Source of the DNA: Gammaproteobacteria bacterium | GTDB taxonomy: Bacteria > Pseudomonadota > Gammaproteobacteria > Steroidobacterales > UBA11654 | DNA length: 64,000 nt | Reading direction: 5' to 3' | Assembly: GCA_002717445.1 (NCBI GenBank) | Contig: PBDY01000002.1 | Span: 39,186 to 103,185, forward strand | Shown here: piece after piece, positions 1-64,000 of the stretch | Layout: the number at the start of each line of letters is the position of its first letter | How positions within the stretch are numbered: the first letter of the stretch is position 1 | Translations under genes and position numbers: made by a program | Notes under the pieces: generated by a model | Databases searched by the model: none | Seen by the model: the letters and a program-made list of their open reading frames with translations, nothing else | Told to the model about the DNA's origin: nothing

Positions 1-8
1 GACTTCTT

Positions 9-488
9 CTAGAGAATTAATTCTATTTCTTTCTCAATTTCACTCGGTGTCGTCTTAGGCGCAAATCGATGCAGAACCTTGCCATCTCTGCCCACCAAGA
101 ATTTTGTAAAGTTCCACTTGATGCCTTTTGACCCCATTATTCCTGGTTGCTCGGATTTTAAATGACCAAACAAGGGTTCTTCATTTTCCCCATTGACATC
201 AATCTTTGCTAAGACAGGGAAAGTAACATCAAAATTTATTGAACAAAAATCTTGTATTTCTGAATTGGACCCCGGTTCTTGCTTTCCAAATTGATTGCAT
301 GGGAAAGCCAGAACAGAAAAGCCCCGATCAGAATACTTTCTTTGCAGTTCATTTAGCCCGTCGTATTGAGGCGTGAAGCCGCATTTACTGGCAGTGTTTA
401 CAATGAGTAGAACTTTATCCTTATAATCACTCATTTTAATTTCAGAGTTATCCTTATCATTCACTGCGTATTCATAAATATCTACCAT
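9..488 (-). CDS. Glutathione peroxidase (Cys-type, Gpx/BtuE family)
   Basis: 159-aa ORF with the three GPx signature blocks: NTASKCGFTPQY (Cys rather than Sec at the peroxidatic position), LAFPCNQFGKQEP and KWNFTKFLV. Confidence 0.9.
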   Translation of the reverse strand: MVDIYEYAVNDKDNSEIKMSDYKDKVLLIVNTASKCGFTPQYDGLNELQRKYSDRGFSVLAFPCNQFGKQEPGSNSEIQDFCSINFDVTFPVLAKIDVNGENEEPLFGHLKSEQPGIMGSKGIKWNFTKFLVGRDGKVLHRFAPKTTPSEIEKEIELIL

Positions 489-577
489 TCTTGATCTCCA
501 TAAAATCGATTTTTCGATACAATTATGTATACAATAAATGTTACCTGATCAAGTAACAATATTTAACCAATAAAACC

Positions 578-1621
578 ATGAAAAACTTTCCACTTTTGAG
601 TCTGATTCTGATTTTTATATTTCTTTCGGGGTATTTTAACGCACATGCCAGCTCACTCGACCCAATAACTGAAAAACCCTGGCAGGAAGTAGTCATCAGC
701 GTTACCGACCTTGATAGGACTGCTGAATTCTTCAAGAAGATCGGAGGTTTTAAAGAGATTTTTAGAGGTCAATCCAGTAATTCCTCCATTGAACATTATG
801 GTCTTTCAGCGCAGGCAAGTGCAGAGGAATTATTGCTCGCTGCCAAAGGTTCTGATGTCGGGTTTATTCGTTTGATTCGTTTTGATAATTCGGGTTATAA
901 GGAACCCATGAGGCCAGGCTCTAGAGCCTGGGACACAGGATGCTACTTCAGTCTTATGGTGAGAATGAAGGGATTGAGGAACATCTATGATGAAGCAATA
1001 GAAATGGGATGGTGGACCGAAACCCCAGTTGCACAAATTTCTTTTGGAGAATCAACACTAGATGTAGTGATCTTTAAAGGACCCGACGGTGTTCAGATCC
1101 AAGGATACGATAGGCTTAAACCGCCTTTACCTAAGGCTTTCCCAGAATTTGACCGAATATCCCAACCATTCAATATCATGCAGATGATCAGAAGCAGGGA
1201 AAACAGCCGACAATTCTTTGTTGATTTGCTTGGATTCGATACTTTTTTCTATGGCGTTCCTTTTACGGCTAAAGAAGAGGCGGTAACACCGCTTGGTATA
1301 CCTCTAAATTTCACCACAAAGACAAAATATAGAACCGCAATTTATTATCCTGTTGCAGGTGAATTGGGTAGGGTTGAGATGATTGAGTTCATGGATATAA
1401 GGGGCTTGGATCACAGTGACAAGTGTCTTGCTCCAAATTTAGGCCTGCTTTCCATTAAGTATCCAGTTGAAGATATTCAACAAACACTAGAAGTTCTGAA
1501 AGAAAGAGGCCAGGGATCAATCGATATTAATCGTGTTAAACTGCAGCCATATGGAGACATTTCAATCTTTTCGCTTTCTTCACCAGATGGTGCAATCATA
1601 GAATTTTATGAGCAAAACTAA
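578..1621 (+). CDS. Secreted two-module VOC/glyoxalase-fold protein, function unknown
   Basis: 347-aa ORF with a signal-like N-terminus (LLSLILIFIFLSGYFNAHA). The fold call rests on overall resemblance to paired VOC modules only. Confidence 0.45.
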   Translation: MKNFPLLSLILIFIFLSGYFNAHASSLDPITEKPWQEVVISVTDLDRTAEFFKKIGGFKEIFRGQSSNSSIEHYGLSAQASAEELLLAAKGSDVGFIRLIRFDNSGYKEPMRPGSRAWDTGCYFSLMVRMKGLRNIYDEAIEMGWWTETPVAQISFGESTLDVVIFKGPDGVQIQGYDRLKPPLPKAFPEFDRISQPFNIMQMIRSRENSRQFFVDLLGFDTFFYGVPFTAKEEAVTPLGIPLNFTTKTKYRTAIYYPVAGELGRVEMIEFMDIRGLDHSDKCLAPNLGLLSIKYPVEDIQQTLEVLKERGQGSIDINRVKLQPYGDISIFSLSSPDGAIIEFYEQN

Positions 1622-2039
1622 TAACCCTCTCCACCCATTTCACTTGGCAATTCCTGTCAAGAATTTGGAAAGTGCAAAAATTTTTTATCATCACTCACTT
1701 GGCTGTGAAATAGGCAGAAGCTCTGAAGAATGGATCGACTTTAACTTTTATGGGCACCAATTGGTCTGTCATCTCAGTAAAGAATCTCCAAGTGAAATCT
1801 CAAATACAGTTGATTCAAATGATATTCCTGTGCCTCATTTTGGGTTGGTTTTAAGCTGGACTGATTTCGAAAGTATCACTAGTGATCTCAATAAAAAGAA
1901 GATAGAGTTTCTGATAGAACCAACGATAAGGTTTAAGAATGAGGTTGGTGAGCAAGCCATAGCATTCTTAAGGGATCCATCGGGCAATGCGATTGAATTA
2001 AAAGCATTTAAGAATATGAATAACTTATTTAGGTCATAA
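1608..2039 (+). CDS. VOC family protein (glyoxalase/extradiol-dioxygenase-like)
   Basis: 143-aa ORF. HPFHLAIPVKNLESAKIFY at the N-terminus and FLRDPSGNAIELK near the C-terminus are typical VOC blocks. It overlaps the upstream VOC gene by 14 nt. Confidence 0.6.
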   Translation: MSKTNNPLHPFHLAIPVKNLESAKIFYHHSLGCEIGRSSEEWIDFNFYGHQLVCHLSKESPSEISNTVDSNDIPVPHFGLVLSWTDFESITSDLNKKKIEFLIEPTIRFKNEVGEQAIAFLRDPSGNAIELKAFKNMNNLFRS

Positions 2040-2068
2040 TAATTAATCTAATCGAGGAGTAAAACAAG

Positions 2069-2347
2069 ATGGAGAATGTGTTTTTTGATGGCGATATTTT
2101 CGGCATTGTTGATAATGGAGTATTGGCAGTGCTTGCTATTCTCGGCATTGATATCGATAAAAAACTAGGTGGTTCTGGAGTAATGGGAGGATTATTCGGA
2201 GCACTTCTTGGTAATTCGTTGAGCGATCTTTTTGCAGCATTATTAGATCCCAGTACACGCGATCTTGCCGGAGGTATTTTTGCTGGTTGCATGTATGTCG
2301 TGGTGATTGTTTATGCTTATATTAAAGTTTCCAAAAAAACACTCTGA
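2069..2347 (+). CDS. Small Gly/Leu-rich membrane protein, unknown function
   Basis: 92-aa ORF with hydrophobic segments. It is joined to the next ORF by a TGATG junction. No family recognised. Confidence 0.4.
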   Translation: MENVFFDGDIFGIVDNGVLAVLAILGIDIDKKLGGSGVMGGLFGALLGNSLSDLFAALLDPSTRDLAGGIFAGCMYVVVIVYAYIKVSKKTL

Positions 2348-2727
2348 TGAGTAAATTTTTAAGTCGCTGGCATAACAGTATAGAAGACAAGGTTGTTGAT
2401 TCCTCGATGATGGTTGACGAGGTAGAATTTTGTTCACCACTCGTTTACAAGCCAATAATAGGAGTTGAGATGGTCACAAAGTATCTTGTTGCTGCAAACG
2501 ATGTCTTAAATAACCCTCATTTTAAATATATCTCAGAGTTCACGGATGAAAAAAAAGCCTGCCTTGTTTTTGAAACAAAGTTGGATGATGTTGAAGTGAC
2601 TGGGATTGATTTAATTGAATGGAATAATGAAGACAAAATGGTGAAGCTATCAGTCTTTATAAGGCCTTTCTCTGCATTAACCAAAGTCGGCGAGCAGATG
2701 TCCATGAAATTAACCGAAATTTCATGA
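2347..2727 (+). CDS. Hypothetical protein (possibly NTF2/SnoaL-like fold)
   Basis: 126-aa ORF coupled on both sides (TGATG upstream, ATGA downstream). The fold guess is from size and pattern only. Confidence 0.35.
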   Translation: MSKFLSRWHNSIEDKVVDSSMMVDEVEFCSPLVYKPIIGVEMVTKYLVAANDVLNNPHFKYISEFTDEKKACLVFETKLDDVEVTGIDLIEWNNEDKMVKLSVFIRPFSALTKVGEQMSMKLTEIS

Positions 2728-2990
2728 GCAACCGAAGTAAGAATATAGATCGATATTGGAAGAAAAATATCCAGATCGTCTCAATACTCCTGCTTATATG
2801 GTTTTTGGCCTCTTTCGGTTTCGGCATAATCTTTGCAAACAACCTTGATGAGATCAGTTTCTTTGGTTTCAAGCTTGGTTTCTGGTTTGCTCAACAAGGG
2901 AGTATTTTAATCTTTGTGGCAATTATTTTTGTTTATATCGGATTGATGAAAAATCTAGATCATCAGTTCAATAAAGACAGAGATGATTAA
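2724..2990 (+). CDS. DUF4212 small membrane subunit associated with sodium:solute symporter
   Basis: 88-aa ORF with two TM helices directly upstream of an SSS transporter. The GFKLGFWFAQQGS block fits the DUF4212 family. Confidence 0.75.
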   Translation: MSNRSKNIDRYWKKNIQIVSILLLIWFLASFGFGIIFANNLDEISFFGFKLGFWFAQQGSILIFVAIIFVYIGLMKNLDHQFNKDRDD

Positions 2991-2999
2991 AGAATAGTC

Positions 3000-4748
3000 A
3001 TGAGTATTCAATCTTTGACCTATCTTTTTGTGGGCATCAGTTTTGGGCTTTATGTATTTATCGCAATTAAATCAAGAGCTGGGTCTACAAACGAGTTTTA
3101 TATCGCTGGCAAAGGGGTTCATCCAATTGCAAACGGGATGGCCACTGCTGCAGATTGGATGTCTGCTGCTTCTTTTATTTCCATGGCAGGGTTGATTTCT
3201 TTCATGGGTAGAGATGGTGCAGTTTACTTGATGGGGTGGACAGGAGGTTATGTTTTATTGGCATTGCTTTTGGCACCATATCTGAGAAAGTTTGGTCAAT
3301 ATACTGTTCCAGACTTTATAGGAACTCGCTATTACTCGACAACAGCCAGAGTTGTGGCTGTGATTTGCCTCATCATTGTCTCGTTTACATATGTAGCTGG
3401 GCAGATGAGAGGGGTCGGTATTGTTTTCTCAAGATTTCTTGAAGTTGAAATTGAACTCGGTGTCATCATTGGCATGGGGATTGTTTTCTTTTATGCCGTT
3501 TTAGGTGGGATGAAGGGCATTACTTACACTCAGGTTGCACAGTATTGTGTCCTGATCTTTGCATATTTGGTTCCAGCAATCTTCATTTCAATTTTGATCA
3601 CAGGGAATCCAATTCCTCAATTCGGTTTTGGTGACAGATTAATTGATCAAGATATTTACCTTTTAGAAAAGTTGGATCTGATCATGTCTGATATTGGTTT
3701 TCAGCCATATACGAGTGGATTAAAAGAGACCATTGATGTTTTCTGTATCACGGCTGCATTGATGCTGGGTACTGCAGGATTACCACACGTCATCGTTCGC
3801 TTCTTTACAGTTCCAGATGTGGCATCAGCCAGAAGATCTGCAGGCTATGCGCTGATTTTTATTGCCATTTTATATACGACCGCTCCTGCGGTTTCTTCCT
3901 TCGCAAGATACAATTTATTTGAGTCAACACACAATGTTTCATATCAGCAAGCTCCTGAATGGTTTAAGAATTGGGAAGACATCGGTCTGATCGCATGGAG
4001 AGATAAAAACAATGATGGATTGATTCAGTATGCACCTGGAAATGCGTTCGATCCAGTCAAGCCAAAATACCTAGATTCTAATGGTGAATTTGGCGAAAGA
4101 ATCATAGTGAATAATTCACAAGTCTCATCAAACAATGAAGTTTATATTGACCGAGACATTATGGTTTTAGCAAATCCTGAGATTGCGGAGCTACCACCAT
4201 GGGTAATTGCTCTGGTTGCCGCAGGCGCACTTGCTGCAGCATTATCGACAGCTGCAGGGCTTTTGCTCGTGATCTCAGCGTCTGTTTCACACGATCTCAT
4301 TAAAAAAACTTTAGCCACCAACATTAGCGAAAAGAAAGAGCTCTTTTATGCACGTTTTTCAGTGTTCATTGCTGTGATTATTGCCGGTTTATTTGGTATA
4401 TATCCACCCGGGTTTGTGGCTCAAGTGGTTGCATTTGCATTTGGCCTTGCCGCAGCCACACTTTTCCCGGCACTTCTTTTGGGGATCTTTACCAAATCGA
4501 TAAACAAAGAGGGTGCCGTTTCAGGAATGTTAGCAGGACTCATTTTTACGCTTGGTTATATAGTCTATTTCAAATTTCTGAATCCAGAAATGAATTCATC
4601 GTTAAACTGGTTGTGGGGTATTTCACCGGAAGGAATTGGGACTATTGGAATGTTGATAAATATTTTTGTCAGCATAATGGTCTCTAAGTTCACATCTAAG
4701 ATCCCTTATGAGATAGAAGAGTTGATTGATAACATAAGGCAACCATAG
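3000..4748 (+). CDS. Sodium:solute symporter family transporter (VC_2705/ActP-like subgroup)
   Basis: 582-aa polytopic ORF with SSS blocks AGKGVHPIANGMATAADWMSAASFISMAG and GLPHVIVRFFTV. Pairing with DUF4212 is characteristic of this subgroup. Confidence 0.85.
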   Translation: MSIQSLTYLFVGISFGLYVFIAIKSRAGSTNEFYIAGKGVHPIANGMATAADWMSAASFISMAGLISFMGRDGAVYLMGWTGGYVLLALLLAPYLRKFGQYTVPDFIGTRYYSTTARVVAVICLIIVSFTYVAGQMRGVGIVFSRFLEVEIELGVIIGMGIVFFYAVLGGMKGITYTQVAQYCVLIFAYLVPAIFISILITGNPIPQFGFGDRLIDQDIYLLEKLDLIMSDIGFQPYTSGLKETIDVFCITAALMLGTAGLPHVIVRFFTVPDVASARRSAGYALIFIAILYTTAPAVSSFARYNLFESTHNVSYQQAPEWFKNWEDIGLIAWRDKNNDGLIQYAPGNAFDPVKPKYLDSNGEFGERIIVNNSQVSSNNEVYIDRDIMVLANPEIAELPPWVIALVAAGALAAALSTAAGLLLVISASVSHDLIKKTLATNISEKKELFYARFSVFIAVIIAGLFGIYPPGFVAQVVAFAFGLAAATLFPALLLGIFTKSINKEGAVSGMLAGLIFTLGYIVYFKFLNPEMNSSLNWLWGISPEGIGTIGMLINIFVSIMVSKFTSKIPYEIEELIDNIRQP

Positions 4749-4757
4749 GAGAAGAGC

Positions 4758-5567
4758 ATGATTGAAACTATTTTTTTTGAAACTTCAATGCCCCAATTTG
4801 CATACTTCATCAACTGGTTAGCACTCACTTTGCTTTGGTTGATCAGCATTAAAATAAAGGATTCAAGCATTATAGATATTTATTGGGGTTTTGGCTTTGT
4901 GCTGATTGCTTGGGCTTGCTCTTATCATAATGATATCAATGGATTGGCATCGACCGACACACGAGAGCTATTGTTAGTAATGGTCTCTGTTTGGGGTTTG
5001 AGATTAACCTATTATCTTGCAAGAAGAAACTTAGGACACGGCGAGGATTACAGATATACAAAAATGAGGAATGCCTCAAAGAGAGACTGGAGGATTGTCA
5101 GTTATTTTAGAGTTTTCATGCTTCAGGGTGCACTTCAAGCAATCATTTCTTGCCCAATTATTCTGATCTTTAGCCGAAACCTTAATAGTGAATCATCATC
5201 TTTAATTGTGTTGGCGATTATATTTTTTATTATGGGCTTCTTATTTGAATCGATTGCCGATCAGCAAATGAAGAAATTTAAGTCAGATCCAAATAACTCA
5301 TCTAAGATCATGAACAAAGGCCTATGGAAATACTCAAGGCACCCAAATTATTTTGGTGACTTTCTACAATGGTTTGCAATCTTTGTATTATCTTTATCAA
5401 CGGGATCTTTCTTAGGTGTGGCCGCCCCTGCAATGATGTTATTCATCTTTTTCAAGCTGACAATTCGTTTGTTGGAAAAACCTCAATCTAAAAAAAGACC
5501 TGGCTACAACCAATACATCGATCAGACAAATATGTTTTTTCCAGGGCCGACCAAGACAAAGGATTAG
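4758..5567 (+). CDS. DUF1295 / steroid 5-alpha-reductase-like membrane protein
   Basis: 269-aa polytopic ORF with the C-terminal motif GLWKYSRHPNYFGDFLQW. Confidence 0.7.
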   Translation: MIETIFFETSMPQFAYFINWLALTLLWLISIKIKDSSIIDIYWGFGFVLIAWACSYHNDINGLASTDTRELLLVMVSVWGLRLTYYLARRNLGHGEDYRYTKMRNASKRDWRIVSYFRVFMLQGALQAIISCPIILIFSRNLNSESSSLIVLAIIFFIMGFLFESIADQQMKKFKSDPNNSSKIMNKGLWKYSRHPNYFGDFLQWFAIFVLSLSTGSFLGVAAPAMMLFIFFKLTIRLLEKPQSKKRPGYNQYIDQTNMFFPGPTKTKD

Positions 5568-5569
5568 AT

Positions 5570-5597
5570 AAGGCTTATTACTTAATCCTTAAGCCTT
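5570..5597. terminator. Weak hairpin between convergent genes (possible bidirectional terminator)
   Basis: AAGGCTTA (5570-5577) pairs with TAAGCCTT (5590-5597) around a 12-nt loop. The stem is AT-rich and partly inside the 3' end of the LOG gene. Confidence 0.3.
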
Positions 5598-6184
5598 TCA
5601 TACCATGTTGATGTATCTTTAGGTGTAAAATTTCTAATTTCTATGATTGCTTCGTCAACATTATTCACTAGAACCAATTCTTCACTCGTTGATTGAGGTA
5701 GAAACCCTTCTTTGACTGCGTGCTCAATGAACACCCTTAGTTTTGAGTAATAATTTCCAATATTGAGCAAAATGATTGGTTTTGTTTGAAGACCAAGTTG
5801 ATTCCAAGTCAAAGACTCAAAAAACTCTTCCCATGTTCCCACTCCACCAGGAAGGCAGACCACGGCTTGAGATTTATCAGCCATCATCTTTTTTCTTTCA
5901 TGCATGTTTTTCACAATGATTAATTCATTCAAGCCTTGATGGCCGACTTCAATTTCATCCAATTGTTCCGTGATGATTCCAGTAATAAAACCTTTGGCAT
6001 CAATGGCGTTGTCAGCAAGTATTCCCATTAGGCCATTGCTCCCTCCGCCAAAAACAATTCCATAGTTATTTTCTGTCAGTTTTTGAGCCAGCTCTTTTGC
6101 AGTTTCAGAATAGGTCTTTCTATTTCCAGGGCTTGAGCCTGCAAAGACGCAAACATTTTTAATTTCTAGGGGATCTCGAGACAT
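5582..6184 (-). CDS. LOG family (TIGR00730) nucleotide 5'-monophosphate nucleosidase
   Basis: 200-aa ORF with GGGSNGLMG and PGGVGTWEE (PGGxGTxxE) motifs. Confidence 0.85.
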   Translation of the reverse strand: MSRDPLEIKNVCVFAGSSPGNRKTYSETAKELAQKLTENNYGIVFGGGSNGLMGILADNAIDAKGFITGIITEQLDEIEVGHQGLNELIIVKNMHERKKMMADKSQAVVCLPGGVGTWEEFFESLTWNQLGLQTKPIILLNIGNYYSKLRVFIEHAVKEGFLPQSTSEELVLVNNVDEAIIEIRNFTPKDTSTWYERLKD

Positions 6185-6186
6185 AT

Positions 6187-7629
6187 TTATAATAGGAATA
6201 ATGGAACAAGATATAGGACTGCGAACGATACAACAACAATAGCAATTAAATTGATAACAATGCCCGCTCTAACCATTTGAGGCACCTTGATCAATTCTGA
6301 CCCAAACACAATCGCATTGGGAGGGGTTGCAACTGGCAACATAAAGGCACAGCTGGCAGCAATAGCAACCGATGCAGTGAGCATCAGAGGGTCAAAACCA
6401 AATTGGGCTGCTATGATGGCAACGATCGGTAGGAATGTTGCGGTGGTCGCCAAATTAGATGTCAATTCAGTGAGAAATATAATCAAGGTCGTGAACATGA
6501 TGACTAAGAGCGCCATACTAAGACCGAGAGGCATCATATTGCCAATCCATGCGGCAAGGCCTGTGCTTTGAGCAGCAGCCGCAAGCGATAACCCACCACC
6601 GAATAACAATAAAACACCCCATGGGACACCTTCTTGTGCATCTTTCCATTCTAAAAGATTTTGATTTGTGCTTTTGCTCGGAGTCAGAAATAGCATCAGT
6701 CCACATAGCATCGCAATTCCTGGATCCGATAAACCTTCTAATCCAGGTATATCATTGATCATGCCTCTTGTGATCCACAGCGTTGCTGTCAGGAGGAATA
6801 TTATTAGAACTCTCATCTCGGATGTTTTTATCTTACCCAGTTCAGATCTCATATTTACAATGATGTCTTGAGTTTGTTCTGATGATTGAAATGAAACAGG
6901 AAAGGTTATTCTTGTGAGTGTAAACCATGCAAGTGGAAGCAAAGTTAAACTAACAGGTACCCCGACCTTCATCCAATCAACAAAAGATATTGAGACATTG
7001 TATTGCTCTTCCATAAAACCATTTAATGTCATATTTGGTGCAGTACCAATTAATGTAGCAATACCTCCGATGTTCGCTGCATAAGCAATTCCCAATAGAA
7101 GGGCAACTTGAAAGTTTACTTTTTCGGAATCGGTCAAATTTGTCATTGATTCTTTCACAACCGAAATAATTGCAAGACCAATTGGAAGAAGCATCACGGT
7201 TGTCGAGGTATTCATTATCCACATGCTAAGAAGGCATGAACTCAACATAAAGCCTGCTATGATTGATCTCCCTGCAGTTCCAGTTAGATTGAGCACATTG
7301 AGCGCAATTCTTTTATGAAGATTACACTTCTGGATTGCAATCGATAGGAGAAACCCCCCCAAAAAAAGATAAACATTTTTATTGGCATAAGGTGCAGAAG
7401 TTTCTTCTATGGATGAAACCCCAAGGAGTGGAAAGAAAACCAATGGAATGAGTGCAGTTATCGCTATATGAACTGCTTCCGTTGCCCACCAGATGGCCAT
7501 CCAGACAAAAACTGCTGCAGCTCTTTGAGCTTCGATCGGCAAGCCTTCTGTATCCGGAAGAATAAGAATAACAATAGCTGCGATCAAGCCTAATAAAAAA
7601 CCAGTTTTTGATTTTGAATTATTTTTCAT
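6187..7629 (-). CDS. SLC13/DASS family anion:sodium symporter
   Basis: 480-aa polytopic ORF. Duplicated hairpin-tip motifs (MNTSTTVMLLP and LTSNLATTATFLP) are typical of DASS transporters. Confidence 0.8.
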   Translation of the reverse strand: MKNNSKSKTGFLLGLIAAIVILILPDTEGLPIEAQRAAAVFVWMAIWWATEAVHIAITALIPLVFFPLLGVSSIEETSAPYANKNVYLFLGGFLLSIAIQKCNLHKRIALNVLNLTGTAGRSIIAGFMLSSCLLSMWIMNTSTTVMLLPIGLAIISVVKESMTNLTDSEKVNFQVALLLGIAYAANIGGIATLIGTAPNMTLNGFMEEQYNVSISFVDWMKVGVPVSLTLLPLAWFTLTRITFPVSFQSSEQTQDIIVNMRSELGKIKTSEMRVLIIFLLTATLWITRGMINDIPGLEGLSDPGIAMLCGLMLFLTPSKSTNQNLLEWKDAQEGVPWGVLLLFGGGLSLAAAAQSTGLAAWIGNMMPLGLSMALLVIMFTTLIIFLTELTSNLATTATFLPIVAIIAAQFGFDPLMLTASVAIAASCAFMLPVATPPNAIVFGSELIKVPQMVRAGIVINLIAIVVVSFAVLYLVPLFLL

Positions 7630-7727
7630 GAATGAATGTCCTGATTTGAATCATTATTAGAATACTAGAAGTTATAAGGGTTTCATATATGAATAATTAG
7701 TTTACTTTTTAAGTTAGAATTAAGGAC

Positions 7728-9032
7728 ATGAATATCGAGATATTGTATTGGATTGTATTAATAGGGGTTTTTACTGGCCTTGCTTTTTTGGGCCAAAGAA
7801 CAAATCTAAAATTATGGGTGAGGGTTGTCACTGCTCTGGTGATTGGTGCAATTCTTGGTTTTATTTTCGGGGATGTTGCTGCATCGTCAAAATGGATTGG
7901 CGACCTATTTGTTCGATTTATAAAGATGTTGGTTGTGCCACTTATCTTTACATCACTTGTCGCGGGCGTGGTTTCAATGGGAGATCCAAAAAGACTGGGT
8001 TCTATCGGTATTAAGACCATTACTCTATATTTACTGACCACTCTTTTTGCAATCAGTATAGGCTTGGTATTGGGAACTCTTTTTTCTCCCGGTGCTGGGA
8101 TTGATTTAACTGGGGTGGATCCATATAGTGCAGTTCAATCTTCACAAAGTGTAAGCGATCGATTGTTTGGCATTGTGCCCCTCAATCCAATTGGTTCGCT
8201 GGCAGATGGCGATGTTTTGCCGATCATCTTTTTCTCCATACTCTTAGGTATTGGAATCATAATGGGCGGGAATAAAACAGAAAAGATTGGTGAGGTGTTC
8301 TCTTCAGCAGCGGAAGCCATCTTACAAATTGCTCACATGGTCATGCAGATGGCACCATATGGTGTTCTAGCCTTAGTTGCCTGGGTATCAGGAACAATGG
8401 GCTTGGCAGCACTTCAAAATTTATTTGTTTTGACTATTATTCTGTATGTTGGATGTATACTACACATGATCTTGGTCTATGGAGGTCTTATCCGCTTTGG
8501 AGCAAGATTGCCACTTAAAGCATTTTTCAAAGGAATTTTGGACGCACAAGCAGTGGCATACTCAACATCATCCAGCTCTGCAACACTTCCTGTCACGCTT
8601 CAATGCGTTGAAAATAATTTAGGCGTAAAGAAAACAGTCGCATCATCCGTTCTTCCTCTGGGCGCTACCATTAATATGGACGGCACAGCCCTCTATCTTG
8701 GAGTGGTTGCTCTCTTTTCAGCACAAATTTTTGGTGTGCAGCTTGAACTCTCGGATTACCTTTTGATTGCAATGACTGCTACATTGACTTCAATAGGTAC
8801 AGCCGGCATACCATCGGCATCTTTGTTTCTTTTGGCAACCGTTTTATCCGTCATAGGAATCAGTGATGCACAAACCGCACTGATAGTTGGATTTGTCCTA
8901 CCATTTGATCGAATCCTTGACATGGCAAGAACCGTGGTAAATATCACTGGGGATGCAACGGTTTCTGTTCTTGTTGCTAAATCCGAGGATGATATTGATG
9001 AAGATGTCTTTCGTAGCGAAAGCGTTTTATAA
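7728..9032 (+). CDS. Dicarboxylate/amino acid:cation symporter (DAACS family)
   Basis: 434-aa ORF with STSSSSATLP and ATINMDGTALY motifs. Confidence 0.85.
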   Translation: MNIEILYWIVLIGVFTGLAFLGQRTNLKLWVRVVTALVIGAILGFIFGDVAASSKWIGDLFVRFIKMLVVPLIFTSLVAGVVSMGDPKRLGSIGIKTITLYLLTTLFAISIGLVLGTLFSPGAGIDLTGVDPYSAVQSSQSVSDRLFGIVPLNPIGSLADGDVLPIIFFSILLGIGIIMGGNKTEKIGEVFSSAAEAILQIAHMVMQMAPYGVLALVAWVSGTMGLAALQNLFVLTIILYVGCILHMILVYGGLIRFGARLPLKAFFKGILDAQAVAYSTSSSSATLPVTLQCVENNLGVKKTVASSVLPLGATINMDGTALYLGVVALFSAQIFGVQLELSDYLLIAMTATLTSIGTAGIPSASLFLLATVLSVIGISDAQTALIVGFVLPFDRILDMARTVVNITGDATVSVLVAKSEDDIDEDVFRSESVL

Positions 9033-9051
9033 AAATGACATTAATTAACGC

Positions 9052-10488
9052 ATGAGACGAACAAAAATAATTGCAACATTTGGTCCATCAATTGCGGATC
9101 GGGAAACATTAAAAAATGTTTGTGAATACGCAGATGTCATTCGAATCAATTTAGCCCATGGAACATGGGATGAGGATGAAAAATATAATCATAAAAGAAA
9201 TATCGAGCTGATCAAAAAGACTTCCAAAGAACTTGGTAAGCCCGTTGCGATATTGGTTGATCTTAAGGGCAATAAGATCAGAATCAGTGACTTTTCTGAC
9301 CATGCGATTGACTTAGAGCACGGATCTGAAATCAGAGTTGTATTCACCAAAGAGAAAGAAACAAATAACCATGAGATCTTTATCGATGCTGAGTATTGCT
9401 TTTCACAAATAGAAGTTGGAGATCGAATCTTGCTCGATGATGGCCTTATTCAGTTGAATGTCAAAAGTATCGATGCAGACGGCAGGAACCTTAATTGTAT
9501 GGTGGATAAAGGGGGCTTGCTCAGAAGTAATAAGGGTTTTGAGGTGGAAGATAAGATAATTCATCGCTCAGGACTAGGAGAAGAAGATAAAAGAGATATC
9601 AGGAGACTGGCTGAACTGGGAATTGATTGGATTGCATTATCTTTTGTCAATGAGGCAAGCGATGTAACTCAGGCAAGAGAGGTTTTGACTGAAGCAGGAA
9701 GTACAATCAATCTGATCGCAAAGATTGAACGCCTTGAAGCACTCAAGCAACTCTTCTGGATAATCAAGGCCAGTGATGGAGTCATGGTTGCCAGAGGCGA
9801 TCTTGCCCTAGAATCAGGCCCTGGTGAGCTTACAGGCCTTCAAAAGGACATCATTAAACAAACCATTAAAGGAAAAAGAATCGCAATAACTGCAACACAG
9901 ATGATGGAATCGATGATCTCTAACCCAACGCCAACCCGAGCAGAAATGACAGATGTTTCTAATGCAGTACTAGATGGAACCGATGCCGTGATGCTCTCGG
10001 CAGAGACTGCAATTGGAAAATATCCTGTGGATACTGTAAAAGCGATGCATGAAGTTTGTGAGGGCGCAGAAACATACCAAGAATCAATTACAAAGAATGA
10101 AGAATACAAATTCTCTGAAATCAATAAAATTGATGAAGCCATTGCTATAAGCTCAATGAGCATTGCTAGAAATATGGAAATCAAAGCCATTGTTGCTCTC
10201 ACAGAGTCGGGTTCAACAGCATTGATGCTCTCTCGATATCGAACAAATATTCCAATATATGCATTTACTCGAAATGAGGATACACAAAGGAGAGTAGGTC
10301 TCTACAGAGGTGTCATTTCATACCAATACGAATTTATGGTCAATAGCTTGGCTGATGTGATTGATGATGTGAGGGATGAGCTTGTTGGTTCTTCGATACT
10401 TAATTCTGGGGATCTCATTGTGCTTACTTCTGGATCACCATTGAGAGTGAGCGGAGGAACAAATTCTCTTCGTTTGATCCATATCTGA
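9052..10488 (+). CDS. pyk: Pyruvate kinase
   Basis: 478-aa ORF with RRTKIIATFGP, KIERLEAL...SDGVMVARGDLA and AVMLSAETA blocks. Confidence 0.9.
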   Translation: MRRTKIIATFGPSIADRETLKNVCEYADVIRINLAHGTWDEDEKYNHKRNIELIKKTSKELGKPVAILVDLKGNKIRISDFSDHAIDLEHGSEIRVVFTKEKETNNHEIFIDAEYCFSQIEVGDRILLDDGLIQLNVKSIDADGRNLNCMVDKGGLLRSNKGFEVEDKIIHRSGLGEEDKRDIRRLAELGIDWIALSFVNEASDVTQAREVLTEAGSTINLIAKIERLEALKQLFWIIKASDGVMVARGDLALESGPGELTGLQKDIIKQTIKGKRIAITATQMMESMISNPTPTRAEMTDVSNAVLDGTDAVMLSAETAIGKYPVDTVKAMHEVCEGAETYQESITKNEEYKFSEINKIDEAIAISSMSIARNMEIKAIVALTESGSTALMLSRYRTNIPIYAFTRNEDTQRRVGLYRGVISYQYEFMVNSLADVIDDVRDELVGSSILNSGDLIVLTSGSPLRVSGGTNSLRLIHI

Positions 10489-10558
10489 AAAAACCCCGAA
10501 AGACCTTTTAGATAGAAAATATAAGTAATACAATCCCAGTATCTATATAGAGAAATTC

Positions 10559-12025
10559 GTGAACCAGAAAGTCGGAATCAGTGCAATTACAACCTATGTC
10601 CCTCCTTATCGAGTTGGGCTCGAGGATTGGTGTCATTGGACCAATAGCTCATGGAGTAAGATCAGTAAAATTATCGGCTCTGGCTTCAGAATGCTTGGCC
10701 CTGATGAAAGCATATATACGATGGCTGCAAATGCCGTCCTTAATCTAATTGTCGATAATGAGATTAACCCGGATGAAATCGGTTTTTTGGCACTGGGCAC
10801 TGAATCCAGTACCGATAACTCTGCTGGGACAGTCATCATTAAAGGAATGGTTAATGAAGAACTTAAAAATAGAGGCATGGATCCAATATCCAATCAATGT
10901 GAAGTTCCTGAATTTAAGCAAGCTTGCCTATCAGGCATATATGCACTAAAGAATGCTGTTCGTTACGTTAAATCTGATGCGCCTGAGAAGAAAGCGATTG
11001 TGGTCTGTTCTGATATTGCACTCTATCAGATTGGATCATCGGGGGAACCAACTCAGGGGGCGGGAGCAGTTGCAACATTAATTGAGTCAAATCCTCAGAT
11101 CGCTGAGGTTAAGACTGCATTTTCTGGAAGTTCTTCAGAATATCGTCAAATAGATTTTAGAAAGCCAATTCAGTATCGGGCTCAAAATTTAAATGGACAA
11201 TCTGCTTCAGACTTAGATTTGCCCATTTTCAACGGAAAATATTCTGCAAGTTGTTACATCGATGGAACAATTTCAGCTCTATCAAATATGAGTGAAAACA
11301 GAGGTAAGAGTCTTTCCAAATTATTAAAAGAAGCAATGGCTGTGTTCATGCATAGACCTTTTCATAAAATGCCCATCAATGCGTTTTCTATTTCATACCT
11401 TTATGCATTAGCCAATGGTGACGAAAATGACAATCAAGAACTCGATGATTTAATAGCGCAAGCCGATGTTTCTGAGGGTGAAATTAAAAAAGAGCTTCAA
11501 GAAAAGCCTGATCTCATGTCTTTTCTTCAAACGAATATCAATAAAGATTTATTTCCTCAAACAAATATGGCATTGAAGTTGATACATCAAATAAAACCTT
11601 TCAAGGATCGAGTATTGTCTAAGTTAAAATTGGGTAATGAGTTAACGAAAGAATTGGGTAACATCTATTCAGGCTCTATTTTTGCCTGGTTGGCAGCGGG
11701 TATTGAGGATTCAATGAAAAATGGCAAAACTCTCAATGGCCAAGAAGCATTGTTAATCGGTTATGGAAGTGGCGATGCTGCTGAAGTCATTCCTATTTCC
11801 TTCACTCAAAACTGCTGTGAGAATGAGAGGAATATTAAATATTCTGCCGCATTCATCGAGCCAGTTAATCTGGATCACAATCAATACATAGAACTTAGGA
11901 CAAATAAGGTTCTTGAAGGTGCGGGAGCCAAAAAATCAAAAGGTTTTATCATTAGCAAGATTGGTACACAAGAATCTACCGATTTTCAAGATGCGGGAAT
12001 TGAGTATTACGAGTATCTCAATTAG
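10559..12025 (+). CDS. Hydroxymethylglutaryl-CoA synthase family protein
   Basis: 488-aa ORF with a GTG start. Thiolase-like fold with HMGS-type catalytic residues in context: Glu (LALGTESSTDNS), Cys (EFKQACLSG) and His (MHRPFHKM), plus GNIYSGSIF and GYGSGDAAE blocks. Confidence 0.7.
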   Translation: MNQKVGISAITTYVPPYRVGLEDWCHWTNSSWSKISKIIGSGFRMLGPDESIYTMAANAVLNLIVDNEINPDEIGFLALGTESSTDNSAGTVIIKGMVNEELKNRGMDPISNQCEVPEFKQACLSGIYALKNAVRYVKSDAPEKKAIVVCSDIALYQIGSSGEPTQGAGAVATLIESNPQIAEVKTAFSGSSSEYRQIDFRKPIQYRAQNLNGQSASDLDLPIFNGKYSASCYIDGTISALSNMSENRGKSLSKLLKEAMAVFMHRPFHKMPINAFSISYLYALANGDENDNQELDDLIAQADVSEGEIKKELQEKPDLMSFLQTNINKDLFPQTNMALKLIHQIKPFKDRVLSKLKLGNELTKELGNIYSGSIFAWLAAGIEDSMKNGKTLNGQEALLIGYGSGDAAEVIPISFTQNCCENERNIKYSAAFIEPVNLDHNQYIELRTNKVLEGAGAKKSKGFIISKIGTQESTDFQDAGIEYYEYLN

Positions 12026-12028
12026 TCT

Positions 12029-14050
12029 TTACTCTTCTAAGTATTTTTCATACCAGTCTAAATATCGATCTAATCTATCTTTAATATAGCTTGGCTTACT
12101 TAAGCCATGATTTTCATCTGGATAAATGATCAACTGGGTTGGAATATTGAGATGCTTCAGTGCCTGATACATCTGCTCAGAACCAATTAAAGGGACGTTG
12201 TAGTCTTTTTCTCCAACCAAGAATAATGTCGGTGTTACGATATCATCTGCATTCAGGAATGGATGTGAAACGTTCAGCCATGCATCTAGATTATCCCAAG
12301 GTGTTCCCATCTCAATGATATATTCTCTTATATAATGATCATCCCCAAACCCACTTAAAATATTTGAGATTCCTGCTCCTGAGGTTGCCGCATGAAAACG
12401 GTTATCTTTAGCGATTACGTAGTTTGTAAGCATACTTCCATAACTCCAGCCTCCAATGCCTAACTTGTTATCATCGATATAATCAAGATCGAGTGCAAAA
12501 TCCAATGCTGCACTTATGTCTTTAGAATCTTCAATGCCCCAATTTGCAAAAATAGATTTCTGGAATTCAAAACCCCTTCCTGAGCTACCTCTTGGATTGG
12601 TTACCATCACAACATAACCATTTGAGGCAAAGAGTTGCCAATCAAAATCAAAGTATCTTCCATATTGAGAAACTGGACCACCATGAATTCTTATCATCAA
12701 GGGATATTTCTTTTTTGGATCAAAATCATGCGGCTTAATCATCATTCCATTTATTACAAGATTATCAAAGCTTTGGAATGATATAAGCTCGGTAGGTCCA
12801 ACCAACCTATTTTTTATGAAATCTTCATTCTCTGTGGTAATAGCATCAATTTGACCTTCCTTTAAAAGATATATTTCACTTGGAATATTTGCTGTTGAAG
12901 ATTCGAAGAGAATCTTATCATCTCTTACATAGTAGTTCCTTGAGTAACCATCTAAATACATGTTCTCAGGCGTCACTTCTTCAGAAGTATTATCCATCAA
13001 TGAGTATTTTATGAGTTGACTCTTCATATCATCCTCGAGAATGAAATAAATATTTTGTCCATTTTTTGACCATTGAGGCATAGTCGTATTTCGATCAAGA
13101 TCTTTTGTAATAAAATCAGTTATGCCACTTTCTACATCAATAATTGATACTTCTTGAAGTGCATACCAAAGCATTGCGTGATCACCGCCATGAAGATATG
13201 CAATCTTACTTCCATCAGGACTCCACTGAGGTCTCGATCCCGAGAGAGGTGATGAATCCTCGCTATTATTAGAAGTGAGTTTTCTAGGCTCTTTAGCCTC
13301 TTTTATTTCTTTTATGAAAATATCCCAGTCATTATGTCGATCAAACTCTCCTTCTTTTGTCATAAAAGCGACGTTTTTTCCATCAGGAGAAATAGCAGGA
13401 TGATAATGATCTCTTTGCCCTGATGTTATCTGTTCTTCTTTCTTGGATTTTGTATCAAAAATAAATAAATGATCTCTATTCTTTCCAAGGAATCCTTCAT
13501 AATCTCTTTTAAACTGATAACGATCGATAACGATTGGGGGAGGCGTCTCATCACTGATCTCTTCCTCAGAATTTTTGACGCCTATGAAAGCAATTGTTTT
13601 TTCATCTTTGGATACATCATAGTCAGTGATATTTCCATCGAAATGAGTCACTCTTTTTTTAACTCTGTTAGAAAGATTCAGAGACCATACTTGGGTATTA
13701 TTTTTTCTAGATTCGCTTATTCCAGATGATAGGAAATAGATTGATTTTGAGTCACTTGAGAACTTCACTGATGAGAAACTCATACCTTTCTCCCCTAGGG
13801 ATTCTAATAATTTTAGTTTCTTCCCTTTTTTAGTATCAAGAAAATAAAGGGTTCTTCTAAAATCATCTTCTTTTTTATTTGCCTTGCCGGTTATAAATAC
13901 GAGACCACTTCCATCATTGGAAACATCAGAAAGAAAGACACTTCTCATAGAATATACGTCTTCAGTCTTGAATGAATTATCTGCATGTAAGGGTGAAAAT
14001 ATGAATATTGAAACTAAAAAGAAAATAAACTTGTTTTGATTCATAACCAT
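12029..14050 (-). CDS. S9 family serine peptidase with N-terminal beta-propeller (secreted)
   Basis: 673-aa ORF with a signal peptide, TolB/WD40-like repeats (SPDG.. motifs) and a C-terminal catalytic domain carrying GGWSYGS (GxSxG) and DENHGLS. Confidence 0.85.
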   Translation of the reverse strand: MVMNQNKFIFFLVSIFIFSPLHADNSFKTEDVYSMRSVFLSDVSNDGSGLVFITGKANKKEDDFRRTLYFLDTKKGKKLKLLESLGEKGMSFSSVKFSSDSKSIYFLSSGISESRKNNTQVWSLNLSNRVKKRVTHFDGNITDYDVSKDEKTIAFIGVKNSEEEISDETPPPIVIDRYQFKRDYEGFLGKNRDHLFIFDTKSKKEEQITSGQRDHYHPAISPDGKNVAFMTKEGEFDRHNDWDIFIKEIKEAKEPRKLTSNNSEDSSPLSGSRPQWSPDGSKIAYLHGGDHAMLWYALQEVSIIDVESGITDFITKDLDRNTTMPQWSKNGQNIYFILEDDMKSQLIKYSLMDNTSEEVTPENMYLDGYSRNYYVRDDKILFESSTANIPSEIYLLKEGQIDAITTENEDFIKNRLVGPTELISFQSFDNLVINGMMIKPHDFDPKKKYPLMIRIHGGPVSQYGRYFDFDWQLFASNGYVVMVTNPRGSSGRGFEFQKSIFANWGIEDSKDISAALDFALDLDYIDDNKLGIGGWSYGSMLTNYVIAKDNRFHAATSGAGISNILSGFGDDHYIREYIIEMGTPWDNLDAWLNVSHPFLNADDIVTPTLFLVGEKDYNVPLIGSEQMYQALKHLNIPTQLIIYPDENHGLSKPSYIKDRLDRYLDWYEKYLEE

Positions 14051-15597
14051 TACTCTATATCCTGAGGACGATGTTTATCATGCTTAAGTGTTTTTAACAT
14101 GCAATATATAAAAATTGGAAATAAGATCAGTAAAGGCGGTGACATGAGTAAGATAACATCCATTGCGATTCGATTACTGTCTATTAAAAATAAGCATGCT
14201 GGGAGTATTGAGAGTACAAATGCCCAAATCAATCGGTTATTTTGGTTTGGCTCGGTTTCTTCGTTTGTTACCTCTTGAACATGAGATGCCAGAATGTATG
14301 AAACTGAATCATAAGATGTGGCGATAAATATAATCACAATCAAGCAATACGCCAATACAAACATTTCACCAAAGGGTAGGGTCATGAGAACTTTAGTGGC
14401 TGTTGCCTGGTGTCCAATATCTGTGAGTGTTTGTGAAACATTCATTTGCCCAGTTAATTCCAAATTCATCGAATAGTTTCCTAAAATGGAAAAGAACAAA
14501 AAGCACCCAAGAGACCCAAAAACTAACATTCCCAAAACCACTTCTTTTAAAGTTCTCCCTCTTGAGACTCTGGCTACAAATAGTCCAACCTGAGGCCCAA
14601 GTGCTATCCACCATGCCCAATAGAATATGGTCCATGCTTCAGCAAATTCTGAATCCTCTGTAATACCAAGAGTATTCATTGCAAAAAAGTTCCTGCCCAT
14701 TTCTACCAATGAATTAGCAGTCAAAGTGAGTATTTCAGTGGCGGGGCCAAGGACTAAAATTGCCAAAAGAAAAATGATGGAGATCAAGATATTAATATTA
14801 CTGATAACCCTGATACCACTATATATTCCTCGATAAACACTGAAGGCAAATAGCCCTGTGCAGACAGCGAGCATTGATAAATCAAGATTAAGATCATGAT
14901 CTATATTCAGAAGCTCTGAGAAACCTGCTCCAATCACAGGAACATACATCCCAATTGTTCCACCAGATGCCCCAATTAAAACAATCACAAATATGAAATC
15001 GACGATTCGTCCCATCGTTGTCTTTTCAATAACATTTTCTTTTGAGGTTCTTAATGCTGAGCTTAGCCGAAGAGATCCAATGTTGTATTTATAAAATGGA
15101 ACAGCCACCGCTATGGCTGGTATGGTGTAAAGAGCCCATCCCGTGAGCCCCCAGTGAAAAACACCATAAGCAGATGCAAGGTGATAAGCTCTATCTGAGA
15201 ACGGCTCAATGCCAAATAAACCTTCGCCCGCATAATATGCCCATTCAACAACCGACCAATATAGAATTCCTCCACCGATTCCTGAGCAGAAGAGCATGGA
15301 TGCCCAACTGAATAAAGAGTAGTCTGGATCGATATCATTTCCACCTAATCGGTGGTTGCCAAATCTTGAGAAAGCAATGAACAGGACAAAGAGAAGCATG
15401 CATGCACCAAATAGCATATACGTTGGCCCAAAGATATCCACGGTCCATAAATAGGTACCTCTAATAAATTCAGCGGATTCTTTTGGGTAAAATGCAATAG
15501 GTGTTGCGATTAATAGAATGGCCCCCAATACTGAGAACATAGTGACCTTATCGGTAGTTCTATTTTTCCCCATCAATGACCATTTTAGATTCGGCAT
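14050..15597 (-). CDS. BCCT family transporter (betaine/carnitine/choline type)
   Basis: BCCT signature WTIFYWAWWIALGPQVGLFVARVSRGRTLKE. The start is placed at the ATG (MPNLKW..) rather than the TTG at 15651, so it is uncertain by about 50 nt. The stop forms a TAATG junction with the peptidase start. Confidence 0.85.
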   Translation of the reverse strand: MPNLKWSLMGKNRTTDKVTMFSVLGAILLIATPIAFYPKESAEFIRGTYLWTVDIFGPTYMLFGACMLLFVLFIAFSRFGNHRLGGNDIDPDYSLFSWASMLFCSGIGGGILYWSVVEWAYYAGEGLFGIEPFSDRAYHLASAYGVFHWGLTGWALYTIPAIAVAVPFYKYNIGSLRLSSALRTSKENVIEKTTMGRIVDFIFVIVLIGASGGTIGMYVPVIGAGFSELLNIDHDLNLDLSMLAVCTGLFAFSVYRGIYSGIRVISNINILISIIFLLAILVLGPATEILTLTANSLVEMGRNFFAMNTLGITEDSEFAEAWTIFYWAWWIALGPQVGLFVARVSRGRTLKEVVLGMLVFGSLGCFLFFSILGNYSMNLELTGQMNVSQTLTDIGHQATATKVLMTLPFGEMFVLAYCLIVIIFIATSYDSVSYILASHVQEVTNEETEPNQNNRLIWAFVLSILPACLFLIDSNRIAMDVILLMSPPLLILFPIFIYCMLKTLKHDKHRPQDIE

Positions 15598-15789
15598 GAT
15601 TCTTTGCCATTTCACCAACCATGAAGAATTCAAAGGTCGTAAGCACAACAAAGATTAAAAAAAATACAGACAGGGTTATGATCGTTTCTCTCACTTTTCA
15701 CTCGAAAATAATTGTTATACGGTGCGTCTTTCTGTGAAGACATAAGAAGTGTATCATATAAGATTCTAGCCTTAATTTTAATTAGAAAT

Positions 15790-16596
15790 ATGACTACAGC
15801 CAAAGATATTGATAGAAACCAAGGAAAGCTTCCACAGAAAGAAAAAGGTTCGTTGACTCCAATTGCAACAAAAAACGTAGAAGAGTTAAGAAGACAACAA
15901 TTGGAAAGGCTTGCAGCTTCGTTTAGATTATTTGCACATTATGGTTTTGATGAGGGATTGGCTGGACATATAACGCTTAGAGATCCTGAATTTAATGACC
16001 ATTTTTGGGTCAATCCATTGGGCATGAATTTTTCTCACATAACAGTTTCAGACTTACTTTTAGTAAAAGAAGACGGGGAGATTATTCAAGGGGCTAGACC
16101 AATCAACCCTGCAGCTTTTTTCATCCATTCTGCGATTCATAAAGCAAGACCCGATGTGAACTCAGCGGCACACGCTCATTCAATATATGGGAGAACTTTT
16201 TCCACATTGGGAAAAGTTTTGGATCCAATCACTCAAGATGCAGCTATGTTCTTTGAAGAACAATCACTTTATTCTGATTACGGCGGCGTGGCTTTTGATA
16301 AAGACGAGGGCGAAGAGATAGCCAAAGCATTGGGAGATAAGCGCACTGCAATTCTTCAAAACCATGGTCTTTTGACAACAGGTCAGACAGTGGATGTGGC
16401 CGCATGGTTATTTATTTCTATGGATAAATGTTGCCAAAGTCAGTTAATGGCAGAAGCCGCTGGAGACCCAATTATTATTGATGATGAGACGGCAGAACAT
16501 GCCAAGAAGCAGGCAGGCACTGATTTAATTCTTTGGGCAAGTTTTCAACCTCTGTATGATCTTATATACGAATTATCCCCCGACTTTTTGGATTAG
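15790..16596 (+). CDS. Class II aldolase/adducin family protein
   Basis: Adducin-head/class II aldolase blocks (GHITLRDP, SAAHAHS, ILQNHGLLT). The start is set at ATG 15790; the 26-codon upstream extension begins with TTG and looks non-coding. Confidence 0.8.
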   Translation: MTTAKDIDRNQGKLPQKEKGSLTPIATKNVEELRRQQLERLAASFRLFAHYGFDEGLAGHITLRDPEFNDHFWVNPLGMNFSHITVSDLLLVKEDGEIIQGARPINPAAFFIHSAIHKARPDVNSAAHAHSIYGRTFSTLGKVLDPITQDAAMFFEEQSLYSDYGGVAFDKDEGEEIAKALGDKRTAILQNHGLLTTGQTVDVAAWLFISMDKCCQSQLMAEAAGDPIIIDDETAEHAKKQAGTDLILWASFQPLYDLIYELSPDFLD

Positions 16597-16599
16597 AGC

Positions 16600-18006
16600 A
16601 TGCATCAAATATTAGAAAAACAAAAAATTCAATCCAGGCGTCAAACATACCCCAGCCTCTCCATTCGAATGGATCGATTGGACCGCATGCTTGATATGAT
16701 GCTGGAGTATCAAACCCAAATACCAAAAGCGCTTTCAGAAGATTTTGGTCATCGGCCAGAAATGTTGTCTAAATTGTCTGAATTAGCAGCCACATTCGAA
16801 TCAATACACTACATTAAGAAGAATCTAAAATCGTGGATGAAGCCCGAGAAAAGGAAGGCCTCTGCTCCTTTTAACTTGTTTGGCGCTAAAGCCTATATAG
16901 ATTATCAACCCTTGGGCGTTGTAGGCATTATTAGCCCATGGAATTATCCATTTAATTTAACCTATGCACCCCTGGCAGTGATACTGGCTGCCGGGAATAG
17001 GGCAATGATTAAACCATCTGAGTTTACCCCCAGGTCTTCGAGTTTAATGAAATCCATGATCAACAAATATTTTGATGATGATGAAGTTGAGGTATTTCCA
17101 GGAGATGCTTCTGTGGGCCAAGAGTTTAGCTCACTTCATTTTGATCACCTTTTATTTACTGGCTCGACTTCAGTGGCAAAAAAAGTCATGGAAGCTGCAT
17201 CTAAAAACTTAGTTCCAGTGACCCTTGAGCTCGGAGGAAAATCACCTGCAATCATTGGTGATAGTGCAGACTTAAAGAAAGCATCAGATAGAATCTGGAA
17301 TGGAAAACTAATGAACGCAGGACAAACTTGCATCGCTCCTGATTATGTTTATATCAAAGAAGAAATGCTTGGCGATTGGATCGAAGCATCTAAAAATTCG
17401 ATTTCATTGATGTATCCCTCTATTTTTGACAATGATGATTACACTTCAGTGATCAATCAAGGCCATTATGAAAGGCTTCATAGCTATATTGAGGATGCCA
17501 GTAATCAAGGAGCTGAAGTCATTGAGATCAATCCGTCAAATGAGTCTAAATCAGAGAAATCTCACAATAAGATGATGCCAACAATTATTCTGAATGCAAC
17601 CGATGACATGCTGGTGATGAAAGAGGAAATATTTGGCCCCATCATGCCGGTGAAAACCTATAACCAGATTGATGAAGCTGTGGATTATATTAATCTTCAT
17701 GAGAGACCACTTGGACTTTATTATTTTGGAAGCAAACAGAGCGAAGAAAAATTCGTGATGTCCAATACGGTTTCAGGTGGAGCAGCGCTGAATGACGTCA
17801 TTTTCCAATTCGTTCAAGAGGATCTACCATTTGGTGGGATTGGCCCAAGCGGAATGGGGCATTACCACGGAATAGAAGGGTTTAGAACCTTTTCTCATGC
17901 AAGAGGTGTTTATAAGCAAACACCGATGGAGAGTGTTTTAAAACTAATGCGACCACCTTTTGGTAAATTGCTTGACCAAGTTATTTCAACCAAAATAAAA
18001 AAGTAA
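16600..18006 (+). CDS. NAD(P)-dependent aldehyde dehydrogenase (coniferyl-aldehyde dehydrogenase-like)
   Basis: 468-aa ORF with ELGGKSP and NAGQTCIAPDY catalytic blocks. The N-terminal region resembles the CalB-type ALDH group. Confidence 0.85.
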   Translation: MHQILEKQKIQSRRQTYPSLSIRMDRLDRMLDMMLEYQTQIPKALSEDFGHRPEMLSKLSELAATFESIHYIKKNLKSWMKPEKRKASAPFNLFGAKAYIDYQPLGVVGIISPWNYPFNLTYAPLAVILAAGNRAMIKPSEFTPRSSSLMKSMINKYFDDDEVEVFPGDASVGQEFSSLHFDHLLFTGSTSVAKKVMEAASKNLVPVTLELGGKSPAIIGDSADLKKASDRIWNGKLMNAGQTCIAPDYVYIKEEMLGDWIEASKNSISLMYPSIFDNDDYTSVINQGHYERLHSYIEDASNQGAEVIEINPSNESKSEKSHNKMMPTIILNATDDMLVMKEEIFGPIMPVKTYNQIDEAVDYINLHERPLGLYYFGSKQSEEKFVMSNTVSGGAALNDVIFQFVQEDLPFGGIGPSGMGHYHGIEGFRTFSHARGVYKQTPMESVLKLMRPPFGKLLDQVISTKIKK

Positions 18007-18372
18007 TTGACCCTTCCGATTAATTCACTGATAAAAGACAAGTTACATGATCTCGGCATCGATGTAATCGACAGGCATATTTTTCTCTGCGCTGATCAAA
18101 CTGAACCCAAGTGTGCGTCTAAGATGAAAACCCTGGAATCTTGGGAGTTCCTTAAATCCAGGCTGACTGAACTCGAGATTGATAATCGGGGCGGCATATA
18201 CCGCTCAAAAGTTAATTGCTTAAGGGTTTGTACAAGTGGTCCGATCGCGGTTGTCTATCCGGATGCTGTTTGGTATCAAAATTGCACCCCAGAAGTTCTA
18301 GAGATGATCATCCAGGAGCATTTGATTGGTGGTAAGGTTGTTGATGAATATGTTATTTCAAAGCCGAATTAA
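18007..18372 (+). CDS. Thioredoxin-like [2Fe-2S] ferredoxin family protein
   Basis: 121-aa ORF with a TTG start directly after the ALDH stop. The Cys pattern [11 protein letters not shown] (C-x7-C) plus CLRVCTSGP (C-x3-C) fits this family. Confidence 0.6.
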
Positions 18373-20455
18373 TGGTTTCGAATAAGTAGGTCTCATTTGC
18401 TCTTTGGATAAGATATGCATGAATGTCTTTTGCATCCTGTTCACTCAAACGGCTTGCAAAGCCAACCATTCCTTTCTCGGTATAAAGACCGCCAAGTGTG
18501 ATGGCATTGAATTTTTTATGTGTGCCTTCAGACATATATCGAAGGTCTGCCAATACTCCTCCCCCCACAGCACCAGCACCGTGACACATATGACACTCCC
18601 AGTGATACAAATCTTCACCTCTGGCGATACTGGTTTGATCTTCGATTGGTGAAGGGGGTTTAGGCATTTCCCTACTGGCGGGTCTTTCAGGCAACAGAAC
18701 ATCTCCATCCAGAGCAAAAGTTACGATCCGAGCATTTATAGGACCGCCTGAATATTTTGGCGGGAGACCAGCTTGAAGCGCAAACACTCCACCATAACCG
18801 GCAACTACAGTGACGTATTGTTTTCCATCAATGCTATATGTAATGGGTGCGGCAATGATTCCAGTTTTTAAATCTTTGCTCCATTTTTTCTCACCAGTCT
18901 TTGCATTGTATGCAATCAGTTCACCATCAGATGTGCCCTGAAAGACGAGATTACCATTTGTCGATAGGGTCCCACCGTTCCATGGAAGGGTTAAGTATTG
19001 GTTCCAGACCTCCTTTTGTTGGACCGGATCCCATGCGCTCAGTCTCCCTCTGACACTTTTTGCCAATAGCATTAATTGAAGGAGATTCTTAGGAGGTGCC
19101 ATGACTGTTAAATCTCCAGCAGTATTCCACCCTTTTTGATCGTATTCATAATCATCATCTTTCTTCATTGGCATGTATAGTTCTTGTGCTGGAATATATA
19201 CCAATCCTGTCTCAGGATTGTATGACATTGGCATCCAGTTATGTCCACCCAGAGCCCCAGGGAAGATTAATATTTTGGCTTCATCGTAATCGCCAAGCTC
19301 TGTTTTGACAGGTCTTCCTGTTTCCAGATCAATACGGCTGGCCCATGTCGCTTGAACGTACTTTTCCGCAGACAAAAGCTTCCCGTTAATCCGATCGATG
19401 ACATAAAAAAATCCATTCTTTGGCGCCTGCATTAGAACTTTTCTTGATTCACCATTGATAGTGATGTCGGCTAGGATTATGTGCTGGGTTGCGGTGTAAT
19501 CCCAATTGTCTCCAGGAGTTGTTTGATAATGCCACACATATTCACCAGTGTCTGGCTTAAGCGCAACAATCGAGGATACGAACAGATTGTCTCCACCACC
19601 CGGGCTTCTGATTTTATAATTCCATGGTGAAGCATTGCCTGTTCCAATGTAGAGAAGATCCAGTTCTGGATCATATGCCATTGAGTCCCAAACGGTTCCA
19701 CCACCACCATATTTCCACCATTTGGAGCCTTTCCAAGTTTCTGCAGCCATTTCCATTGCTGAATTCTCAAATCCTTCTTCAGGGTTTCCAGGTACTGTAT
19801 AAAAACGCCATTCCATTTTCCCATCGAGTGCATCATAAGCACTGACATATCCTCTGACCCCAAAGTCTGCGCCACCATTACCAATGATGACCTTTCCTTT
19901 AATAACTCTTGGCGCACCCGTGATACTATATGGCTTAGTGTCATCTACGGTCATGGTTTCCCAAATTAATGTTCCCTTATTCGCATCAAGTGCGACGAGT
20001 CTCCCATCCAATGTACCTACAAATACCTTACCTTCCCAAATGGCGACTCCTCGATTAACGACATCGCAACATATAAAATAAGCTTTTTCTTTTGGCACTT
20101 CAGGGTCAAACTTCCAAAGCAATTCACCTGATAGAGCATTGTGTGCATAAACAACACTCCAAGCACCGGTTGTGAACATTACCCCATCGGAAACAATGGG
20201 AGTTGCTTCATGACCCCTATTGCTATCAAGATCGGCAAACCATTCGATTCCAAGACGATCTATATTCTCATTGCTGATTTGCTTCAGTTCACTGAATCGT
20301 TGTTCATCATACGTTCTGCCATGCGACAGCCATTCTTGACTGTTCTTTTTTGATGAGATGATGGAATCTTCATTGACTTGAAAATCATCTCCGTGAGCAT
20401 TCCATAGAAATAGAGCACAGATTGGAATGGCTATTTTTTTTGAGAAGAATTTCAT
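18353..20455 (-). CDS. PQQ-dependent quinohemoprotein alcohol dehydrogenase (type II)
   Basis: 700-aa ORF with a signal peptide, the vicinal Cys pair [11 protein letters not shown], propeller W-repeats and a C-terminal heme-c site CHMCHG. Confidence 0.85.
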
Positions 20456-20574
20456 AAAAATATTCTACAACAAAAATGTTTTGATTATTTTGAAGTTAAA
20501 AACTTCTTCGAGGTTGTTTGACTTTTGGTTGAATTTATATTTCTCTATGAAAACTAGAAATTAAAGGGGGAATC

Positions 20575-21990
20575 ATGATTCTTAATCCCAAATATTCATT
20601 TTTAATAACAGGCGTAACAATTATTCTTTTTGGAGCGCCAAATATTCAATCTCAAATCAATGAAAAAGAGCTAATCAATTATGCTTATGAATCGACTTAT
20701 GAGCCTGAAACGAGCAGCAAGACAATCATAACCAATGCCAATATTCTAACCGGTCGTGGCGATTCAATTTTAGACGCCTCTATTTTAATGGATAAGAATA
20801 AGATTATTGCTGTTGGCAAGGACTTGGATTCTTCCGACGCCACTGTTGTGGATGCTGAAGGGAAATGGGTAACACCAGGCATTATCGATATACACTCTCA
20901 CATGGGGGTCTATCCGGCGCCAAGCCTAAGATCAAACTCTGACGGAAATGAGGCAACCAGCCCAACCACGCCTCATGTTTGGGCAGAACATTCTGTTTGG
21001 ACTCAAGATCCACAATATACGCTTGCATTAAAAGGCGGTATCACCTCTTTTCATGTTTTGGTGGGATCTGCAAATTTAATCGGTGGAAGAGGGGTCACAC
21101 TCAAGAATGTTCGCAGCAGGACGGTTCAAGGTATGAAATTTCCAAATGCACCGTATACATTGAAAATGGCATGCGGCGAAAATCCTAAAAGGGTTTATGG
21201 AGGAAGAAACTCCGAACCATCAACACGCATGGGCAATGTTGCAGGCTATCGAAATGCTTGGATTGAAGCGCAAGCTTATCAGAGACGCTTAACTGAATAT
21301 GCAGAGAAATCCGATGAAGCAAAAGAGATGTCCTATAGTCCATCTCGTGATTTGGGTTTGGAAACATTGGTTGGAGTGTTGGAGGGGGATATTTTGGTTC
21401 AGATGCACTGCTATCGTGGAGAGGAAATGGCAGTCATGTTGGATGTCGCCAAGGAATTTGAATATAAAATCACCACCTTTCATCATGCGATTGAGGCCTA
21501 TAAGGTTGCTGATATATTGGCACAGAATTCTGTCTGTGCTGCAATGTGGGCAGATTGGTGGGGATTTAAGCACGAGGCTTTCGATATGGTTTGGGAGAAT
21601 ACTGCCATTGTTGATCAGGCTGAAAATAAAACAGGCTGTGCAATTGTCCACTCTGATTCTGCAGTTGGAATACAACGACTTAATCAAGAGGCTGCAAAAG
21701 CGTTGGCAGCTGGGCAGAAGATCGGTTTGGATCTGAATAAGGAAAGAGCCATTCAATGGATTACATTGAATCCTGCCAAAGCCTTGGGCATCGATGACCA
21801 TGTTGGCTCGATTGAACCTGGAAAAATGGCAGACATTGTTGTTTGGTCTCATGACCCATTCAGTGTTTATTCAAGAGCAGAGAAGGTCTTTATTGATGGG
21901 CATTTGAAATTTGATATAAATGACCCCGGTTCTTTTCAAAGAACTGATTTTGATATTGGAATTATTGATCCAGAAGGAGACCGACTATGA
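20575..21990 (+). CDS. Secreted amidohydrolase superfamily enzyme (metal site intact)
   Basis: 471-aa ORF with a signal-like N-terminus, the HxH motif PGIIDIHSHMG, further His/Asp candidates (VQMHCY, TFHHAIE, IVHSDS) and a C-terminal GSIEPGKMADIVVW block. Confidence 0.8.
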   Translation: MILNPKYSFLITGVTIILFGAPNIQSQINEKELINYAYESTYEPETSSKTIITNANILTGRGDSILDASILMDKNKIIAVGKDLDSSDATVVDAEGKWVTPGIIDIHSHMGVYPAPSLRSNSDGNEATSPTTPHVWAEHSVWTQDPQYTLALKGGITSFHVLVGSANLIGGRGVTLKNVRSRTVQGMKFPNAPYTLKMACGENPKRVYGGRNSEPSTRMGNVAGYRNAWIEAQAYQRRLTEYAEKSDEAKEMSYSPSRDLGLETLVGVLEGDILVQMHCYRGEEMAVMLDVAKEFEYKITTFHHAIEAYKVADILAQNSVCAAMWADWWGFKHEAFDMVWENTAIVDQAENKTGCAIVHSDSAVGIQRLNQEAAKALAAGQKIGLDLNKERAIQWITLNPAKALGIDDHVGSIEPGKMADIVVWSHDPFSVYSRAEKVFIDGHLKFDINDPGSFQRTDFDIGIIDPEGDRL

Positions 21991-23234
21991 AGCTTTTTAG
22001 ATCTATATTTCTGGGTGTAATTGGACTGTTATCGTTCTCAGTCTTTGCCAAAACACAGGACATTCTGATAAAAAATGCAACCGTTATAACTTCGAGTGAA
22101 CAGGGAACTCTTGATGAAACCGATGTATTGATTCAAGGCGGGATAATTTCTTTAATTGGTAAAGACATCAATAGTGGAGGAGCCTTAATTATCGAAGCAA
22201 ACGGTCGAATTCTCTCGGCTGGAATATTGGCTCCTGTCACCAATTTAGGTTTGATTGAAATTGAGCTTGAAGCTCAAACAAGGGATGATCGAACTGATCA
22301 TTACTCAGCAGGATTCAGCATTTCTTCTGCATTTAATGCGAGTTCAACATTGATTCCTTATAATCGAACTGCAGGAATTACCTCTGCGATCGTATTCCCA
22401 TCTTCTGGAAGAGGTGATGTATTTTCTGGTTTGGGCTCTGCTTTTAAAACACACGGCAAAATCGATACTCAGCCGATTGCCACTGATATTGCTATGGTTA
22501 TGCAAATGGGCGGCAATCGAGATTCGAGGGCCTCCCTCTTCTTGGAGCTTGAAGATGCCTTTATGAAGGCAAAGCAATTCAAGAAATCTCGAAATATCAT
22601 TCAAAGAGGAGGGTTCTTTGATGCAGGAGAATACTCTGAAAGAGATCTAGAGGCTTTATTAAATTTAATAGAGAAAAGGAAACCTTTGATTGCAAAAACC
22701 AACCGAGCCAGCGATATGTTGAGAATGATTGAATTCTCTAAAAAGCATGAAATCAATATTATTTTTCATGGCGCCAAAGAAGCATGGAGAATTACAGATC
22801 AGTTGGCTGAAGGAAATATACCCGTGATTATTGATCCAATGGATAATATTCCGAGTTCATTTGATTCAATCGGTGCAAGGATCGATGCAGCCTCCCTTCT
22901 CACAAAATCAGGAGTCACTGTTTTGATTGGCATTGCCGATGCCCACAATTCTTTTTTGAGTCGACAAGGTGCTGGAAATGCAGTTGCTAATGGAATGGAT
23001 CAGAATGAAGCAATGAAGGCACTGACCATAAATATTGCAGAGGCATTTGGATTGGATGATTCAGTCGGCAGTATTGAGGTTGGAAAAGATGCAGACCTGG
23101 TTCTTTGGGATGGAGACCCTCTTGAAGTGACGACTTTCTCTGATGCGGTTATCATCAACGGAAAATTAATGAGTGATATGACGCGATCAAAAAGACTGCG
23201 TGATCGTTATTTAGAGGTTATTGGATTGAAATAA
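21987..23234 (+). CDS. Secreted amidohydrolase-fold protein lacking the HxH motif
   Basis: 415-aa ORF with an ATGA overlap onto the upstream amidohydrolase. It has the same architecture (signal peptide, GSIEVGKDADLVLW), but the strand-1 position reads SAGILAPVTNLG. Confidence 0.7.
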   Translation: MKLFRSIFLGVIGLLSFSVFAKTQDILIKNATVITSSEQGTLDETDVLIQGGIISLIGKDINSGGALIIEANGRILSAGILAPVTNLGLIEIELEAQTRDDRTDHYSAGFSISSAFNASSTLIPYNRTAGITSAIVFPSSGRGDVFSGLGSAFKTHGKIDTQPIATDIAMVMQMGGNRDSRASLFLELEDAFMKAKQFKKSRNIIQRGGFFDAGEYSERDLEALLNLIEKRKPLIAKTNRASDMLRMIEFSKKHEINIIFHGAKEAWRITDQLAEGNIPVIIDPMDNIPSSFDSIGARIDAASLLTKSGVTVLIGIADAHNSFLSRQGAGNAVANGMDQNEAMKALTINIAEAFGLDDSVGSIEVGKDADLVLWDGDPLEVTTFSDAVIINGKLMSDMTRSKRLRDRYLEVIGLK

Positions 23235-23235
23235 A

Positions 23236-25008
23236 TTAATTTCTTTTTGAAATCGTTTCATCCACTGATGCCAAATAATCTGACAGGCTTTTTTCATTTG
23301 ATATTTGTGAGAGTTGGTCAATGATTTCATTGGTTGATTGAGACTGAGGCGAATAATCAGCAAAAGCAGTATCTCCTCGTTCAAGAGACGTTTGATCAAT
23401 GAGCGATATTATCGAGGAGAGTTCGCTGTCATTGAAAGACACGAATTGAATAATGTCCTCATCAATTGGCTCAATAGTTGCAGTCGTTTCATCACCGACC
23501 TCAATAAGCTCAATGTATTCTGAAAAGTCCCTTACTTTTTGCTCAGAGAGATCGAGTGAATTAACCCAAGCAACATAGACTCTCGGATCTTTTTCAGATG
23601 ATCCAGATATTTTGTCTTTATAAATATCAAAACCCAGCCCAACATCAAAGCTTCCAAGCGGAATATCATACCAATAAAGATCAAATTGATAACCCAAATT
23701 GAAATTCAAGAAATCAGTCGCATTTTGTGAAAATAAATATCCTGACTCAGATCCTCGATTGATTCTGCCAATTGCAAGCGTTGACTTATATAGCTGTGTG
23801 TCGTCTAGAACAAGAATTCCACCCAATGAGATTGCTAGAGAGTCTCCGTCAAGTGGGTATCCAATATTGCTGCGATCATTGTGATATGCAGACGGATATT
23901 TTTCATTTTGATAGGCACACCCATATTTACTTTGACCATCAATAATTCCACATGATGTGGAAGAAAATTCTGTAAAAAATCTGTAAGACTCAAATTTTTG
24001 GCCTCCACCAACGCTTCCCCATGTTTCTAGACCTAAGAGTCCAATAGAATTATTAAGAGATGTCCCAGATATCTGTCCATACGAAGCATATGGAGTATCG
24101 AAGATATTGCCTGATACACGATAGTCTATAGTATTGAGATCATAGACATCATCAGACCCAATTAATCCATCAATGATCTTGCTGAATCCACAGCCGCTCC
24201 CCTTATCACAAACAACTGCTGATTTAGAAAAACCTATCTCAACGTTATCTTTTGGACGTATTCCTATTCTGAGAGCCGTAAAGCGACGATCAGGCATCAG
24301 GTTTGCATTTTGAATATCGCCAAGAATAAAGGCCAAGTCCCAATTTCCAAGTAGTCCTAGATAGCGATTCTGAAATGGATCTGAAAAGTTTCTTTCAATC
24401 GATAGTCCCTTTATTGGCCTTGCGTTTGTTGAAAGAGCAGTGCTTCCCATCCAGCCTGGACCCCACCAATTTTTCTTTGACCCCAATGTCATGGAATAAT
24501 TTCCCCTGGCCAGAGAGATGTAAGACTCATCAAGTAACTCATAGGAGTCTGTTTTTTCGAATTTGAGATTTATTGCCATGTTTTCTGACAGGTATGAAGC
24601 AGAGGATGCGGCAAGTTTTTTTGTATTGACTGGATCAAAAAATGTCATGATCCTGTCAGGGTTTTTTGCAAACTTAATTTCAGCATTAGCCGAAATGCCT
24701 CCCAGTTCCTCATCTATCAGTCTTTGTTTAATTCTTTGGAGGGACAGAAGTGTTTCTGGAGAAAGGTCTTTGACATTCTCAACTTTTAAGTTGTATGCAA
24801 CATCGCCCCAAGCAATCGGCCAAGTATTTATCGGAATATTCAATAATCCCGAATCTGTAAGCATTTGCAGGTCATGCTTTGCCAATAAATCATCCGGTGT
24901 CGCCCATGGAGATGAGTTGGCATCATTTATGGGTAGACACAATAAGAGGATTAAAAAGAGAGATTCTGCACCATATTTTTTGATTAAATTTATTTGCATG
25001 TGTAGCAT
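23236..25008 (-). CDS. Outer-membrane protein, capsule-assembly Wzi-like
   Basis: 590-aa ORF with a signal peptide. The N-terminal block SPWATPDDLLAKHDLQMLTDSGLLNIPINTWPIAWGDV resembles the Wzi family as I remember it. It also has beta-barrel-like alternating segments and an acidic C-terminal extension. Confidence 0.45.
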   Translation of the reverse strand: MLHMQINLIKKYGAESLFLILLLCLPINDANSSPWATPDDLLAKHDLQMLTDSGLLNIPINTWPIAWGDVAYNLKVENVKDLSPETLLSLQRIKQRLIDEELGGISANAEIKFAKNPDRIMTFFDPVNTKKLAASSASYLSENMAINLKFEKTDSYELLDESYISLARGNYSMTLGSKKNWWGPGWMGSTALSTNARPIKGLSIERNFSDPFQNRYLGLLGNWDLAFILGDIQNANLMPDRRFTALRIGIRPKDNVEIGFSKSAVVCDKGSGCGFSKIIDGLIGSDDVYDLNTIDYRVSGNIFDTPYASYGQISGTSLNNSIGLLGLETWGSVGGGQKFESYRFFTEFSSTSCGIIDGQSKYGCAYQNEKYPSAYHNDRSNIGYPLDGDSLAISLGGILVLDDTQLYKSTLAIGRINRGSESGYLFSQNATDFLNFNLGYQFDLYWYDIPLGSFDVGLGFDIYKDKISGSSEKDPRVYVAWVNSLDLSEQKVRDFSEYIELIEVGDETTATIEPIDEDIIQFVSFNDSELSSIISLIDQTSLERGDTAFADYSPQSQSTNEIIDQLSQISNEKSLSDYLASVDETISKRN

Positions 25009-25082
25009 TCTACTCTTTCGTTAAAAAATCTAAACAAATTCTGCATTTTCAACGAATATTATATGTATTATCGTTACCAATT

Positions 25083-26945
25083 ATGTTTTCAGGCAATTTA
25101 AAAAAAATTATTCTAATCATCCTGGCAGGTTATCTTACCTCCTGCAGTATTCCAAAGACCGATCTTGGACCGGATGAAAGAACCCTTCTCACAATCCAGA
25201 AAGGGTCAGTGATTGGCTCAAACAATGGTAAGTCCTATCAATGGCTTGGTATTCAATATGGCTCGATTCCAGATGCAAGTTTTCGATGGAAAAAAGCGAG
25301 CGAAACCAAAGAATGGGAAGGAGTCTATGAAGCCTTGTCATTTGGGAGTACATGTGCTCAAAGAGGCTCACTCATTAATACTTCAAAAAGAAGAAACTGG
25401 GGCGAAATTGTCGGATCAGAAGATTGTTTGTTTCTCAATGTTTGGACACCATTGGATGCACTTGGGCCATCATCAAGTAAAATACCTGTAATGGTATGGA
25501 TTCATGGCGGAAGCAATGTTTCTGGTAATGCCAATTTTTATGACCCAAGTGAATTGGCCAGTAGTCAAAATGTCATAGTTGTTAGTATCAATTACCGATT
25601 GGGACCATTTGGATGGTTTAGGCATCCTGATGTAAATTCAAATTCTGAAAATATTGAAGATCGATCAGGTAATTACGGAAATTTAGATACTATACAGGCA
25701 CTTGAATGGGTACAAAGGAACATCGAATATTTTGGTGGGGATTCTTCTAATGTCACGATCTTTGGAGAATCTGCTGGAGGATATAACGTAGCAGCATTAT
25801 TGTCTGCAAAGAATGCTAAAGGGCTGTTTCACAAAGCCATTATTCAAAGCGGTGGAGTTAAGCCTGGTGATATAAAGCATTCAGAATCATACCTCAAAGA
25901 AAATTTACCTTGGAAAAATTATTCTTCAAGAGAATTGCTGAATCAGCTGATTATAGATAAAGGCATGGCTTCTGATCGAGAATCTGCAACGATGTTACAA
26001 AAAGAAATGTCTCAAGTTGGAATAGAAGCTTTAATGAGGAATGCTACAACCCTTGAAGTTTATGAGGCTTACTTGATGGTAAGGAATAATACCAATGATA
26101 TGTTGAGACCATTCCCAGATGGCGAAGTGCTGAGCGAGCTAGGAATTCTAGGCTCATTAGAGAGTGGATTCAATAGTGATGTTCCAATTATGATCGGAAC
26201 AAATCGAGATGAAATGAAATTATTTCTCCTTAATAACCCTCGCTTGACAAGAGAGTTTCTAAGAATACCTAGGATTAGAGATCTAGATTTATGGAATGCA
26301 GTTAACAGACACAGAACCAATGCTTGGAAGTTTCTGGCTGTGGATGATCCTGCTCAAAGTCTCACTAAATCTGGAAGAACCAATATCTATGCTTATCGTT
26401 TTGATTGGGATGACGAACCAAGAAAATATGGTGTAGATTTAAAGAATCTGCTTGGAGCATCACATGCTTTTGAAATTCCTTTCGTGATGGGTAACTTCGA
26501 TGAAGACGCACTTACAAAATACATACTGAGTAAGAAAAATATAGATGAAGTCAAAACATTGTCTCATGCAATGATGAGTTATTGGGCTGAATTTGCTTAC
26601 AGTGGAGATCCTGATAGAGGCAGAAAAGGGGATCTAACCGATTGGGAATCTTGGGATCCCAGAGAGGATAGTAATAAGTTTATTATATTTGATTCCACCA
26701 TTGATGGAGGAATAAGGATGACAGAAGATTTTCTGACAGAAGAAAAATTAATTAAAATGTTAGCGACGGATATGAGAATAAAGGATTATAAATGGAAATG
26801 TGAAATTCTTGATGCTGCAATCATGTTTGATGATCTTACCACCCAAAATGTATTGTCTGAGTTTAATAATAACCAGTGTAGTGACCTTGATCCTTCTACA
26901 GAATGGAGAAAATACTGGTACGATGAAAAGGAGCAACGATACTAG
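25083..26945 (+). CDS. Type-B carboxylesterase/lipase family lipoprotein
   Basis: 620-aa ORF with a lipobox-like LTSCS, the oxyanion block VWIHGGSN and the nucleophile elbow FGESAGG. Confidence 0.8.
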   Translation: MFSGNLKKIILIILAGYLTSCSIPKTDLGPDERTLLTIQKGSVIGSNNGKSYQWLGIQYGSIPDASFRWKKASETKEWEGVYEALSFGSTCAQRGSLINTSKRRNWGEIVGSEDCLFLNVWTPLDALGPSSSKIPVMVWIHGGSNVSGNANFYDPSELASSQNVIVVSINYRLGPFGWFRHPDVNSNSENIEDRSGNYGNLDTIQALEWVQRNIEYFGGDSSNVTIFGESAGGYNVAALLSAKNAKGLFHKAIIQSGGVKPGDIKHSESYLKENLPWKNYSSRELLNQLIIDKGMASDRESATMLQKEMSQVGIEALMRNATTLEVYEAYLMVRNNTNDMLRPFPDGEVLSELGILGSLESGFNSDVPIMIGTNRDEMKLFLLNNPRLTREFLRIPRIRDLDLWNAVNRHRTNAWKFLAVDDPAQSLTKSGRTNIYAYRFDWDDEPRKYGVDLKNLLGASHAFEIPFVMGNFDEDALTKYILSKKNIDEVKTLSHAMMSYWAEFAYSGDPDRGRKGDLTDWESWDPREDSNKFIIFDSTIDGGIRMTEDFLTEEKLIKMLATDMRIKDYKWKCEILDAAIMFDDLTTQNVLSEFNNNQCSDLDPSTEWRKYWYDEKEQRY

Positions 26946-26953
26946 GAGATGAT

Positions 26954-27406
26954 ATGCAGTTTTGGCTTATGAAATCAGAACCTGAAACCTATAGCATAGA
27001 TGATCTTAAGGAATTTCAAGCTGATCATTGGGATGGGATTCGTAACTATCAGGTGAGAAACTTTTTTAGGGATCAGATGAAGATAGGTGATAAAGCATTT
27101 TTTTATCATTCGAATTGCAAGGAACCAGGCATAGTTGGACTGATGGAGATCGCAAGCGAGGCCTATCCTGATCACACTGCTTTCGACTCAGACGAGAAAT
27201 ATTTTGACGCAAAAAGTGACCCTGAAAATCCAAGATGGCTGATGCTCGATGTAAAGTATATTCGTCACACCAAAAGAAATATTACACTTTCTGAATTACG
27301 AGAACACAACTCTTTGAAAGAGATGAGGCTTTTGCAAAAAGGTAATCGTTTATCAGTAATACCGATGACAAAGAGAGAATGGGATTATATTCTCGGATTG
27401 GAATGA
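26954..27406 (+). CDS. EVE domain protein
   Basis: 150-aa ORF with FWLMKSEPETYSIDDL, WDGIRNYQVRNF and FFYHSN blocks. Confidence 0.85.
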   Translation: MQFWLMKSEPETYSIDDLKEFQADHWDGIRNYQVRNFFRDQMKIGDKAFFYHSNCKEPGIVGLMEIASEAYPDHTAFDSDEKYFDAKSDPENPRWLMLDVKYIRHTKRNITLSELREHNSLKEMRLLQKGNRLSVIPMTKREWDYILGLE

Positions 27407-27807
27407 GGCAATTTACACATATTATTTCTATCTTTTTATTATTGATCTCCACGCCCATCTATACGGAAGATTCAAAAGTATTTTTTATCCAGCCCCTTAA
27501 TGGAGATATTGTTGATCGTACATTTGAAGTCGTTTTTGGCATCCACGGAATGAAATTGGCAGCTGCTGGAACCTATGAGGCTAAAACCGGCCATCATCAT
27601 TTGATTATTGATTCACCACTTCCTGATCTTGCGATGCCTGTTCCAGCAACCAAGCAATATCTTCACTTTGGTAAAGCACAGGATCGAGTGGTGATCAGCT
27701 TGGAGCCTGGTAAGCATACACTTCAAATGATTTTAGGAGATGGGAATCATATCCCTCATGATCCACCAATCTACTCTGAGATCGTTGTCATTGAAGTTAA
27801 GCCTTAG
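27403..27807 (+). CDS. DUF4399 domain protein (secreted)
   Basis: GHHHLIID motif. The start is set at ATG 27403, which forms an ATGA junction with the EVE stop and yields a signal peptide (MRQFTHIISIFLLLIS). Confidence 0.7.
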   Translation: MRQFTHIISIFLLLISTPIYTEDSKVFFIQPLNGDIVDRTFEVVFGIHGMKLAAAGTYEAKTGHHHLIIDSPLPDLAMPVPATKQYLHFGKAQDRVVISLEPGKHTLQMILGDGNHIPHDPPIYSEIVVIEVKP

Positions 27808-28618
27808 TGATCTCGGCTCTTTTCATAAATAAAGAAATGAGCTGAACCGTCTCTGTTGTTCTGATCTCGGTTGAAGCTATCCCTGATTCAGCAAGAGACT
27901 CAATCTCAACTTCATGAAGATCATCTTTTATGATTTCTAATTTATTATGAAAGAAATCATCAATGGCTGACATGACCATGATTGGCGTACTTAATGTTTT
28001 TATTAATGATTTAAAGTCTTGATCCCAGACGGCTGCAAAAGCTTGTTCACGACCTTTGATTGATCTTATGGCACCTAAAAACTCGGTATTCACTAAATCA
28101 GAGTCATACGATGGAAAGAGAGACTTTATTAATTCAAATGTTTCTAAAAGATATTTTCCTTCAACGTCTTGCTCAATCCCAGATGAGGTCATTTTCTTGA
28201 ATGACTCTCTTTCATCCTTTTCCAGATAGGCCACTCCATTGAGCATCAGTGATACAGTCCGGTCTTTCCAGATATTTGCGATCTCAGCAGCAATGTGTGT
28301 ACCTGTGTGATGAGCATAAATATGAAAATTATCAATTCCAAGCGCTTCGATGGATTCACAGATCCAGTCACGATAATTTTCCATATTGGGATATCCCTTT
28401 GGATTAAAGGAAGATCCGAATCCAGGAGTGTCAAAAGCATATAAAGGCCTATCATCTAGCATCTCTTTCATCATCGGTTCATACATTATTGAACTTGTCG
28501 GCGTGCGGTGCAGAAGAATGAGAGGTATTCCGTCTTCACAATTATTCGTTCTATAGTGAATCTGACCGATTGGAAGAGATAAATATGATTTTTTTATAAG
28601 ATTATTATTCACTTTCAT
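27797..28618 (-). CDS. Alpha/beta-hydrolase fold protein (atypical nucleophile elbow)
   Basis: 273-aa ORF. ILLHRTPTSS and DTPGFGSS blocks fit the alpha/beta-hydrolase fold, but the elbow reads YAHHTGTHIA instead of GxSxG. Confidence 0.6.
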   Translation of the reverse strand: MKVNNNLIKKSYLSLPIGQIHYRTNNCEDGIPLILLHRTPTSSIMYEPMMKEMLDDRPLYAFDTPGFGSSFNPKGYPNMENYRDWICESIEALGIDNFHIYAHHTGTHIAAEIANIWKDRTVSLMLNGVAYLEKDERESFKKMTSSGIEQDVEGKYLLETFELIKSLFPSYDSDLVNTEFLGAIRSIKGREQAFAAVWDQDFKSLIKTLSTPIMVMSAIDDFFHNKLEIIKDDLHEVEIESLAESGIASTEIRTTETVQLISLFMKRAEITKA

Positions 28619-28668
28619 TATGATTCTTAGACTAATCTAATTGATGATAAATTGATATAATCGTCACC

Positions 28669-29232
28669 ATGAAAAGAATAATTATTGGAATCTCAGGCGC
28701 AAGCGGCGTTATTTATGGCATTCGGCTTCTTGAGATACTCAAAGAAATTGAAGGTGTTGAGTCACATCTCGTGATGACCAATGGTGCCAAACTTAATATT
28801 TCACTAGAAAGTGAGTTTGACTCAAAGACTGTCAAAGAGCTTGCTGATGTTGTGCATAGTGATAAAAACTTGGGAGCCAGTATCGCCAGTGGTTCATATG
28901 AAACAGAAGGCATGATTATTGCCCCATGTTCCATGAAAACGCTTTCTGGTGTTGCAAACTCATATGCTGTAAATCTTATCGTCAGAGCGGCAGATGTGGT
29001 GTTAAAGGAGGGCAGAAGCCTAATCATTATTCCGAGGGAAACACCCCTCCATTTGGGACACATTGATCTGCTTAGGAAGGTGTCGTTGATGGGCGCTCAT
29101 GTGGTTCCACCAAATCCAGCTTTCTATAACCATCCAGAATCAATTGATGACATCATTAACCATACCGTTGGAAGAGTTTTGGATTTGATTGGTATAGACA
29201 ATGAAGTGGTGAGCCGGTGGAAGGGCGTATAG
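28669..29232 (+). CDS. ubiX: Flavin prenyltransferase UbiX
   Basis: 187-aa ORF with IIIGISGASGVIYGIRLLE, APCSMKTLSG and RETPL blocks. Confidence 0.9.
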   Translation: MKRIIIGISGASGVIYGIRLLEILKEIEGVESHLVMTNGAKLNISLESEFDSKTVKELADVVHSDKNLGASIASGSYETEGMIIAPCSMKTLSGVANSYAVNLIVRAADVVLKEGRSLIIIPRETPLHLGHIDLLRKVSLMGAHVVPPNPAFYNHPESIDDIINHTVGRVLDLIGIDNEVVSRWKGV

Positions 29233-29238
29233 CAGAGC

Positions 29239-29751
29239 ATGACCGAATCATCTGTTGAAGGAGTTCAAAACAATGCCACTGAGATGCTCAAAGAGCACCA
29301 CACTCTCACCATCTCAACAAGAGACAATGCATCCGTTTGGTCTGCGACAGTGTTTTATGTCTCAGACTCAAATCTGAACCTGTTTTTTCTATCTTCAGAA
29401 AAGAGCAGGCATATACAACACATCAATATGAACCCCGAGGTTTCTGCAACAGTCTATAAGGATCAAAAAGATTGGGAAAAGCTTAAGGGAATTCAGATCT
29501 CAGGAACGGTCGAATCGGTCAAAGGATTGGAGAGGGAACACACCATCGATCAATATCTTGAAAAATATGAATACCTGAATCGCGTGATCAATCATCCATT
29601 AAATGAAGACGAAGAAAAAATTGGCTCACGATTTAAATCCATACTATTTTTTAAACTGAAGCCAAGTTTGATAAGGATCATTAATAACCAAGTGGCGTTT
29701 GGTCATAAAGAACAAATTGAGAAAAAAGGAGGGAAATGGGAGTTATCTTAA
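29239..29751 (+). CDS. PNPOx-fold (FMN-binding split barrel) protein, YhbP/UPF0306-like
   Basis: 170-aa ORF starting 6 nt after ubiX. It resembles E. coli YhbP as I recall it (..W.A.VFY...FFLS.EKSRH.. and a C-terminal LFFKLKPSLIRIINN..FGHK). Confidence 0.6.
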   Translation: MTESSVEGVQNNATEMLKEHHTLTISTRDNASVWSATVFYVSDSNLNLFFLSSEKSRHIQHINMNPEVSATVYKDQKDWEKLKGIQISGTVESVKGLEREHTIDQYLEKYEYLNRVINHPLNEDEEKIGSRFKSILFFKLKPSLIRIINNQVAFGHKEQIEKKGGKWELS

Positions 29752-30536
29752 AGATCGTCCGTTGAGTATTTTGGAAGCTGCCCTAGGTGAGCACCACTGT
29801 CAACGATTAAGACCTCTCCTGTAATCAAAGGTGCCCCTTCCAAAAACCAGACCAATACTTCTGCCACATCTTCAGCAGATGCCACTTTCTTAAGCGGAAG
29901 GTTGGTTTCGCCCTGTTTTATAAGAGATTCATATGCTTCATCACTCATTCCGCCTTTTAGCCATCGGGTTTTGATTGGGCCAGGAGCCACTGCATTGATT
30001 CGAATTTCAGGCCCTAAAACATGAGCCAAAGATTTAGTCATTGCATTGAGAGCCGCTTTTGAAGCAACATAAGCTATAGAGGACCCCACTGCGTTGACTC
30101 CTGCCAGTGATGAGTCATTTACGATGGCGCCCAAACCCTGTTTTTTCATGTGCGGGACGACCGCCTTTATCATTTGATAAGCTCCGACCACGTTCACTGC
30201 ATAAATTGACTGAAAATCATCCATGGACAAGCCATCTAAGTTTTCAAACGGATTGAATTTGGTGCGACCTGCATTATTGACAAGATAATCTATTTGACCC
30301 CATTGACTAATGGCTGCAGAAACCATCGCTTGGCATTCATCATCTTTTGAAACATCTGCTTGAAAAACAATTGTCTCTGCACCATGCTCTTCTGCCAGTT
30401 TAGCTGTCTCTAAGGCTTCATCTTTTGATCGCGTATAATTGATGACAACATTGCATTCTTTTTCTGCTAGAAGAATCGCAGTAGCTGCACCAACACCAGT
30501 TGCAGACCCGGTAATAATGGCTACTTTTTTACCCAT
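29748..30536 (-). CDS. SDR family oxidoreductase
   Basis: 262-aa ORF with TGSATGVGAA (TGxxxGxG), NNAG and YVASKAA (YxxxK) motifs. Confidence 0.85.
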   Translation of the reverse strand: MGKKVAIITGSATGVGAATAILLAEKECNVVINYTRSKDEALETAKLAEEHGAETIVFQADVSKDDECQAMVSAAISQWGQIDYLVNNAGRTKFNPFENLDGLSMDDFQSIYAVNVVGAYQMIKAVVPHMKKQGLGAIVNDSSLAGVNAVGSSIAYVASKAALNAMTKSLAHVLGPEIRINAVAPGPIKTRWLKGGMSDEAYESLIKQGETNLPLKKVASAEDVAEVLVWFLEGAPLITGEVLIVDSGAHLGQLPKYSTDDL

Positions 30537-30656
30537 ATAATCTCACTCGATATTGATTTTCTATTGTATCGGTTAAACTTAACAAAATCTTTGATTTAAT
30601 TTGGATACCTGACAAGGCACAATAATCCTATAGATTAAGATTCGAGGAGATAGAGA

Positions 30657-32153
30657 GTGCAATTTAATGACATGAGAGGATACATTGATGTCCTTAGAAA
30701 AGAAGACTTGCTGCATGATTTGAATATTCAACTCAATGTAGCCAGAGAAACATCTGAGCTTCAAGCGCTGATGAGACATTTGCATAATGAAAACGGTCCC
30801 GCACTCTTGTTAAATAATCTTGAAGGTTACAACATGCCGGATATACCTCTGCTATTTAATCCCTATGGAACTCGTGAAAGAACAGCAATGATTTTGGGAG
30901 AGAGAGATCCACTCAAAGCAAAAGCAAAGCATGCAAAAGTTTTAACCGATCAATCCAGTTGGATTGAACCAAATATTATCAGCAAAGAAGATGCGCCCTG
31001 TAAGCAAAATACAATAACAGATCGGAATATTGACCTCGCGAAGCAGCTTCCTCATGCATGGTTTGGCAAAGAGGGTCCATCGTATATTACTAATGCTGTT
31101 GTGATCACAAAGGATCCAGAAACAGGTGTTGCGAACACAGGCTGTTATCGACTGACACAATTATGGAATGCATCACATCCTCATGGGGAAATATACTCTG
31201 AAGAGGAGCAAAGAAGATGTTTATCGATCTTTGCATTCTGGAATCCCCCTGGTAATCATATCGGTCTTCACTGGGCAAAAGCGCAAGAAATGGGAAAACC
31301 ATTGGAAATTGCCATTGCATGTGTTGTTGACCCAGTGATCCAATTGGCCGGCGCAACCAGTTTGCCGTTTGGCTTGGATGAAATGAATTTTGCGGGTGGA
31401 TTAAAAGGAGAAGCGATCGATGTGGTTCCTTGCGAAACCGTTGATATTGAAGTGCCCGCAAGAGCAGAATTGATCATAGAGGGTCAATTTCTTCCAAATA
31501 GAGATATCACGATTGGTCCTCATTCTAACCCAATTGGTTACTATGATGATGAGCAATTATTTCCTCTTATGGAGGTTCAATGCATCACCCATAGAGATCA
31601 ACCTTTGTGGTATTCAACAATGGAAATGATGCCCCCATTTGATCACAACTATATGGCTTGTTTGCCAATAGAGGGTGAATTACTCAGCGATCTGCAAAGC
31701 AAGATTCCAGAGGTTAAAGATGTAGTGGTTACTCCAAACCTCAGCTATTTTGTTCAGCTTTCCGTTGACGGAGCTCAAAAGCCACATCCTGAGTTTGGAA
31801 AGTATGTTTTGCATGCAGTATGGGGTGCAAGCGGCAGATGGGGCAGAACGGCAAAAATTGCAGTTGTGATTGGACCGGATGTAAACCCTTACGATCTTAA
31901 TGAGGTTGAATGGGCAATATTGACTCGTGTGCAGCCACATACAGACACGATCATCAATCAATCCGGACAGGCATTCCTCATGGATCCATCAGCGCCAAAA
32001 GATTCCGGTCATGGAATTGCACTTCAATCCGAACAAATGGGCATTGATGCAACCATAAAGGTGTTTGAGCGTTTTCATTCATACCCTGAATACAGCAATG
32101 CTGACCAAGAAGCTGTTTCAGCCATTGCTGAGAAATTAAAGGGATCATTCTAG
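30657..32153 (+). CDS. UbiD family (prFMN-dependent) decarboxylase, substrate uncertain
   Basis: 498-aa ORF with a GTG start 7 nt after GAGGAG. It has the UbiD architecture ([24 protein letters not shown]), but it diverges from E. coli UbiD as I recall it. Confidence 0.8.
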
Positions 32154-32169
32154 TCTGCTGAATCAAAAG

Positions 32170-33789
32170 GTGACTGTGAGCAAGAAAACAAAGCTGTTTA
32201 GAGAATTACTACTGAGCAAAAATCTTGAATTCTTGCTTGAGGCACATAATGGAATCAGTGCAAAAATTGCAGAAGAGGCAGGCTTTAAGGGTCTTTGGGC
32301 AAGCGGACTAGCAATATCTGCCCAATACGGTGTCAGAGATAGCAATGAGGCCAGCTGGACACAAGTGCTTGAAAACATAGAGTTCATGTCAGATGCCAGC
32401 AATATCCCAATCATGCTCGATGGCGATACTGGCTACGGTAACTTTAATAATGTTAGGCGTTTGATTAAAAAACTCGAACAGAGAAACATTGCGGCAGTTT
32501 GCATTGAGGATAAGCTTTACCCTAAAACCAATAGTTTCATAGATGGAGATAAGCAAGAACTTGCTGATATAGACGAATTTTGTAGTCGAATTAAGGCAGG
32601 CAAGGACGCCCAGATTGATGATGAATTCTCAATCATCACTAGGATTGAGGCTTTCATAGCCGGATGGGGATTAAGTGAGGCTTTGAAAAGAGCAGAGGCA
32701 TATCATCAAGCAGGCTCGGATGCGATTTTAATCCACAGTGCAAAATCTGAGCCAAGTGAAGTTTTGGCTTTCAAAAAAGAGTGGGGTGACACTTCGCCTG
32801 TGATTGTGGTTCCAACAAAATATTATTCCACTCCAACAGAGGTGCTGGAGCAAGAAGGATTTTCCATTGCAATTTGGGCGAACCACATGATCAGATCTTC
32901 AATCAAAGCCATGCAAGAATCCGCAGAAGAAATCTTTGCATCATCGTCAATTCTATCAACTGAAGGTGAGATTGCTTCTGTCAAAGAGGTTTTTCGGTTA
33001 CAAGGCGTTTCTGAATTAAAAGAGGCTGAAGAAAATTATTTACCAAAAAAAGAAAGGACAACAGATGCACTCATTCTTGCTGCTTCCCGAGGAGAAGCCA
33101 TGGGCAGTCTGACCGATGAACAACCCAAAACCATGATCCCACTGAAAAATAAAAGCATGTTAGAGCACATTACTGATATATATCGGAATCACGGAGTCAG
33201 TAAAATTCATGTTGTCCGAGGATACAAAAAAGAAGCAATCAATTTTCCCGAGTTGAACTATATAGACAATGATGATTTTGAGACCACTTCTGAGCTGTCT
33301 TCTTTTCATATGGCCATTGATCAGACCGATTCCGATATATATTGTTCATTTGGGGATGTTTTATTTAAGCCTTATTTGCTTCAATTAATGGATGATTTAG
33401 AAGACGATTTAGTGATTGTTGTAGATACACAATGGCAGGATTCTGTAAATAAAGACAGAGCAGCTGACTATGTAAAATGTTCCGAACCTCATTCCAGAAC
33501 TAATTATGGAAATCCAATATTTATAAAGTCTGCAGGAGAAGCACTGGATCAGGAGTCCATTCATGGAGAATGGATGGGTGTTATTAAAATTTCCTCTAAG
33601 GTTATGCCATTGATAAAAAAAGAGGTGAATCACCTATCAAAGGGAGAGGATTTTCATTCAATGAAAATGCACCATTTATTGGAACATTTATGCAAAAATA
33701 AGCAACCAATCAGAGTTGTTTACACCACGGGAAATTGGCTAGATGTCGACACACTCGAAGACGTCATAAGGGCTAATAATTTCATATGA
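32170..33789 (+). CDS. pepM: Phosphoenolpyruvate mutase fused to a C-terminal nucleotidyltransferase domain
   Basis: 539-aa ORF with a GTG start. Residues ~1-295 are near-colinear with known PEP mutases ([65 protein letters not shown]-type blocks). Residues ~300-539 form a LicC/MobA-like NTP-transferase fold ([26 protein letters not shown]). Confidence 0.9.
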
Positions 33790-34931
33790 TTTGTGCTGAA
33801 AAATTTTTAGATGAAGCATTTTATCTGGGTTTTAACGCCTATACAGGTGTTCCTTGTTCATTTTTGAAGCCTTTGATCAATGCATCAATTGAGACCGATC
33901 ATTTATCATACATTCCTGCTGTCAATGAAGGTGACGCAGTAGCTATTGCGGCTGGAATATATCTTGGTGGAGGTTTGCCTGTCGTCATGTTTCAAAATTC
34001 AGGATTGGGCAATGCCGTCAATCCATTTACATCCTTGATTCAAACCTTCGAAATACCCATTTTAATGATTGCCACACTGAGGGGTGACCCAGAGAATGAG
34101 CCTGACGAGCCTCAGCACCAACTTATGGGTAAGATCACAACCCAGATTCTTGATTTGATGGAAGTCAGTTGGTCTTGGTTTCCTGGAAACGAAGATGAAT
34201 TGACTGTAACAATGGAGACGATTAAAGATCGGATAATCGATTACCAAAAACCACATGTTTTAGTGATGAAGAAAGGTTCGGTTGAGCCGTATGAGCTTAC
34301 TGACCAATCTAAACATAAGAATGACCAAGCTTTAACCATAGATGATTGTGTGAACGAAACATCAGATTTGGTGAGTAGAGGCGATGTCATGAAGATGATC
34401 ATAGAGAAAACAACCGAAAAAGATGATTTGATCATCGCTACCACAGGTTATTCTGGAAGAGAGCTTTATGCTGCCGAGGACCGGAACAATCATTTCTATA
34501 TGGTTGGCTCAATGGGCTGTGCGATAGACATAGGATTGGGTTTATCAATGATGCAGCCGAATAAAAGAGTGATTGTCATCGATGGCGATGGGGCCCTCCT
34601 CATGCGTCTAGGTGCCATGTCAACAGTTGGTTTTATGGCTCCTGAGAATCTCACCCATATTGTTTTGGACAATGGTGTGTATGAGTCTACAGGCTCTCAA
34701 AAAACAGTTTCCTCAATACTAGATTTTAAAATGTTTGCGCATTCAAATTGTTATAGAAACTCATCGAAATTGAATTCCTTGGAAGACCTCGATTCGTTGC
34801 TTGAATCAAATAAGAAAGGACCAAACTTCATTCATTTCCCAATTAAGGCAGGAGTACCAAACAAACTTCCTCGCCCTTTAATCTCACCAAATGAGGTTGC
34901 ACAAAGATTTAGAGGAAATATAAATGATTAA
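33786..34931 (+). CDS. ppd: Phosphonopyruvate decarboxylase (ThDP-dependent)
   Basis: 381-aa ORF with an ATGA overlap onto pepM. It has ThDP enzyme blocks ([32 protein letters not shown]...[10 protein letters not shown]), and its position directly after pepM is canonical. Confidence 0.85.
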
Positions 34932-36021
34932 TCAAAAGCAAAATATTTTACTTAATCCAGGCCCAGTCAATATGTCGGATCGTGTAAAGAGACGCATGAT
35001 CAATGAGGATTTCTGTCACAGAGAGAATGAGTTCTCAAGTTTGATACAAGAGGTTAATTCTCAGCTGGCGAGTATTTATGACGATATGGAGGATTATGAA
35101 TCTGTGATCCTAACCAGTTCTGGAACTGGAGCCGTTGAAGGCATGTTGACCTCTTTTATACATGACGAGAAGTCACTGGTGATCAGCAATGGTGTTTATG
35201 GTGAGAGAATGGAAAAGATTTTACGTGTTCAGGGTAAGGCATACCAGACGATCCAATTTAACTGGCTTGATACAATTGATGTTCAATCAATTGCAGACTG
35301 TGTTGATGCCGATCGGAGCATTAAAAATCTAATCATGGTTCATCATGAAACGACCACTGGTCGTTTGAATCAATTAAGAAAAATAGGCCAATTGTGTAAG
35401 GACTATGGTCTTAATTTATACCTTGATGGTGTCAGTAGTTTTGGCGCAGAAGAAATTATGGCAAATGAAATCAACCTGAAAGCCGTTGCTGCATCTGCAA
35501 ATAAATGCCTCCATGGCGCACCCGGTCTTGCTTTTGTGATTGCACATAAGGATCAATGGGAAAAAGCTCCCAGGGAACCCTCTGGTGTGTACTTTGATTT
35601 ACATCAGTATTATGGCATGCAAAAAACAGACGGATTCTCGCCATTTACTCAAGGCACCCATTTGGTTGCCGCTCTTCATGAGGCAATTCTTGAATTCAGA
35701 GAAATGGGCGGATGGCAGGCAAGAAATACTTTATTTCAGCAAAGGGCAGAACAAATCTATGTTTGCTTGCATCAACTTGGTATTGAAACACTGATACCGA
35801 ATGAAGATTACTCATCGGTACTGAGGTCTTATCAACTGCCACAAGGCATTGGGTATCAAGATTTACATGCCTACATGAAAAGCAATGGATTTGTGATTTA
35901 TCAAGGACAAGGCAGCTTCAAGCAAAACATTTTTAGAATTTCAACAATGGGCCACATTGAAGAATCGGATATCACTTTATTGTGTGATTTGTTTAAAAAT
36001 TTTTTCAAAAACCATGGTTAA
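34924..36021 (+). CDS. 2-aminoethylphosphonate:pyruvate aminotransferase (class V aminotransferase)
   Basis: 365-aa ORF with an 8-nt overlap onto ppd. LLNPGPVNMSDRVK at the N-terminus and SANKCLHGAPGLAF (PLP-Lys context) fit the class V family, and the context completes the PepM-Ppd-transaminase route. Confidence 0.8.
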   Translation: MINQKQNILLNPGPVNMSDRVKRRMINEDFCHRENEFSSLIQEVNSQLASIYDDMEDYESVILTSSGTGAVEGMLTSFIHDEKSLVISNGVYGERMEKILRVQGKAYQTIQFNWLDTIDVQSIADCVDADRSIKNLIMVHHETTTGRLNQLRKIGQLCKDYGLNLYLDGVSSFGAEEIMANEINLKAVAASANKCLHGAPGLAFVIAHKDQWEKAPREPSGVYFDLHQYYGMQKTDGFSPFTQGTHLVAALHEAILEFREMGGWQARNTLFQQRAEQIYVCLHQLGIETLIPNEDYSSVLRSYQLPQGIGYQDLHAYMKSNGFVIYQGQGSFKQNIFRISTMGHIEESDITLLCDLFKNFFKNHG

Positions 36022-36772
36022 AGAAGCTGTAATTTTAGCAGCAGGGATGGGAAGCCGATTGGGTGGTCAAAATGATCAAAAGCCTAAAGGGCTTTTGCAG
36101 TTTGGTAGTCAATCCATTATTGAGGAGTCCATCAATAAGCTGATCAAGAATGGCATTGAGAAAATATGGATTGTCACGGGCTATCAATCTCAATACTTTA
36201 AAGAATTAACCAATCATTACAATTCAATCGTAAGCCTTGTGGATAATGCAGAGTATGATCAATCGGGAACATTGCATTCACTGTCGATGGTTGCAGACAA
36301 GGTTCGCTCTCCATTTTTATTGCTAGAGTCCGATATTATTTTTGAATACAGGGCAATTCAAACGATTCTAAATCATCAAAGTGAAAACTGTATTTTATTG
36401 AGCGGTTTCAGTGATTGTGGCGATGAGGTATTCGTTGAAGCCAATCAGGAAGAATTGGTAATGATGTCAAAAGACATGAGTGAGCTCAGCAGCCCGCCAG
36501 CTGGAGAATTGGTTGGAATTACAAAAATAGGGGAAGAATTATTTAAAATGATGATGCAGTTTCATGAAAGCGATGAAAAAAACAAATTGGCTGATTATGA
36601 AACCGATGCATTGGTTGCAGTTGCTAAAGTGATCTCAATTTCCTGCCTAAAAATAGAAGACTTAATATGGTCAGAAATAGATGATCAAGATCATCTCAAA
36701 CGTGCAAGGGAAGAAATTTATCCCATGGTTGTTGAAACTGATTTAAAATATTTTCCTAATTCATCGAAATAA
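36014..36772 (+). CDS. Stand-alone nucleotidyltransferase (LicC/MobA-like NTP-transferase fold)
   Basis: The start is set at ATG 36014, giving an 8-nt overlap (ATGGTTAA) with the transaminase stop. The N-terminus AVILAAGMGSRLG...KPKGLL is the canonical NTP-binding loop. Confidence 0.7.
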   Translation: MVKEAVILAAGMGSRLGGQNDQKPKGLLQFGSQSIIEESINKLIKNGIEKIWIVTGYQSQYFKELTNHYNSIVSLVDNAEYDQSGTLHSLSMVADKVRSPFLLLESDIIFEYRAIQTILNHQSENCILLSGFSDCGDEVFVEANQEELVMMSKDMSELSSPPAGELVGITKIGEELFKMMMQFHESDEKNKLADYETDALVAVAKVISISCLKIEDLIWSEIDDQDHLKRAREEIYPMVVETDLKYFPNSSK

Positions 36773-36784
36773 AGGCATTTATAG

Positions 36785-36982
36785 GTGACAAAAAGGATAA
36801 TAATTTTCTCAATGGTATCGGTTTGTTATGTCAATTCAGCTCATGCATACCTTGATCCCAGTACAGGAGGCATGCTGATTTCAGCAATACTGGGAATGTT
36901 TGCAACACTGGGTTTGGTGATTAAATCATATTGGTATAAATTAAAGTCACTCTTTAAAAAGAAAGAAAAAAGGATTGATTGA
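36785..36982 (+). CDS. 65-aa membrane peptide, unknown function
   Basis: GTG start 12 nt after the previous stop. A hydrophobic N-terminus ending in SAHA is followed by YLDPSTGG, a TM segment (MLISAILGMFATLGLVI) and a Lys-rich tail. It is kept because it sits inside a tightly coupled operon. Confidence 0.45.
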   Translation: MTKRIIIFSMVSVCYVNSAHAYLDPSTGGMLISAILGMFATLGLVIKSYWYKLKSLFKKKEKRID

Positions 36983-36991
36983 TCATTCGAT

Positions 36992-38122
36992 ATGACGACT
37001 TTTTTTAAAGGATATCAAGGATATCGAACATACAAAAAACTACCCAAATCTTTCAAAAAGATTGTTTTTTATTCAGAGAGTTTTCAAGACTGGCATCATC
37101 TCAAGCCTCTCTTGAATACATTACTAAATCAAGAAATAGATACCACCTATGTTGCTTCAGACGAGAAAGACCCTGGATTGCTAAAGCAGTCTCCAAATTA
37201 CAAATCGATCTTCATAGGAAAGGGTTTCTTTAGGATTTTGTTCTTTCAGTACTTAAAGGCAAAGTTGTTTATTTTAACGATGATGGATTTGAATAATTTT
37301 GAACTAAAGAGATCCATGCACTCAGTGCACTACGTATATATTTTTCATAGTTTAACCAGCACACACATGGTGGATACAGAAGAATCATTCGATCACTATG
37401 ACACCATATTATGTGCTGGCCCCCATCAAAAGAAAGAAATTGAATTGAGGGAGCAAAACAAAGATTTGAATGCCAAGAATCTTGTTTCCTATGGGTATCC
37501 GAGACTTGAAAGGTTGATCGAAATGAATGCGAAGCCGGTTACCCATAATAAAGTGATACTTTTGGCTCCCACATGGGGCGAGCAGAGCATTATCAATCTT
37601 ATAGGAATGGAGATATGCTCGATCATCATTGATCATGGTTATTCCTTGATCTTGAGACCGCATCACGAAACCCTTAAGCGCTCACCAGAGCTAATCAATG
37701 AAATAGAAAATCAGTATTCACACACTGAAAAATTTCGATTGGTCACAGAGATGGGGGATTCTCAGTCGCTCTTGCAGTCTGACTTATTAGTTTGTGATTG
37801 GTCGGGAACTGCAATTGAGTATTCACTGGGATTAGAAAAGCCCGTCATTTTCATCGACATACCCCCAAGAGTCAGGAATCCAAATTGGGAGGAGATTAAA
37901 TCTGAACCATTGGAAATGAGCATCAGAGAAAAAGTGGGTCGAATCATCTCTCCATCAGAACTTGAAGAGCTGCCGTCAACCATTGATGAATTACTCAATG
38001 ATGATCAACTCTTTTCAGATCAGATAGAATCACTGCGTGAAGAATTTGTATATAATTTAAGTCATTCAGAAAGCGTTGGTCTAGAAGAGATAAAGAAATT
38101 ACTAAAAACACTCAAAAACTAA
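36992..38122 (+). CDS. TagF/TagB-like CDP-alcohol phosphotransferase family protein
   Basis: 376-aa ORF. The blocks YIFHSLTSTH, SYGYPRLERL, ILLAPTWGE, ILRPHHE and LLVCDWSGTAIEYSLGLEKPVIFID parallel the TagF-family blocks (WHG.., GYPR.D, YAPTWR, KPHP, LITDYSS..KP) as I remember them. Confidence 0.6.
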   Translation: MTTFFKGYQGYRTYKKLPKSFKKIVFYSESFQDWHHLKPLLNTLLNQEIDTTYVASDEKDPGLLKQSPNYKSIFIGKGFFRILFFQYLKAKLFILTMMDLNNFELKRSMHSVHYVYIFHSLTSTHMVDTEESFDHYDTILCAGPHQKKEIELREQNKDLNAKNLVSYGYPRLERLIEMNAKPVTHNKVILLAPTWGEQSIINLIGMEICSIIIDHGYSLILRPHHETLKRSPELINEIENQYSHTEKFRLVTEMGDSQSLLQSDLLVCDWSGTAIEYSLGLEKPVIFIDIPPRVRNPNWEEIKSEPLEMSIREKVGRIISPSELEELPSTIDELLNDDQLFSDQIESLREEFVYNLSHSESVGLEEIKKLLKTLKN

Positions 38123-39894
38123 ATTATTCTTCAGCATGGTTCCTCTGGTATGGCTTTTTTAATGGGCTTATAGCCTTTCTCATTGGAATTCAGTATCTCC
38201 TTTTTTTTCCTTCAAGCACGACATTGCTTTCTGCAAGCTATGTTCTGTTTGCAACCTTGACTCATTTTATATCAATACATTTTCTACCCCTTCTCTTGCT
38301 CTCTTTGGTGCATCGGATTGCAGGCATGAAAAAATTCCTTATCCTCTTAGCAATAATTTACGCATCAACCATTAATACACTGATTGTCATGGATGCAAAC
38401 TTCTTTGCAGTAAACCGATTTCACATGAGTCTTATGACTGCGATCCTTTTTGACAGTGAAACTTATCTTTTTTCAATCCTCCAGTTCATCATTATGGTCG
38501 TCTTTCATTATTTTCTTGGTAATGAAATCGGGAAGTCTCTGGAAAGGAGAAGAAATAAGTCTTTTATTGGTGTTTCTCTCGCAGTAGCCACCATGAGTGC
38601 ATGGATTTATGTCCAAGGTGTCCACATTTGGGCCGATGCAAGCTATCAATCTTCCATCACCACTTTTACGCGATATTTGCCATTGTTCAGACCTATTCAC
38701 GCCAAAAGAGATCTTGCTAGATTGGGTTTAATCGATTCGGATCAATTGAGGAAACAGAATTTGTCTAAGAAAACAATGGATTCTGAGTTACTTTATCCAA
38801 AGAATGAGCTGCTTTGTCGCAGCGATACACAATCAGAAAATGTTTTGGTTATTTTAATCGATGCTTTGCGTCCTGAGATGATCAATGGTGAGATCATGCC
38901 CAATACTGCAAAACTTTTTTCTGAAAGCATCAGTTTTGATAATCACTACTCAGGCGGAACCTCCTCAAGAATGGGTATGTTTTCACTCTTTTATGGTTTG
39001 CCCTCTACATATTGGAGAGTGTTTCATGACAATCTAAAACCCGCATTAATGATTACAAAGTTTGATGAGAGCAATTATGACATACACGCCATCAGTTCAT
39101 CGGGCTTGGGAAGTCCTGCAGTGCTTGATAGGACCGCCTTTGCAGGCATTTCCAGTATCAACCTCAGACCACTTGGTGCTTCCGAAAAAGCCAGCCTAAA
39201 ATTGGTGACAAATGGTTGGGTAGAGACAATCAAGCAAAACCAAGATCCTAAATTCTTCACATTGCTTCATTATGACCCTCCAATCGATGAAGCCAACCCA
39301 AGTGAATCTTTAAATATCGCCAACAAATTTTCAAGAAAGAATGATACATCTCACAATCTTGAGGTCTCAAGATATATACAGTCCATTCGTGATGTGGATA
39401 TGGAAATTGGAAGGTTAAGCAATGTTTTACGAGAAAGGGATATGCTCAAAGACACCATTGTAATTCTAACCTCAGACCACGGTTATGAGCTCGATGATTA
39501 TCAAACCAATTATTATGGCCATTCCAGTAATTATAGTCCCGCCCAAACCAAGGTTCCTTTAAAAATCATTTGGCCAAACAGGGATTCTCAGAAATATTCT
39601 TTTCGATCATCGCACCATGATTTTGCACCAACTTTATTAAAGGAAGTATTGGGTTGTACAAACAGCTACTCTGATTACAGCACTGGCAATAATTTATTTC
39701 AGCAAAAGCCTTGGAAATATTTGATTGCCGGGAGTTATGATTCATTCGCTGTCTTGACGCCTGAAAAAGTCATCATATCCTATGGAAGTTATTTTGAGGT
39801 CAGAGATAAAAATTACAATCTCTCTGAAATTGAAGGCAAGGATTTGAAAGACATGGAGGATGCAATATCCAATATGAGTGAGTATTACAAATAA
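38098..39894 (+). CDS. YejM/PbgA(LapC)-like inner-membrane protein with periplasmic alkaline-phosphatase-superfamily domain
   Basis: Colinear with E. coli YejM from memory (VHIWADASYQ, FSLFYGLPSTYW). It also carries an ILTSDHGYE metal motif. The reading frame is open from 38056 and encodes the conserved first TM (SAWFLWYGFFNGLIAFLIGIQYLLFF) upstream of the first canonical start (TTG 38224). The start is provisionally placed at ATT 38098, and confidence in that start is only about 0.4. Confidence 0.7.
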   Translation: MTKNTQKLNYSSAWFLWYGFFNGLIAFLIGIQYLLFFPSSTTLLSASYVLFATLTHFISIHFLPLLLLSLVHRIAGMKKFLILLAIIYASTINTLIVMDANFFAVNRFHMSLMTAILFDSETYLFSILQFIIMVVFHYFLGNEIGKSLERRRNKSFIGVSLAVATMSAWIYVQGVHIWADASYQSSITTFTRYLPLFRPIHAKRDLARLGLIDSDQLRKQNLSKKTMDSELLYPKNELLCRSDTQSENVLVILIDALRPEMINGEIMPNTAKLFSESISFDNHYSGGTSSRMGMFSLFYGLPSTYWRVFHDNLKPALMITKFDESNYDIHAISSSGLGSPAVLDRTAFAGISSINLRPLGASEKASLKLVTNGWVETIKQNQDPKFFTLLHYDPPIDEANPSESLNIANKFSRKNDTSHNLEVSRYIQSIRDVDMEIGRLSNVLRERDMLKDTIVILTSDHGYELDDYQTNYYGHSSNYSPAQTKVPLKIIWPNRDSQKYSFRSSHHDFAPTLLKEVLGCTNSYSDYSTGNNLFQQKPWKYLIAGSYDSFAVLTPEKVIISYGSYFEVRDKNYNLSEIEGKDLKDMEDAISNMSEYYK

Positions 39895-41339
39895 TGTCAA
39901 TATTGATCAGAATTTATCTGCTGATTTTGATATTTTCTCATCAAGTACTGGGGCAGGAACAATCTCTCGATCAGAATCATTTTGACCAGATCACATTTGA
40001 TCAAGACACACCTCTGATCCAAAAGTGGGTGACGTGTTATCCAGATTGCTCATCCCAAAATAAAAACTCTTTTGAGATCAATACTGATTTCAGAACAGTC
40101 TTAAAAATCATGAATAGCAAAGGAGATTCTCACAATGACTATGTGATGACATCAAGAAAAGTAGGCGATGACTTTAAGATTTCGTACGCCCGAAGCAATT
40201 ATGAAGATGGGATATCAGAAGTGATTTTCACAACTGACACAAAGTTTGGTTTTTTGGAGCTAACGGTTCGATCTGATGCTGATATTCAGATTGAAATCAA
40301 CCCAAAGAATTTATTAAAAGAAGGCGATATCTATGGAATGGGCGGTATCTACAATGGCACATGGCTAGTAAGGGTTGATGATCGTGGCTCTGAAAACCTA
40401 TCCAATTTGAGTCAAGCTATTACTCAGGAAGGTTCATGGATTGGTGTTCGAACAAGATTCTGGTCTTTCCTTGTTTCCCCTAGAAATAATGAAGCATTGG
40501 TCAATAAAATCAATGAATCAGAGCTGGGATTAAGATTTAGATCAACTGCTGTAGATGGCTTGCATCGGTTTGTCTTGTATTTTGGCCCTCTGAGTACAAA
40601 ACAGTTTGTAGGCTCAGAGTCAGAACTAAGGAAACTTATGTACGCTGCACTTTGGGACTGGTTGAGACAATTATGCTTCTTTATTGAGTGGATCTTCATT
40701 TGGCTTTTAGAATTTTCTGGAAATGCAGGTTTAGCAATTCTTCTGCTTGCATGCGTACTAAAAGTCATCATTTATCCTCTCAATCGAATTGCTGAAAAAT
40801 GGCAGGACGATGTGAATGTTATTCACTCTATGCTGCAACCTAAGATCAATGAAATAAAATGCAATTTCTCAGGCGAAGAGGCCAATCACAGAATCATGAA
40901 ACTGTATAAAGATAAAAACATAAGTCCTTTTTACTCAATAAAGAGTTTTTTTGGTTTTCTGATACAGATACCAATATTCATAGCGGTCTTTGATGTATTG
41001 GGAGAATCAATATATCTATTGGGAGAGCCTTTTGTTTTTATTAATGACCTAAGCAAGCCTGATCAATGGGCAATGTTGCCATTCTTTATTCCTTATTTTG
41101 GGTCTTCAATGAATCTTTTACCATTTTGCATGATGATCATCAGCATTTTGAGCGCATATCTTTATACAGATAAAAATTTAAACAAAAATTTATTAAGCAA
41201 CCAAAAAAGAAAATTATATTTGATGTCTTTCTTATTTTTTGTCTTGCTGTTCACTTTTCCATCCGGGATGGTGCTTTATTGGACAACTTCGAATTTCCTT
41301 CATTTGATGCAAATGCAAATAAAAAAGGCTCTTCATTGA
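39894..41339 (+). CDS. YidC/Oxa1 family membrane protein insertase homologue
   Basis: 481-aa ORF with a TAATG junction to the upstream gene. It has an N-terminal anchor/signal, a shortened P1-like domain (WIGVRTRFWSFLVSP; LYFGPL) and a core with GNAGLAILLLACVLKVIIYPL, MLQPKINEIK, MKLYKDKNISPF, LIQIPIFIAVF and FPSGMVLYWTTSN. Confidence 0.75.
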   Translation: MSILIRIYLLILIFSHQVLGQEQSLDQNHFDQITFDQDTPLIQKWVTCYPDCSSQNKNSFEINTDFRTVLKIMNSKGDSHNDYVMTSRKVGDDFKISYARSNYEDGISEVIFTTDTKFGFLELTVRSDADIQIEINPKNLLKEGDIYGMGGIYNGTWLVRVDDRGSENLSNLSQAITQEGSWIGVRTRFWSFLVSPRNNEALVNKINESELGLRFRSTAVDGLHRFVLYFGPLSTKQFVGSESELRKLMYAALWDWLRQLCFFIEWIFIWLLEFSGNAGLAILLLACVLKVIIYPLNRIAEKWQDDVNVIHSMLQPKINEIKCNFSGEEANHRIMKLYKDKNISPFYSIKSFFGFLIQIPIFIAVFDVLGESIYLLGEPFVFINDLSKPDQWAMLPFFIPYFGSSMNLLPFCMMIISILSAYLYTDKNLNKNLLSNQKRKLYLMSFLFFVLLFTFPSGMVLYWTTSNFLHLMQMQIKKALH

Positions 41340-41350
41340 AGAGCCTTTTT
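41321..41350. terminator. Bidirectional rho-independent terminator
   Basis: AAAAAA, then GGCTCTT (41327-41333), loop CATTG, AAGAGCC (41339-41345), then TTTTT. It sits between the convergent yidC-like gene and the 41366-41971 gene, and the yidC-like stop codon lies in the hairpin. Confidence 0.65.
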
Positions 41351-41365
41351 AGGATTGATGTTTTT

Positions 41366-41971
41366 TTACATGAAAAATCCGTGACCAGCACCTACCATGC
41401 TCATCAGCATTGGAATGGACAACATTGTGTTGGTTCTTGAAGCGAGAAAAGCAGTTCTTGCTGCTTTTGCTTTTTCTTCTGCAGTGGCCTCAACGATCCC
41501 CAAAACTTTTTTCTGGTTTGGCCAAATTAAAACCCAAACGTTGAACAACATAATGGTCCCCATCCATGCACCGATACCAATTGTTGTGGCATATGCATTC
41601 CCTGTTCTCATACCCAGTTCAAAAGCATCTCCAAGTACACCATTTAGATGCAAATAAGTTGCACCAGTCAACCATGTGACTAAGGCTGCCCATCTAAACC
41701 ACAGAAGCGCTCTTGGAGCGACATACTTAGTGATTGCTGCTGGCCCTGGCCCACCTTCATCAGCATTTGCTTCCGCGACGGAGGGAACTTGGACAAAATT
41801 AAAGTAATAAAGAAGACCGATCCAAGCCACACCTGCCGCCACATGTAACCAAATCACGATTGATTGGACACCATTAACTGAAGCGGTTGAATTTCCAATT
41901 GCAATCACTACAGCGATAACCAGTCCAGTTATAATCGTTCCAGTGATTTTATCCAAAGGATTCATAAACAT
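41366..41971 (-). CDS. Integral membrane protein, unknown function (resembles the N-terminal membrane domain of PuuD-type proteins)
   Basis: 201-aa ORF with 4-5 hydrophobic helices. The WLHVAAGVAWIGLLYYFNFVQ block resembles the WLH..A..WIG..FYF block of urate hydroxylase PuuD N-termini as I recall them. The functional call is weak. Confidence 0.5.
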   Translation of the reverse strand: MFMNPLDKITGTIITGLVIAVVIAIGNSTASVNGVQSIVIWLHVAAGVAWIGLLYYFNFVQVPSVAEANADEGGPGPAAITKYVAPRALLWFRWAALVTWLTGATYLHLNGVLGDAFELGMRTGNAYATTIGIGAWMGTIMLFNVWVLIWPNQKKVLGIVEATAEEKAKAARTAFLASRTNTMLSIPMLMSMVGAGHGFFM

Positions 41972-42101
41972 ACCCCTAATAATTTCTTAACAAACAGAAT
42001 TATAACAATTTTTCTATGAATCAAACAAATCGTCCAAAAATTATTCATTATTTTTAGGATTTTAGAATCTATAATATAACCATCTTAATTAGGAGTAATC
42101 G

Positions 42102-42419
42102 ATGACACTAGATGAACGAATAAAGAATCAATTGGAAGAGTTTCCTTTAATTCTGTACATGAAAGGTACGCCAGATTTTCCACAATGTGGATTCTCAGCG
42201 AAAGTTTGTGGAATCCTCAAAGCCTCAAACAAACGATTTGCCTTCGTCAATATTCTCGAAGATCATGAATTAAGAGAGGGCCTTAAGACCTTTTCAAATT
42301 GGCCAACTTTCCCTCAACTTTATGTCAATGGTGAGCTGGTCGGGGGATCAGATATCATTGAACAACTGTTTGAATCCGGCGAACTCACGACATTTCTTGA
42401 TTCTGTTCAAGAAAACTAG
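42102..42419 (+). CDS. grxD: Monothiol glutaredoxin (Grx4 family)
   Basis: 105-aa ORF with the CGFS active site (FPQCGFSAKV) and WPTFPQLYVNGELVGGSDI. Confidence 0.9.
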   Translation: MTLDERIKNQLEEFPLILYMKGTPDFPQCGFSAKVCGILKASNKRFAFVNILEDHELREGLKTFSNWPTFPQLYVNGELVGGSDIIEQLFESGELTTFLDSVQEN

Positions 42420-42442
42420 TTGCTTGTATCGGAGGATAGGTC

Positions 42443-43741
42443 ATTTCAGAAAAAAAGAAAATATCAGTTCCTGATCTTGGTGATTTCAGCGATGTAGAGA
42501 TCGTTGAAATGCATGTGCAGCCTGGAGACAACCTTAATATAGATGACCCAATCCTCACTTTAGAGACTGAAAAAGCAGCCATGGAGATTCCCAGTCCTAT
42601 TTCTGGGGCATTAATCGAGGTGTATGTCCAAAATGGAGACAAAATTAATCAAGGCGATGATCTGTGTTTGATCGAGGCTATAGAGACTGATCCTGTAGCC
42701 GAAGAAAATGAGGAGAAGGATACAGAACCAGAAATAAACAATGAAGGATCTCCCCAGATGACACGGGCTCAAAAGCCAGTTGAGCGGAGTCAAAAAAATG
42801 ATCGCCAATTCTTCAATACCTCTTTCGCCTCTGTGCATGCAAGCCCTTCAGTTAGAAAACTGTCACGCGAGCTGGGCGTAGATCTAAATCAAGTCAATGG
42901 ATCCGGAATGAAGGGCCGGATTCTTCCAGAGGATCTTAAATCATTCGTCAAAGGAGTAATGAGTGGAAAGATTGCTAGCGTTCAATCTGCTCTTCCAAAA
43001 CTGCCTGAAGTTGATCATTCTGCATTTGGAGATATCGAAAGCGTTCCATTGAGTCGGATAAAAAAGATATCGGGACCAAGACTTCAAGCCAGTTGGATCA
43101 ATATACCTCATGTCACGCAGCATGATGAGGTCGACATCAATAATCTGGAACAACTGAGAATGGATTTAAAGAAATCTTATCAATCAGATGGTATATCTCT
43201 TTCAATTCTTCCATTCATTGTTATGGCAGTTTGCCAACTCTTGAAGCAAATGCCTGATTTCAATTCATCGCTGGACGAGAAGAATTCAGCACTCATCCAT
43301 AAAAAATACATCAACATAGGATTTGCAGCAAATACCGATCAAGGGCTTATGGTTCCTGTCATAAAAAATGCAGATCAGAAAAGCTTAAAGAAAATCTCAC
43401 AAGAGCTTGTCAGGTTGAGTGAAGATGCCAGAAGCGGAAAGATCAAGTTAGAAGATCTTCAAGGCGGAACCTTTACGATATCGAGTCTGGGCGGTTTTGG
43501 GGGAGTTGGATTTACACCAATCATTAATCCACCCGAGGTTGCTATACTTGGCGTGGCTCGAGCACAAATAAGACCCATCATGATTAAAGGAAAATTCTTA
43601 CCAAGACTTATTCTTCCTCTTTCATTGTCTTATGACCATCGAGTCATTGACGGCGTTGGAGGCATTCAGTTTACAACTGCACTCAAGCAACTGCTTGAGA
43701 ATCCAGATTCATTTCTGTCTCAGGAGATCAGCGATGGTTGA
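42443..43741 (+). CDS. aceF: Dihydrolipoyllysine-residue acetyltransferase (E2 of a 2-oxo acid/pyruvate dehydrogenase complex), single lipoyl domain
   Basis: Lipoyl domain (TLETEKAAMEIPSP), E3-binding domain (SPSVRKLSRELGVDLNQVNGSGMKGRI) and catalytic domain (SLSYDHRVIDG). The start is placed at ATT 42443, 6 nt after GGAGGA, because the first ATG (42509) would truncate the lipoyl domain. Confidence 0.8.
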   Translation: MSEKKKISVPDLGDFSDVEIVEMHVQPGDNLNIDDPILTLETEKAAMEIPSPISGALIEVYVQNGDKINQGDDLCLIEAIETDPVAEENEEKDTEPEINNEGSPQMTRAQKPVERSQKNDRQFFNTSFASVHASPSVRKLSRELGVDLNQVNGSGMKGRILPEDLKSFVKGVMSGKIASVQSALPKLPEVDHSAFGDIESVPLSRIKKISGPRLQASWINIPHVTQHDEVDINNLEQLRMDLKKSYQSDGISLSILPFIVMAVCQLLKQMPDFNSSLDEKNSALIHKKYINIGFAANTDQGLMVPVIKNADQKSLKKISQELVRLSEDARSGKIKLEDLQGGTFTISSLGGFGGVGFTPIINPPEVAILGVARAQIRPIMIKGKFLPRLILPLSLSYDHRVIDGVGGIQFTTALKQLLENPDSFLSQEISDG

Positions 43742-45464
43742 GGTAAGAATACCTGATCTCGGTGATTTTGATGAAGTAGAGGTTGTTGAGATTCATGTGG
43801 CAAAAGGCGATACCATTCAGGAAGGAGACCCAATATTAACCCTTGAGACTGAAAAGGCTGCGATGGATGTTCAAAGTACTGTTTCTGGTGTTGTTGAAAA
43901 TGTTGTTGTTGGGCTTGGAGATAAGGTATCCAATGGAGATTTGGTCAGTAATGTCTCGTCTCAATCCCGACAGGATCCAGAAATACCCATTCAATCCAGA
44001 AATAATGAGCCAGATCAAAAGAATGAGTCCCACAATGAAACAATTCAGCCAATGCGATCTGAGCATGATTACGACCTGGTTGTACTGGGTGCAGGCCCCG
44101 GCGGTTATGCGGCTGCGTTCAGGGCTTCTGATCTAGGTTTAAATGTAGCTTTGGTCGATAGGAATGCAGATTTAGGAGGGGTTTGCCTCAATGTAGGATG
44201 CATTCCTTCAAAGGCCTTTCTTCATGCAGCAAAAATTTTAGACGACTCAAAAGATGCAGAGATCAGCGGTATAAAGTTCAATGAACCTGAAATTGATCTT
44301 TTCAAAATGAAAGCTTGGAAAAACAATATCATTGGAGGATTAACCGCAGGTCTCAAAGGACTTGCTCAGAAAAGAAACGTTGACGTGATTCAAGGTACAG
44401 CAACATTTTTATCAAAGACCGAGATTGAAATCATTCATGATGGTGAATCTAAGAAAATATCGTCTAAACAATTCATCATTGCAGTTGGTTCCGAACCGGC
44501 TGAGCTCCCTTTCTTCCCTGAGGATCCTAGGATTATTGATTCCACTGGCGCGCTGGAGCCTGATGATATTCCCTCAGATATTTTAATCATTGGTGGGGGC
44601 ATCATAGGTCTTGAGATGTCGACAATATACTCAGCCCTGGGCAGCGAAGTTACGATTATTGAGTTAACAAAAGACTTGATGCCAGGAACGGATCCTGATC
44701 TTGTAAGACCGCTTGAAAAAATTCTTAAAAAGAAGTGCAAAAATATCATGAAATCGGCCCAGGTGATTTCAGCTGAGCCTTCTGACCAAGGCATCAATGT
44801 TTTCTTTAGGCAAGACGACAAAGAATTCAGCGAAATATATCAAAACATTCTCGTTGCAGTTGGAAGAAAATCCAATGGACATCTTCTTGGCTTAGAGGAG
44901 ATAGGAGTGAAAGTAGACGATCGAGGCATCATCAGTGTCGATAAACAATTCAGAACCAATGTTGAATCCATTCTTGCCATTGGTGATGTGATTGGTGACC
45001 CCATGTTGGCCCACAAAGCAAGTCATGAAGGCAAAATTGCCGCTGAGGTAGTGGCAGGGCATAAAGTCACAAATGATGTTCGGTGTATTCCATCCGTTGC
45101 ATACACTGATCCTGAGGTAGCTTGGGTCGGGCTTTCAGAGGAAGAGTGTAAAGCCAAAGGGATGGATTATGGGAAAGGAATCTTTCCATGGTCAGCCAGT
45201 GGCAGATCGCTCACGATTGGTAGAAATGAGGGCATGACCAAATTACTCTTTAATCAATCAACCAAAAAGATCATTGGCGGTGGCATTGTTGGAACCAATG
45301 CCGGTGATTTAATCGCAGAGATTGTTTTAGCAATTGAAATGGATTGTGACGTGAATGATGTTGCTCTTACGGTTCACCCTCATCCCACATTATCTGAAAC
45401 GGTTGCAATGGCAGCAGAAGTGTTTGAAGGAACGATCACCGATTTATATATAAAAAGCCCATAA
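43734..45464 (+). CDS. lpd: Dihydrolipoyl dehydrogenase (E3) with N-terminal lipoyl domain
   Basis: ATG 43734 overlaps the aceF stop (ATGGTTGA). It has an N-terminal lipoyl domain (TLETEKAAMDVQS), the FAD motif DLVVLGAGPGGY, the redox disulfide GGVCLNVGCIPSK and a C-terminal HPHPTLSE. Confidence 0.9.
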   Translation: MVEVRIPDLGDFDEVEVVEIHVAKGDTIQEGDPILTLETEKAAMDVQSTVSGVVENVVVGLGDKVSNGDLVSNVSSQSRQDPEIPIQSRNNEPDQKNESHNETIQPMRSEHDYDLVVLGAGPGGYAAAFRASDLGLNVALVDRNADLGGVCLNVGCIPSKAFLHAAKILDDSKDAEISGIKFNEPEIDLFKMKAWKNNIIGGLTAGLKGLAQKRNVDVIQGTATFLSKTEIEIIHDGESKKISSKQFIIAVGSEPAELPFFPEDPRIIDSTGALEPDDIPSDILIIGGGIIGLEMSTIYSALGSEVTIIELTKDLMPGTDPDLVRPLEKILKKKCKNIMKSAQVISAEPSDQGINVFFRQDDKEFSEIYQNILVAVGRKSNGHLLGLEEIGVKVDDRGIISVDKQFRTNVESILAIGDVIGDPMLAHKASHEGKIAAEVVAGHKVTNDVRCIPSVAYTDPEVAWVGLSEEECKAKGMDYGKGIFPWSASGRSLTIGRNEGMTKLLFNQSTKKIIGGGIVGTNAGDLIAEIVLAIEMDCDVNDVALTVHPHPTLSETVAMAAEVFEGTITDLYIKSP

Positions 45465-45469
45465 TTCAG

Positions 45470-46618
45470 CTATCCCGTCCGGTCCCGGAAGAGCATAAAG
45501 TAAATCAGAACAGACAATGCAATAAATAATCCGGAGAAGTAGTTTATGAGCAAAGGATTTCCTGTATTTAATAGGGATGCAATGACCGCATGGCCAATTG
45601 AGATTCCCCCTAATTGTGCAGCAGGTATCATGACCGAATAATTGCCAGATTTATCTACCGATGCAACCATGCCCATTAAAAATGGTCCGACAAAGTTCCA
45701 CGCAACTTGAAAGAAAATGGCTCTCAGCGTGAATCCAATCCAGCTGATTTCTCCAACAAAGCTTAAGACAATCAATATTTGAACTGTAAGGGCTCCTAAA
45801 ACTGCATGAGATCGATCAACTTTATCAATCAACATAGAAGCTGAGATTGGACCAATGATGCTCATCGCAGTACTTATGAATAAAGCCCTACCAATGGCAT
45901 CACTGGCTAGGCCATTATTTATTCCATATGGAACCAAGTTGTTAAAGAAGGGCCCAACACCCATTTGCCAGATCACCATGATTAAAAGACCAATAAGTGG
46001 AAGAAGAGTAAGCTTTGCTTGACCTTGACTCGTTGAGCCATCAATTTCAGACTGGTTTCCGTTGAAAAGGTACCTGACAAAGAAAAGTCCGACAAAAGCT
46101 AGTGTAATAGCTGGTATTGTCATTCCTGAAATACCATATTTTGACATCGCAACTGGGACAAAGAGAGCAGTCAATGATCCCATAACAACTTGAGCAGCCA
46201 CGGTATAGGCGAAGTTTTTATCAGGGTTATGGGTGCGCCCGATTGCTGCCACGCCAAGCGAAAAGCATACACCATGCCCAAATAATCCAGTCATAAATCG
46301 AACCATCACAAGAAAAGAAAATGATTGACCTCCCGAAAACTCGACGCTGGATGCTATATTACCCAGTATGATTATAGCGATTGAAAAGAATGCAATTGTT
46401 CTCCATGGGAATCGTTTTATCCAAAAAAATCCCAACATTGAGGATAACGCCATCCCCGCAATCTCAGCAGAAGATACCAAGTTGGCTTGAGATTGACTGA
46501 ACCCCAGTTCTGAAATGATGCCTCCAACAAAAAATGGCATACCAAAAACAAAGAAAACCCCCACACAGCTGATGATGATTGCTGAGATAACTTCAATTTT
46601 TTTATCTTTCAAAGGCAT
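45470..46618 (-). CDS. MFS transporter
   Basis: 382-aa ORF with about 12 TM segments in a 6+6 arrangement. No substrate inference. Confidence 0.7.
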   Translation of the reverse strand: MPLKDKKIEVISAIIISCVGVFFVFGMPFFVGGIISELGFSQSQANLVSSAEIAGMALSSMLGFFWIKRFPWRTIAFFSIAIIILGNIASSVEFSGGQSFSFLVMVRFMTGLFGHGVCFSLGVAAIGRTHNPDKNFAYTVAAQVVMGSLTALFVPVAMSKYGISGMTIPAITLAFVGLFFVRYLFNGNQSEIDGSTSQGQAKLTLLPLIGLLIMVIWQMGVGPFFNNLVPYGINNGLASDAIGRALFISTAMSIIGPISASMLIDKVDRSHAVLGALTVQILIVLSFVGEISWIGFTLRAIFFQVAWNFVGPFLMGMVASVDKSGNYSVMIPAAQLGGISIGHAVIASLLNTGNPLLINYFSGLFIALSVLIYFMLFRDRTG

Positions 46619-46644
46619 TCATTTATTATGCTACATTTGGTTTT

Positions 46645-47298
46645 ATGAATAAATCAGATAGGGCAAATATCATCATTGACGCTTTGAATGAAGCGTATCC
46701 AGAAACACCAATCCCATTGGATCATAAGGATATCTATACTTTATTGATCGCTGTGTTGCTCTCCGCTCAATGCACAGATAAAAGAGTTAATGAAGTAACG
46801 CCTGAGTTATTTGCGATGGCATCGGACCCTTTTGCAATGACAAAACTATCGGTTGAATCTATCTATGAGATCATAAAACCATGTGGCTTAGGACCAAAAA
46901 AATCAAAAGCAATCAGTAATTTATCTCATACATTGGTCTATGAATATGATCAAAAAGTCCCTGAAAGCTTTGAGGCACTAGAGCAATTGCCTGGCGTTGG
47001 ACATAAAACAGCGTCAGTGGTTATGAGCCAGGGTTTTGGTCATCCAGCTTTTCCAGTGGATACCCATATTCACCGTTTGGCTCATCGCTGGGGTCTTAGC
47101 AATGGAAAGAATGTTCAAAAGACCGAAAAGGATCTCAAAAATATTTTCCCTGAATCAGATTGGAGCAGACTTCATCTGCAAATCATTTATTGGGGGAGAG
47201 AGCATTGCCAAGCAAGAGCTTGTTATGGGCTTGAGTGTTATATATGTAAGTCTTGTTATCCGAGAAGAAAGACTCCCGTTAAACACAAACGAGGATAG
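46645..47298 (+). CDS. nth: Endonuclease III
   Basis: 217-aa ORF with a HhH-GPD region (LPGVGHKTASVVM), VDTHIHRL and a C-terminal Cys cluster. Confidence 0.9.
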   Translation: MNKSDRANIIIDALNEAYPETPIPLDHKDIYTLLIAVLLSAQCTDKRVNEVTPELFAMASDPFAMTKLSVESIYEIIKPCGLGPKKSKAISNLSHTLVYEYDQKVPESFEALEQLPGVGHKTASVVMSQGFGHPAFPVDTHIHRLAHRWGLSNGKNVQKTEKDLKNIFPESDWSRLHLQIIYWGREHCQARACYGLECYICKSCYPRRKTPVKHKRG

Positions 47299-47302
47299 GT
47301 AA

Positions 47303-47644
47303 TCAACTGACTCTTTGCCCCGGCTCTGCTCCATCATCTGGTGAAATCAAGAATACCCCTGAATCGTCATCGCCCGATGCAAGTAACATGCCTTCAGAAA
47401 CCCCAAAACGCATTTTTCTCGGCTTAAGATTGGCAACGACAACGATCAGTTTTCCAATCAGTTCGGAAGGGTCATAGTATCCTTTGATGCCTGCAAAAAT
47501 GGTTCTTTCATCTGAACCGATATCCACCCTTATTTCAAGAAGCTTGTCGGCCTCTTCGACGTCTTTTGCATCGATGATTTTAGCCACTCTTAGGTCAACG
47601 TTGATGAACTCATCAAAGTTGATAATGTTTTCTTCATTACTCAT
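47303..47644 (-). CDS. Stand-alone tRNA-binding (Trbp111/EMAP-like) domain, equivalent to the C-terminal domain of MetRS ('MetRS beta')
   Basis: 113-aa [48 protein letters not shown] and GAEPGQRV match the C-terminal domain of E. coli MetRS. Its ATG overlaps the metG stop (ATGA). Confidence 0.85.
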
Positions 47645-49275
47645 TTTTTAATTATCCTTTCAATATCTTCCTCACGAATTCTAGTGAGGAGGTTTTCATA
47701 ATCATTTATTTTATGATCTTTGATCACATCAGAAATATTTGACCAATTGAGGTCAGATAGATTCATGAATGATTCGACATTTTTTGCGACCTCAGGCATC
47801 ACGGGTTTTAACATGATGGTTAATTTTAAAAACATATTGAGTGCATTGGTGCAGACCTTTTGAACATTTTCTTTTTCATTGTCATCCTTGATCATGATCC
47901 ATGGTTTTTCTTGATCCAAATATTGGTTTGCTTTGTCAGCCAAAAGCATGATTTTTCTCATTGATTGACCCAATTCACGTTTCTGATAGAGCCCTTTGAC
48001 TATCTTGGCTTCGTTATTGAATATTTCCAATAAATCGTCATCGATATCTTCTGATAGGCAATTTTCAAAATGATCTCTGATGAATTTTGAACTTCGGCTG
48101 GCAATATTGATCCATTTTCCAATCAGATCTGCATTAATTCTGTTTTGAAAATCTACCGTATCGAGATCAAAATCATCAATCCCCGACGAGCTCTTGTAAG
48201 CGAAGTAATAACGAAGATATTCTGGATCAAGATGATCAAGGTAGGTTCTGGCCTTAATAAAAGTTCCTCTGGATTTAGACATTTTCTGACCATTTACCGT
48301 TAAGAAACCATTGACATAAATCGCATCAGGCTTCTTGAGACCGGCACCTTCCAAAACAGCAGGCCAAAAAAGTGCATGGAAGTATATGATGTCTTTGCCG
48401 ATAAAATGAACCATGTGTGTTGTTGGATCATCATGAAAATATTCTTCAAAATGAAGTTTGGATTTATCCGATAGGTTTTTTAGCGATGCAAAATACCCAA
48501 TCGGTGCATCCAACCATACATAAAAGTATTTATCCTCTTCACCCGGAATGATAAAGCCAAAGTAGGGTGCATCCCTTGAAATATCCCAATCCCTTAATCC
48601 AACATCAAACCATTCTTGGAGTTTTGATTTGACCGATGGATGAATATCGATTGTTTCAATCCACTCTTTAAGCATATTGTTGAACTTAGTCAGTTTCATG
48701 AAGTAATGTTCGGATTCTTTCAAGCTCGGTGTTTTGCCGGAAATGGCAGAGATAGGGTCAATCAGATCGGTCGGTTTATATGTCGCACCACACTTTTCAC
48801 AATTATCCCCATATTGATCTGGTTCATTGCATTTGGGGCATGTACCCCTGACATACCGATCGGGCAGGAACATGTTTTCCTTGTCGTCATAGGCTTGTTC
48901 GATGATTTCTGTTCGGATGCAGTCATTGTCCTTGAGTTTTCCATAAATTTCTTTCACCAAACTTTCATTCTCTTCAGAATGAGTTGTGTGATAGTTGTCA
49001 AAGGATACATGAAAGTCTTTGAAGTCATTCTCATGTTGGCGAGTGTATTCCGCTGCTAGTTCTTCAGGTTCTACGCCCAAATCCTCGGCACTCAGCATAA
49101 TGGGGGTCCCATGCGCATCACTTGCACAAACAAACACCACATCATGATCATGCATTTTCAAAAACCTGGACCAAATGTCAGCTTGAATGTAACCGACCAT
49201 ATGACCAATATGAATCGATCCATTGGCATAGGGCAGCGCACTGGTTATAAATATTTTTTTATTTTCAAGACTCAT
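47641..49275 (-). CDS. metG: Methionine--tRNA ligase, catalytic core only
   Basis: 544-aa ORF with HIGH (SIHIGH), a zinc knuckle ([18 protein letters not shown]) and KMSKS. It ends where the classical monomeric core of E. coli MetRS ends. Confidence 0.92.
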
Positions 49276-49290
49276 GGTGTTTGGATCATT

Positions 49291-51771
49291 TTACCTGAGT
49301 TTCATTAACAACACAGGCAGCAGTGTTAAATTGGCAAACAAAGCAAGCAACATTGCAAATGCGGTGAATAGACCAAAATAGATTGTCGGGATGAAGTTTG
49401 AAAATGCCAATATCGAGAATCCCAAGACGATAATGACAGAGGTGTAATAGATCGCTTGACCGGTACTGCTGTGAGCATTACGTATGGCAACACCAACATC
49501 AGAATACTCAAGCATTTCCTCTCTATAACGATGAACATAATGAATCGAGTGATCCACACCAATGCCGATGCATATGGCAGCAATTGTGATGGTCATAATA
49601 TCGAGCGGAATATTCATTAAGCCCATTAAGCCTAAGACTGAAGAAGAAGCAATGATGCTAGGAATCACAGCAATGATCGCAAATTTGATTGATCTGAATA
49701 AAAATAAAAACATGACCATGATCGCAGCAAAAACAAATCCAATCGTTAGAATTTGAGAGGTGATTAGGCTTTCAAGAACATTATTGTATAAAACCAGCAT
49801 TCCGGTTAACTTCACTTGAGAGTCTTTAAGCCCAAGTTCTGTCGTTAAATCACGTTTGATTTTTCTTAATAATTCACCTCTTTGTAAATCTGGATAAGAT
49901 TCAAGCACCCTAAAAGAGATCCTGAGTTGATTGCCATCTTCTGAAAGATATGGATCAAAGAGAGCCTCCTTAACATCATCTGGCACTTTCTTATAAAGAA
50001 CGGATAGAAAGAAAGTATCCATCTCATCGCCATCATTTAAGGTTTCAAGAACATCCATTGTGGTGTCAAATGAGATCACCTTTCCAGCTTCATTCAATGA
50101 TTCCAAATATTCATGCACAGCCTCAATCGTCTTGAGTCGATATGAGTTATACCAATAGCTGTCACCACCAATGTCATATTCACCATCTTCTTCGAAGAAC
50201 ATCTCATCAAAGAAATCATCCTCAATCATTGCTTCATCTTCGCTGGCATTAAAAAAATCAGGGTCCGCTTCAATGATGATATCAAGGGGTGTTGTTCCGC
50301 CAAGCTGGGTGTCAATCACGGTCAAGCCTTGGAAAATTTCAGTGTCTTCCTTGAAAGCCTTGATGAATTGGTTCTCAGCTGTCAGCTTTGTGATTCCAGA
50401 GACACTGATCGCAAACATGATCGTAAATAAGACAAGAATCTGTATTGGCTTATGAATTACAAGATTTGCAAAGGCATTCGTCAGCATATGGGTTTTGTCT
50501 TTCTTAATCTCATGATCAATTTTGGAGAACAGACTAAGCAATGCTGGGAAGAGGTTGAATACCAGAATAAAAATTACTCCCATACTGATCAACATCATCC
50601 ACCCAAAGTCAATCACTGGTCGAATGCCAGCTATCAGGAGGGACCCAAAGCCAACCATCGTTGTTATTGTCGTAAAGAGGCAGGGTTCAAACTTATCTCG
50701 CATGGTCATTGTGATCAATGATGAATGTTTTTCATCAGGAAATAGTTTTACAAGTTCACGATATCGAACAGTGAGATGAACGGTAATCGAAAGACTAAAA
50801 ATTAATAATAGAGCCACAAAATTTGCTGAAACAACGGTGACAGGCCATGACATAAAACCCAATACTCCTGTCATAATCAACAATCCAATCAGACAGCAAG
50901 CCATTGAAATGACCATCCATTGAGGGTTTTTAAATATCACTAAGAGTGCAATCACCAGAAACATCAATATCAATAATCCAAATAGTTGAATGTCATTTTG
51001 AATATAATCGATCATATCCACAGTGATCATTGGGACACCTCCCAGGAAGATTTCAGCGAATGACTTGTATTGATCAAGTACATTTCTTACGTCTGAAACC
51101 ATTCTTTCAGTTTCATTTCTTTCATCTTTTCTAAGTCTTTTTACTTCTGAAGTGAGTCGACTGAGTTCTTTAAGTTCTGCTGTAGAAAGATCTGAATTCA
51201 ATCTTTTTGCCCTGAGCGCGTCTCTTTGGTCAATCAGTCTTTCCAGTTCATTATTGAGCCTTATATTTAGAAGCATGGCAGTGGTTTTTGAATCCTCACT
51301 GATGATTAGATTCCTATAAAGATTGCTTGTCGTGAGTTCAATCTTTGCCAATTTTCTATCGGTCTCTGGGCTTAAGAAAGTTGGTGCTGAGTCGGCAATC
51401 TCAGAAAGACTTTTTGGTGGTGATTTCAACAATGGAACATCCAAAATACTCACAACCGATTCAATCTGTTCCAATTTAGATAGATCTCCTTTAAGACTGC
51501 TTAGGAAGTCGATTGTTTTTTCTTCAAATAAACCACTCTTGGGACTGATGGTAACCACTAAAAACTCATCATCGCCATATCTTGCTTTGATGTTTCTGTA
51601 ATATCGTAAGTCTTCATCGTCCTCTAGTAAGAGCGAGTCTGATGAGGCATCAAGCTCAAAATACTGAATATTGTATGAGAAAAAACCCAAAAGAGAGAGG
51701 ATCACCAAGATCGTAATGAACGGATTCATGGTTGGTTTCTCCAATTGCCAATTGATGATCTTATTAAGCAT
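49291..51771 (-). CDS. RND superfamily / MMPL-type transporter (HpnN-like architecture)
   Basis: 826-aa ORF with two 6-TM bundles, each preceded by a large extracytoplasmic loop. No adjacent MFP/OMF genes. Confidence 0.7.
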   Translation of the reverse strand: MLNKIINWQLEKPTMNPFITILVILSLLGFFSYNIQYFELDASSDSLLLEDDEDLRYYRNIKARYGDDEFLVVTISPKSGLFEEKTIDFLSSLKGDLSKLEQIESVVSILDVPLLKSPPKSLSEIADSAPTFLSPETDRKLAKIELTTSNLYRNLIISEDSKTTAMLLNIRLNNELERLIDQRDALRAKRLNSDLSTAELKELSRLTSEVKRLRKDERNETERMVSDVRNVLDQYKSFAEIFLGGVPMITVDMIDYIQNDIQLFGLLILMFLVIALLVIFKNPQWMVISMACCLIGLLIMTGVLGFMSWPVTVVSANFVALLLIFSLSITVHLTVRYRELVKLFPDEKHSSLITMTMRDKFEPCLFTTITTMVGFGSLLIAGIRPVIDFGWMMLISMGVIFILVFNLFPALLSLFSKIDHEIKKDKTHMLTNAFANLVIHKPIQILVLFTIMFAISVSGITKLTAENQFIKAFKEDTEIFQGLTVIDTQLGGTTPLDIIIEADPDFFNASEDEAMIEDDFFDEMFFEEDGEYDIGGDSYWYNSYRLKTIEAVHEYLESLNEAGKVISFDTTMDVLETLNDGDEMDTFFLSVLYKKVPDDVKEALFDPYLSEDGNQLRISFRVLESYPDLQRGELLRKIKRDLTTELGLKDSQVKLTGMLVLYNNVLESLITSQILTIGFVFAAIMVMFLFLFRSIKFAIIAVIPSIIASSSVLGLMGLMNIPLDIMTITIAAICIGIGVDHSIHYVHRYREEMLEYSDVGVAIRNAHSSTGQAIYYTSVIIVLGFSILAFSNFIPTIYFGLFTAFAMLLALFANLTLLPVLLMKLR

Positions 51772-51869
51772 TTCTTTATCTTACTCTTACTGGTGGATGT
51801 TTAAATTTTAGTGCATCATACTATCTACAATAAATAGTTTAATTTATTTCTTTTAATTATCTTTAAGCG

Positions 51870-52436
51870 ATGGCAATTAAATCTGACAAATGGATCAAAA
51901 GAATGGCTGATAATCATGGAATGATAGAGCCGTTCACTGATTCCCAGATAAGAAAAAAAGATGGAAATGATCTGATTTCTTATGGGACATCAAGCTTTGG
52001 TTACGATGTTAGATGTGCGACTGAGTTTAAAGTTTTTACCAATATCAATTCAGCCGTCGTTGACCCCAAGTCATTTGATGAGAATAGCTTTGTCAATTTT
52101 GATTCCGATGTATGCATCATTCCTCCGAATTCATTTGCCCTTGCAAGGACAATTGAATTTTTTAGAATTCCAAGAAATGTTTTGACCATTTGTTTAGGCA
52201 AATCAACCTATGCACGATGTGGAATCATAGTGAACGTGACGCCACTCGAACCAGAATGGGAAGGACATGTCACTCTCGAGTTTTCAAACACCACACCATT
52301 GCCTGCAAAGATATATGCCAATGAAGGCGTTGCTCAGATGATATTTCTTGAATCAGACGAGGATTGCGAGGAGTCATATCTCGACAGAAAAGGCAAATAC
52401 CAAGGTCAGACTGGAGTTACATTGCCCAAAACCTAG
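51870..52436 (+). CDS. dcd: dCTP deaminase
   Basis: 188-aa ORF. It is near-colinear with the Pseudomonas-type Dcd as I recall it ([71 protein letters not shown]). Confidence 0.9.
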
Positions 52437-53095
52437 CTTTTTTTGATAATTCTGGGTTCGGATAGTGGAGCGCCATCTAGGCAAAGTTTCTCAGATTCAA
52501 ACGATAGCCTGTCTTCGCTAAACCACTGAATTGCTTTTGAGTAGATGATGTATTCACCTCGCTGCACTTTTTCTTGAAGCGAATGACGGTCATCATGATT
52601 TTCAATATTGAATTGATATTGTATGATGACGGGGCCATCATCCAGTTCTGGGGTCACAAAGTGAACACTCGCTCCGTGTAATTCTTCTTGATCATCGATC
52701 ACTCTTTGGTGGGTGTTCAGGCCTTTATATTTTGGCAGTAGAGACGGATGTATATTTAGAATCCTGCCTGTAAAACGAAGACAAAAACTTCTACTCAGTA
52801 TCTTCATGTATCCAGCTAAAATAATTAGATCAGGATTGAGGGCAATCATTTCTTTTTCAAAGCATTCATCAAAATCTTTACGATTTTGAAATGAAGAGTC
52901 ATCGATTATTTTTGTATTGATCCCTTCTTTTTCAGCCCTATCGAGTCCTTTTGCTTTAGGATTATCTGATATCACTGAGATCAGATCGATCTGCAGAGCT
53001 TTATCGTTTATGTTGTCTATGATGGCTTGAAGGTTGGTTCCATTGCCAGAAATGAAACAAACTGCTCTGCATTTTGATCGACTTTCATCACCCAT
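52433..53095 (-). CDS. purN: Phosphoribosylglycinamide formyltransferase
   Basis: 220-aa ORF with [38 protein letters not shown] and [18 protein letters not shown] blocks. Confidence 0.9.
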
Positions 53096-54128
53096 GATTG
53101 ATGATTACAGATTTTTCTCCACTCTCGATGAATCCGATGTCATAAGCTTCTATGTCGGCATTTTGAAAATGCTTGATGACTGCATCTTTAAGATTACTCC
53201 TGACAATGACCACGTATCCTATGCCACAATTAAATGTTTTAAGCATTTCATCCGAATCAATATTTGCCTCTTTTTGAATCCACTGAAAAACAGGCGGTAA
53301 GTTCCAACAATTTGTATCAATAATCGCCTTAAAACCTTTCGGTATGGCTCGGATGATATTGTCTTGGAATCCGCCCCCAGTGATATGTGCCATTGATTTA
53401 ACTTCAAAATTGTCGAGACAGCTTAGAACTGGACGACTGTATATGGTCGTAGGATTAATGATTTGTTTCCCAAGCTTCTCACCATTTTGGATTTGATCTA
53501 GGTCTACTGAATTCTGCTCAATTAATTTTCTAATCAGTGAATATCCATTTGAATGAGCCCCGGATGATGCCAGACCTATGATTGCATCACCTTCTGAAAT
53601 ATTCGATCCATCAATGATCTTATCGTAATCAACAATGCCGACGCAAAATCCAGCAAGATCAAAGTCACCCGACTGATAAACACCTGGCATTTCAGCAGTT
53701 TCTCCACCAATGAGTGCCATTTCAGATTGCAGGCATCCATCGGCAATTCCTTTTATGATTCTTTTAGCTTGTGAATTGTCGAGTGCTGAGGTTGCAAAAT
53801 AATCAAGAAAAAAGAGGGGTTTTGCGCCAGATGTAATAATGTCATTAACACACATCGCAACCAGATCAATACCAACCCCTTCAAGGATATCGAGTTGTTG
53901 TGCCAGCTTCACTTTTGTCCCAACTCCATCCGTGCCAGAAACAAGAACCGGCCGCTCAAAGTCTTTAGTGTTTAACTCGAATAATGCTCCGAAACCACCA
54001 ATATTAGACAGTACGTCATCGTTTAGGGTTTCTTTGATCATTGGCTTGATTTCATCAATCAAATCATTGGCCTTGCCAATGTCTACACCGGAATCCGAAT
54101 ATGTTATTTTTGATTTTTGGTTACTCAT
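53088..54128 (-). CDS. purM: Phosphoribosylformylglycinamidine cyclo-ligase
   Basis: 346-aa ORF with YSDSGVDI, LVSGTDGVGTK, GGETAEMPG and AHITGGG blocks. It overlaps purN by 8 nt. Confidence 0.92.
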   Translation of the reverse strand: MSNQKSKITYSDSGVDIGKANDLIDEIKPMIKETLNDDVLSNIGGFGALFELNTKDFERPVLVSGTDGVGTKVKLAQQLDILEGVGIDLVAMCVNDIITSGAKPLFFLDYFATSALDNSQAKRIIKGIADGCLQSEMALIGGETAEMPGVYQSGDFDLAGFCVGIVDYDKIIDGSNISEGDAIIGLASSGAHSNGYSLIRKLIEQNSVDLDQIQNGEKLGKQIINPTTIYSRPVLSCLDNFEVKSMAHITGGGFQDNIIRAIPKGFKAIIDTNCWNLPPVFQWIQKEANIDSDEMLKTFNCGIGYVVIVRSNLKDAVIKHFQNADIEAYDIGFIESGEKSVIINHG

Positions 54129-54183
54129 TCCTAAAAAGTGTGTTCTTTCTAATCCGAGCTATGATAATTAAATGAAAGACTAT

Positions 54184-54200
54184 ATTATCATCATGATAAT
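54184..54200. promoter_or_regulatory. Perfect 17-bp palindrome (candidate operator, Fur-box-like) in the purM / PgsA-like divergent region
   Basis: ATTATCAT-C-ATGATAAT at 54184-54200, with an extra ATGATAAT half-site at 54161-54168. By hand count, 54189-54207 matches the 19-bp Fur consensus GATAATGATAATCATTATC at 15/19 positions. Confidence 0.3.
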
Positions 54201-54223
54201 CATTAATCTTTGAGATATTCTCG

Positions 54224-54802
54224 ATGAGTTCTTATTTTCAGCTACGAATGTCATATATTCCGAATGCAATTTGCATTCTTAGGATAATTTTAGTGATTCC
54301 CATCATCGATTTTTTATGGGACAAGCAGTACGAAAATGCTCTAGGGTTAATTGCAATTGCTGGTATCTCAGATTTTCTAGATGGTTTTTTGGCCAAAAGA
54401 AATAATTGGCGATCGAATCTAGGAGCTGCACTTGATCCAGCGGCAGATAAAATTCTCTTAGTGAGCTTGTTTGTGACGCTTTATCTTATGGGTTTGGTGC
54501 CATTTTGGTTAATGGCAACGGTCTTGCTGAGGGATTTTATGATCTTATTTGGACTGGCTCTGTATTATTATTTCATAGAAAAACCGAGCCCCAATCCGTC
54601 ATTCATCAGTAAGTTAAATACTTTTCTGCAGATCTTTTTTGTTCTTTTTGTTATTGCAGGGCAGGCTCTGACACCAAGCTTTGATCTTTTGATCCAGTTC
54701 ACAGGGTCATTAGTCTTTCTCGCTTCGATTCTGAGTGGTTTGGATTATTGGATTTCATGGTCAATCAGAGCGAAGAAGATAATCACTGCCAAGGCCTCAT
54801 AA
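54224..54802 (+). CDS. CDP-alcohol phosphatidyltransferase family protein (PgsA-like)
   Basis: 192-aa ORF with the motif DFLDGFLAKR...G.ALDPAADKIL (D-x2-DG-x2-AR...G-x3-D-x3-D). Confidence 0.75.
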   Translation: MSSYFQLRMSYIPNAICILRIILVIPIIDFLWDKQYENALGLIAIAGISDFLDGFLAKRNNWRSNLGAALDPAADKILLVSLFVTLYLMGLVPFWLMATVLLRDFMILFGLALYYYFIEKPSPNPSFISKLNTFLQIFFVLFVIAGQALTPSFDLLIQFTGSLVFLASILSGLDYWISWSIRAKKIITAKAS

Positions 54803-54806
54803 AAAA

Positions 54807-55487
54807 GTGAAACAACTCCCGCTTCCAGTAGAGATCTCTCAATACATGACTTTTGAGAGTTTTTTTGTTGGCCAAAACTCAGCATTAATAGATGCACTCA
54901 AAGGTGAGGATCAAAAACTAATATGGATCGCAGGAGAGTCGGGGAACGGTAAAACACATCTTCTCAGCTCGTTATGTAACCAATACGATATAAACAACAA
55001 GAGGATTCAATATTTAAGTATGGCAGAAGCAAAAGACTATTCACCAGAGATCATTGAAGGTCTAGAGGGATTAGATTTGATTGCGATAGATGATCTTGAT
55101 TGTGTAGTGGGGCAATATACGTGGGAAGAGAAATTAATGCATCTTTATGAGAGCATCCTAAGTTCGAGCTCACGATTAATCGTTGCGTCTAAAGAGACAC
55201 CAAAAGGTTTGAGTTTTAAGATTCCAGATTTGGCATCTCGGTTTTCATTGGGATTATTATTCAGGATTGATCCGCTTGATGACGATGAGCTTGTTTTCGC
55301 AATTCAGTATCATGCCAATGCCAGAGGATTCGAGCTGCCCGATGATTCTGCTAAGTTTATCATTAAGCGAACCGTTAGAAGTGTGACTTCTTTGATGGAT
55401 ATTCTAGACATCCTTGATTATGAGTCATTATCCAATAAGAGAAAGCTAACCATACCTTTTGTTAAGTCAGTATTGAAGCTCAATTGA
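54807..55487 (+). CDS. hda: DnaA regulatory inactivator Hda
   Basis: 226-aa ORF with a GTG start. It has a QLPLP N-terminus, a Walker A-like GESGNGKTHLL, a DDLD box and a C-terminal KLTIPFVKSVLKL as in E. coli Hda. Confidence 0.8.
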   Translation: MKQLPLPVEISQYMTFESFFVGQNSALIDALKGEDQKLIWIAGESGNGKTHLLSSLCNQYDINNKRIQYLSMAEAKDYSPEIIEGLEGLDLIAIDDLDCVVGQYTWEEKLMHLYESILSSSSRLIVASKETPKGLSFKIPDLASRFSLGLLFRIDPLDDDELVFAIQYHANARGFELPDDSAKFIIKRTVRSVTSLMDILDILDYESLSNKRKLTIPFVKSVLKLN

Positions 55488-55561
55488 ACCATCCACTGAT
55501 TATCATATAGACGTTGTTTGATTTGATTGATATTCTTTGATCTATTGATTAAATCATTGAA

Positions 55562-55864
55562 ATGAAGAATTACTTAATATCTCTAATCATCATATTTGCG
55601 CTGAGCGCATGTGCAACTTTGCCTCCGTTGCAAGAGATGAGTAATGCCAGACAAACCATTGCAGCGGCAAAGGAAATGAATTCCGGTGCAGATCAATCTC
55701 AGAAAATCCTGGAAGCAGAACGCCTTTTATCCAGGGCCGAAAGAAGGATGGAGGTCAATCTTTATGAACCTGCCAGGCAGGATGCCTTAAGGGCTCAGAA
55801 AGAAGCAATTGAGTTCATTGAGTGGGCAATTTCGCAATCGTCAAATCAGAAAAAGGGCGACTAA
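55562..55864 (+). CDS. Small lipoprotein (DUF4398-like)
   Basis: 100-aa ORF with the lipobox LSAC and a helical body (ARQTIAAAKE.., AERLLSRAE..) typical of DUF4398. Confidence 0.55.
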   Translation: MKNYLISLIIIFALSACATLPPLQEMSNARQTIAAAKEMNSGADQSQKILEAERLLSRAERRMEVNLYEPARQDALRAQKEAIEFIEWAISQSSNQKKGD

Positions 55865-57103
55865 TCAATCCTTGAGATGTTTGATAACCTCATCCATCTT
55901 GACATCCCTTTTTTCACTTGTTCTCCTTGAAGTAATTTCAATTTTCTTTTGTTCAATACCCCTTTTGCCAACAATCACATGAGTGGGGATGCCCATTAAG
56001 TCTGCATCTGCGAATTTAACTCCCGCTCTTTCATCGCGATCATCAATCAGAACTTCAACGCCATCCGTTTTGAGCTCTTGATAAATTTTCAATGCATGAT
56101 CCATGACACTGGAATCGTTTTTATCATTGAGGACGATAATCAATATCTCAAAAGGTGAAATAGCTTTCGGCCAGATGATTCCTTTTTCATCATGGTTTTG
56201 TTCAATCGCAGCCGCAACGATTCTTGAGATACCAATGCCATAGCAGCCCATATAAGGATTGACATTCTTACCACTGGAATCAAGGACATCAAGCTTCATC
56301 GATTTACTGTACTTATCACCCAGTTGAAAAATATGTCCCACCTCAATTCCACGTGCATAGGTCAACTCTCCACCATTCGGGGCATTCTTGGAGTCTAATG
56401 TTTCAACATTTGCAGCAAAATTTTCATCATCACAAAAAGCGATTTCATCTTCACCAGACTCTGCAATGACATGAAATTCATGGGACACCGATCCACCAAT
56501 CTCTCCGCTCGTAGCTTCAACCTTCCTGAAATTAAGTTCTAATTTTTTAAAGATGGTTTCATAGGTCTGACCCATCTTTTCATACTCCTCTTCAAGAGAA
56601 TCTTGGTTTAAGTGAAACGAGTAAGCGTCTTTCATCAAAAACTCTCTTGCCCTCATCACACCAAACCGAGGCCTGATTTCATCTCTGAATTTAGTCTGAA
56701 TTTGGTAGAAATTTACAGGCAACTGTTTGTAGCTTTTTACACTTTTTCTAAGTATGTCTGTAATCACTTCTTCATGCGTTGGTCCATAGCAAAATAGACG
56801 ATCATGACGATCATGGATTTGTAGCAGTAGATTTCCATAGTCTTCCCACCGTTCGGTTTCTTGCCAAAGCTCTGAAGGTTGAATCGTTGGCATAAGTACT
56901 TCAAGCGCGCCAGACTCATCCATTTCTTTTCGCACAGTCTGCTCAATCTTTCTTAATACTTTTAGACCAAATGGCATCCAAGTGAATATCCCAGAGGCCA
57001 ATTTCTTTATGAGTCCAGATCTCAGCATGAGTTGATGCGAGATCAATTCTGCATCAGATGGCGCATCTTTGAACGTTCTAAGAGGATAATTCGATAATTT
57101 CAT
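55865..57103 (-). CDS. proS: Proline--tRNA ligase, bacterial type, lacking the INS editing domain
   Basis: 412-aa ORF. It is colinear with E. coli ProRS at the N-terminus (ISHQLMLRSGLIKKLASGIFTW), motifs 2 and 3 (RGIEVGHIFQLG, GCYGIGISR) and the anticodon-binding C-terminus, but it is about 160 aa shorter. Confidence 0.85.
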   Translation of the reverse strand: MKLSNYPLRTFKDAPSDAELISHQLMLRSGLIKKLASGIFTWMPFGLKVLRKIEQTVRKEMDESGALEVLMPTIQPSELWQETERWEDYGNLLLQIHDRHDRLFCYGPTHEEVITDILRKSVKSYKQLPVNFYQIQTKFRDEIRPRFGVMRAREFLMKDAYSFHLNQDSLEEEYEKMGQTYETIFKKLELNFRKVEATSGEIGGSVSHEFHVIAESGEDEIAFCDDENFAANVETLDSKNAPNGGELTYARGIEVGHIFQLGDKYSKSMKLDVLDSSGKNVNPYMGCYGIGISRIVAAAIEQNHDEKGIIWPKAISPFEILIIVLNDKNDSSVMDHALKIYQELKTDGVEVLIDDRDERAGVKFADADLMGIPTHVIVGKRGIEQKKIEITSRRTSEKRDVKMDEVIKHLKD

Positions 57104-57215
57104 AATGAAATAGTATGTAAAAACCCAAGTAAATGCATCAAATCATCAGATATATTATTTTCATATTTTTTAAATCCAATTTTTACATGTCTCATGATTT
57201 ATTTATAATGTCGCG

Positions 57216-58001
57216 ATGGATCTGAGAAAAGAAAAAAACAGAGAAAAGGTAAACTTAAAGAAAGGCATATTTATTTTGCCTAATTTATTTACTTCAGCAA
57301 ATTTATTTGCGGGATGTTTTTCTATCTTCTGTTCGATTGACGGAGAGTTTGAGATGGCAATCATTTCAATCATTGTTGCTGTCTTTTTAGACGGTTTAGA
57401 TGGGAAGGTTGCAAGAGCCACAAATGCTGTTTCTGATTTTGGCAAAGACTACGACAGTCTTTGCGATTTAATTTCATTCGGCGTTGCTCCGTCCATATTG
57501 TTCTATTCTTGGGCCACAGATCATTTCATCGATATGATTGACATTAAATTTATGTGGCTTCTTTCATTTTTCTATATTGCGACAACAGCATTGAGGCTTG
57601 CCAGATTTAATAATCATCTTCTTCTTAAGTCCGAGAACTATTTCTTAGGATTACCATCTCCTGCCTCTGCAACATTGGTCACTGTCATGCTTTGGCAGTG
57701 CGTCATTCATTCATTTGATCAGCTGATTGCACTGATTGTGATATCACTTTTTTATGTCACTGCATCAATGCTCATGGTCACAAAGATTCACTACAACAGT
57801 TTCAAAGATCTCAGAACATTAAATAAAATGCCATTTAACGGAACTCTATTGATTCCATTGGTATTCATTATGATTATTCTTGATGCACCAAATGTACTAA
57901 GCCTTTTATCAGTTATTTACCTTTTCTCCGGATTATTAGGAGTTTTGACTAGATTTGTAAGGAGTCGTCGCAAAGGGCGAGAAAAAAATGCCACACAGTA
58001 A
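57216..58001 (+). CDS. pssA: CDP-diacylglycerol--serine O-phosphatidyltransferase (type II)
   Basis: 261-aa ORF with LPNLFTSANLFAG and DGLDGKVARATNAVSDFGKDYDSLCDLISFG motifs. Confidence 0.85.
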   Translation: MDLRKEKNREKVNLKKGIFILPNLFTSANLFAGCFSIFCSIDGEFEMAIISIIVAVFLDGLDGKVARATNAVSDFGKDYDSLCDLISFGVAPSILFYSWATDHFIDMIDIKFMWLLSFFYIATTALRLARFNNHLLLKSENYFLGLPSPASATLVTVMLWQCVIHSFDQLIALIVISLFYVTASMLMVTKIHYNSFKDLRTLNKMPFNGTLLIPLVFIMIILDAPNVLSLLSVIYLFSGLLGVLTRFVRSRRKGREKNATQ

Positions 58002-58004
58002 AGC

Positions 58005-58652
58005 ATGCCATCAAGGTTAAAACTGCTTAAATCATTAGAGATTGATGCTTATCAATTAAGAAATATTTCGGAAAATCCTGACCCCAATGGTCAAACTGAT
58101 TGGTCAATAATTGAGTCCCAAGTATCCACTTGCAAAGCATGTCAACTTCACAAAGGGCGAAACAATCCCGTGTTCGGAGATGGAGATATGAGTTCTGATT
58201 GGTTTTTTATTGGCGAGGCACCCGGTAAAGATGAGGATCTCCAAGGAAAACCATTTGTGGGCAGAGCAGGGCGCCTTTTAACAGAGGTTATTTTTTCAAT
58301 GGGTTTATCAAGGGAAGAAGTTTTTATTGCAAATATTCTTAAATGCAGGCCTCCCGATAATCGAGATCCCAAGCCCGGAGAGGTAGCAAAATGCTTTCCT
58401 TATTTGGAAAAGCAGATCGAGCTGGTTAAACCCAAAGTCATTGTTGCAGTAGGAAGGATTGCTGCACATTCTCTTCTAGGCACTGATCTTCCTATGGGTC
58501 AATTAAGAGGCAAAATTCATGATTTTGGAAACAACAATATTCCCACATTGGTTATATACCATCCTGCTTATCTTTTAAGAAGTCCGTCTAAAAAAAGAAA
58601 AGTATGGGAAGATTTACAATTGGTAGAAAATATTCTAGACAATGATTCTTAA
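58005..58652 (+). CDS. Uracil-DNA glycosylase, family 4
   Basis: 215-aa ORF with a Cys cluster (CKACQLH) and GEAPGKDEDLQGKPFVGRAG, NILKCRPP and HPAYLLR blocks. Confidence 0.85.
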   Translation: MPSRLKLLKSLEIDAYQLRNISENPDPNGQTDWSIIESQVSTCKACQLHKGRNNPVFGDGDMSSDWFFIGEAPGKDEDLQGKPFVGRAGRLLTEVIFSMGLSREEVFIANILKCRPPDNRDPKPGEVAKCFPYLEKQIELVKPKVIVAVGRIAAHSLLGTDLPMGQLRGKIHDFGNNNIPTLVIYHPAYLLRSPSKKRKVWEDLQLVENILDNDS

Positions 58653-59901
58653 AAAATTCAAAAAAGATGCAGTCTCTTGGGCTTTCTATGATTGGGGTAA
58701 TTCAGCTTTTGCAACCACAGTGATGGCGGGTTTCTTTCCAATTTTCTATAAATCTTATTGGGCAAGTGATTTATCAAATTTGGAAAGCACTGCCATGGTT
58801 GGTTATGCGAATTCTGTATCAGGGCTTATGGTGGTTTTAATAGCTCCGATATTGGGCGCGTATGCTGATATTGGAACCAAAAGAAAAAAACTTCTAATCT
58901 CTTTTGCGAGCCTAGGTATTTTCTGCACTGCATCATTCTATTTAATCCCACAAGGCGAATGGTTGATTGCAGCTCTTCTTTATGCTTTTGCAGCAGTTGG
59001 TTTCTCAGGAGGAAACGTCTTTTATGATTCATTGATGACCTCGGTATCTAATAATGAGGACAGAAATATTGTTTCAGCATTGGGTTATTCACTGGGTTAC
59101 TTGGGCGGAGGATTGCTATTCCTAATCAACGTCATTATGTTCTTAAACCCTGAATTATTTGGTATTGACAGTCAATCAGATGCAATTTTAATCTCTTTTC
59201 TTATGGTCGCTATTTGGTGGGCAATCTTCAGCATCCCCCTTATGAAAAATGTTAAGGAATCAAGTCATGAAAAGAATGAAACTCGCCTCCTTGAGGCACT
59301 AAAACAGTCATTTAAAGAGGTTTATCAGACGCTAATTGAAGTTCGAAAGTATAGAAATGTAGCAATCTTTCTTTTGGCTTATTGGTTTTATATGGATGGC
59401 ATTGACACAATCGTAAGGATGGCAACTGCTTATGGTTCTGATATCGGATTAGAGGCTTCATCTATGATCATTGCTTTGATATTGACTCAGTTTGTGGGTT
59501 TTCCATCAACACTCATCTTTGGTCACTATGCAGATAAGGTTGGATTTAAGAAAATACTCAGCATCGGTATTTTGATCTACATCTTAATATCAGTTTTTGC
59601 CAGTCGAATCACAACGGCCACAGAGTTTTATATAATGGCAATTGTGGTTGGGTTGGTTATGGGAGGCATACAGTCAGTCAGCCGTGCTTATTTCAGCAGT
59701 ATTATTCCTAAAAATAAAGAAGCACAATTTTTTGGTTTCTATAACTTAGTGGGTAAATCAGCAGTGGTTGCGGGACCAGCTCTGCTTGCTTGGATATCAA
59801 TGATCTTCAATACTCCAAGAGCAGGAATTCTAGGTTTATTGATTCTATTTATTCCGGGTTTAGTTTTGCTTTGGATGGTGCCAAAGCACCAGAATTCATA
59901 A
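58642..59901 (+). CDS. MFS transporter, UMF1/Atg22-like family
   Basis: 419-aa ORF. The N-terminal SWAFYDWGNSAFATTVMAGFFPIFY is the family hallmark. Confidence 0.75.
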   Translation: MILKKFKKDAVSWAFYDWGNSAFATTVMAGFFPIFYKSYWASDLSNLESTAMVGYANSVSGLMVVLIAPILGAYADIGTKRKKLLISFASLGIFCTASFYLIPQGEWLIAALLYAFAAVGFSGGNVFYDSLMTSVSNNEDRNIVSALGYSLGYLGGGLLFLINVIMFLNPELFGIDSQSDAILISFLMVAIWWAIFSIPLMKNVKESSHEKNETRLLEALKQSFKEVYQTLIEVRKYRNVAIFLLAYWFYMDGIDTIVRMATAYGSDIGLEASSMIIALILTQFVGFPSTLIFGHYADKVGFKKILSIGILIYILISVFASRITTATEFYIMAIVVGLVMGGIQSVSRAYFSSIIPKNKEAQFFGFYNLVGKSAVVAGPALLAWISMIFNTPRAGILGLLILFIPGLVLLWMVPKHQNS

Positions 59902-62643
59902 CAACTTAATTTGTTCTTCAATTCTGGATTGATCAGAAATTAATCCTTTAAGCTTTGCTTTCAGGTCATCAACGACATCGCTCGGAGCTTTTTCAATAAA
60001 AGCATCATTGGAGAGTCTATTCTGAACCGATTCGAGTTCTTTATTTAGTTTGGATAACTTCTTTTCCAGTCGACCTTTCTCTTCTTCGATATCCACCAGT
60101 CCTTCCAAAGGAATAAACACCTTCATTTCACCCAGAAGCGCAATGGCTGATTTTGGCAAAACATCAGAGCTTTCTTTGTGCATGATTGCCTCAACCGACC
60201 CTAAATTACGAATGAATGAACCAAGTGACTCGAGCCTTTCGCAGTCCAAACTTGAGGCATCTTCGACGATGATTGAAATCGACTGTTTTGGTGGAATATT
60301 CATTTCGGATCGAATCTGACGAACCGAGGATATAAAATTCTTGAGCCATTCAGTATTTTCAGCGCTTTCATCATCAGTTTTCCAATCATCGGAGGAGGGG
60401 AAAACAGATTTCATGATGCTTCGTTTAGCATTTTCTTCATTCAGTGATTGCCAAATTTCTTCAGTAATGAATGGAATCGTAGGGTGTAGCATTCTCAAAA
60501 TTGCATCCAACATGTTTATGAGATTGTTTTTTGTATAATCTTTTTTTGAATCCGCTATCCCAGGATCATTGATATGTGTTTTTGCCAATTCGATATACCA
60601 GTCACAAAAGTCATTCCAAACAAACTCATACATTGCTGTTGCTGCAAGATCGAAACGATATTGCCCGAATTGTTTTTCTACCTCATCGATTGTTTTTGCA
60701 TATCTTGATTGAATCCATTGATCGATGGCATGCCCCTGTGAATCTTTTATATTTAATAATTCAAAGTCATTGGTGTTCATTTTTATGAATCGAGATGCAT
60801 TCCAAATTTTATTGCAAAAATTCCGATAACCTTCCACTCTATTTAAATCAAGGCGAATATCTCTCCCAGTCGAAGCCTGAATTGCAAAATTAAAGCGAAG
60901 CGCATCGGTTCCAAAATCAGGAATTCCATTCGGAAATTCTTTTTTTGTATCATTGATGATTCGTTGTTCCATTTCTGGTTGCATAAGGCCTTGCACCCTT
61001 TTTTCAAGAAGATCATCAAGACTGATGCCATCAATTAAATCAATCGGATCCAGAATATTTCCCTTCGATTTGGACATCTTTTGACCGTTTTTATCTTTTA
61101 TTAGGCCATGAATATATATTTCATTGAATGGGATCTCATCCATAAATTTAAGACCCATCATCACCATTCTCGCTACCCAAAAGAATATAATATCAAAGCC
61201 CGTGACCAGTACATTGGTTGGATAAAACGTTTTTAGGTCATAAGTATCATCTGGCCACCCAAGACTCGAGAAAGGCCATAGAGCAGAAGAAAACCATGTA
61301 TCGAGTACATCTTGGTCCTGTGTCAGAACAATTGATCCGTCTAAGTTATGTTTTTTCCGAATCTCTGGTTCATTTTCTCCCACGAAAACATTCCCTTCAT
61401 TGTCATACCATGCTGGAATTCGGTGACCCCACCACAGCTGTCTTGAGATACACCAATCCTGAATGTTTTCTAACCATTCGAAATAAGTTTTAGACCAATT
61501 CTCAGGAACGAATTTTAATTCACCATTTTTCACGACCTCTATGGCAGGTTTTGCCAGCGGTTCCATTTTTAAGAACCATTGGTTTGTAATCAGTGGTTCA
61601 AGAATTGCTCCACTTCGATCTCCTCTAGGGATGGTGAGTAGATAATCTTCAATTTCATGCATCAGACCGAGTTCTTCTAGGTCCTTCACAATCTTTCTTC
61701 TTGCCTCAAAACGGTCAAGCCCTCCATATTCTGATGGTGCTGACTGACTAATTTTAGCAGCTTGATCTAAAACACTGATGACCTCGAGACCGTGCTTTTT
61801 GCCAATTTCAAAGTCATTGAAATCGTGAGCAGGTGTTATCTTTACACACCCCGTTCCAAACGCTTGATCGACATACTCATCGGCAATAATTGGAATCTTT
61901 CTTTTTGTCAGGGGAAGAATGATATGCTTACCGACAAGATGTTTATAGCGTTTGTCATCTGGATGGACTGCTACAGCAGTATCCCCCAACATTGTCTCCG
62001 GTCTCGTAGTTGCAACAACAATGTAATCCTCTTGGCCATCCAATGGATATCTCATGTGCCACAAAGAACCTTTTTCCTCTGAAGTAGCTACCTCAAGATC
62101 TGAGAGTGCCGTTTGTAAAACTGGATCCCAATTCACAAGTCTCTTACCTCTATAAATCAACCCCTCTTCGTACAGTTGAATGAAGACTTTTGTGACGCCT
62201 CTAACGAGATTTTCATCCATAGTGAATTTTTCTTTAGTCCAATCTGTTGAGGCACCCAATCTCTTCATTTGTTTTGTTATGGTGCTTCCAGATTCTTCCT
62301 TCCATTTCCAGACTTCTTGTTCAAATGTTTCTCTACCGAGTTGTTGTCTTGATGTTCCATTTTTTTCCAATTGCCTTTCCACAACCATTTGCGTGGCAAT
62401 TCCTGCATGATCTGTACCCACTTGCCATAGAGTATTTTTACCTTTCATTCGTTCATACCGAATAATGATGTCCATGATGGTGTCTTGGAAAGCATGTCCC
62501 ATGTGTAGGGTGCCTGTGACATTTGGCGGTGGTATTACAATGCAAAAGGGAGCACCAGATTTTGAGGGTGAGAAATATCCTGAATCTTCCCACGATGCAT
62601 ATATTCTGGTTTCTATTTCTTTTGGATTATATGTTTTTTCCAA
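59896..62643 (-). CDS. valS: Valine--tRNA ligase
   Basis: 915-aa ORF with PPPNVTGTLHMGHA (HIGH), KMSKSKGN, a CP1 editing region and a C-terminal coiled coil. Confidence 0.95.
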   Translation of the reverse strand: MEKTYNPKEIETRIYASWEDSGYFSPSKSGAPFCIVIPPPNVTGTLHMGHAFQDTIMDIIIRYERMKGKNTLWQVGTDHAGIATQMVVERQLEKNGTSRQQLGRETFEQEVWKWKEESGSTITKQMKRLGASTDWTKEKFTMDENLVRGVTKVFIQLYEEGLIYRGKRLVNWDPVLQTALSDLEVATSEEKGSLWHMRYPLDGQEDYIVVATTRPETMLGDTAVAVHPDDKRYKHLVGKHIILPLTKRKIPIIADEYVDQAFGTGCVKITPAHDFNDFEIGKKHGLEVISVLDQAAKISQSAPSEYGGLDRFEARRKIVKDLEELGLMHEIEDYLLTIPRGDRSGAILEPLITNQWFLKMEPLAKPAIEVVKNGELKFVPENWSKTYFEWLENIQDWCISRQLWWGHRIPAWYDNEGNVFVGENEPEIRKKHNLDGSIVLTQDQDVLDTWFSSALWPFSSLGWPDDTYDLKTFYPTNVLVTGFDIIFFWVARMVMMGLKFMDEIPFNEIYIHGLIKDKNGQKMSKSKGNILDPIDLIDGISLDDLLEKRVQGLMQPEMEQRIINDTKKEFPNGIPDFGTDALRFNFAIQASTGRDIRLDLNRVEGYRNFCNKIWNASRFIKMNTNDFELLNIKDSQGHAIDQWIQSRYAKTIDEVEKQFGQYRFDLAATAMYEFVWNDFCDWYIELAKTHINDPGIADSKKDYTKNNLINMLDAILRMLHPTIPFITEEIWQSLNEENAKRSIMKSVFPSSDDWKTDDESAENTEWLKNFISSVRQIRSEMNIPPKQSISIIVEDASSLDCERLESLGSFIRNLGSVEAIMHKESSDVLPKSAIALLGEMKVFIPLEGLVDIEEEKGRLEKKLSKLNKELESVQNRLSNDAFIEKAPSDVVDDLKAKLKGLISDQSRIEEQIKLL

Positions 62644-62644
62644 C

Positions 62645-63079
62645 TCAATTCACCTTATGAGATTTAATTGTGTAGTTTAAACCCTTGTATGTTTTCCACT
62701 TGATTCTGGCTAAGCTTTTTTTCTCTTCTGAAGCCGGAACAATCTCGTGTATTTTCTTAGTTTCTAATGCAGGATCCTCTGCTTGGTCTGAAAGATTAAT
62801 TATGACATCGAAGTGCATGTCCGGAAATCTCTCACAACCGATCGAGATCGGTGCATTATGAATTTTGTCTTCCGATCTTGAATGCGGAACAAAGCTTTCT
62901 TGTCTAAAGGTCCAAAGTTGATCGTCAATGAGTTTTGCTTGTTCTTCATTACAGGCATGGATATAAATCTTTCCAAACCTCTTCTTGTAGCCTTTTTCAA
63001 TCAAGCGATAGACATAGTTCATCTGTTTTTTTTCGTCATCGTTCTCAAAATGATGAAAAGTGACTTCGATATCTTTCAT
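62645..63079 (-). CDS. holC: DNA polymerase III subunit chi
   Basis: 144-aa ORF located between pepA and valS, which is conserved gammaproteobacterial synteny. The N-terminal region is chi-like (FHHFENDD...LIEKGYKKR..IYIH). Confidence 0.8.
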   Translation of the reverse strand: MKDIEVTFHHFENDDEKKQMNYVYRLIEKGYKKRFGKIYIHACNEEQAKLIDDQLWTFRQESFVPHSRSEDKIHNAPISIGCERFPDMHFDVIINLSDQAEDPALETKKIHEIVPASEEKKSLARIKWKTYKGLNYTIKSHKVN

Positions 63080-63090
63080 TTATCAGATGA

Positions 63091-64000
63091 TTACGTTTTT
63101 GATTCGTTGATTAGAAATTCTGACATTAAGCCCATCGGTCTTCCGGTTGCACCTTTGTTTGTACCTTCAGCCCATGCAACGCCTGCAATATCTATGTGAG
63201 CCCAATCGTGTTCACCAACAAATTTCTGCAAAAAACAGCCCGCTGTAATAGTGCCAGCTCCGGAGCCACGGGTACTAATATTTGCAACATCAGCAAAGTT
63301 ACTGACTATTTGGTTGGCATACTCCTCAGTCAAAGGTAGCCTCCATGTGACATCATCGGTGGACTGACCACATTGAAGCAATTGATTCGCCAACTGATCA
63401 GAATTACTCATGAGACCTGAGTGATGGGACCCCAATGCCACGACACAAGCTCCTGTCAGAGTTGCCATGTCTATAATTAGTTTAGGCTTAAATCTTTGTG
63501 TATAGGTCAGCGCATCAGCCAATATTAATCTTCCTTCCGCATCTGTATTTAATACCTCTATCGTCTTTCCAGACATTGATTTCACGATATCACCAGGTTT
63601 TGTTGCTGTACTGCTGGGTACGTTTTCACAAGCAGGTACAACGAATACAGCGTTGATGGGAAGATTGAGTTCAGTAACCATCTGTAAGAGGCCAATTGTG
63701 GTTGATGCTCCGCACATGTCGTATTTCATTTCATCCATTTTATTAGAAGGTTTTAGTGAAATACCTCCTGTATCAAATGTAATTCCTTTTCCTACTATTG
63801 CGATTGGTTTTTGGCTTTTTGGACCATTATTGAACTCAGCAATAATCATTTTCGCAGGCTCTGAAGCACCAGCTGTTACAGAAAGAAGTGAGTTCATTCC
63901 CAGCTTTTTCATTTGAGCTTCATTGAGGATTTTCAATGATGCTGATTTGTTTTTGTTTACAATTTTTCTAGCCATTGATGTGAGGTAGCTCGGTGTACAA
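63091..64000 (-). CDS. pepA: Leucyl aminopeptidase (M17), 5'-truncated by the window edge
   Basis: NTDAEGRLILADAL signature, VGKGITFDTGG and DMKYDMCGA blocks. The frame stays open upstream of Met-63975 to the window end, so only the C-terminal ~300 aa are present. Confidence 0.9.
   Translation of the reverse strand, partial: CTPSYLTSMARKIVNKNKSASLKILNEAQMKKLGMNSLLSVTAGASEPAKMIIAEFNNGPKSQKPIAIVGKGITFDTGGISLKPSNKMDEMKYDMCGASTTIGLLQMVTELNLPINAVFVVPACENVPSSTATKPGDIVKSMSGKTIEVLNTDAEGRLILADALTYTQRFKPKLIIDMATLTGACVVALGSHHSGLMSNSDQLANQLLQCGQSTDDVTWRLPLTEEYANQIVSNFADVANISTRGSGAGTITAGCFLQKFVGEHDWAHIDIAGVAWAEGTNKGATGRPMGLMSEFLINESKT

Follow-up and report, generated by a model that had tools for sequence, protein, structure and literature searches.

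Why should genes for the synthesis of 2-aminoethylphosphonate (AEP) run directly into genes for relatives of TagF, YejM and YidC? The question is raised by a region of the window, the 64,000-nucleotide stretch of contig PBDY01000002.1 from a Gammaproteobacteria bacterium that was analysed here. The region is probably one operon that decorates the cell envelope with AEP, and its distal membrane module is apparently undescribed. No description of this gene combination was found in the literature searched, in line with the original prediction, which knew of no characterised example.

Operon organisation

Eight ORFs follow one another on the + strand between 32170 and 41339 (Table 1), and direct reading bore out every junction that had been listed. 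The pepM and ppd genes meet at ATGA (33786-33789), while 8-nt overlaps join ppd to the AEPT gene (ATGATTAA, 34924-34931) and the AEPT gene to pntC (ATGGTTAA, 36014-36021). A gap of 12 nt (36773-36784) precedes the GTG start of the mini-protein gene, a gap of 9 nt (36983-36991) separates this gene from the TagF-like gene, and the yejM-like and yidC-like genes meet at TAATG (39892-39896). Homology supports the 25-nt overlap proposed at 38098-38122, but the start would be ATT. The yejM-like frame is open from 38056 and has no ATG, GTG or TTG before 38224; counted from 38098, both the DUF3413 match and the alignment with E. coli YejM start at residue 6. All close relatives (L003, L009-L013) keep the ATT, as does L002 at the corresponding position, and farther relatives have ATG there. 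On these grounds an ATT start overlapping the TagF-like gene by 25 nt is probable.

Table 1. Coordinates of the AEP cassette and adjoining features, with the evidence for each assignment.
Feature	Position	Strand	Evidence
UbiD-family decarboxylase	30657..32153	+	TIGR00148, 270 bits
PepM, PEP mutase with C-terminal nucleotidyltransferase (NT) domain (residues ~300-539)	32170..33789	+	TIGR02320, 380 bits (cutoff 319.6); PF13714; PF12804
Ppd, phosphonopyruvate decarboxylase	33786..34931	+	TIGR03297, 402 bits (cutoff 312.5)
AEPT, 2-aminoethylphosphonate transaminase	34924..36021	+	TIGR03301, 346.9 bits (cutoff 360.8); PF00266
Standalone PntC-type CTP:AEP cytidylyltransferase	36014..36772	+	Tde1415 (PDB 6PD1/6PD2), E 2e-48, 168 bits, residues 1-243
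Mini-protein, 65-aa pre-protein with signal peptide and one TM helix	36785..36982	+	Alignment of 26 orthologues
TagF/TagB-like GT-B phosphotransferase	36992..38122	+	PF04464 (Glyphos_transf), 40 bits (cutoff 22.1); AF2 model
YejM/PbgA-like membrane protein (probable ATT start)	38098..39894	+	PF11893 (DUF3413), 118 bits; PF00884 (Sulfatase), 98 bits
Full-length YidC/Oxa1 paralog	39894..41339	+	PF02096, 105 bits; TIGR03592, 109 bits; AF2 model
Bidirectional intrinsic terminator hairpin	41321..41350		13-bp stem, -17.4 kcal/mol, z = -3.8

The strong hairpin at the end of the region had been singled out as its sole convincing terminator, and the remaining + strand matches within the region are indeed short (5-8 bp, 3-4 G-C pairs). 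The yidC-like stop codon lies in its loop, and the hairpin is shared with a convergent gene (41366-41971); since A and T runs flank it on either side, the terminator serves both genes. Coupling and the single strong terminator uphold the proposal of one transcript, but not its extent. The UbiD ORF ends 16 nt before the pepM start, on direct reading, so it is probably co-transcribed with the cassette and the transcript in this lineage probably comprises nine genes. The UbiD gene is nevertheless lineage-specific and lies outside the conserved cassette, being found upstream of it in the marine clade only (L002, L003, L009-L012, L015, L017, L018).

Synthesis and activation of AEP

The proximal genes encode, by homology, a complete predicted route from PEP to AEP (PepM, Ppd and transaminase) and from AEP to CMP-AEP (standalone PntC). 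The first three assignments, already made in the original prediction, hold at profile scores of 380, 402 and 347 bits, the last slightly below its cutoff. Activation to CMP-AEP within the operon also stands, but the better candidate for this step is the standalone enzyme and not the NT domain fused to PepM, which is weakly LicC-like (29 bits). This enzyme is the product of the fourth ORF, previously left unnamed; its translation shows the G-M-G-S-R...P-K signature, and it matches Tde1415, the T. denticola PntC whose structure was solved with CMP-AEP.

The same set of a Ppm-NT fusion, Ppd, AEPT and a second PntC making CMP-AEP is known from phosphonyl tailoring (Pnt) clusters, whose phosphonate, as presumably that made here, is bound for the cell surface (Rice et al. 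2019, PMC6697681; Li & Horsman 2022, PMC8942020). Downstream the two part company: Pnt clusters carry an oxygenase together with a phosphotransferase of the LicD-like or CDP-alcohol type, whereas the present cassette has the TagF-like enzyme, the mini-protein, the YejM-like enzyme and the YidC paralog. PF04464, PF00884 and PF02096 go unmentioned in both of these papers.

The distal membrane module

TagB and TagF transfer glycerol-phosphate from CDP-glycerol and provide a model for the TagF-like step. The proposed TagF/TagB-like identity is corroborated by the Glyphos_transf match and by an AF2 model (pLDDT 96.4) that among PDB structures matches TagF best (3L7K; E 5e-13, TM 0.61), with other GT-B enzymes some four orders of magnitude behind; a profile built from the family's sequences matched no PDB chain. 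H119, S123, D137 and H224 are invariant in 70 diverse homologues. The GT-B fold is thus common to both, and the adjacent cytidylyltransferase implies a cytidine-nucleotide donor, but the present protein is a single domain of ~380 aa that is remote in sequence and keeps company with a YidC core and a mini-protein. In contrast to TagB/TagF of wall teichoic acid, its host is Gram-negative and its presumed donor is a CMP-phosphonate, not CDP-glycerol. It is a candidate phosphonyl (AEP) transferase with CMP-AEP as donor.

The mini-protein, which has no match in Pfam or NCBIfam profile searches, is kept in 71 loci. A signal peptide ending in A-x-A is followed by the mature N-terminus, a single transmembrane helix and a basic tail, K-x-Y-W-Y-K-L-K. 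Among the 26 aligned orthologues the N-terminus Y-L-D-P-S-T-G-S is near-invariant.

The YejM-like protein combines a DUF3413 transmembrane domain with a periplasmic alkaline-phosphatase-superfamily domain and aligns along its whole length with E. coli YejM (E 5e-52), which, together with an invariant S-D-H-G, agrees with the description first given of it. It shares with YejM/PbgA/LapC of Enterobacteria the five-helix DUF3413 and the alkaline-phosphatase fold, but scores 225 bits against a YejM equivalog cutoff of 825, and its gene belongs to a biosynthetic cassette, where it overlaps the gene of a YidC paralog. Moreover, at least 95% of 75 orthologues keep D255, S289, D460-H461-G462, E464, H506 and D508; in E. 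coli YejM the D-H of the Asp-His metal site is replaced by G-R. To judge from the residues kept, the metal site is intact and the catalytic set complete. EptA/EptC/PptA, LtaS, OpgB and BcsG, which transfer the phospho-head-groups of lipid donors onto acceptors in the envelope, have the same multi-helix N-terminal anchor and metal-dependent periplasmic domain with a hydroxyl nucleophile, and BcsG has a small single-helix partner, BcsF. The YejM-like protein has no detectable sequence membership in those families, however; its nucleophile position is Ser and not the Thr of EptA and LtaS, and any head group that it moves would be a phosphonate.

The last gene had been taken to encode a complete YidC/Oxa1 homologue, and both the profile matches and the full-length YidC fold of the AF2 model (pLDDT 82.7; best PDB match E. 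coli YidC 6AL2, E 1e-18, TM 0.63) agree. The paralog comprises an N-terminal anchor, a shortened P1 beta-sandwich and a five-helix core, and its invariant K290 aligns with the groove Arg366 of E. coli. Compared with YidC/Oxa1 proteins, including SpoIIIJ/YqjG and YidC1/YidC2, it keeps the P1-like beta-sandwich, the cytoplasmic hairpin, the five-helix core and a positive groove residue, but the shortened P1 bears a conserved Cys pair, the groove residue is Lys instead of Arg, and full-length YidC equivalog models give ~101 bits, far under their cutoffs (at least 365). Its gene also lies outside the rpmH-rnpA context and closes an operon for the biosynthesis of a small molecule, and in one case the protein is fused to the transferase. 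The literature searched contained no YidC of a Gram-negative that is dedicated to biosynthesis.

Conservation and distribution

Relatives of the yidC-like gene were found in 309 of 185,579 species-level genomes by two peptide patterns from its family followed by tblastn, a count that says nothing on the detectability of housekeeping YidC. The full cassette is compact and colinear in 40 of the 58 loci with enough upstream sequence, and 8 more carry it with an insertion or rearrangement. Since its flanks vary between lineages, the cassette is maintained as one block. Of 81 loci, 73 show an overlap of 4 or 1 nt between the stop codon of the sulfatase-like gene and the start codon of the yidC-like gene, and neither rpmH nor rnpA occurs in any of the 96 loci or the window (1.6 Mb total). 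The co-occurrence survey suggested at the outset thus yields one conserved cassette in ~300 species, in which translational coupling joins the yejM-like gene to the yidC-like gene. Three loci (L021, L024, L031) are missing the sulfatase-like gene, and another (L094) has the TagF-like and mini-protein genes but neither a yidC-like nor a sulfatase-like gene; some lineages can therefore do without the periplasmic half.

The distal module is not tied to pepM alone: it also accompanies phosphoramidate-type genes in other lineages, and it sometimes lies apart from pepM. At two loci (L096, L089) an NT, TagF-like, YidC-core, mini-protein and sulfatase set adjoins glutamine-kinase-like and gamma-glutamyl-CDP-amidate-hydrolase-like genes, and a TagF-like/NT pair lies inside a methylphosphonate-type cluster at a third (L095), so the TagF-like enzyme travels with pathways for cytidylyl-activated P-head-groups. 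The mini-protein occurs in the form Y-[ILV]-D-P-G-[ST]-G in the non-pepM modules L089, L094 and L096. In one instance of the module beside phosphoramidate-type genes, a YidC core and a TagF-like enzyme are fused (P0374, a single protein on one Logan contig), and in P0308 a related TagF-like protein is joined to the ATPase of an ABC transporter. C. jejuni O-methyl phosphoramidate and Lic phosphocholine follow a like course, in which a P-head-group is made, activated with CTP and attached to a polymer at the surface. The first three enzymes of the C. jejuni pathway (glutamine kinase, cytidylyltransferase and gamma-glutamyl-CDP-amidate hydrolase) have homologues upstream of the distal module in L089, L094 and L096, where the window has the AEP pathway instead. 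The phosphoramidate-type pathway has one characterised product, a decoration of capsule sugars in C. jejuni (PMC6429109).

Proposed mechanism and alternatives

That all eight products cooperate in envelope phosphonylation is very likely, and is backed by the coupling of the eight ORFs, the one strong terminator and the conservation of the cassette. A specific mechanism in three stages, with cytoplasmic loading, flipping and periplasmic transfer of AEP, is put forward more tentatively, on a logic that would be that of Arn-/Gtr-type modification systems. The TagF-like enzyme, on the cytoplasmic side of the inner membrane, would transfer the phosphonyl group of CMP-AEP to a hydroxyl of a membrane-bound carrier, the likeliest candidates being diacylglycerol (the product then being the phosphono counterpart of phosphatidylethanolamine) or a glycan linked to polyprenyl or lipid. 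The YidC paralog and mini-protein would form its membrane platform, and the charged head group might pass to the outer leaflet through the hydrophilic groove with its invariant lysine; alternatively, the paralog may insert the mini-protein and the YejM-like enzyme. In the last stage the YejM-like enzyme would pass AEP from its lipid carrier to an acceptor in the periplasm or outer membrane, in the manner of EptA, LtaS, OpgB and BcsG with their phospho-head-groups. The roles of the YidC paralog and of YejM-like periplasmic transfer are what we infer from the intact YejM-like site, the YidC-core::TagF-like fusion, the P-head-group contexts and the in vitro scrambling of glycerophospholipids by E. 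coli YidC (PMC11047089).

It is conceivable, if unlikely, that decoration is cytoplasmic only: the TagF-like enzyme would add AEP to a lipid-linked glycan or LPS precursor for export by MsbA, Wzx or an ABC system, the YidC paralog would serve the mini-protein and the five-helix YejM-like protein as a genuine insertase or chaperone of their own, and the YejM-like protein would trim, sense or regulate without transfer. The paralog has all insertase elements (P1, cytoplasmic helical hairpin, five-helix core, positive groove residue), the mini-protein has the signal peptide and single helix of M13 procoat, the classic YidC substrate, and the ABC ATPase fusion suggests that some systems export through an ABC transporter; E. 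coli YejM, too, is known as an LPS-binding regulator, with transferase activity unproven. Yet a housekeeping YidC would normally be enough for such substrates, an Asp-His/Ser site that is intact and invariant in 75 orthologues argues for catalysis, and the YidC::TagF-like fusion is hard to square with transient YidC action on other proteins. Considerably less probable still is that the mini-protein itself is the acceptor, with AEP attached by the YejM-like enzyme to a Ser, Thr or Tyr of its N-terminal motif, much as PptA and EptC attach phospho-forms to pilin and FlgG. Protein-modifying enzymes of the alkaline-phosphatase superfamily are established, and the near-invariant Y-x-D-P-x-T-G-S is hydroxyl-rich, predicted to lie at the periplasmic membrane surface and better conserved than the enzymes, in a peptide that accompanies the module into distant lineages. 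However, L094 has the peptide and the TagF-like gene without a sulfatase-like gene, and a stoichiometric peptide would be a costly target for an eight-gene pathway.

A phosphonolipid as end product, which we consider improbable, would have the TagF-like enzyme replace a CDP-alcohol phosphotransferase and make AEP-diacylglycerol, a phosphate-sparing or hydrolysis-resistant membrane lipid that the YidC paralog and YejM-like protein merely distribute or sense. The proximal half is that of the putative phosphonolipid clusters termed Burkholderiales_CDP-OH (PMC8942020), YejM/PbgA binds cardiolipin and LPS (according to molecule names), YidC scrambles phospholipids, and phosphate sparing would matter to the host, which belongs to an abundant oligotrophic-ocean lineage. 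Against this, profile searches of the cassette gave no CDP-alcohol phosphotransferase or acyltransferase, a catalytically complete periplasmic enzyme is conserved and translationally coupled, and the pathway that elsewhere adjoins the distal module has a capsule-sugar decoration as its known product. Mere adjacency, with housekeeping yidC and yejM copies downstream of an AEP operon by chance, is very improbable indeed: the two genes stay with the cassette as flanks change, they overlap at most loci and lack rpmH and rnpA as neighbours, both proteins score far under the housekeeping equivalog cutoffs, only ~300 species matched the YidC-like family in the searches above, and YidC cores recur in analogous modules elsewhere, once fused to the TagF-like enzyme.

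Conclusion

Envelope phosphonylation thus remains the preferred reading of this cassette. Its distal membrane module is not phosphonate-specific and, being found with other P-head-group pathways, looks like a portable installer of such head groups.

Operon organisation and gene starts

The cassette consists of eight plus-strand genes, namely pepM with a fused nucleotidyltransferase (NT) domain, ppd, the 2-aminoethylphosphonate (AEP) transaminase gene (AEPT), pntC, and genes for a 65-aa mini-protein, a TagF-like protein, a YejM-like (sulfatase-like) protein and a YidC-like protein. The region shows no compositional break in a window of 39% G+C. The joins between the ORFs claimed in the original prediction were borne out by the ORF listing and direct reading.

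Coordinates of the cassette, its junctions and the sites discussed in the text
Feature	Position	Strand	Basis or detail
Eight ORFs	32170-41339	+	ORF listing and direct reading
P-loop of PepM-fused NT	33064-33120	+	PepM residues ~299-318
ATGA overlap pepM/ppd	33786-33789	+	direct reading
ATGATTAA overlap	34924-34931	+	direct reading
ATGGTTAA overlap	36014-36021	+	direct reading
Inter-ORF gaps of 12 nt and 9 nt		+	direct reading
ATT codon, YejM-like gene	38098-38100	+	
TAATG junction	39892-39896	+	direct reading
YidC-like periplasmic segment	40029-40052	+	residues 46-53
Hairpin terminator	41322-41350	bidirectional	13-bp stem, -17.4 kcal/mol, z = -3.8
PF06181 (Urate_ox_N) membrane protein	41366-41971	-	convergent to the operon

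The reading frame of the YejM-like gene is open from 38056 and contains no ATG, GTG or TTG until 38224. Counted from 38098, residue 6 is the start of both the DUF3413 match and the alignment with E. coli YejM. The ATT at this position is kept in every close relative among the fetched loci (L003:8205, L009-L012:8205 and L013:1347) and at the equivalent place in L002 (8190), while more distant relatives have an ATG there. Given this alignment start, the conserved ATT and the ATG of the distant relatives, the predicted 25-nt overlap is the best reading, with translation of the YejM-like protein apparently beginning at a conserved ATT that lies within the 3' end of the TagF-like ORF. A programmed frameshift fusing the two ORFs was considered and rejected in favour of the ATT start, since distant relatives carry separate genes with ATG starts at this place. 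At the following junction, the YejM-like stop and the yidC-like start overlap by 4 nt in 46 of 81 loci and by 1 nt in 27 of 81.

Automatic gene callers shorten the YejM-like protein to 501 aa, and the annotation of a same-species MAG (L091, GCA_030740815.1) begins the gene at an ATA. A similar case is found in the gene for a pyruvate/2-oxoacid dehydrogenase E2 protein (42440-42510), which has no canonical start ahead of its lipoyl domain; its frame opens at 42440 and the first ATG (42509) would cut that domain. The codon annotated as the E2 start in the same MAG is an ATT there and an ATA in the window (42461). The organism may thus use ATT or ATA starts repeatedly.

The yidC-like stop codon lies inside the loop of the terminator hairpin. 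At the other end, the ORF of a UbiD-family decarboxylase stops 16 nt upstream of pepM and a promoter-like site is found only upstream of the UbiD ORF, so the transcript in this lineage probably comprises nine genes. No RNA elements were found by Rfam in 28000-43000. The genes directly upstream (28669-32153) encode a UbiX-like flavoprotein, a PNPOx-like protein, a divergent SDR and the UbiD-family enzyme, whose position ahead of pepM is confined to this marine clade; more distant relatives (L001, L007) have a PhyH-type dioxygenase in its place. The PF06181 protein is also encoded no more than about 8 kb downstream of the cassette in distant lineages with otherwise different flanks (L001:19730-20332; L008:17557-18144).

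Synthesis and cytidylyl activation of AEP

PepM and Ppd pass their equivalog models (TIGR02320, 380 bits against a cutoff of 319.6, and TIGR03297, 402 bits against 312.5), and AEPT falls marginally under its cutoff (346.9 against 360.8 bits) with this family as its best match by far. The three genes are adjacent and overlapping and form an AEP biosynthesis core. The ORF at 36014-36772, left unnamed in the original prediction, matches Tde1415 of Treponema denticola over its full length (6PD1/6PD2, E 2e-48). The region matched is the N-terminal PntC domain of Tde1415, a protein that has been crystallised with CMP-AEP. The ORF carries the PntC signature GXG(T/S)RX4-8PK, which here reads GMGSRLGGQNDQKPK, and is assigned as a PntC (CTP:AEP cytidylyltransferase) on these sequence features.

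The NT domain fused to PepM had earlier been proposed to activate AEP. It matches PF12804 at 40 bits and its P-loop ends in ...QPK, departing from the GXG(T/S)R...PK of PntC and LicC. The domain may differ from the standalone PntC in substrate or even in activity. As the likeness of the fused domain to LicC is weak (29 bits), CMP-AEP formation is better assigned to the standalone gene, which replaces the fused domain as the candidate. Homology supports a route from PEP through phosphonopyruvate and phosphonoacetaldehyde to AEP and CMP-AEP.

The distal proteins

The TagF-like protein (376 aa) matches PF04464 over residues 128-287 (40 bits against a gathering threshold of 22.1, E 3e-10). In its AF2 model (pLDDT 96.4), TagF is the top PDB match (E 5e-13, TM 0.61), well ahead of other GT-B enzymes. 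Since the sequence profile of the family matches no PDB chain at E ≤ 1, the link to TagF draws on Pfam and on the predicted GT-B fold, which is closest to that of TagF. H119 and H224 are invariant across 70 homologues and H125 is kept in at least 90%; the catalytic histidines of TagF are H444 and H584. A glycerol-3-phosphate cytidylyltransferase of the TagD type is absent from the cassette, and the adjacent PntC-like nucleotidyltransferase suggests CMP-AEP as the donor. Elsewhere, members of the family found in the TagF-like search carry a fused ABC-transporter ATPase domain (P0308) or formyltransferase-like domain (P0251), and in one fetched locus (L094) a formyltransferase-like gene follows the TagF-like gene.

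Judged by its orthologues, the 65-aa ORF is a real gene. In these, a variable signal peptide running to A-x-A is followed by a mature protein with a near-invariant start (Y-L-D-P-S-T-G-S), a single helix and a basic tail.

The YejM-like protein has the DUF3413 five-helix domain (PF11893, 118 bits) and a periplasmic alkaline-phosphatase-fold domain (PF00884, 98 bits). Its alignments with 6XLP and 5I5H run over the whole length and its match to E. coli YejM/PbgA has E 5e-52, and its score of 225.5 bits against a cutoff of 825 for the YejM equivalog NF038282 places it outside the YejM orthologues. Among 75 orthologues of its own, D255 and D460-H461 are invariant, S289 and H506 are each kept in 74 and S290 in 69, and G462, E464 and D508 show full or almost full conservation. 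In place of the Gly-Arg of E. coli YejM, this family has Asp-His, and the paralog is predicted to keep a complete alkaline-phosphatase-type metal site. Similarly to EptA and LtaS, it combines a metal-binding Asp and an Asp-His pair with a hydroxyl nucleophile, all within an alkaline-phosphatase domain anchored in the membrane, although the nucleophile is Ser rather than Thr. Its matches comprise YejM and sulfatases only, with no EptA- or LtaS-specific model or PDB chain among them, and membership of either family is not supported by sequence.

The YidC-like protein passes the core models (PF02096, 105 bits against 35; TIGR03592, 109 against 84), whereas its best score against full-length housekeeping models is 101 bits, under cutoffs ranging from 365 to 1094. 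Its AF2 model (pLDDT 82.7; Foldseek match 6AL2, E 1e-18) superposes on full-length E. coli YidC, periplasmic beta-sandwich included, and an invariant lysine, K290, aligns with the groove residue Arg366 of E. coli YidC. The protein is therefore predicted to have the YidC/Oxa1 core and fold with a positive groove residue. Neither mark of a housekeeping YidC was found, be it a full-length equivalog score or the rpmH-rnpA-(yidD)-yidC context, and both rpmH and rnpA are absent from the window and from all 96 fetched loci. In the alignment of the family (A2), W45 and a C-x-x-x-C pair (C48/C52) of the periplasmic domain are kept in at least 90% of members; the pair suggests a disulfide or a ligand-binding site that is absent from E. 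coli YidC.

Conservation of the cassette across genomes

Marine and other metagenomes contain many homologues of the YidC-like protein. The first contexts inspected all held the same eight genes in the same order, and a 3.57-Mb genome with a YidC-like protein of 34% identity retains all eight despite unrelated flanks. A scan of one genome per species found relatives in 309 genomes, almost all from uncultured Gammaproteobacteria (Woeseiaceae, Steroidobacteraceae and 'Chromatiales'). In the 58 loci with at least 8.3 kb of upstream sequence, the cassette is complete, compact and colinear in 40, complete with an insertion in 6 and rearranged in 2; in 3 more, an insertion moves pepM outside the fetched stretch.

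Partial cassettes were also found. In three loci (L052, L055, L074) the cassette comprises just the genes for the mini-protein and the TagF-like, YejM-like and YidC-like proteins, preceded by unrelated genes, L039 has the last two genes only, and L084 has a lone YidC-like gene next to LPS-core glycosyltransferases and not by rnpA. The YejM-like gene is missing in three loci. The contig L006 (1-5948) shares the distal genes of L005, with 99.8% identity beginning 15 nt into the PntC gene, and unrelated minus-strand genes (PMT_2 and others) replace pepM, ppd and the transaminase gene; this could be a variant that arose naturally by deletion or replacement, or else an assembly chimera, and it was not used as evidence. 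Three MAGs (L019, L030, L033) have a 5-6 kb insertion between the mini-protein and TagF-like genes that encodes a LytTR-domain regulator and a TonB-dependent receptor, with an HD-domain protein in L019 as well. The genes inserted in some cassettes (these three kinds and a methyltransferase) did not point to a function.

In the assembly collection, 138 indexed blocks contain an identical protein, on contigs from ENA, JGI and one NCBI MAG, and the ENA contigs derive from the TARA Oceans marine-metagenome project. One further protein search returned only relatives of about 80% identity and is informative on abundance, not diversity. The host of the cassette is an abundant, uncultured gammaproteobacterium of the ocean.

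The distal module outside the AEP operon

An exhaustive protein search with the TagF-like query gave 646 cluster representatives at E ≤ 1e-30. In one of these, P0374, a YidC core (residues 29-213) is fused to the TagF-like domain. Its locus, L089, encodes in order a PPDK_N/PEP-utilizer protein, a glutamine-amidotransferase-like protein, a nucleotidyltransferase, the fusion protein, a 73-aa peptide carrying A-F-A|Y-I-D-P-G-T-G-S and a sulfatase-family protein. This set recurs in L096, except that the YidC core there is short and encoded separately, and L094 combines the peptide and the same upstream enzymes with a TagF-like gene but has neither a YidC-like nor a sulfatase-like gene. The best family match of the amidotransferase is gamma-glutamyl-CDP-amidate hydrolase, under the cutoff, and the large kinase-like protein passes NF004508. 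With the nucleotidyltransferase, these matches suggest a resemblance to the phosphoramidate pathway of Campylobacter jejuni. One paper treats the MeOPN transferases of C. jejuni as genes distinct from a CDP-glycerol transferase. L095 is probably from a thaumarchaeon, to judge by the genes it carries. Its TagF-like/NT pair has PepM, a split Ppd, an iron alcohol dehydrogenase and a cupin-type protein as neighbours, a layout of the methylphosphonate type.

These four contexts indicate that the TagF-like enzyme travels with predicted cytidylyl-activated phosphorus head-group pathways, and its recurrent partners are a YidC core, the mini-protein and an alkaline-phosphatase-superfamily enzyme. The original prediction held that trios of TagF-like, YejM-like and YidC-like genes, if common in genomes lacking pepM, would count against a link with AEP. 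To a degree this is seen, as trios without pepM at the locus do occur (L052, L055 and L074, and in related form L089 and L096), and they widen the functional reading instead of refuting it.

A dedicated search found no further YidC::TagF-like fusion, and P0374 remains a singleton. JGI labels several standalone TagF-like proteins of about 390 aa (P0406, P0410, P0434, P0448, P0449, P0452, P0456, P0478) as 'YidC/Oxa1 family membrane protein insertase', possibly by annotation transfer from such fusions, which would then be commoner than the one seen.

Proposed mechanism and alternatives

In the proposed mechanism, the TagF-like enzyme would work on the cytoplasmic side, moving AEP onto the hydroxyl of a membrane-bound carrier. 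Its membrane platform would consist of the YidC paralog and the mini-protein, which would give the head group access to the outer leaflet, and the YejM-like enzyme would hand AEP to an acceptor in the periplasm or the outer membrane, in the manner of EptA, LtaS and OpgB. E. coli YidC was reported in 2024 to scramble phospholipids in vitro (PMC11047089).

Other readings could accommodate the same genes. Decoration could be cytoplasmic, with the YidC paralog a true insertase for a procoat-like mini-protein. The product could end as a phosphonolipid, or the mini-protein, with its near-invariant mature start, could itself be the acceptor. Mere adjacency is the remaining rival.

The broader reading is of a portable envelope machine, in which a YidC-family protein has been co-opted from protein insertion as platform and scramblase for a lipid-linked phosphorus head group, and the supply pathways vary. 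Its parts would be the TagF-like enzyme, a mini-protein with the Y-x-D-P-x-T-G-S motif, the YidC-family protein and an alkaline-phosphatase-superfamily enzyme, supplied with AEP here and phosphoramidate elsewhere. We put this reading forward tentatively and consider it rather doubtful as a whole. In the methylphosphonate-type cluster of marine archaea, the transferase half may add to the stock of phosphonates in the sea.

Significance

A large part of the dissolved organic phosphorus in the sea consists of phosphonates. These compounds feed aerobic methane production, and their synthesis is understood as far as CMP-AEP. The enzymes attaching them to cell surfaces have been termed 'enigmatic' (PMC6697681). 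The proximal half of the cassette matches known Pnt and phosphonolipid clusters, and marine surveys have noted sulfatase-like and transferase genes close to pepM. The literature searched contained no link between pepM and YidC, PF04464 or a YejM paralog, and it is a credible possibility that the module with YidC represents an envelope machine of a new kind.

The cassette is a concrete, testable candidate for the phosphonate attachment machinery. It also offers natural material for studying the action of YidC-family proteins on lipids in vivo and what catalytically intact YejM-type proteins do. Finally, the reuse of the module with phosphoramidate-type genes suggests a general route for placing unusual phosphorus head groups on bacterial envelopes.

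Follow-up and report, generated by a model that had tools for sequence, protein, structure and literature searches.

The window, the whole 64,000-nucleotide stretch of DNA that was analysed, comes from a marine bacterium and contains a run of eight genes on the + strand between 32176 and 41339. The run begins with a PEP mutase (PepM) fused to a MobA/LicC-type nucleotidyltransferase (PntC-like) domain (32176..33789, +), whose start at 32176 is that of the public gene calls. This protein was matched by TIGR02320 PEP_mutase (380 bits, cut-off 319.55) and, across residues 300-418, by PF12804; a 10-residue motif is present in its translation. A phosphonopyruvate decarboxylase (Ppd; 33786..34931, +) was identified with TIGR03297 (402 bits, cut-off 312.5). 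It is followed by a 2-aminoethylphosphonate (AEP) transaminase (34924..36021, +), which was matched by PF00266 and by TIGR03301 PhnW-AepZ at 347 bits (E 1.5e-103), slightly below the cut-off of 360.8. The fourth gene (36014..36772, +) encodes a stand-alone LicC/PntC-type nucleotidyltransferase, 252 aa long from 36014 in the public gene calls. PF12804 and PF00483 match both this gene and the PepM fusion, which puts an NTP_transferase fold beside the AEP genes. By homology, PepM, Ppd and the transaminase are assigned to the synthesis of AEP, and the operon is assigned two LicC/PntC-type nucleotidyltransferase domains, one PepM-fused and one stand-alone. The stand-alone enzyme is presumed to be the CMP-AEP maker, with its substrate taken from Rice et al. 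2019 (PMC6697681). A first-pass annotation of this DNA had placed the next two ORFs in a phosphonate operon, and the Pfam and NCBIfam profiles bear this out, with all four of these genes lying upstream.

Those two ORFs were found on the + strand as described, at 36785..36982 (GTG start, 65 aa) and 36992..38122 (ATG start, 376 aa), with a gap of 9 nt. They encode a membrane micro-protein and a TagF-like GT-B phosphotransferase. Downstream lie a gene for a YejM-architecture protein (38098..39894, +, start uncertain) and one for a divergent YidC/Oxa1 paralogue of 481 aa (39894..41339, +). A 13-bp GC-containing hairpin, a terminator-like site without strand, is located at 41322..41350 at a convergent gene junction. 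The gene that follows (41366-41971) is on the minus strand, and the hairpin is likely the end of the operon.

The TagF-like phosphotransferase

The 376-aa protein had been likened to the TagF/TagB family on the strength of five sequence blocks (YIFHSLTSTH, GYPRLERL, LLAPTWGE, LRPHHE and LVCDWSGTAIEYSLGLEKPVIF), every one of which is found in its translation. PF04464 (Glyphos_transf) matched residues 128-287 (E 3.1e-10, 40 bits, cut-off 22.1), and most homologues carry a precomputed match to the same model. The TagF-like family comprises 646 clusters (50% identity) at E<1e-30. Its profile matched TarL (8va1) in hmmsearch with E 1.2e-5, and hhalign aligned the family with TarL-type proteins at 94% probability. 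An AF2 model of the protein (pLDDT 94.1, pTM 0.91) had Cps3D (8qoy, E 1.2e-12) and TagF (3l7l, E 5.9e-12) as its best Foldseek matches in the PDB, with TarL (8va1) at E 2.4e-8. Structures of the TagF family ranked above generic GT-B enzymes or mixed with them, with TM-scores of 0.52-0.58. A phmmer search of the PDB with the single protein returned nothing relevant, the profile of the N-domain (residues 88-175) gave chance matches there and nothing significant to solved TagF-family structures, and NCBIfam has no model that matches the protein. The profile and fold searches lead to TagF, TarL and Cps3D and not to an unrelated GT-B family. On this homology, the protein is assigned to a distinct subfamily of TagF-like enzymes, with a predicted cytoplasmic location and a two-Rossmann GT-B fold.

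The catalytic histidine pair had been named beforehand as a test of this identity. Both histidines, H119 and H224, are present and are invariant in 83 homologues, as are H125, D137, R222, D269 and S271. R222-P-H224 pairs with K-M-H433-P of TarL and D269-W-S-G with D472-Y-S-S (hmmsearch; hhalign 94%). This high-confidence alignment puts H224 at the position of TagF H584 and TarL H433, and D269-W-S-G272 at the SDYSS nucleotide loop. The placement of H119 at the position of TagF H444 and TarL H300 is of lower confidence. It was obtained only by global profile alignment, in which F118-H119-S pairs with W299-H300-A of TarL and K106-R-S with R-R-S; the local alignment and the N-domain profile fell short of this region. 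By homology, H119 is the putative counterpart of the catalytic base of TagF and TarL, and H224 and the D269-W-S-G272 loop would correspond to the CDP-binding histidine and the SDYSS loop.

At least 63 contigs carry the identical 376-aa protein, and the locus is abundant in marine Gammaproteobacteria MAGs; a tblastn search of plasmids with the protein gave zero matches. The cultured Spectribacter hydrogenoxidans W335 (locus L048) is among the carriers. Family members are frequently mis-named 'YidC/Oxa1 insertase' in annotation, and one contains a fused ABC ATPase domain. Some members have long C-terminal extensions; these are not YejM transmembrane (TM) domains and so lend no support to a natural TagF-YejM fusion. 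The literature gave no confirmation that the MeOPN transferases Cj1421 and Cj1422 of C. jejuni are TagF-like.

The membrane proteins encoded beside it

The translation of the 65-aa ORF reads MTKRIIIFSMVSVCYVNSAHA, then YLDPSTGG, the TM helix and KSYWYKLKSLFKKKEKRID. It has the signal, the YLDPSTGG stretch, the single TM segment and the basic tail attributed to it earlier: a signal peptide with an AxA site (AHA before the Y), one TM helix with a small-residue face and a basic amphipathic tail. The ORF had been said to belong to no nameable family, and Pfam and NCBIfam are both blank, with no model for the peptide. Its coding status had been marked in advance as a point to check. Database searches returned 82 homologous proteins, with identity down to 45%, among which the motif Y-[LI]-D-P-x-[TS]-G is invariant. 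Alanine occupies position -3 in 64/82 and position -1 in 79/82, the motif Y, D and P are present in 82/82 and T/S in 82/82, and the tail charge is +4.5. Exactly one copy of the motif was present in 80/80 sequences uncut before the peptide (the window and 79 loci of a genome scan made with a 12-sequence alignment). The pN/pS of the peptide core was 0.03-0.21 in 12 pairwise comparisons, which rules out that the small ORF is not a gene. These values mark the 65-aa product as a genuine protein maintained by purifying selection. From the charge distribution, the invariant motif with its two hydroxyl-bearing positions is predicted to be periplasmic. A signal peptide is absent in some versions (L011, L015, L088).

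The YejM-like protein contains the DUF3413 TM domain (PF11893, 82.7 bits) and the periplasmic sulfatase-fold domain (PF00884, 98.5 bits), and it aligned end to end with E. coli YejM (5i5h, 158 bits). Its score against NCBIfam LapC_YejM_PbgA was 204 bits, under the cut-off of 825 and short of what orthology would call for, and the LtaS model NF053595 was a marginal match (E 0.0044). The catalytic residues D213, D418 and H419 are present in 61/61 family members, S247 in 59/61 and H464 in 60/61. The SDHG of this protein is AGRG in E. coli YejM, where the DH pair has been lost. Because these five residues are kept and the DH pair is missing in E. coli YejM, the protein looks catalytic. It is apparently a paralogous, enzyme-like branch with an intact catalytic metal site and predicted catalysis. 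The first canonical start is the TTG at 38224; the coding signal reaches further upstream, and 38137-38223 is under purifying selection in the YejM-like frame. Translation may begin at an ATT at 38098, for a product of about 66 kDa, or a -1 frameshift may join the frame to the TagF-like protein, for one of about 110 kDa.

The YidC paralogue has the conserved 5-TM core (PF02096, 105 bits against a cut-off of 35; TIGR03592, 108.8 against 84.3). It is far short of the cut-offs of all full-length YidC equivalogs; the best of these scores, 101.5 bits against a cut-off of 460, sets it apart from the housekeeping protein, and it scored 61 bits against E. coli YidC. The groove residue at the position of E. 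coli YidC R366 is K290 here; in the family it is K in 41/59 and G, N or H in 17/59.

Conservation of the four-gene module

In 86 of 87 loci (79/80 genome loci and 7/7 extra loci), from at least six diderm phyla, one peptide gene is the neighbour of the TagF-like gene; the 87th locus is cut off. Among the 60 loci with enough flank, 54 have both a YejM-like gene and a divergent YidC paralogue; the former is missing in cis at 4 loci and the latter at 2, leaving the YidC paralogue in 58/60. In P0258 and P0224 the peptide and the TagF-like enzyme form one fused protein, and in P0336 the YidC core is joined to the TagF-like domain. Both kinds of fusion put the TagF-like domain in the cytoplasm. In other lineages the TagF-like stop overlaps the YejM-like start. 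Together these features suggest that the parts are physically coupled. The earlier suggestion that the small ORF is an anchor or partner subunit is supported by its near-obligate co-occurrence with the enzyme and by the P0258 and P0224 fusions. The YejM-like and YidC-like genes are members of the same conserved module, which the first-pass annotation had overlooked, as it had the range of the module beyond phosphonates. The four-gene set of peptide, TagF-like enzyme, YejM-like protein and second YidC is conserved and uncharacterised.

Head groups and the likely donor

PepM, Ppd and AEP transaminase genes were found at 36/47 fully flanked TagF-like loci. Other loci have PepM, Ppd and an Fe-ADH, a hydroxyethylphosphonate-making set, or a phosphoramidate set of a Cj1418-like kinase (NF004508, 1005 bits), a gamma-glutamyl-CDP-amidate-hydrolase-like protein and a nucleotidyltransferase. 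In Fibrobacterota, a nucleotidyltransferase is fused to a CobD-like phospho-amino-acid decarboxylase (amino-alcohol phosphate). A LicC/PntC-type nucleotidyltransferase is nearly always beside these four small head-group pathways. Judged by gene content, what unites the loci is a small head group in cytidylyl-activated form. Two loci consist of just the peptide, TagF-like and YejM-like genes, with nucleotidyltransferase and head-group genes absent nearby; the donor there could be a housekeeping CDP compound.

Two roles had been considered for the 376-aa protein, direct use of CMP-AEP and the laying down of a polyol-phosphate scaffold. Gene context favours the former, because four head-group pathways accompany the subfamily together with a nucleotidyltransferase, and because polyol-phosphate genes and a polymer exporter were not seen. 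TagD/TarI/TarJ-type genes (glycerol-3-phosphate, ribitol-phosphate) and a primase were not found in the window or the loci examined. No exporter was seen at the loci inspected, though ABC-transporter genes flank some of them, and there is the one ABC ATPase fusion. The protein is accordingly a predicted CMP-AEP:acceptor 2-aminoethylphosphonyl transferase. The acceptor-side N-domain has many polar residues that are invariant in every head-group context, and for this reason the acceptor is probably conserved as well.

Proposed mechanism and alternatives

PntC enzymes are known to make CMP-AEP; the subsequent steps have been called 'enigmatic', and the route by which CMP-activated AEP is joined to molecules of the cell surface is explicitly left unresolved (PMC6697681). 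The four-gene set probably attaches AEP to the cell envelope, the step missing from the pathway. Our best explanation, which we hold as a whole to be probable but well short of settled, is that the eight genes at 32176-41339 form a single operon for AEP synthesis and envelope attachment, in which the module would move CMP-linked head groups, here CMP-AEP, onto a conserved membrane acceptor; acceptor and export are the inferred parts. The nucleotidyltransferases would form CMP-AEP, and the TagF-like enzyme would transfer aminoethylphosphonyl from it to a hydroxyl of the membrane-bound acceptor, releasing CMP. The 65-aa product would be inserted N-out and cleaved after A21, so that its invariant YLDPxTG N-terminus would lie on the periplasmic face of the membrane. 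The TM helix may pack on partner TM helices, and the basic tail may keep the TagF-like enzyme membrane-bound next to the YidC paralogue. More speculatively, the first product may be a lipid-linked head group such as AEP-diacylglycerol, which the YidC paralogue and the peptide could help to the outer leaflet. Insertases, YidC included, have been reported to scramble lipids (PMC11047089). The YejM-like protein, acting like EptA, LtaS or OpgB, might then take the head group onto Ser247 and pass it to a final periplasmic or outer-membrane acceptor. Against this explanation stand the groove lysine, conserved in only 41/59, the loci without a YejM-like or YidC-like gene in cis, the two minimal loci and the low-confidence alignment of H119.

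The alternative that survives best, which we nonetheless consider improbable, makes the peptide itself the acceptor or covalent shuttle. The Tyr or Thr of Y-L-D-P-x-T-G would be phosphonylated and would ferry the head group over the membrane by way of the groove of the YidC paralogue, as DltX does with D-alanine, and the YejM-like protein would pass the head group on. The motif is fully conserved across phyla, beyond what an anchor requires, a point that also speaks against a purely passive anchor, and the peptide is the sole universally co-occurring partner of the TagF-like enzyme. It is shaped like a classical YidC-only substrate, with a single TM helix between a short acidic N-out tail and a basic C-tail, in some cases without a signal peptide, and most loci have a dedicated YidC paralogue. 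DltX, reportedly a shuttle (Schultz et al. 2023), is the literature precedent for such a role of a small membrane protein. The covalent peptide-enzyme fusions P0258 and P0224, however, fit a stoichiometric anchor and are awkward for a turnover substrate. The predicted locations also differ, periplasmic for the motif and cytoplasmic for the TagF-like active site, and to our knowledge no TagF-family enzyme modifies a protein.

Next in rank, and a shade more improbable, is that the pathway ends in a lipid. The TagF-like enzyme would make a phosphonolipid, for example AEP-diacylglycerol, that stays in the membrane, while the YidC paralogue would just insert the peptide and the YejM-like protein, itself a regulator or lipid binder like E. 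coli YejM/PbgA and no transferase. Some YidC paralogues are known to be devoted to particular substrates, and E. coli YejM/PbgA is a binder of LPS and lipid for which no transferase role is established. Phosphonolipids are a product class predicted from many pepM clusters (PMC8942020). The YejM-like family of the module, in contrast, retains in full the alkaline-phosphatase-type catalytic residues lost from E. coli YejM, which argues for catalysis, and the YidC core-TagF-like fusion P0336 suggests joint action over mere biogenesis.

The least probable of the three is the scaffold, in which the TagF-like enzyme would use a CDP-polyol, possibly from the stand-alone nucleotidyltransferase, for a teichoic-acid-like chain and another enzyme, e.g. 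the YejM-like protein, would add AEP: its characterised structural relatives TagF, TarL, Cps3D and Bcs3 all take CDP-glycerol or CDP-ribitol, and two nucleotidyltransferase domains make a second activated substrate conceivable, but such doubled PntC-type nucleotidyltransferases are ordinary in AEP clusters (PMC8942020, PMC6697681), the subfamily tracks whichever small head-group pathway is there, non-phosphonate ones included, and the protein has nothing beyond a 376-aa catalytic core.

A bolder proposal, which we rate as unlikely, if less so than the alternatives above, is that the four genes encode a previously unrecognised trans-envelope 'head-group relay'. The TagF-like enzyme would load a CMP-activated phosphonate, phosphoramidate or phospho-amino-alcohol on a carrier, which could be diacylglycerol in a closed DAG cycle or the Tyr/Thr of the peptide. 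The YidC paralogue would be a carrier translocase or scramblase and not a protein insertase, and the active YejM relative would hand the head group over to an acceptor in the outer envelope, LPS or another. If the relay is true, it would supply the attachment route that is lacking for much of the AEP in bacteria, and the YidC paralogue would be the first of its family recruited to small-molecule export.

The literature searched on CMP-AEP transferases, on YidC with glycerophosphotransferases and on phosphonoglycan transferases contained no description of the module. The earlier observation is confirmed and its interpretation largely holds. The locus offers a concrete, testable candidate machine for AEP attachment. 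It also exposes annotation gaps: a conserved micro-protein family that Pfam and NCBIfam do not model, a YejM branch that looks catalytic and a YidC paralogue within small-molecule biosynthesis.

Comparison with known systems

The 376-aa protein shares with TagF, TarL, Cps3D and Bcs3 (PF04464) the GT-B fold, the two essential histidines, the SD(Y/W)S(S/G) nucleotide loop and a predicted cytoplasmic location at the membrane. It differs in being only 17-18% identical, with an N-domain that does not align significantly in sequence, and in lacking the extra domains that TagF-family polymerases carry. Its subfamily is found in diderms, with small head-group rather than polyol pathways and with obligatory micro-protein, YejM-like and YidC-like partners. 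The upstream genes resemble the Pnt pathway (Rice et al. 2019, PMC6697681), in which PepM (often nucleotidyltransferase-fused), Ppd, a transaminase and PntC lead to CMP-AEP for decoration of the cell surface. A LicD-like transferase or glycosyltransferase was suggested there, whereas the candidate here is a TagF-like enzyme with three membrane partners.

The YejM-like protein has the DUF3413 TM domain and periplasmic sulfatase fold of E. coli YejM/PbgA/LapC. Unlike E. coli YejM, it keeps the SDHG metal ligands and Ser nucleophile, as in EptA, LtaS and OpgB-type enzymes, and its gene sits in a modification operon. With EptA, LtaS, OpgB and BcsG it shares an N-terminal TM domain followed by a catalytic domain in the periplasm that has a Ser/Thr nucleophile and a metal site. 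The donor of those enzymes is the head group of a housekeeping membrane lipid, PE or PG, whereas a dedicated cytoplasmic enzyme would have to supply it here. BcsG partners a small membrane protein, BcsF.

The proposed logic of cytoplasmic carrier loading, a small membrane component and periplasmic delivery is that of GtrA/B/V, of ArnC/ArnEF/ArnT and of Dlt with DltX, with zero homology between the components and with a carrier and translocation that are hypothetical here. DltX, a conserved operon-encoded micro-protein, resembles the 65-aa peptide by analogy only, as a small operon-encoded membrane protein with an extracytoplasmic hydroxyl motif and no sequence relationship. The second YidC has the PF02096 core of YidC/Oxa1 insertases, and the peptide resembles YidC-only substrates. 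In contrast to those insertases, the paralogue is a second, highly divergent copy in a biosynthetic operon, with the groove Arg replaced by K, G, N or H and with a TagF-like fusion in some organisms.

Gene organization of the operon

From its sequence, the operon encodes 2-aminoethylphosphonate (AEP) pathway enzymes together with PntC/LicC-type cytidylyltransferase domains, all on the forward strand. A PEP mutase (PepM) fused to a MobA/LicC-type nucleotidyltransferase (32176-33789; TIGR02320, 380 bits), which carries a ten-residue motif, is followed by phosphonopyruvate decarboxylase (Ppd; 33786-34931; TIGR03297, 402 bits), an AEP transaminase (34924-36021), and a stand-alone nucleotidyltransferase (36014-36772). 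Then come a 65-aa ORF with a GTG start (36785-36982) and, 9 nt after it, a 376-aa ORF (36992-38122). A YejM-like protein with DUF3413 and Sulfatase domains (ending at 39894) and a 60KD_IMP/YidC protein (39894-41339) make up the rest, and the operon is closed by a hairpin (41322-41350) and a convergent gene. Identical proteins are found in database entries from marine MAGs named "Gammaproteobacteria bacterium" and from Tara and GORG assemblies, where they bear only the labels "CDP-glycerol glycerophosphotransferase family protein" and "hypothetical protein".

The region directly 5' of pepM (28669-32153) holds a UbiX-like flavin prenyltransferase (28669-29232), a small flavin-binding-like ORF, and a UbiD-family decarboxylase (30657-32153). 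The UbiD gene stays in this place in the closest relatives and is no more than about 4 kb away in several loci of Chromatiales type.

A conserved micro-protein

The 65-aa protein has 82 database homologues, the most distant at 45% identity. In their alignment, the hydrophobic N-terminal segment varies, and a near-invariant core of 36 residues comes after it. Among the 82 distinct cores used for position statistics, alanine occupies position -3 in 64 and position -1 in 79, which is a signal-peptidase I site. The Y, D, and P of the motif that follows are present in every core, as is T or S at the next conserved position, and the G is present in 80. After the motif there is a transmembrane helix, one face of which bears conserved S, A, G, and A residues, and then a tail, K-[TS]-[YF]-W-Y-[KR]-[LI]-K-x-[LF]-F, with a mean net charge of +4.5 over the 20 residues from its start. 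Three versions (L011, L015, L088) lack the signal segment and start just before the Y, consistent with a mature N-out, C-in single-pass protein with the YLDP motif at its N-terminus. These homologues and the pN/pS of the core (0.03-0.21) supply the conservation and coding signature on which the first-pass annotation had staked the small ORF, and they mark it as a real, highly constrained gene.

The TagF-like enzyme

The 376-aa protein passes PF04464 (40 bits against the Pfam cut-off of 22.1) and matches none of the NCBIfam models. An exhaustive search found 646 clusters (50% identity) at E<1e-30, nearly all about 380 aa long and 30-45% identical. Residues invariant in 83 diverse homologues include H119, S123, H125, D137, R222-P-H224, D269, S271, E308, and R312. 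When the family profile was compared with the PDB, the sole match was TarL (8va1), with RPH over KMHP and SDWSG over SDYSS.

A pair of histidines is accepted as diagnostic of the TagF family (Schertzer et al. 2005, as cited in PMC11924219). The catalytic pair was tested by hhalign comparison with three TarL-type proteins from plasmids. Over the C-domain (94% probability), H224 was paired with TarL H433. The global alignment, of low confidence in this part, placed F118-H119-S over W299-H300-A and K106-R-S over R-R-S; the 8va1 "H300N" structure carries a mutation at H300. An AlphaFold2 model built from the 83-sequence alignment (pLDDT 94.1, pTM 0.91) was searched against the PDB with Foldseek. 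Cps3D (8qoy, 1.2e-12), TagF (3l7l, 5.9e-12), TarL, and Bcs3 were at or near the top, and generic GT-B enzymes came after.

Profile and predicted fold together thus show a TagF-like catalytic core. All sequence blocks quoted in the first-pass annotation were found in the ORF translation, and its TagF-like call is borne out: H119 and H224 are invariant, with the placement of H119 at low confidence, and the profile and fold matches point to TagF relatives rather than to an unrelated GT-B family.

JGI/IMG names many subfamily members (P0356, P0372, P0383, P0001, and others) "YidC/Oxa1 family membrane protein insertase", a misnaming probably propagated from YidC-TagF-like fusions such as P0336. About one tenth of the top family representatives (P0204, P0207, P0212, P0227, P0234, P0268, P0280, P0302, P0309, P0322, P0347) carry at the C-terminus an additional helical domain (about 150 aa) with the conserved motif LExLCRKxDxxKKV...ALKxxNxA and no Pfam match. 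In its place, P0270 has an ABC ATPase domain and P0213 a formyltransferase domain.

Co-occurrence and fusions

A genome scan sampled 80 loci from Gammaproteobacteria, Fibrobacterota, Desulfobacterota/Thermodesulfobacteriota, Verrucomicrobiia, Rokubacteria (Methylomirabilota), and others. The peptide gene is 5' of the TagF-like gene in 79, mostly directly adjoining, and the 80th locus begins inside the gene; each locus has exactly one copy of the peptide motif. More distant homologues led to seven additional loci, each with one Y[LI]DP peptide, located variously 3' of the enzyme, beside the YidC-like gene, or beside a sulfatase gene. The micro-protein is near-obligately tied to the TagF-like enzyme. 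Sixty loci extend at least 5 kb downstream; both YejM-like and YidC-like genes occur in 54 of them, only the YidC-like gene in four, only the YejM-like gene in one, and neither in one.

In some organisms the peptide, and separately the YidC core, is fused to the enzyme. P0258 and P0224 consist of a signal peptide with A-Y-[LI]-D-P-x-T-G-S, a transmembrane helix, and a TagF-like domain in a single chain, and P0336 has a YidC core and then a TagF-like domain. Both kinds of fusion put the TagF-like domain in the cytoplasm and imply that the peptide, YidC paralogue, and enzyme physically touch one another as they function. The earlier suggestion that the small ORF could be an anchor or partner subunit agrees with the 79 of 80 loci and with P0258 and P0224. 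The invariant motif would also suit a peptide serving as the acceptor or as a DltX-like shuttle, but the peptide-enzyme fusions and the predicted topology speak against this role, which we consider unlikely.

Only one of the 80 genome loci is not labeled as coming from a MAG or an uncultured single-cell assembly. It belongs to the cultured Spectribacter hydrogenoxidans W335 (L048, NZ_JAVRIB010000008.1), with PepM, Ppd, transaminase, peptide, TagF-like, YejM-like, and YidC-like genes; it is a possible experimental host.

The YejM-like and YidC-like partners

The YejM-like protein can be aligned with E. coli YejM over the full length (158 bits) but falls far under the orthologue cut-off (204 vs 825). 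It keeps SDHG where E. coli YejM has AGRG. Among 61 module members, D213, D418, and H419 are present in all, H464 in 60, and S247, at the position of T302 of YejM, in 59. Active transferases of the alkaline-phosphatase superfamily, EptA and LtaS among them, have this D/S/D/H/H set as their catalytic residues, and the YejM relative looks catalytic. The YidC-like protein passes core-domain models and no full-length model. Its groove residue is K in the window; among 59 members it is K in 41 and either uncharged or His in 17.

No canonical start codon precedes the conserved first transmembrane segment of the YejM-like protein, WFLWYGFFNG (38137-38166). Comparison with relatives gives a pN/pS over 38137-38223 of 0.16-0.26 in the YejM-like frame and of about 0.5-4.6 in the remaining frames. 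Just one candidate start, ATT at 38098, is conserved, with a 25-nt overlap with the TagF-like stop. Since this frame lies at -1 to that of the TagF-like gene, translation might begin at a non-canonical codon or might yield a fusion by -1 frameshifting. PGAP places the start at ATA 38170 (574 aa) and other callers at ATG 38389 (501 aa); in the distant relative L009 the gene begins with an ordinary ATG.

Head-group contexts and the probable donor

PepM occurs at 36 of the 47 loci with full flanks. Two loci (L083, L088) have the PepM/Ppd/Fe-alcohol dehydrogenase set of the hydroxyethylphosphonate pathway. Another two (L081, L089) have a Cj1418-type kinase (NF004508, 1005 bits), a gamma-glutamyl-CDP-amidate-hydrolase-like protein, and a nucleotidyltransferase, resembling the Campylobacter phosphoramidate pathway. 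In a Fibrobacterota locus (L021), the nucleotidyltransferase is fused to a CobD-like phospho-amino-acid decarboxylase. Two minimal loci have only the peptide, enzyme, and YejM-like genes, with no cytidylyl or head-group genes nearby. The module is not phosphonate-specific, and a cytidylyl-activated small head group is the constant element in most of these contexts.

Neither polyol-phosphate genes nor a polymer exporter was identified at the inspected loci. Given this and the various small head groups, direct use of CMP-AEP is preferred. Of the two roles first proposed for the enzyme, gene context thus favors this one over the laying down of a polyol-phosphate scaffold.

The minimal modules, L094 (CP070833.1; 9129-12413) and L095 (9812-12966), have overlapping stop and start codons, and no nucleotidyltransferase, head-group, or YidC-like gene was found within 10 kb. 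L094 adjoins an Mla lipid-transport operon, with a PlsC-type acyltransferase near. In the hydroxyethylphosphonate- and phosphoramidate-type loci, proteins of 452-460 aa (L081 3910-5292, L083 6347-7705, L088 6648-8021) and of 628-705 aa (L081 13949-15835, L089 10155-12272, L083 1495-3453) recur. They have no Pfam match on record, and an NCBIfam scan of four (L081 3910-5292 and 13949-15835, L083 6347-7705, L089 10155-12272) matched no model. They may be further unrecognized module components.

Proposed mechanism and comparison with known systems

Key review-level papers state that the steps beyond CMP-AEP are unknown (PMC6697681). We propose that the cytidylyltransferases would make CMP-AEP and that the TagF-like enzyme would move the aminoethylphosphonyl group from it to the hydroxyl of a conserved membrane acceptor. 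Such an acceptor is proposed because the N-domain of the enzyme is rich in polar residues that are invariant whatever the head group. The peptide would tether and organize the complex. More speculatively, the first product might be a lipid-linked head group that the YidC paralogue helps bring to the outer leaflet; insertases have been reported to scramble lipids (PMC11047089). The YejM-like enzyme might then draw on this product as its donor when decorating a target in the periplasm or outer membrane.

No counterpart of the four-gene module was found in the papers searched. By every feature tested, the 376-aa enzyme belongs to the TagF-like superfamily, yet it forms a separate subfamily whose predicted donor class differs.

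Follow-up and report, generated by a model that had tools for sequence, protein, structure and literature searches.

The aligned sequences strongly support ATT 38098 as the start codon of a YejM-like gene that begins before the TagF-like gene upstream of it has ended, in an uncultured marine bacterium. Read from this proposed AUU initiation codon (38098..38100), the coding sequence spans 38098..39894 (598 codons plus stop) of the 64,000-nt window, which is the whole stretch of DNA that was analyzed and on whose forward strand this gene and its operon lie. The protein read in this way has the DUF3413/YejM architecture and is likely to be an LtaS/EptA-like transferase or hydrolase; we assign this joint reading of start and product a probability of roughly 0.78. 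Public gene calls would thus miss the first membrane helix because the gene almost certainly starts at the rare codon ATT, which makes it a well-supported further example of an already known oddity.

The first-pass annotation had pointed to a conserved first membrane helix lying upstream of any canonical start, and every element of that observation held when the window was reexamined. The open reading frame track places the gene between TTG 38224 and 39894; the frame is open from 38056, directly after a TAA at 38053 to 38055, and has no ATG, GTG, or TTG before 38224. The stop and the first canonical start are 56 codons apart, the widest such gap among the 51 open reading frames of at least 150 amino acids in the window, the next being 33 codons. 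The 42 codons from 38098 to 38223 encode ITKNTQKLNYSSAWFLWYGFFNGLIAFLIGIQYLLFFPSSTT, which corresponds to transmembrane helix 1 (TM1) of a DUF3413/YejM-type domain and matches TM1 of E. coli YejM, with residues 6 onward aligned to residues 10 onward (EKVSQMVSWGHWFALFNILLSLVIGSRYLF; HMMER E value, 5.8e-52). The TM1 codons proper (38137..38208; residues about 14 to 37), delimited by the YejM alignment, hydropathy (peak, 1.84), and the structural model, are omitted from every public gene call, and the closest 18 protein clusters are called at only 445 to 558 amino acids. The TagF-like gene (36992..38122; Glyphos_transf, PF04464, 40 bits) has a C terminus, EEIKKLLKTLKN, that is conserved among relatives, and the ribosome-binding region and ATT of the YejM-like gene fall in its 3' end. 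It stops at TAA 38120 to 38122, so that the two genes overlap by 25 nt (38098..38122), with the YejM-like frame equal to the TagF-like frame shifted by -1. The nearby ATG at 38136 is out of frame and meets a stop after 8 codons.

The position of the start was compared across 24 independent assemblies that fall into two clades with 51 to 100% protein identity; they comprise MAGs, SAGs, and metagenomes produced by separate projects. ATT at the 38098 position is invariant in all 24 and is the sole near-cognate codon that they have in common, while the neighboring codons in the YejM-like frame vary (E, K, or T before it and T or I after it). In-frame stops lie upstream of the ATT at -5, -6, -12, or -15 codons, and in every ATT-clade relative the gene shares 19 or 25 nt with the TagF-like gene. 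The first canonical in-frame start, by comparison, is found at eight different places (+16, +27, +34, +40, +42, +49, +50, or +71 codons), and the codon equivalent to 38224 is TTG, ATT, TTT, GTT, CTG, or another. The region from 38098 to 38223 is conserved as coding sequence: across the 33 nonoverlapped codons that follow the TagF-like stop and precede the 38224 position, variable columns number 10, 9, and 29 at codon positions 1, 2, and 3, respectively, and pairwise synonymous-to-nonsynonymous counts are 836:475 in the YejM-like frame versus 119:1177 and 99:1205 in the other two. Variation within the TM1 codons of ATT-clade relatives is likewise mostly at third positions. In the TagF-like frame, CTA never replaces the first Leu codon, the one that supplies the TT of the ATT, although it does replace the Leu codon that follows. 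A sister clade (L022, L028, and L029) has a canonical start, ATG or GTG, eight codons downstream of the ATT position, where its members carry GTT, GTT, and GCT, respectively; the gene junction of the ATT clades lacks 15 or 9 nt relative to this sister clade.

The ATT is preceded by a purine-rich stretch, AGAAGAGATAAA (38083..38094), which is invariant in 14 distinct sequences and contains a weak Shine-Dalgarno (SD)-like element, AAGAGA, 7 nt upstream of the ATT and one mismatch from AGGAGA. Of the wobble sites of the TagF-like frame, only 1 of 7 around the ATT is variable, compared with 71 of 95 in the more upstream part of the gene (P = 0.0014). The duplex energy of the element with the anti-SD sequence is weak, at -4.1 kcal/mol (-0.3 kcal/mol at TTG 38224), and SD use is weak across the genome, where the median at called starts equals the background of -2.7. 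The region from 38068 to 38167 folds less stably than 199 of 200 shuffled sequences (minimum free energy, -9.2 versus a shuffle mean of -15.9 kcal/mol; z = +2.09). Translation in the YejM-like frame would also be expected to conserve the sequence just upstream of the ATT.

Several other accounts of the missing canonical start were weighed. That the TTG at 38224 (38224..38226), or some other downstream canonical codon, is the true start and that the upstream conservation has another cause would agree with all automated public gene calls, which use a downstream canonical start, yet we regard it as very improbable. Downstream starts occur at eight positions and are often missing at the 38224 equivalent; the TTG is not conserved and lacks an SD sequence; the upstream codons show a protein-coding substitution pattern in the YejM-like frame only, and their residues match DUF3413 and YejM TM1. 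A start at TTG 38224 would also leave four of the five TM helices and misplace the periplasmic domain, and the codon is best described as a miscalled start. Still harder to credit is a sequencing or assembly error, in which an indel in one of the homopolymer runs at 38155 to 38160 (T6) and 38201 to 38208 (T8) would mask a canonical start, for example ATG 38136. All 24 independent assemblies share this frame and the absence of a canonical start, synonymous substitutions break up the T6 and T8 runs in relatives, and no indel puts ATG 38136 in frame. This ATG is itself not conserved, being replaced in many relatives by AGT TGG or AAT TGG, and the residues before it (SAW, SSW, or SNW) align with YejM. 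The comparative data from the 24 assemblies refute an indel of this kind.

Two further possibilities accept translation of the upstream codons and differ in how ribosomes would reach them. In a programmed -1 frameshift, ribosomes translating the TagF-like gene would slip on the A-AAR site at 38092 to 38095, or in some relatives on A-AAA-AAA, and produce a TagF-like/YejM-like fusion without independent initiation. The relationship between the two frames fits such a shift, all relatives have an A-AAR site at which tRNA-Lys could slip by -1 (as a perfect A-AAA-AAA heptamer in about 10 of the 14 distinct sequences), and dual coding or a stimulator could account for the invariant 12 nt before the ATT. 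However, no conserved X-XXY-YYZ slippery heptamer was found in the upstream frame of the window and its relatives, the sequence being A-AAG-AAA in the window, L003, and L006 and A-AAA-CAA in L025 to L027; folding against 200 shuffles likewise gave no hairpin or pseudoknot 5 to 9 nt downstream of the slip site, in a region that folds worse than nearly all of the shuffles. Slippage would also leave unexplained both an invariant ATT amid varying YejM-frame codons and the G found at the ATT position in the ATG-start clade. In-frame stops come as near as 5 codons upstream of the ATT, and the TagF-like and YejM-like proteins are made separately in relatives of 34 to 48% identity, so we consider a frameshift quite unlikely. 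Somewhat less improbable, if still unlikely, is that ribosomes terminating in the TagF-like gene reinitiate at another nearby noncanonical codon (the second ATT, ACT, or AAA) and do not recognize the ATT as such. The TagF-like stop lies 19 to 25 nt downstream of the ATT in all relatives, a second ATT is present at codon +1 in many of them, and, where cistrons overlap, reinitiation can account for about half of the translation of the second one (PMC3592434). Of the candidate codons, the ATT at codon 0 alone is common to all 24 assemblies, whereas the others vary, and a mechanism independent of the start codon would not keep ATT against GTT; since the product would be nearly identical, this possibility amounts to a variant of initiation at ATT 38098.

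From these comparisons, we infer that the ribosome uses the AUU at 38098, and the following origin is proposed. In an ancestor, the TagF-like and YejM-like genes would have been separate and the second would have begun with ATG, a state that persists in the sister clade. A deletion of 9 to 15 nt may then have taken out the TagF-like stop together with the YejM-like ATG, after which the TagF-like gene would read on for a few codons. Initiation of the YejM-like gene would now occur at the upstream AUU, which lies in A-rich sequence of unusually little structure and follows the weak but strictly conserved AAGAGA, and ribosomes terminating 19 to 25 nt downstream in the TagF-like frame probably assist by translational coupling. 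Expression from such a start should be low and possibly IF3 sensitive. Counting against an AUU start, initiation at this codon is inefficient in E. coli reporters, 6- to 8-fold below AUG (PMC3592434).

Starts at ATT have been described for E. coli infC and pcnB and for ebpA of Enterococcus faecalis (PMC4447247, PMC3592434), in which, as here, a conserved coding region begins at ATT upstream of any canonical start. In ebpA, the ATT precedes the annotated ATG by 120 bp, and annotation had likewise settled on the later, canonical codon and shortened the protein (PMC4447247); in infC, too, the AUU is near the point at which the previous cistron ends (PMC3592434). Unlike these precedents, the YejM-like ATT is proposed from sequence comparison, lies 25 nt inside the upstream gene instead of after it, is conserved across clades about 50% apart in protein sequence, and has an apparent origin in an intergenic deletion. 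The YejM-like gene also gives no sign of IF3 autoregulation.

The gene product is a 598-residue inner-membrane protein in which five TM helices at the N terminus are followed by an interfacial linker and then a periplasmic domain of the alkaline phosphatase superfamily. Only when the gene is read from ATT 38098 does the DUF3413 profile (PF11893) match over positions 6 to 248 of 248 (117.7 bits against a cutoff of 27.1); the periplasmic domain matches Sulfatase (PF00884) at 98.3 bits. An AF2 model of the full protein (pLDDT, 91.9; pTM, 0.91) has five TM helices, with TM1 modeled as a helix at residues 2 to 34 (pLDDT, 94 to 97) that forms part of a PbgA-like 5-TM bundle, and its top Foldseek match is PbgA (6xlp_A; TM score, 0.70; E value, 1.6e-33). 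The protein therefore resembles E. coli and Salmonella YejM (also PbgA or LapC; PDB 6XLP, 6V8Q, and 5I5H) in its DUF3413 5-TM domain, interfacial linker, and sulfatase-fold domain, with an HMMER match to the E. coli protein over residues 6 to 576. It differs in having only 22 to 24% identity to E. coli YejM and in its ATT start, its place in a phosphonate operon, and the YidC-like gene that always follows. The earlier label of "YejM/PbgA-like" fits the DUF3413/sulfatase-fold architecture but conceals a score against the NCBIfam LapC/YejM/PbgA model (NF038282) of 225.5 bits, below its cutoff of 825. The protein belongs to a distinct subfamily associated with a YidC-like gene and, mostly, a phosphonate operon. 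A basic pair, K203-R204, which is at least 90% conserved in 78 aligned homologues (33 to 47% identity), aligns to E. coli R215-R216, the interfacial basic pair that binds LPS (PMC12444477); this conservation suggests that LPS or lipid binding may also be retained.

The periplasmic domain was also said to keep the Asp-His metal ligands of active enzymes. VILTSDHGYE does align with VIITAGRGIP of E. coli YejM in the HMMER alignment, so that D460-H461 (39475..39480) correspond to E. coli G450-R451 and to D475-H476 of LtaS, and hhalign aligns the motif to SDHGE of E. coli EptA, which places it at the metal site. Gabale et al. match YejM R451 by position to EptA H453 and LtaS H476 (PMC7576196), and the LtaS/EptA metal ligands are reviewed as not conserved in E. 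coli YejM (PMC12444477). LIDALRPE and SGGTSS (residues 285 to 290) are both present as well. The first provides D255 (38860..38862), the first metal ligand position, equivalent to E. coli YejM D268; the second provides the candidate nucleophile T288-S289-S290 (38959..38967), which corresponds to E. coli N300-T301-T302 and aligns with GTAT of EptA, its register (T288, S289, or S290) differing between the YejM and EptA alignments. D255, S289, D460, H461, and G462 are invariant in the 78 homologues, and S290 is at least 90% conserved. The match to the metal site is therefore real, but it is not peculiar to this gene; judged from the alignment, retention of the Asp-His pair is a trait of the subfamily.

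The YejM-like protein would keep a complete metal/nucleophile site (D255, S289/S290, D460, H461, and H475), and it is most likely an LtaS/EptA-like periplasmic transferase or hydrolase, possibly acting on the phosphonate- or phosphate-bearing head group of a lipid or glycan. These motifs make catalytic activity plausible, and the protein is probably not only a LapC-type regulator of LpxC, the kind that controls LpxC turnover by way of LapB and FtsH. With LtaS, EptA, MCR-1, and OpgB, head-group transferases of the alkaline phosphatase superfamily that are anchored in the membrane, it shares five N-terminal TM helices and an extracytoplasmic catalytic domain, and with EptA it shares the acidic ligand at D255, SGGTSS aligned to SCGTAT, and SDHG aligned to LSDHGES. 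It differs from LtaS and EptA in that its TM domain is of the DUF3413 type and its candidate nucleophile is probably Ser and not Thr, and hhalign matches it to E. coli EptA with a probability of only 29% (E value, 6e-4).

The YejM-like gene is the seventh gene of a 2-aminoethylphosphonate (AEP) operon. Upstream of the TagF-like gene, positions 32170..36772 carry a PEP mutase-cytidylyltransferase fusion, a phosphonopyruvate decarboxylase, an AEP aminotransferase, and a second nucleotidyltransferase, as identified with NCBIfam and Pfam. The operon was recognized by PEP mutase (TIGR02320; 380 against a cutoff of 319.6) and phosphonopyruvate decarboxylase (Ppyr-DeCO2ase, TIGR03297; 402 against 312.5) above their cutoffs together with the presence of an AEP aminotransferase, for which PhnW-AepZ (TIGR03301) scores 346.9, just below its cutoff of 360.8. 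This context is kept around the YejM-like gene down to 38% identity. The arrangement resembles known AEP clusters (Ppm-Ppd-AEPT, with PntC fused to Ppm), which decorate lipids or glycans, in its PEP mutase-NTP_transf_3 fusion, Ppd, AEPT, and second nucleotidyltransferase directly upstream, with the genes in the same orientation and overlapping or abutting. Ppm-cytidylyltransferase fusions have been described, as have sulfatase-family genes in phosphonolipid clusters (PMC8942020); in the literature searched, we found no description of a DUF3413/YejM-like and YidC-like pair within AEP-type clusters. The YidC-like gene (39894..41339; Pfam 60KD_IMP, 105 bits) has a start that overlaps the YejM-like stop (TAATG), and it reaches none of the YidC equivalog cutoffs. 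The pair is conserved in L022, L026, L028, L029, L032, and L033, in the last of these without phosphonate genes.

An E2 acyltransferase gene in the same window appears to start at ATT as well: GGAGGA-N6-ATT, with the ATT at 42443, lies ahead of the lipoyl domain, which the ATG call truncates. ATT initiation therefore seems to recur in this lineage.

The YejM-like gene was called mechanically from TTG 38224 to its end at 39894; the first-pass annotation had proposed a start further upstream, at ATT 38098. The details of that proposal proved correct: the frame is open from 38056, after a stop at TAA 38053-55, no ATG, GTG, or TTG occurs in frame between 38056 and 38224, and the 42 codons that begin with ATT 38098 read ITKNTQKLNYSSAWFLWYGFFNGLIAFLIGIQYLLFFPSSTT. 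Because the TagF-like gene immediately upstream (Glyphos_transf; 36992-38122, plus strand) stops at TAA 38120-22, a start at ATT gives the 25-nt overlap that had been described; relative to the TagF-like frame, that of the YejM-like gene is offset by -1. ATG 38136 is indeed out of frame (in the third frame) and meets a stop after eight codons. The gap from upstream stop to first canonical start, 56 codons, is the longest of any in the window's 51 ORFs that reach 150 aa or more, the runner-up having 33. Translated from ATT, the protein covers positions 6-248 of the 248 in the Pfam DUF3413 profile (117.7 bits) and matches Pfam Sulfatase with 98.3 bits. The claimed likeness to TM1 of E. coli YejM also held, with HMMER aligning residues 6-576 to YejM residues 10-559, TM1 on TM1.

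The 18 closest clusters in a protein search (73-100% identity), all from marine metagenomes or MAGs, have called lengths of only 445-558 aa, with TM1 missing and called starts scattered (MTFLSASY, MATLTHF, MSLIHR, and others). Relatives at 47-48% identity are 601 aa long and start with ATG or GTG immediately before TM1. DNA was compared across five species-level genomes, sixteen metagenome contigs, and three contigs of the 51%-identity clade, giving 24 assemblies that cover the 38098 site, all of which were counted; the relatives are labeled "Gammaproteobacteria bacterium" MED656, MED641, UBA11654, AG-447-O13, and AG-365-L08. The alignment of the start region sustained the earlier claim: the codon equivalent to 38098 is ATT in 24/24 assemblies, and no canonical start is conserved at 38224, where several relatives have ATT, TTT, GTT, or CTG. 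The nearest in-frame stop lies 5, 6, 12, or 15 codons 5' of ATT, and the frame first reaches a canonical start at +16, +27, +34, +40, +42, +49, +50, or +71 codons. TTG 38224 was rejected as the true start since it is unconserved, lacks a Shine-Dalgarno (SD) site, and drops TM1. A GTG at "RW-V-AWFGF" in the 51% clade was rejected as a general answer, as it is ATA in L026, a contig of that clade, and LIRW is conserved further upstream.

Translation of the upstream codons was assessed in 14 distinct close-clade sequences over the 33 codons that separate the TagF-like stop from the site of 38224. Of these 33, 10 vary at the first codon position, 9 at the second, and 29 at the third, and the following 20 codons, where the gene is not in dispute, show the same pattern (5, 4, and 17 of 20). 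Codon differences between sequence pairs split 836:475 into synonymous and nonsynonymous in the YejM-like frame; in the two alternative frames the split was 119:1177 and 99:1205. The possibility that a sequencing error or indel hides an in-frame ATG 38136 was rejected, as the frame is common to 24 independent assemblies; the T6 and T8 runs are broken up by synonymous substitutions in relatives, many of which lack ATG 38136, and such an error is therefore excluded. An AlphaFold2 model built with 78 homologues (mean pLDDT 91.9, pTM 0.91) is helical over residues 2-34 (pLDDT 94-97), and its best structural match is full-length PbgA (6xlp_A, TM 0.70). Five helices in an N-in/C-out topology agree with both the hydropathy profile and the positive-inside distribution; a start at 38224 leaves four.

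We consider initiation at ATT, including coupled reinitiation at or beside it, to be well supported, with a probability of roughly 80%. Terminating TagF-like ribosomes would stop 19-25 nt 3' of ATT in every relative, and it is therefore likely that translational coupling contributes; reporters have shown coupling at the infC AUU junction and between overlapping cistrons (PMC3592434). Reinitiation at an adjacent non-canonical codon would be a minor variant of the same explanation, to which we give little chance; the ATT at codon 0 is the sole near-cognate codon common to all 24 assemblies. A -1 frameshift from the TagF-like gene into the YejM-like frame, yielding a fusion, could make use of a possible slip site (A-AAR) at 38092-95, but the tandem slippery heptamer is unconserved among relatives, downstream structure is absent, and every more distant relative encodes two separate proteins. 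Folding of the 100 nt around ATT is worse than in 199/200 shuffles (z = +2.09), which suits an initiation region and lends no support to a frameshift stimulator. A frameshift would also leave the invariance of ATT itself unexplained, and we regard it as very improbable. Read from ATT, the YejM-like gene groups with the rare AUU-initiated genes, a known class with precedents in infC, pcnB, and Enterococcus faecalis ebpA, the last having its true ATT 120 bp upstream of the annotated ATG (PMC4447247).

Around ATT, the 12 nt AGAAGAGATAAA (38083-38094) do not vary within the close clade, and AGAGATAAA is retained in the 51% clade. Wobble sites of the TagF-like gene are variable at 71/95 over the preceding 100 codons and at 1/7 between -15 and +3 (binomial P = 0.0014), which points to constraint beyond TagF-like coding. 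As an internal control, the TagF-like Leu codon supplying the TT of ATT is always TTA, and the next Leu is TTA, CTA, or CTC. AAGAGA, with one mismatch to AGGAGA, lies 7 nt from ATT, where the anti-SD duplex energy is -4.1 kcal/mol versus -0.3 at TTG 38224. SD use is weak throughout this 39% GC genome (the median at called starts equals background, -2.7), and a minority of window genes do carry strong GGAG-type SD sites.

A separate element in the TagF-like gene, GTATATAATTT (38048-38058, plus strand), contains a perfect TATAAT about 45 nt upstream of ATT and is nucleotide-invariant in all three clades, wobble positions of V-Y-N-L included. It is a possible internal promoter for the YejM-like/YidC-like pair; a two-hexamer scan of the TagF-like 3' end for the sigma-70 promoter it suggests found none. 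In the 64-kb window, searches with Rfam at gathering thresholds and with ARAGORN gave no hit to any RNA family, tRNA and rRNA included.

The sister clade (L022, L028, and L029) suggests how the ATT start arose. Its gene order is unchanged, 11 nt separate the end of its TagF-like gene from an ATG or GTG start, and its ATT-equivalent position is GTT, GTT, or GCT; ATT is found in precisely the lineages without a canonical start and is missing where one exists. Aligned with sister-clade DNA, the close clade lacks 15 nt and the 51% clade 9 nt, and these gaps fall exactly on the sister clade's TagF-like stop, spacer, and ATG. A small deletion may have taken out the TagF-like stop and the YejM-like ATG together, after which the TagF-like gene would have been extended by four codons (…KTLKN and stop) and YejM-like initiation would have shifted to the upstream ATT. 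The case would illustrate the birth of an ATT start by intergenic deletion of stop and start, with persistence across deep divergence.

The first-pass annotation had also contrasted VILTSDHGYE with IITAGRGIP of E. coli YejM, and HMMER agreed, aligning VILTSDHGYE to VIITAGRGIP and D460-H461 to G450-R451. YejM R451 is at the position of EptA H453 and LtaS H476, and YejM D268 and T302 are the remaining ligand and nucleophile positions (Gabale et al., PMC7576196). A profile of the 78 homologues was compared by hhalign with E. coli EptA from NC_000913.3, which put SGGTSS on SCGTAT and TSDHGYE on LSDHGES (probability 29%, E = 6e-4); the proposed metal-site comparison thus maps SDHG onto EptA by hhalign and onto the published LtaS/EptA positions (PMC7576196). 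D255, S289, D460, H461, and G462 are invariant in the 78 homologues (33-47% identity), and S290, R291, H475, and H506 are near-invariant in the same set; the D-H trait therefore belongs to the whole subfamily and is ordinary there. The register of the nucleophile differs by alignment, being T288 with EptA versus S289/S290 with YejM (T301/T302). In E. coli YejM itself the LtaS/EptA metal ligands are not conserved, and a Mg-dependent phosphatase activity of unclear relevance has been reported (review, PMC12444477). The LPS-binding basic pair at the interface in PbgA is retained as K203-R204. Catalytic competence of the YejM-like protein is plausible. It scores 225 bits against the NCBI LapC_YejM_PbgA model, below the cutoff of 825, and is not filed as a LapC orthologue.

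The YejM-like gene is the seventh of eight in a tightly packed plus-strand operon (32170-41339), whose opening genes make 2-aminoethylphosphonate (AEP). These are a PEP mutase-cytidylyltransferase fusion (32170-33789; TIGR02320, 380 bits, passing the cutoff), phosphonopyruvate decarboxylase (33786-34931; 402 bits, also passing), and AEP aminotransferase (34924-36021; 346.9 bits versus a cutoff of 360.8). A second nucleotidyltransferase (35957-36772) has TTG 35957 as its called start, which gives a 65-nt overlap with the aminotransferase and a length of 271 aa versus 245-251 aa in relatives; Pfam and NCBIfam both match it from residue 23-24 on, and its true start is probably ~20-26 codons downstream. 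Between it and the TagF-like gene is a 65-aa ORF (36785-36982); a small ORF of 55-89 aa occupies this position in all operon versions (L022 1635-1853, L026 999-1166, and L032 4538-4807) and has no Pfam or NCBIfam match.

Downstream, the ATG of the YidC-like gene (39894-41339, plus strand; 481 aa) overlaps the YejM-like stop, and this gene is directly 3' of the YejM-like gene in every relative compared. Its 60KD_IMP domain spans residues 279-476 only, and the protein scores under all NCBIfam YidC cutoffs; this divergent protein may be a dedicated partner and not a housekeeping insertase. The operon order is repeated at 48-51% identity and, in L032 (a 3.57-Mb genome), at 38%; at 34% identity, L033 has the pair without phosphonate genes, flanked by glmU and the atp operon (atpC), with the YidC-like gene at 7848-9374. 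Phosphonate clusters with Ppm-PntC fusions, also with sulfatase-family genes, have been described (PMC8942020), and marine gammaproteobacteria are potential phosphonate producers (bioRxiv 10.1101/2020.11.04.368217); the literature searched contained no description of a DUF3413 plus YidC-like pair in phosphonate clusters. The YejM-like protein may be an LtaS/EptA-like periplasmic enzyme whose substrate would be a lipid or glycan head group that bears phosphonate or phosphate and is the product of the upstream genes. With the subfamily's intact LtaS/EptA-type metal site, and together with the YidC-like gene in an AEP operon, it is a concrete candidate for phosphonate attachment to marine bacterial surfaces and a functional lead for marine phosphonate biology.

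A second ATT candidate lies 4 kb away, at the E2 acyltransferase locus (42431-43741, plus strand), where the gene is called from ATG 42509. From that ATG, the lipoyl domain match in Pfam begins at profile position 20 (45 bits), losing the first 19 positions; the frame has 23 open codons 5' of ATG 42509 with no canonical start among them. GGAGGA (42431-36) lies 6 nt before ATT 42443, whose anti-SD energy of -9.5 kcal/mol makes it the strongest non-canonical candidate in the window, and from this ATT the Biotin_lipoyl match covers 2-73 of 73 positions (59 bits). The ATT is retained in L001, L002, and L022/23, where in L022/23 SD spacing suits it better than the annotated ATG, and is ATC in L003/5. 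The gene appears to start at ATT 42443 instead of ATG 42509. No other non-canonical start with a strong SD stood out in the window screen, and the remaining long stop-to-start gaps look non-coding. Two ATT-start genes among ~50 suggest that this is no one-off in the lineage, which supports the ATT explanation for the YejM-like gene.

Public calls of the YejM-like family in the ATT clades are each 16-71 codons short, with TM1 missing. The mis-called set comprises the 18 closest 90%-identity clusters plus protein clusters P0019, P0026, and P0027, well over a thousand deposited sequences, and the error passes to topology predictions, domain boundaries, and family models built on short calls; pipelines restricted to ATG, GTG, and TTG are unable to correct it. 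What goes beyond the known AUU class is this clade-wide mis-annotation, a plausible deletion origin, and the nearby second candidate, which hints that streamlined marine genomes may use ATT starts more often than model organisms would lead one to expect. It is a tentative and rather doubtful proposition that the lineage uses AUU as a regular conserved start and that the DUF3413 and YidC-like proteins form an undescribed AEP-to-envelope periplasmic module. If it were true, at least 2 of ~50 genes in one 64-kb window would be AUU-started, far above E. coli, in which two or three AUU-start genes are known; at least one AUU start would have been made by streamlining deletion of an intergenic spacer and ATG, and the YidC-like partner would be obligatory to a module whose AEP is supplied by the upstream genes.

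The gene after E2, a lipoyl-domain/dihydrolipoamide dehydrogenase (E3) fusion (43632-45464, plus strand), is called from ATG 43632. Its true start is likely ATG 43734, after AGGAGA and a 6-nt spacer; from there the lipoyl match begins at residue 3 and the overlap with the E2 stop is 8 nt. This layout (AGGAGA, 6 nt, ATG) is that of E2, but with a normal start codon.
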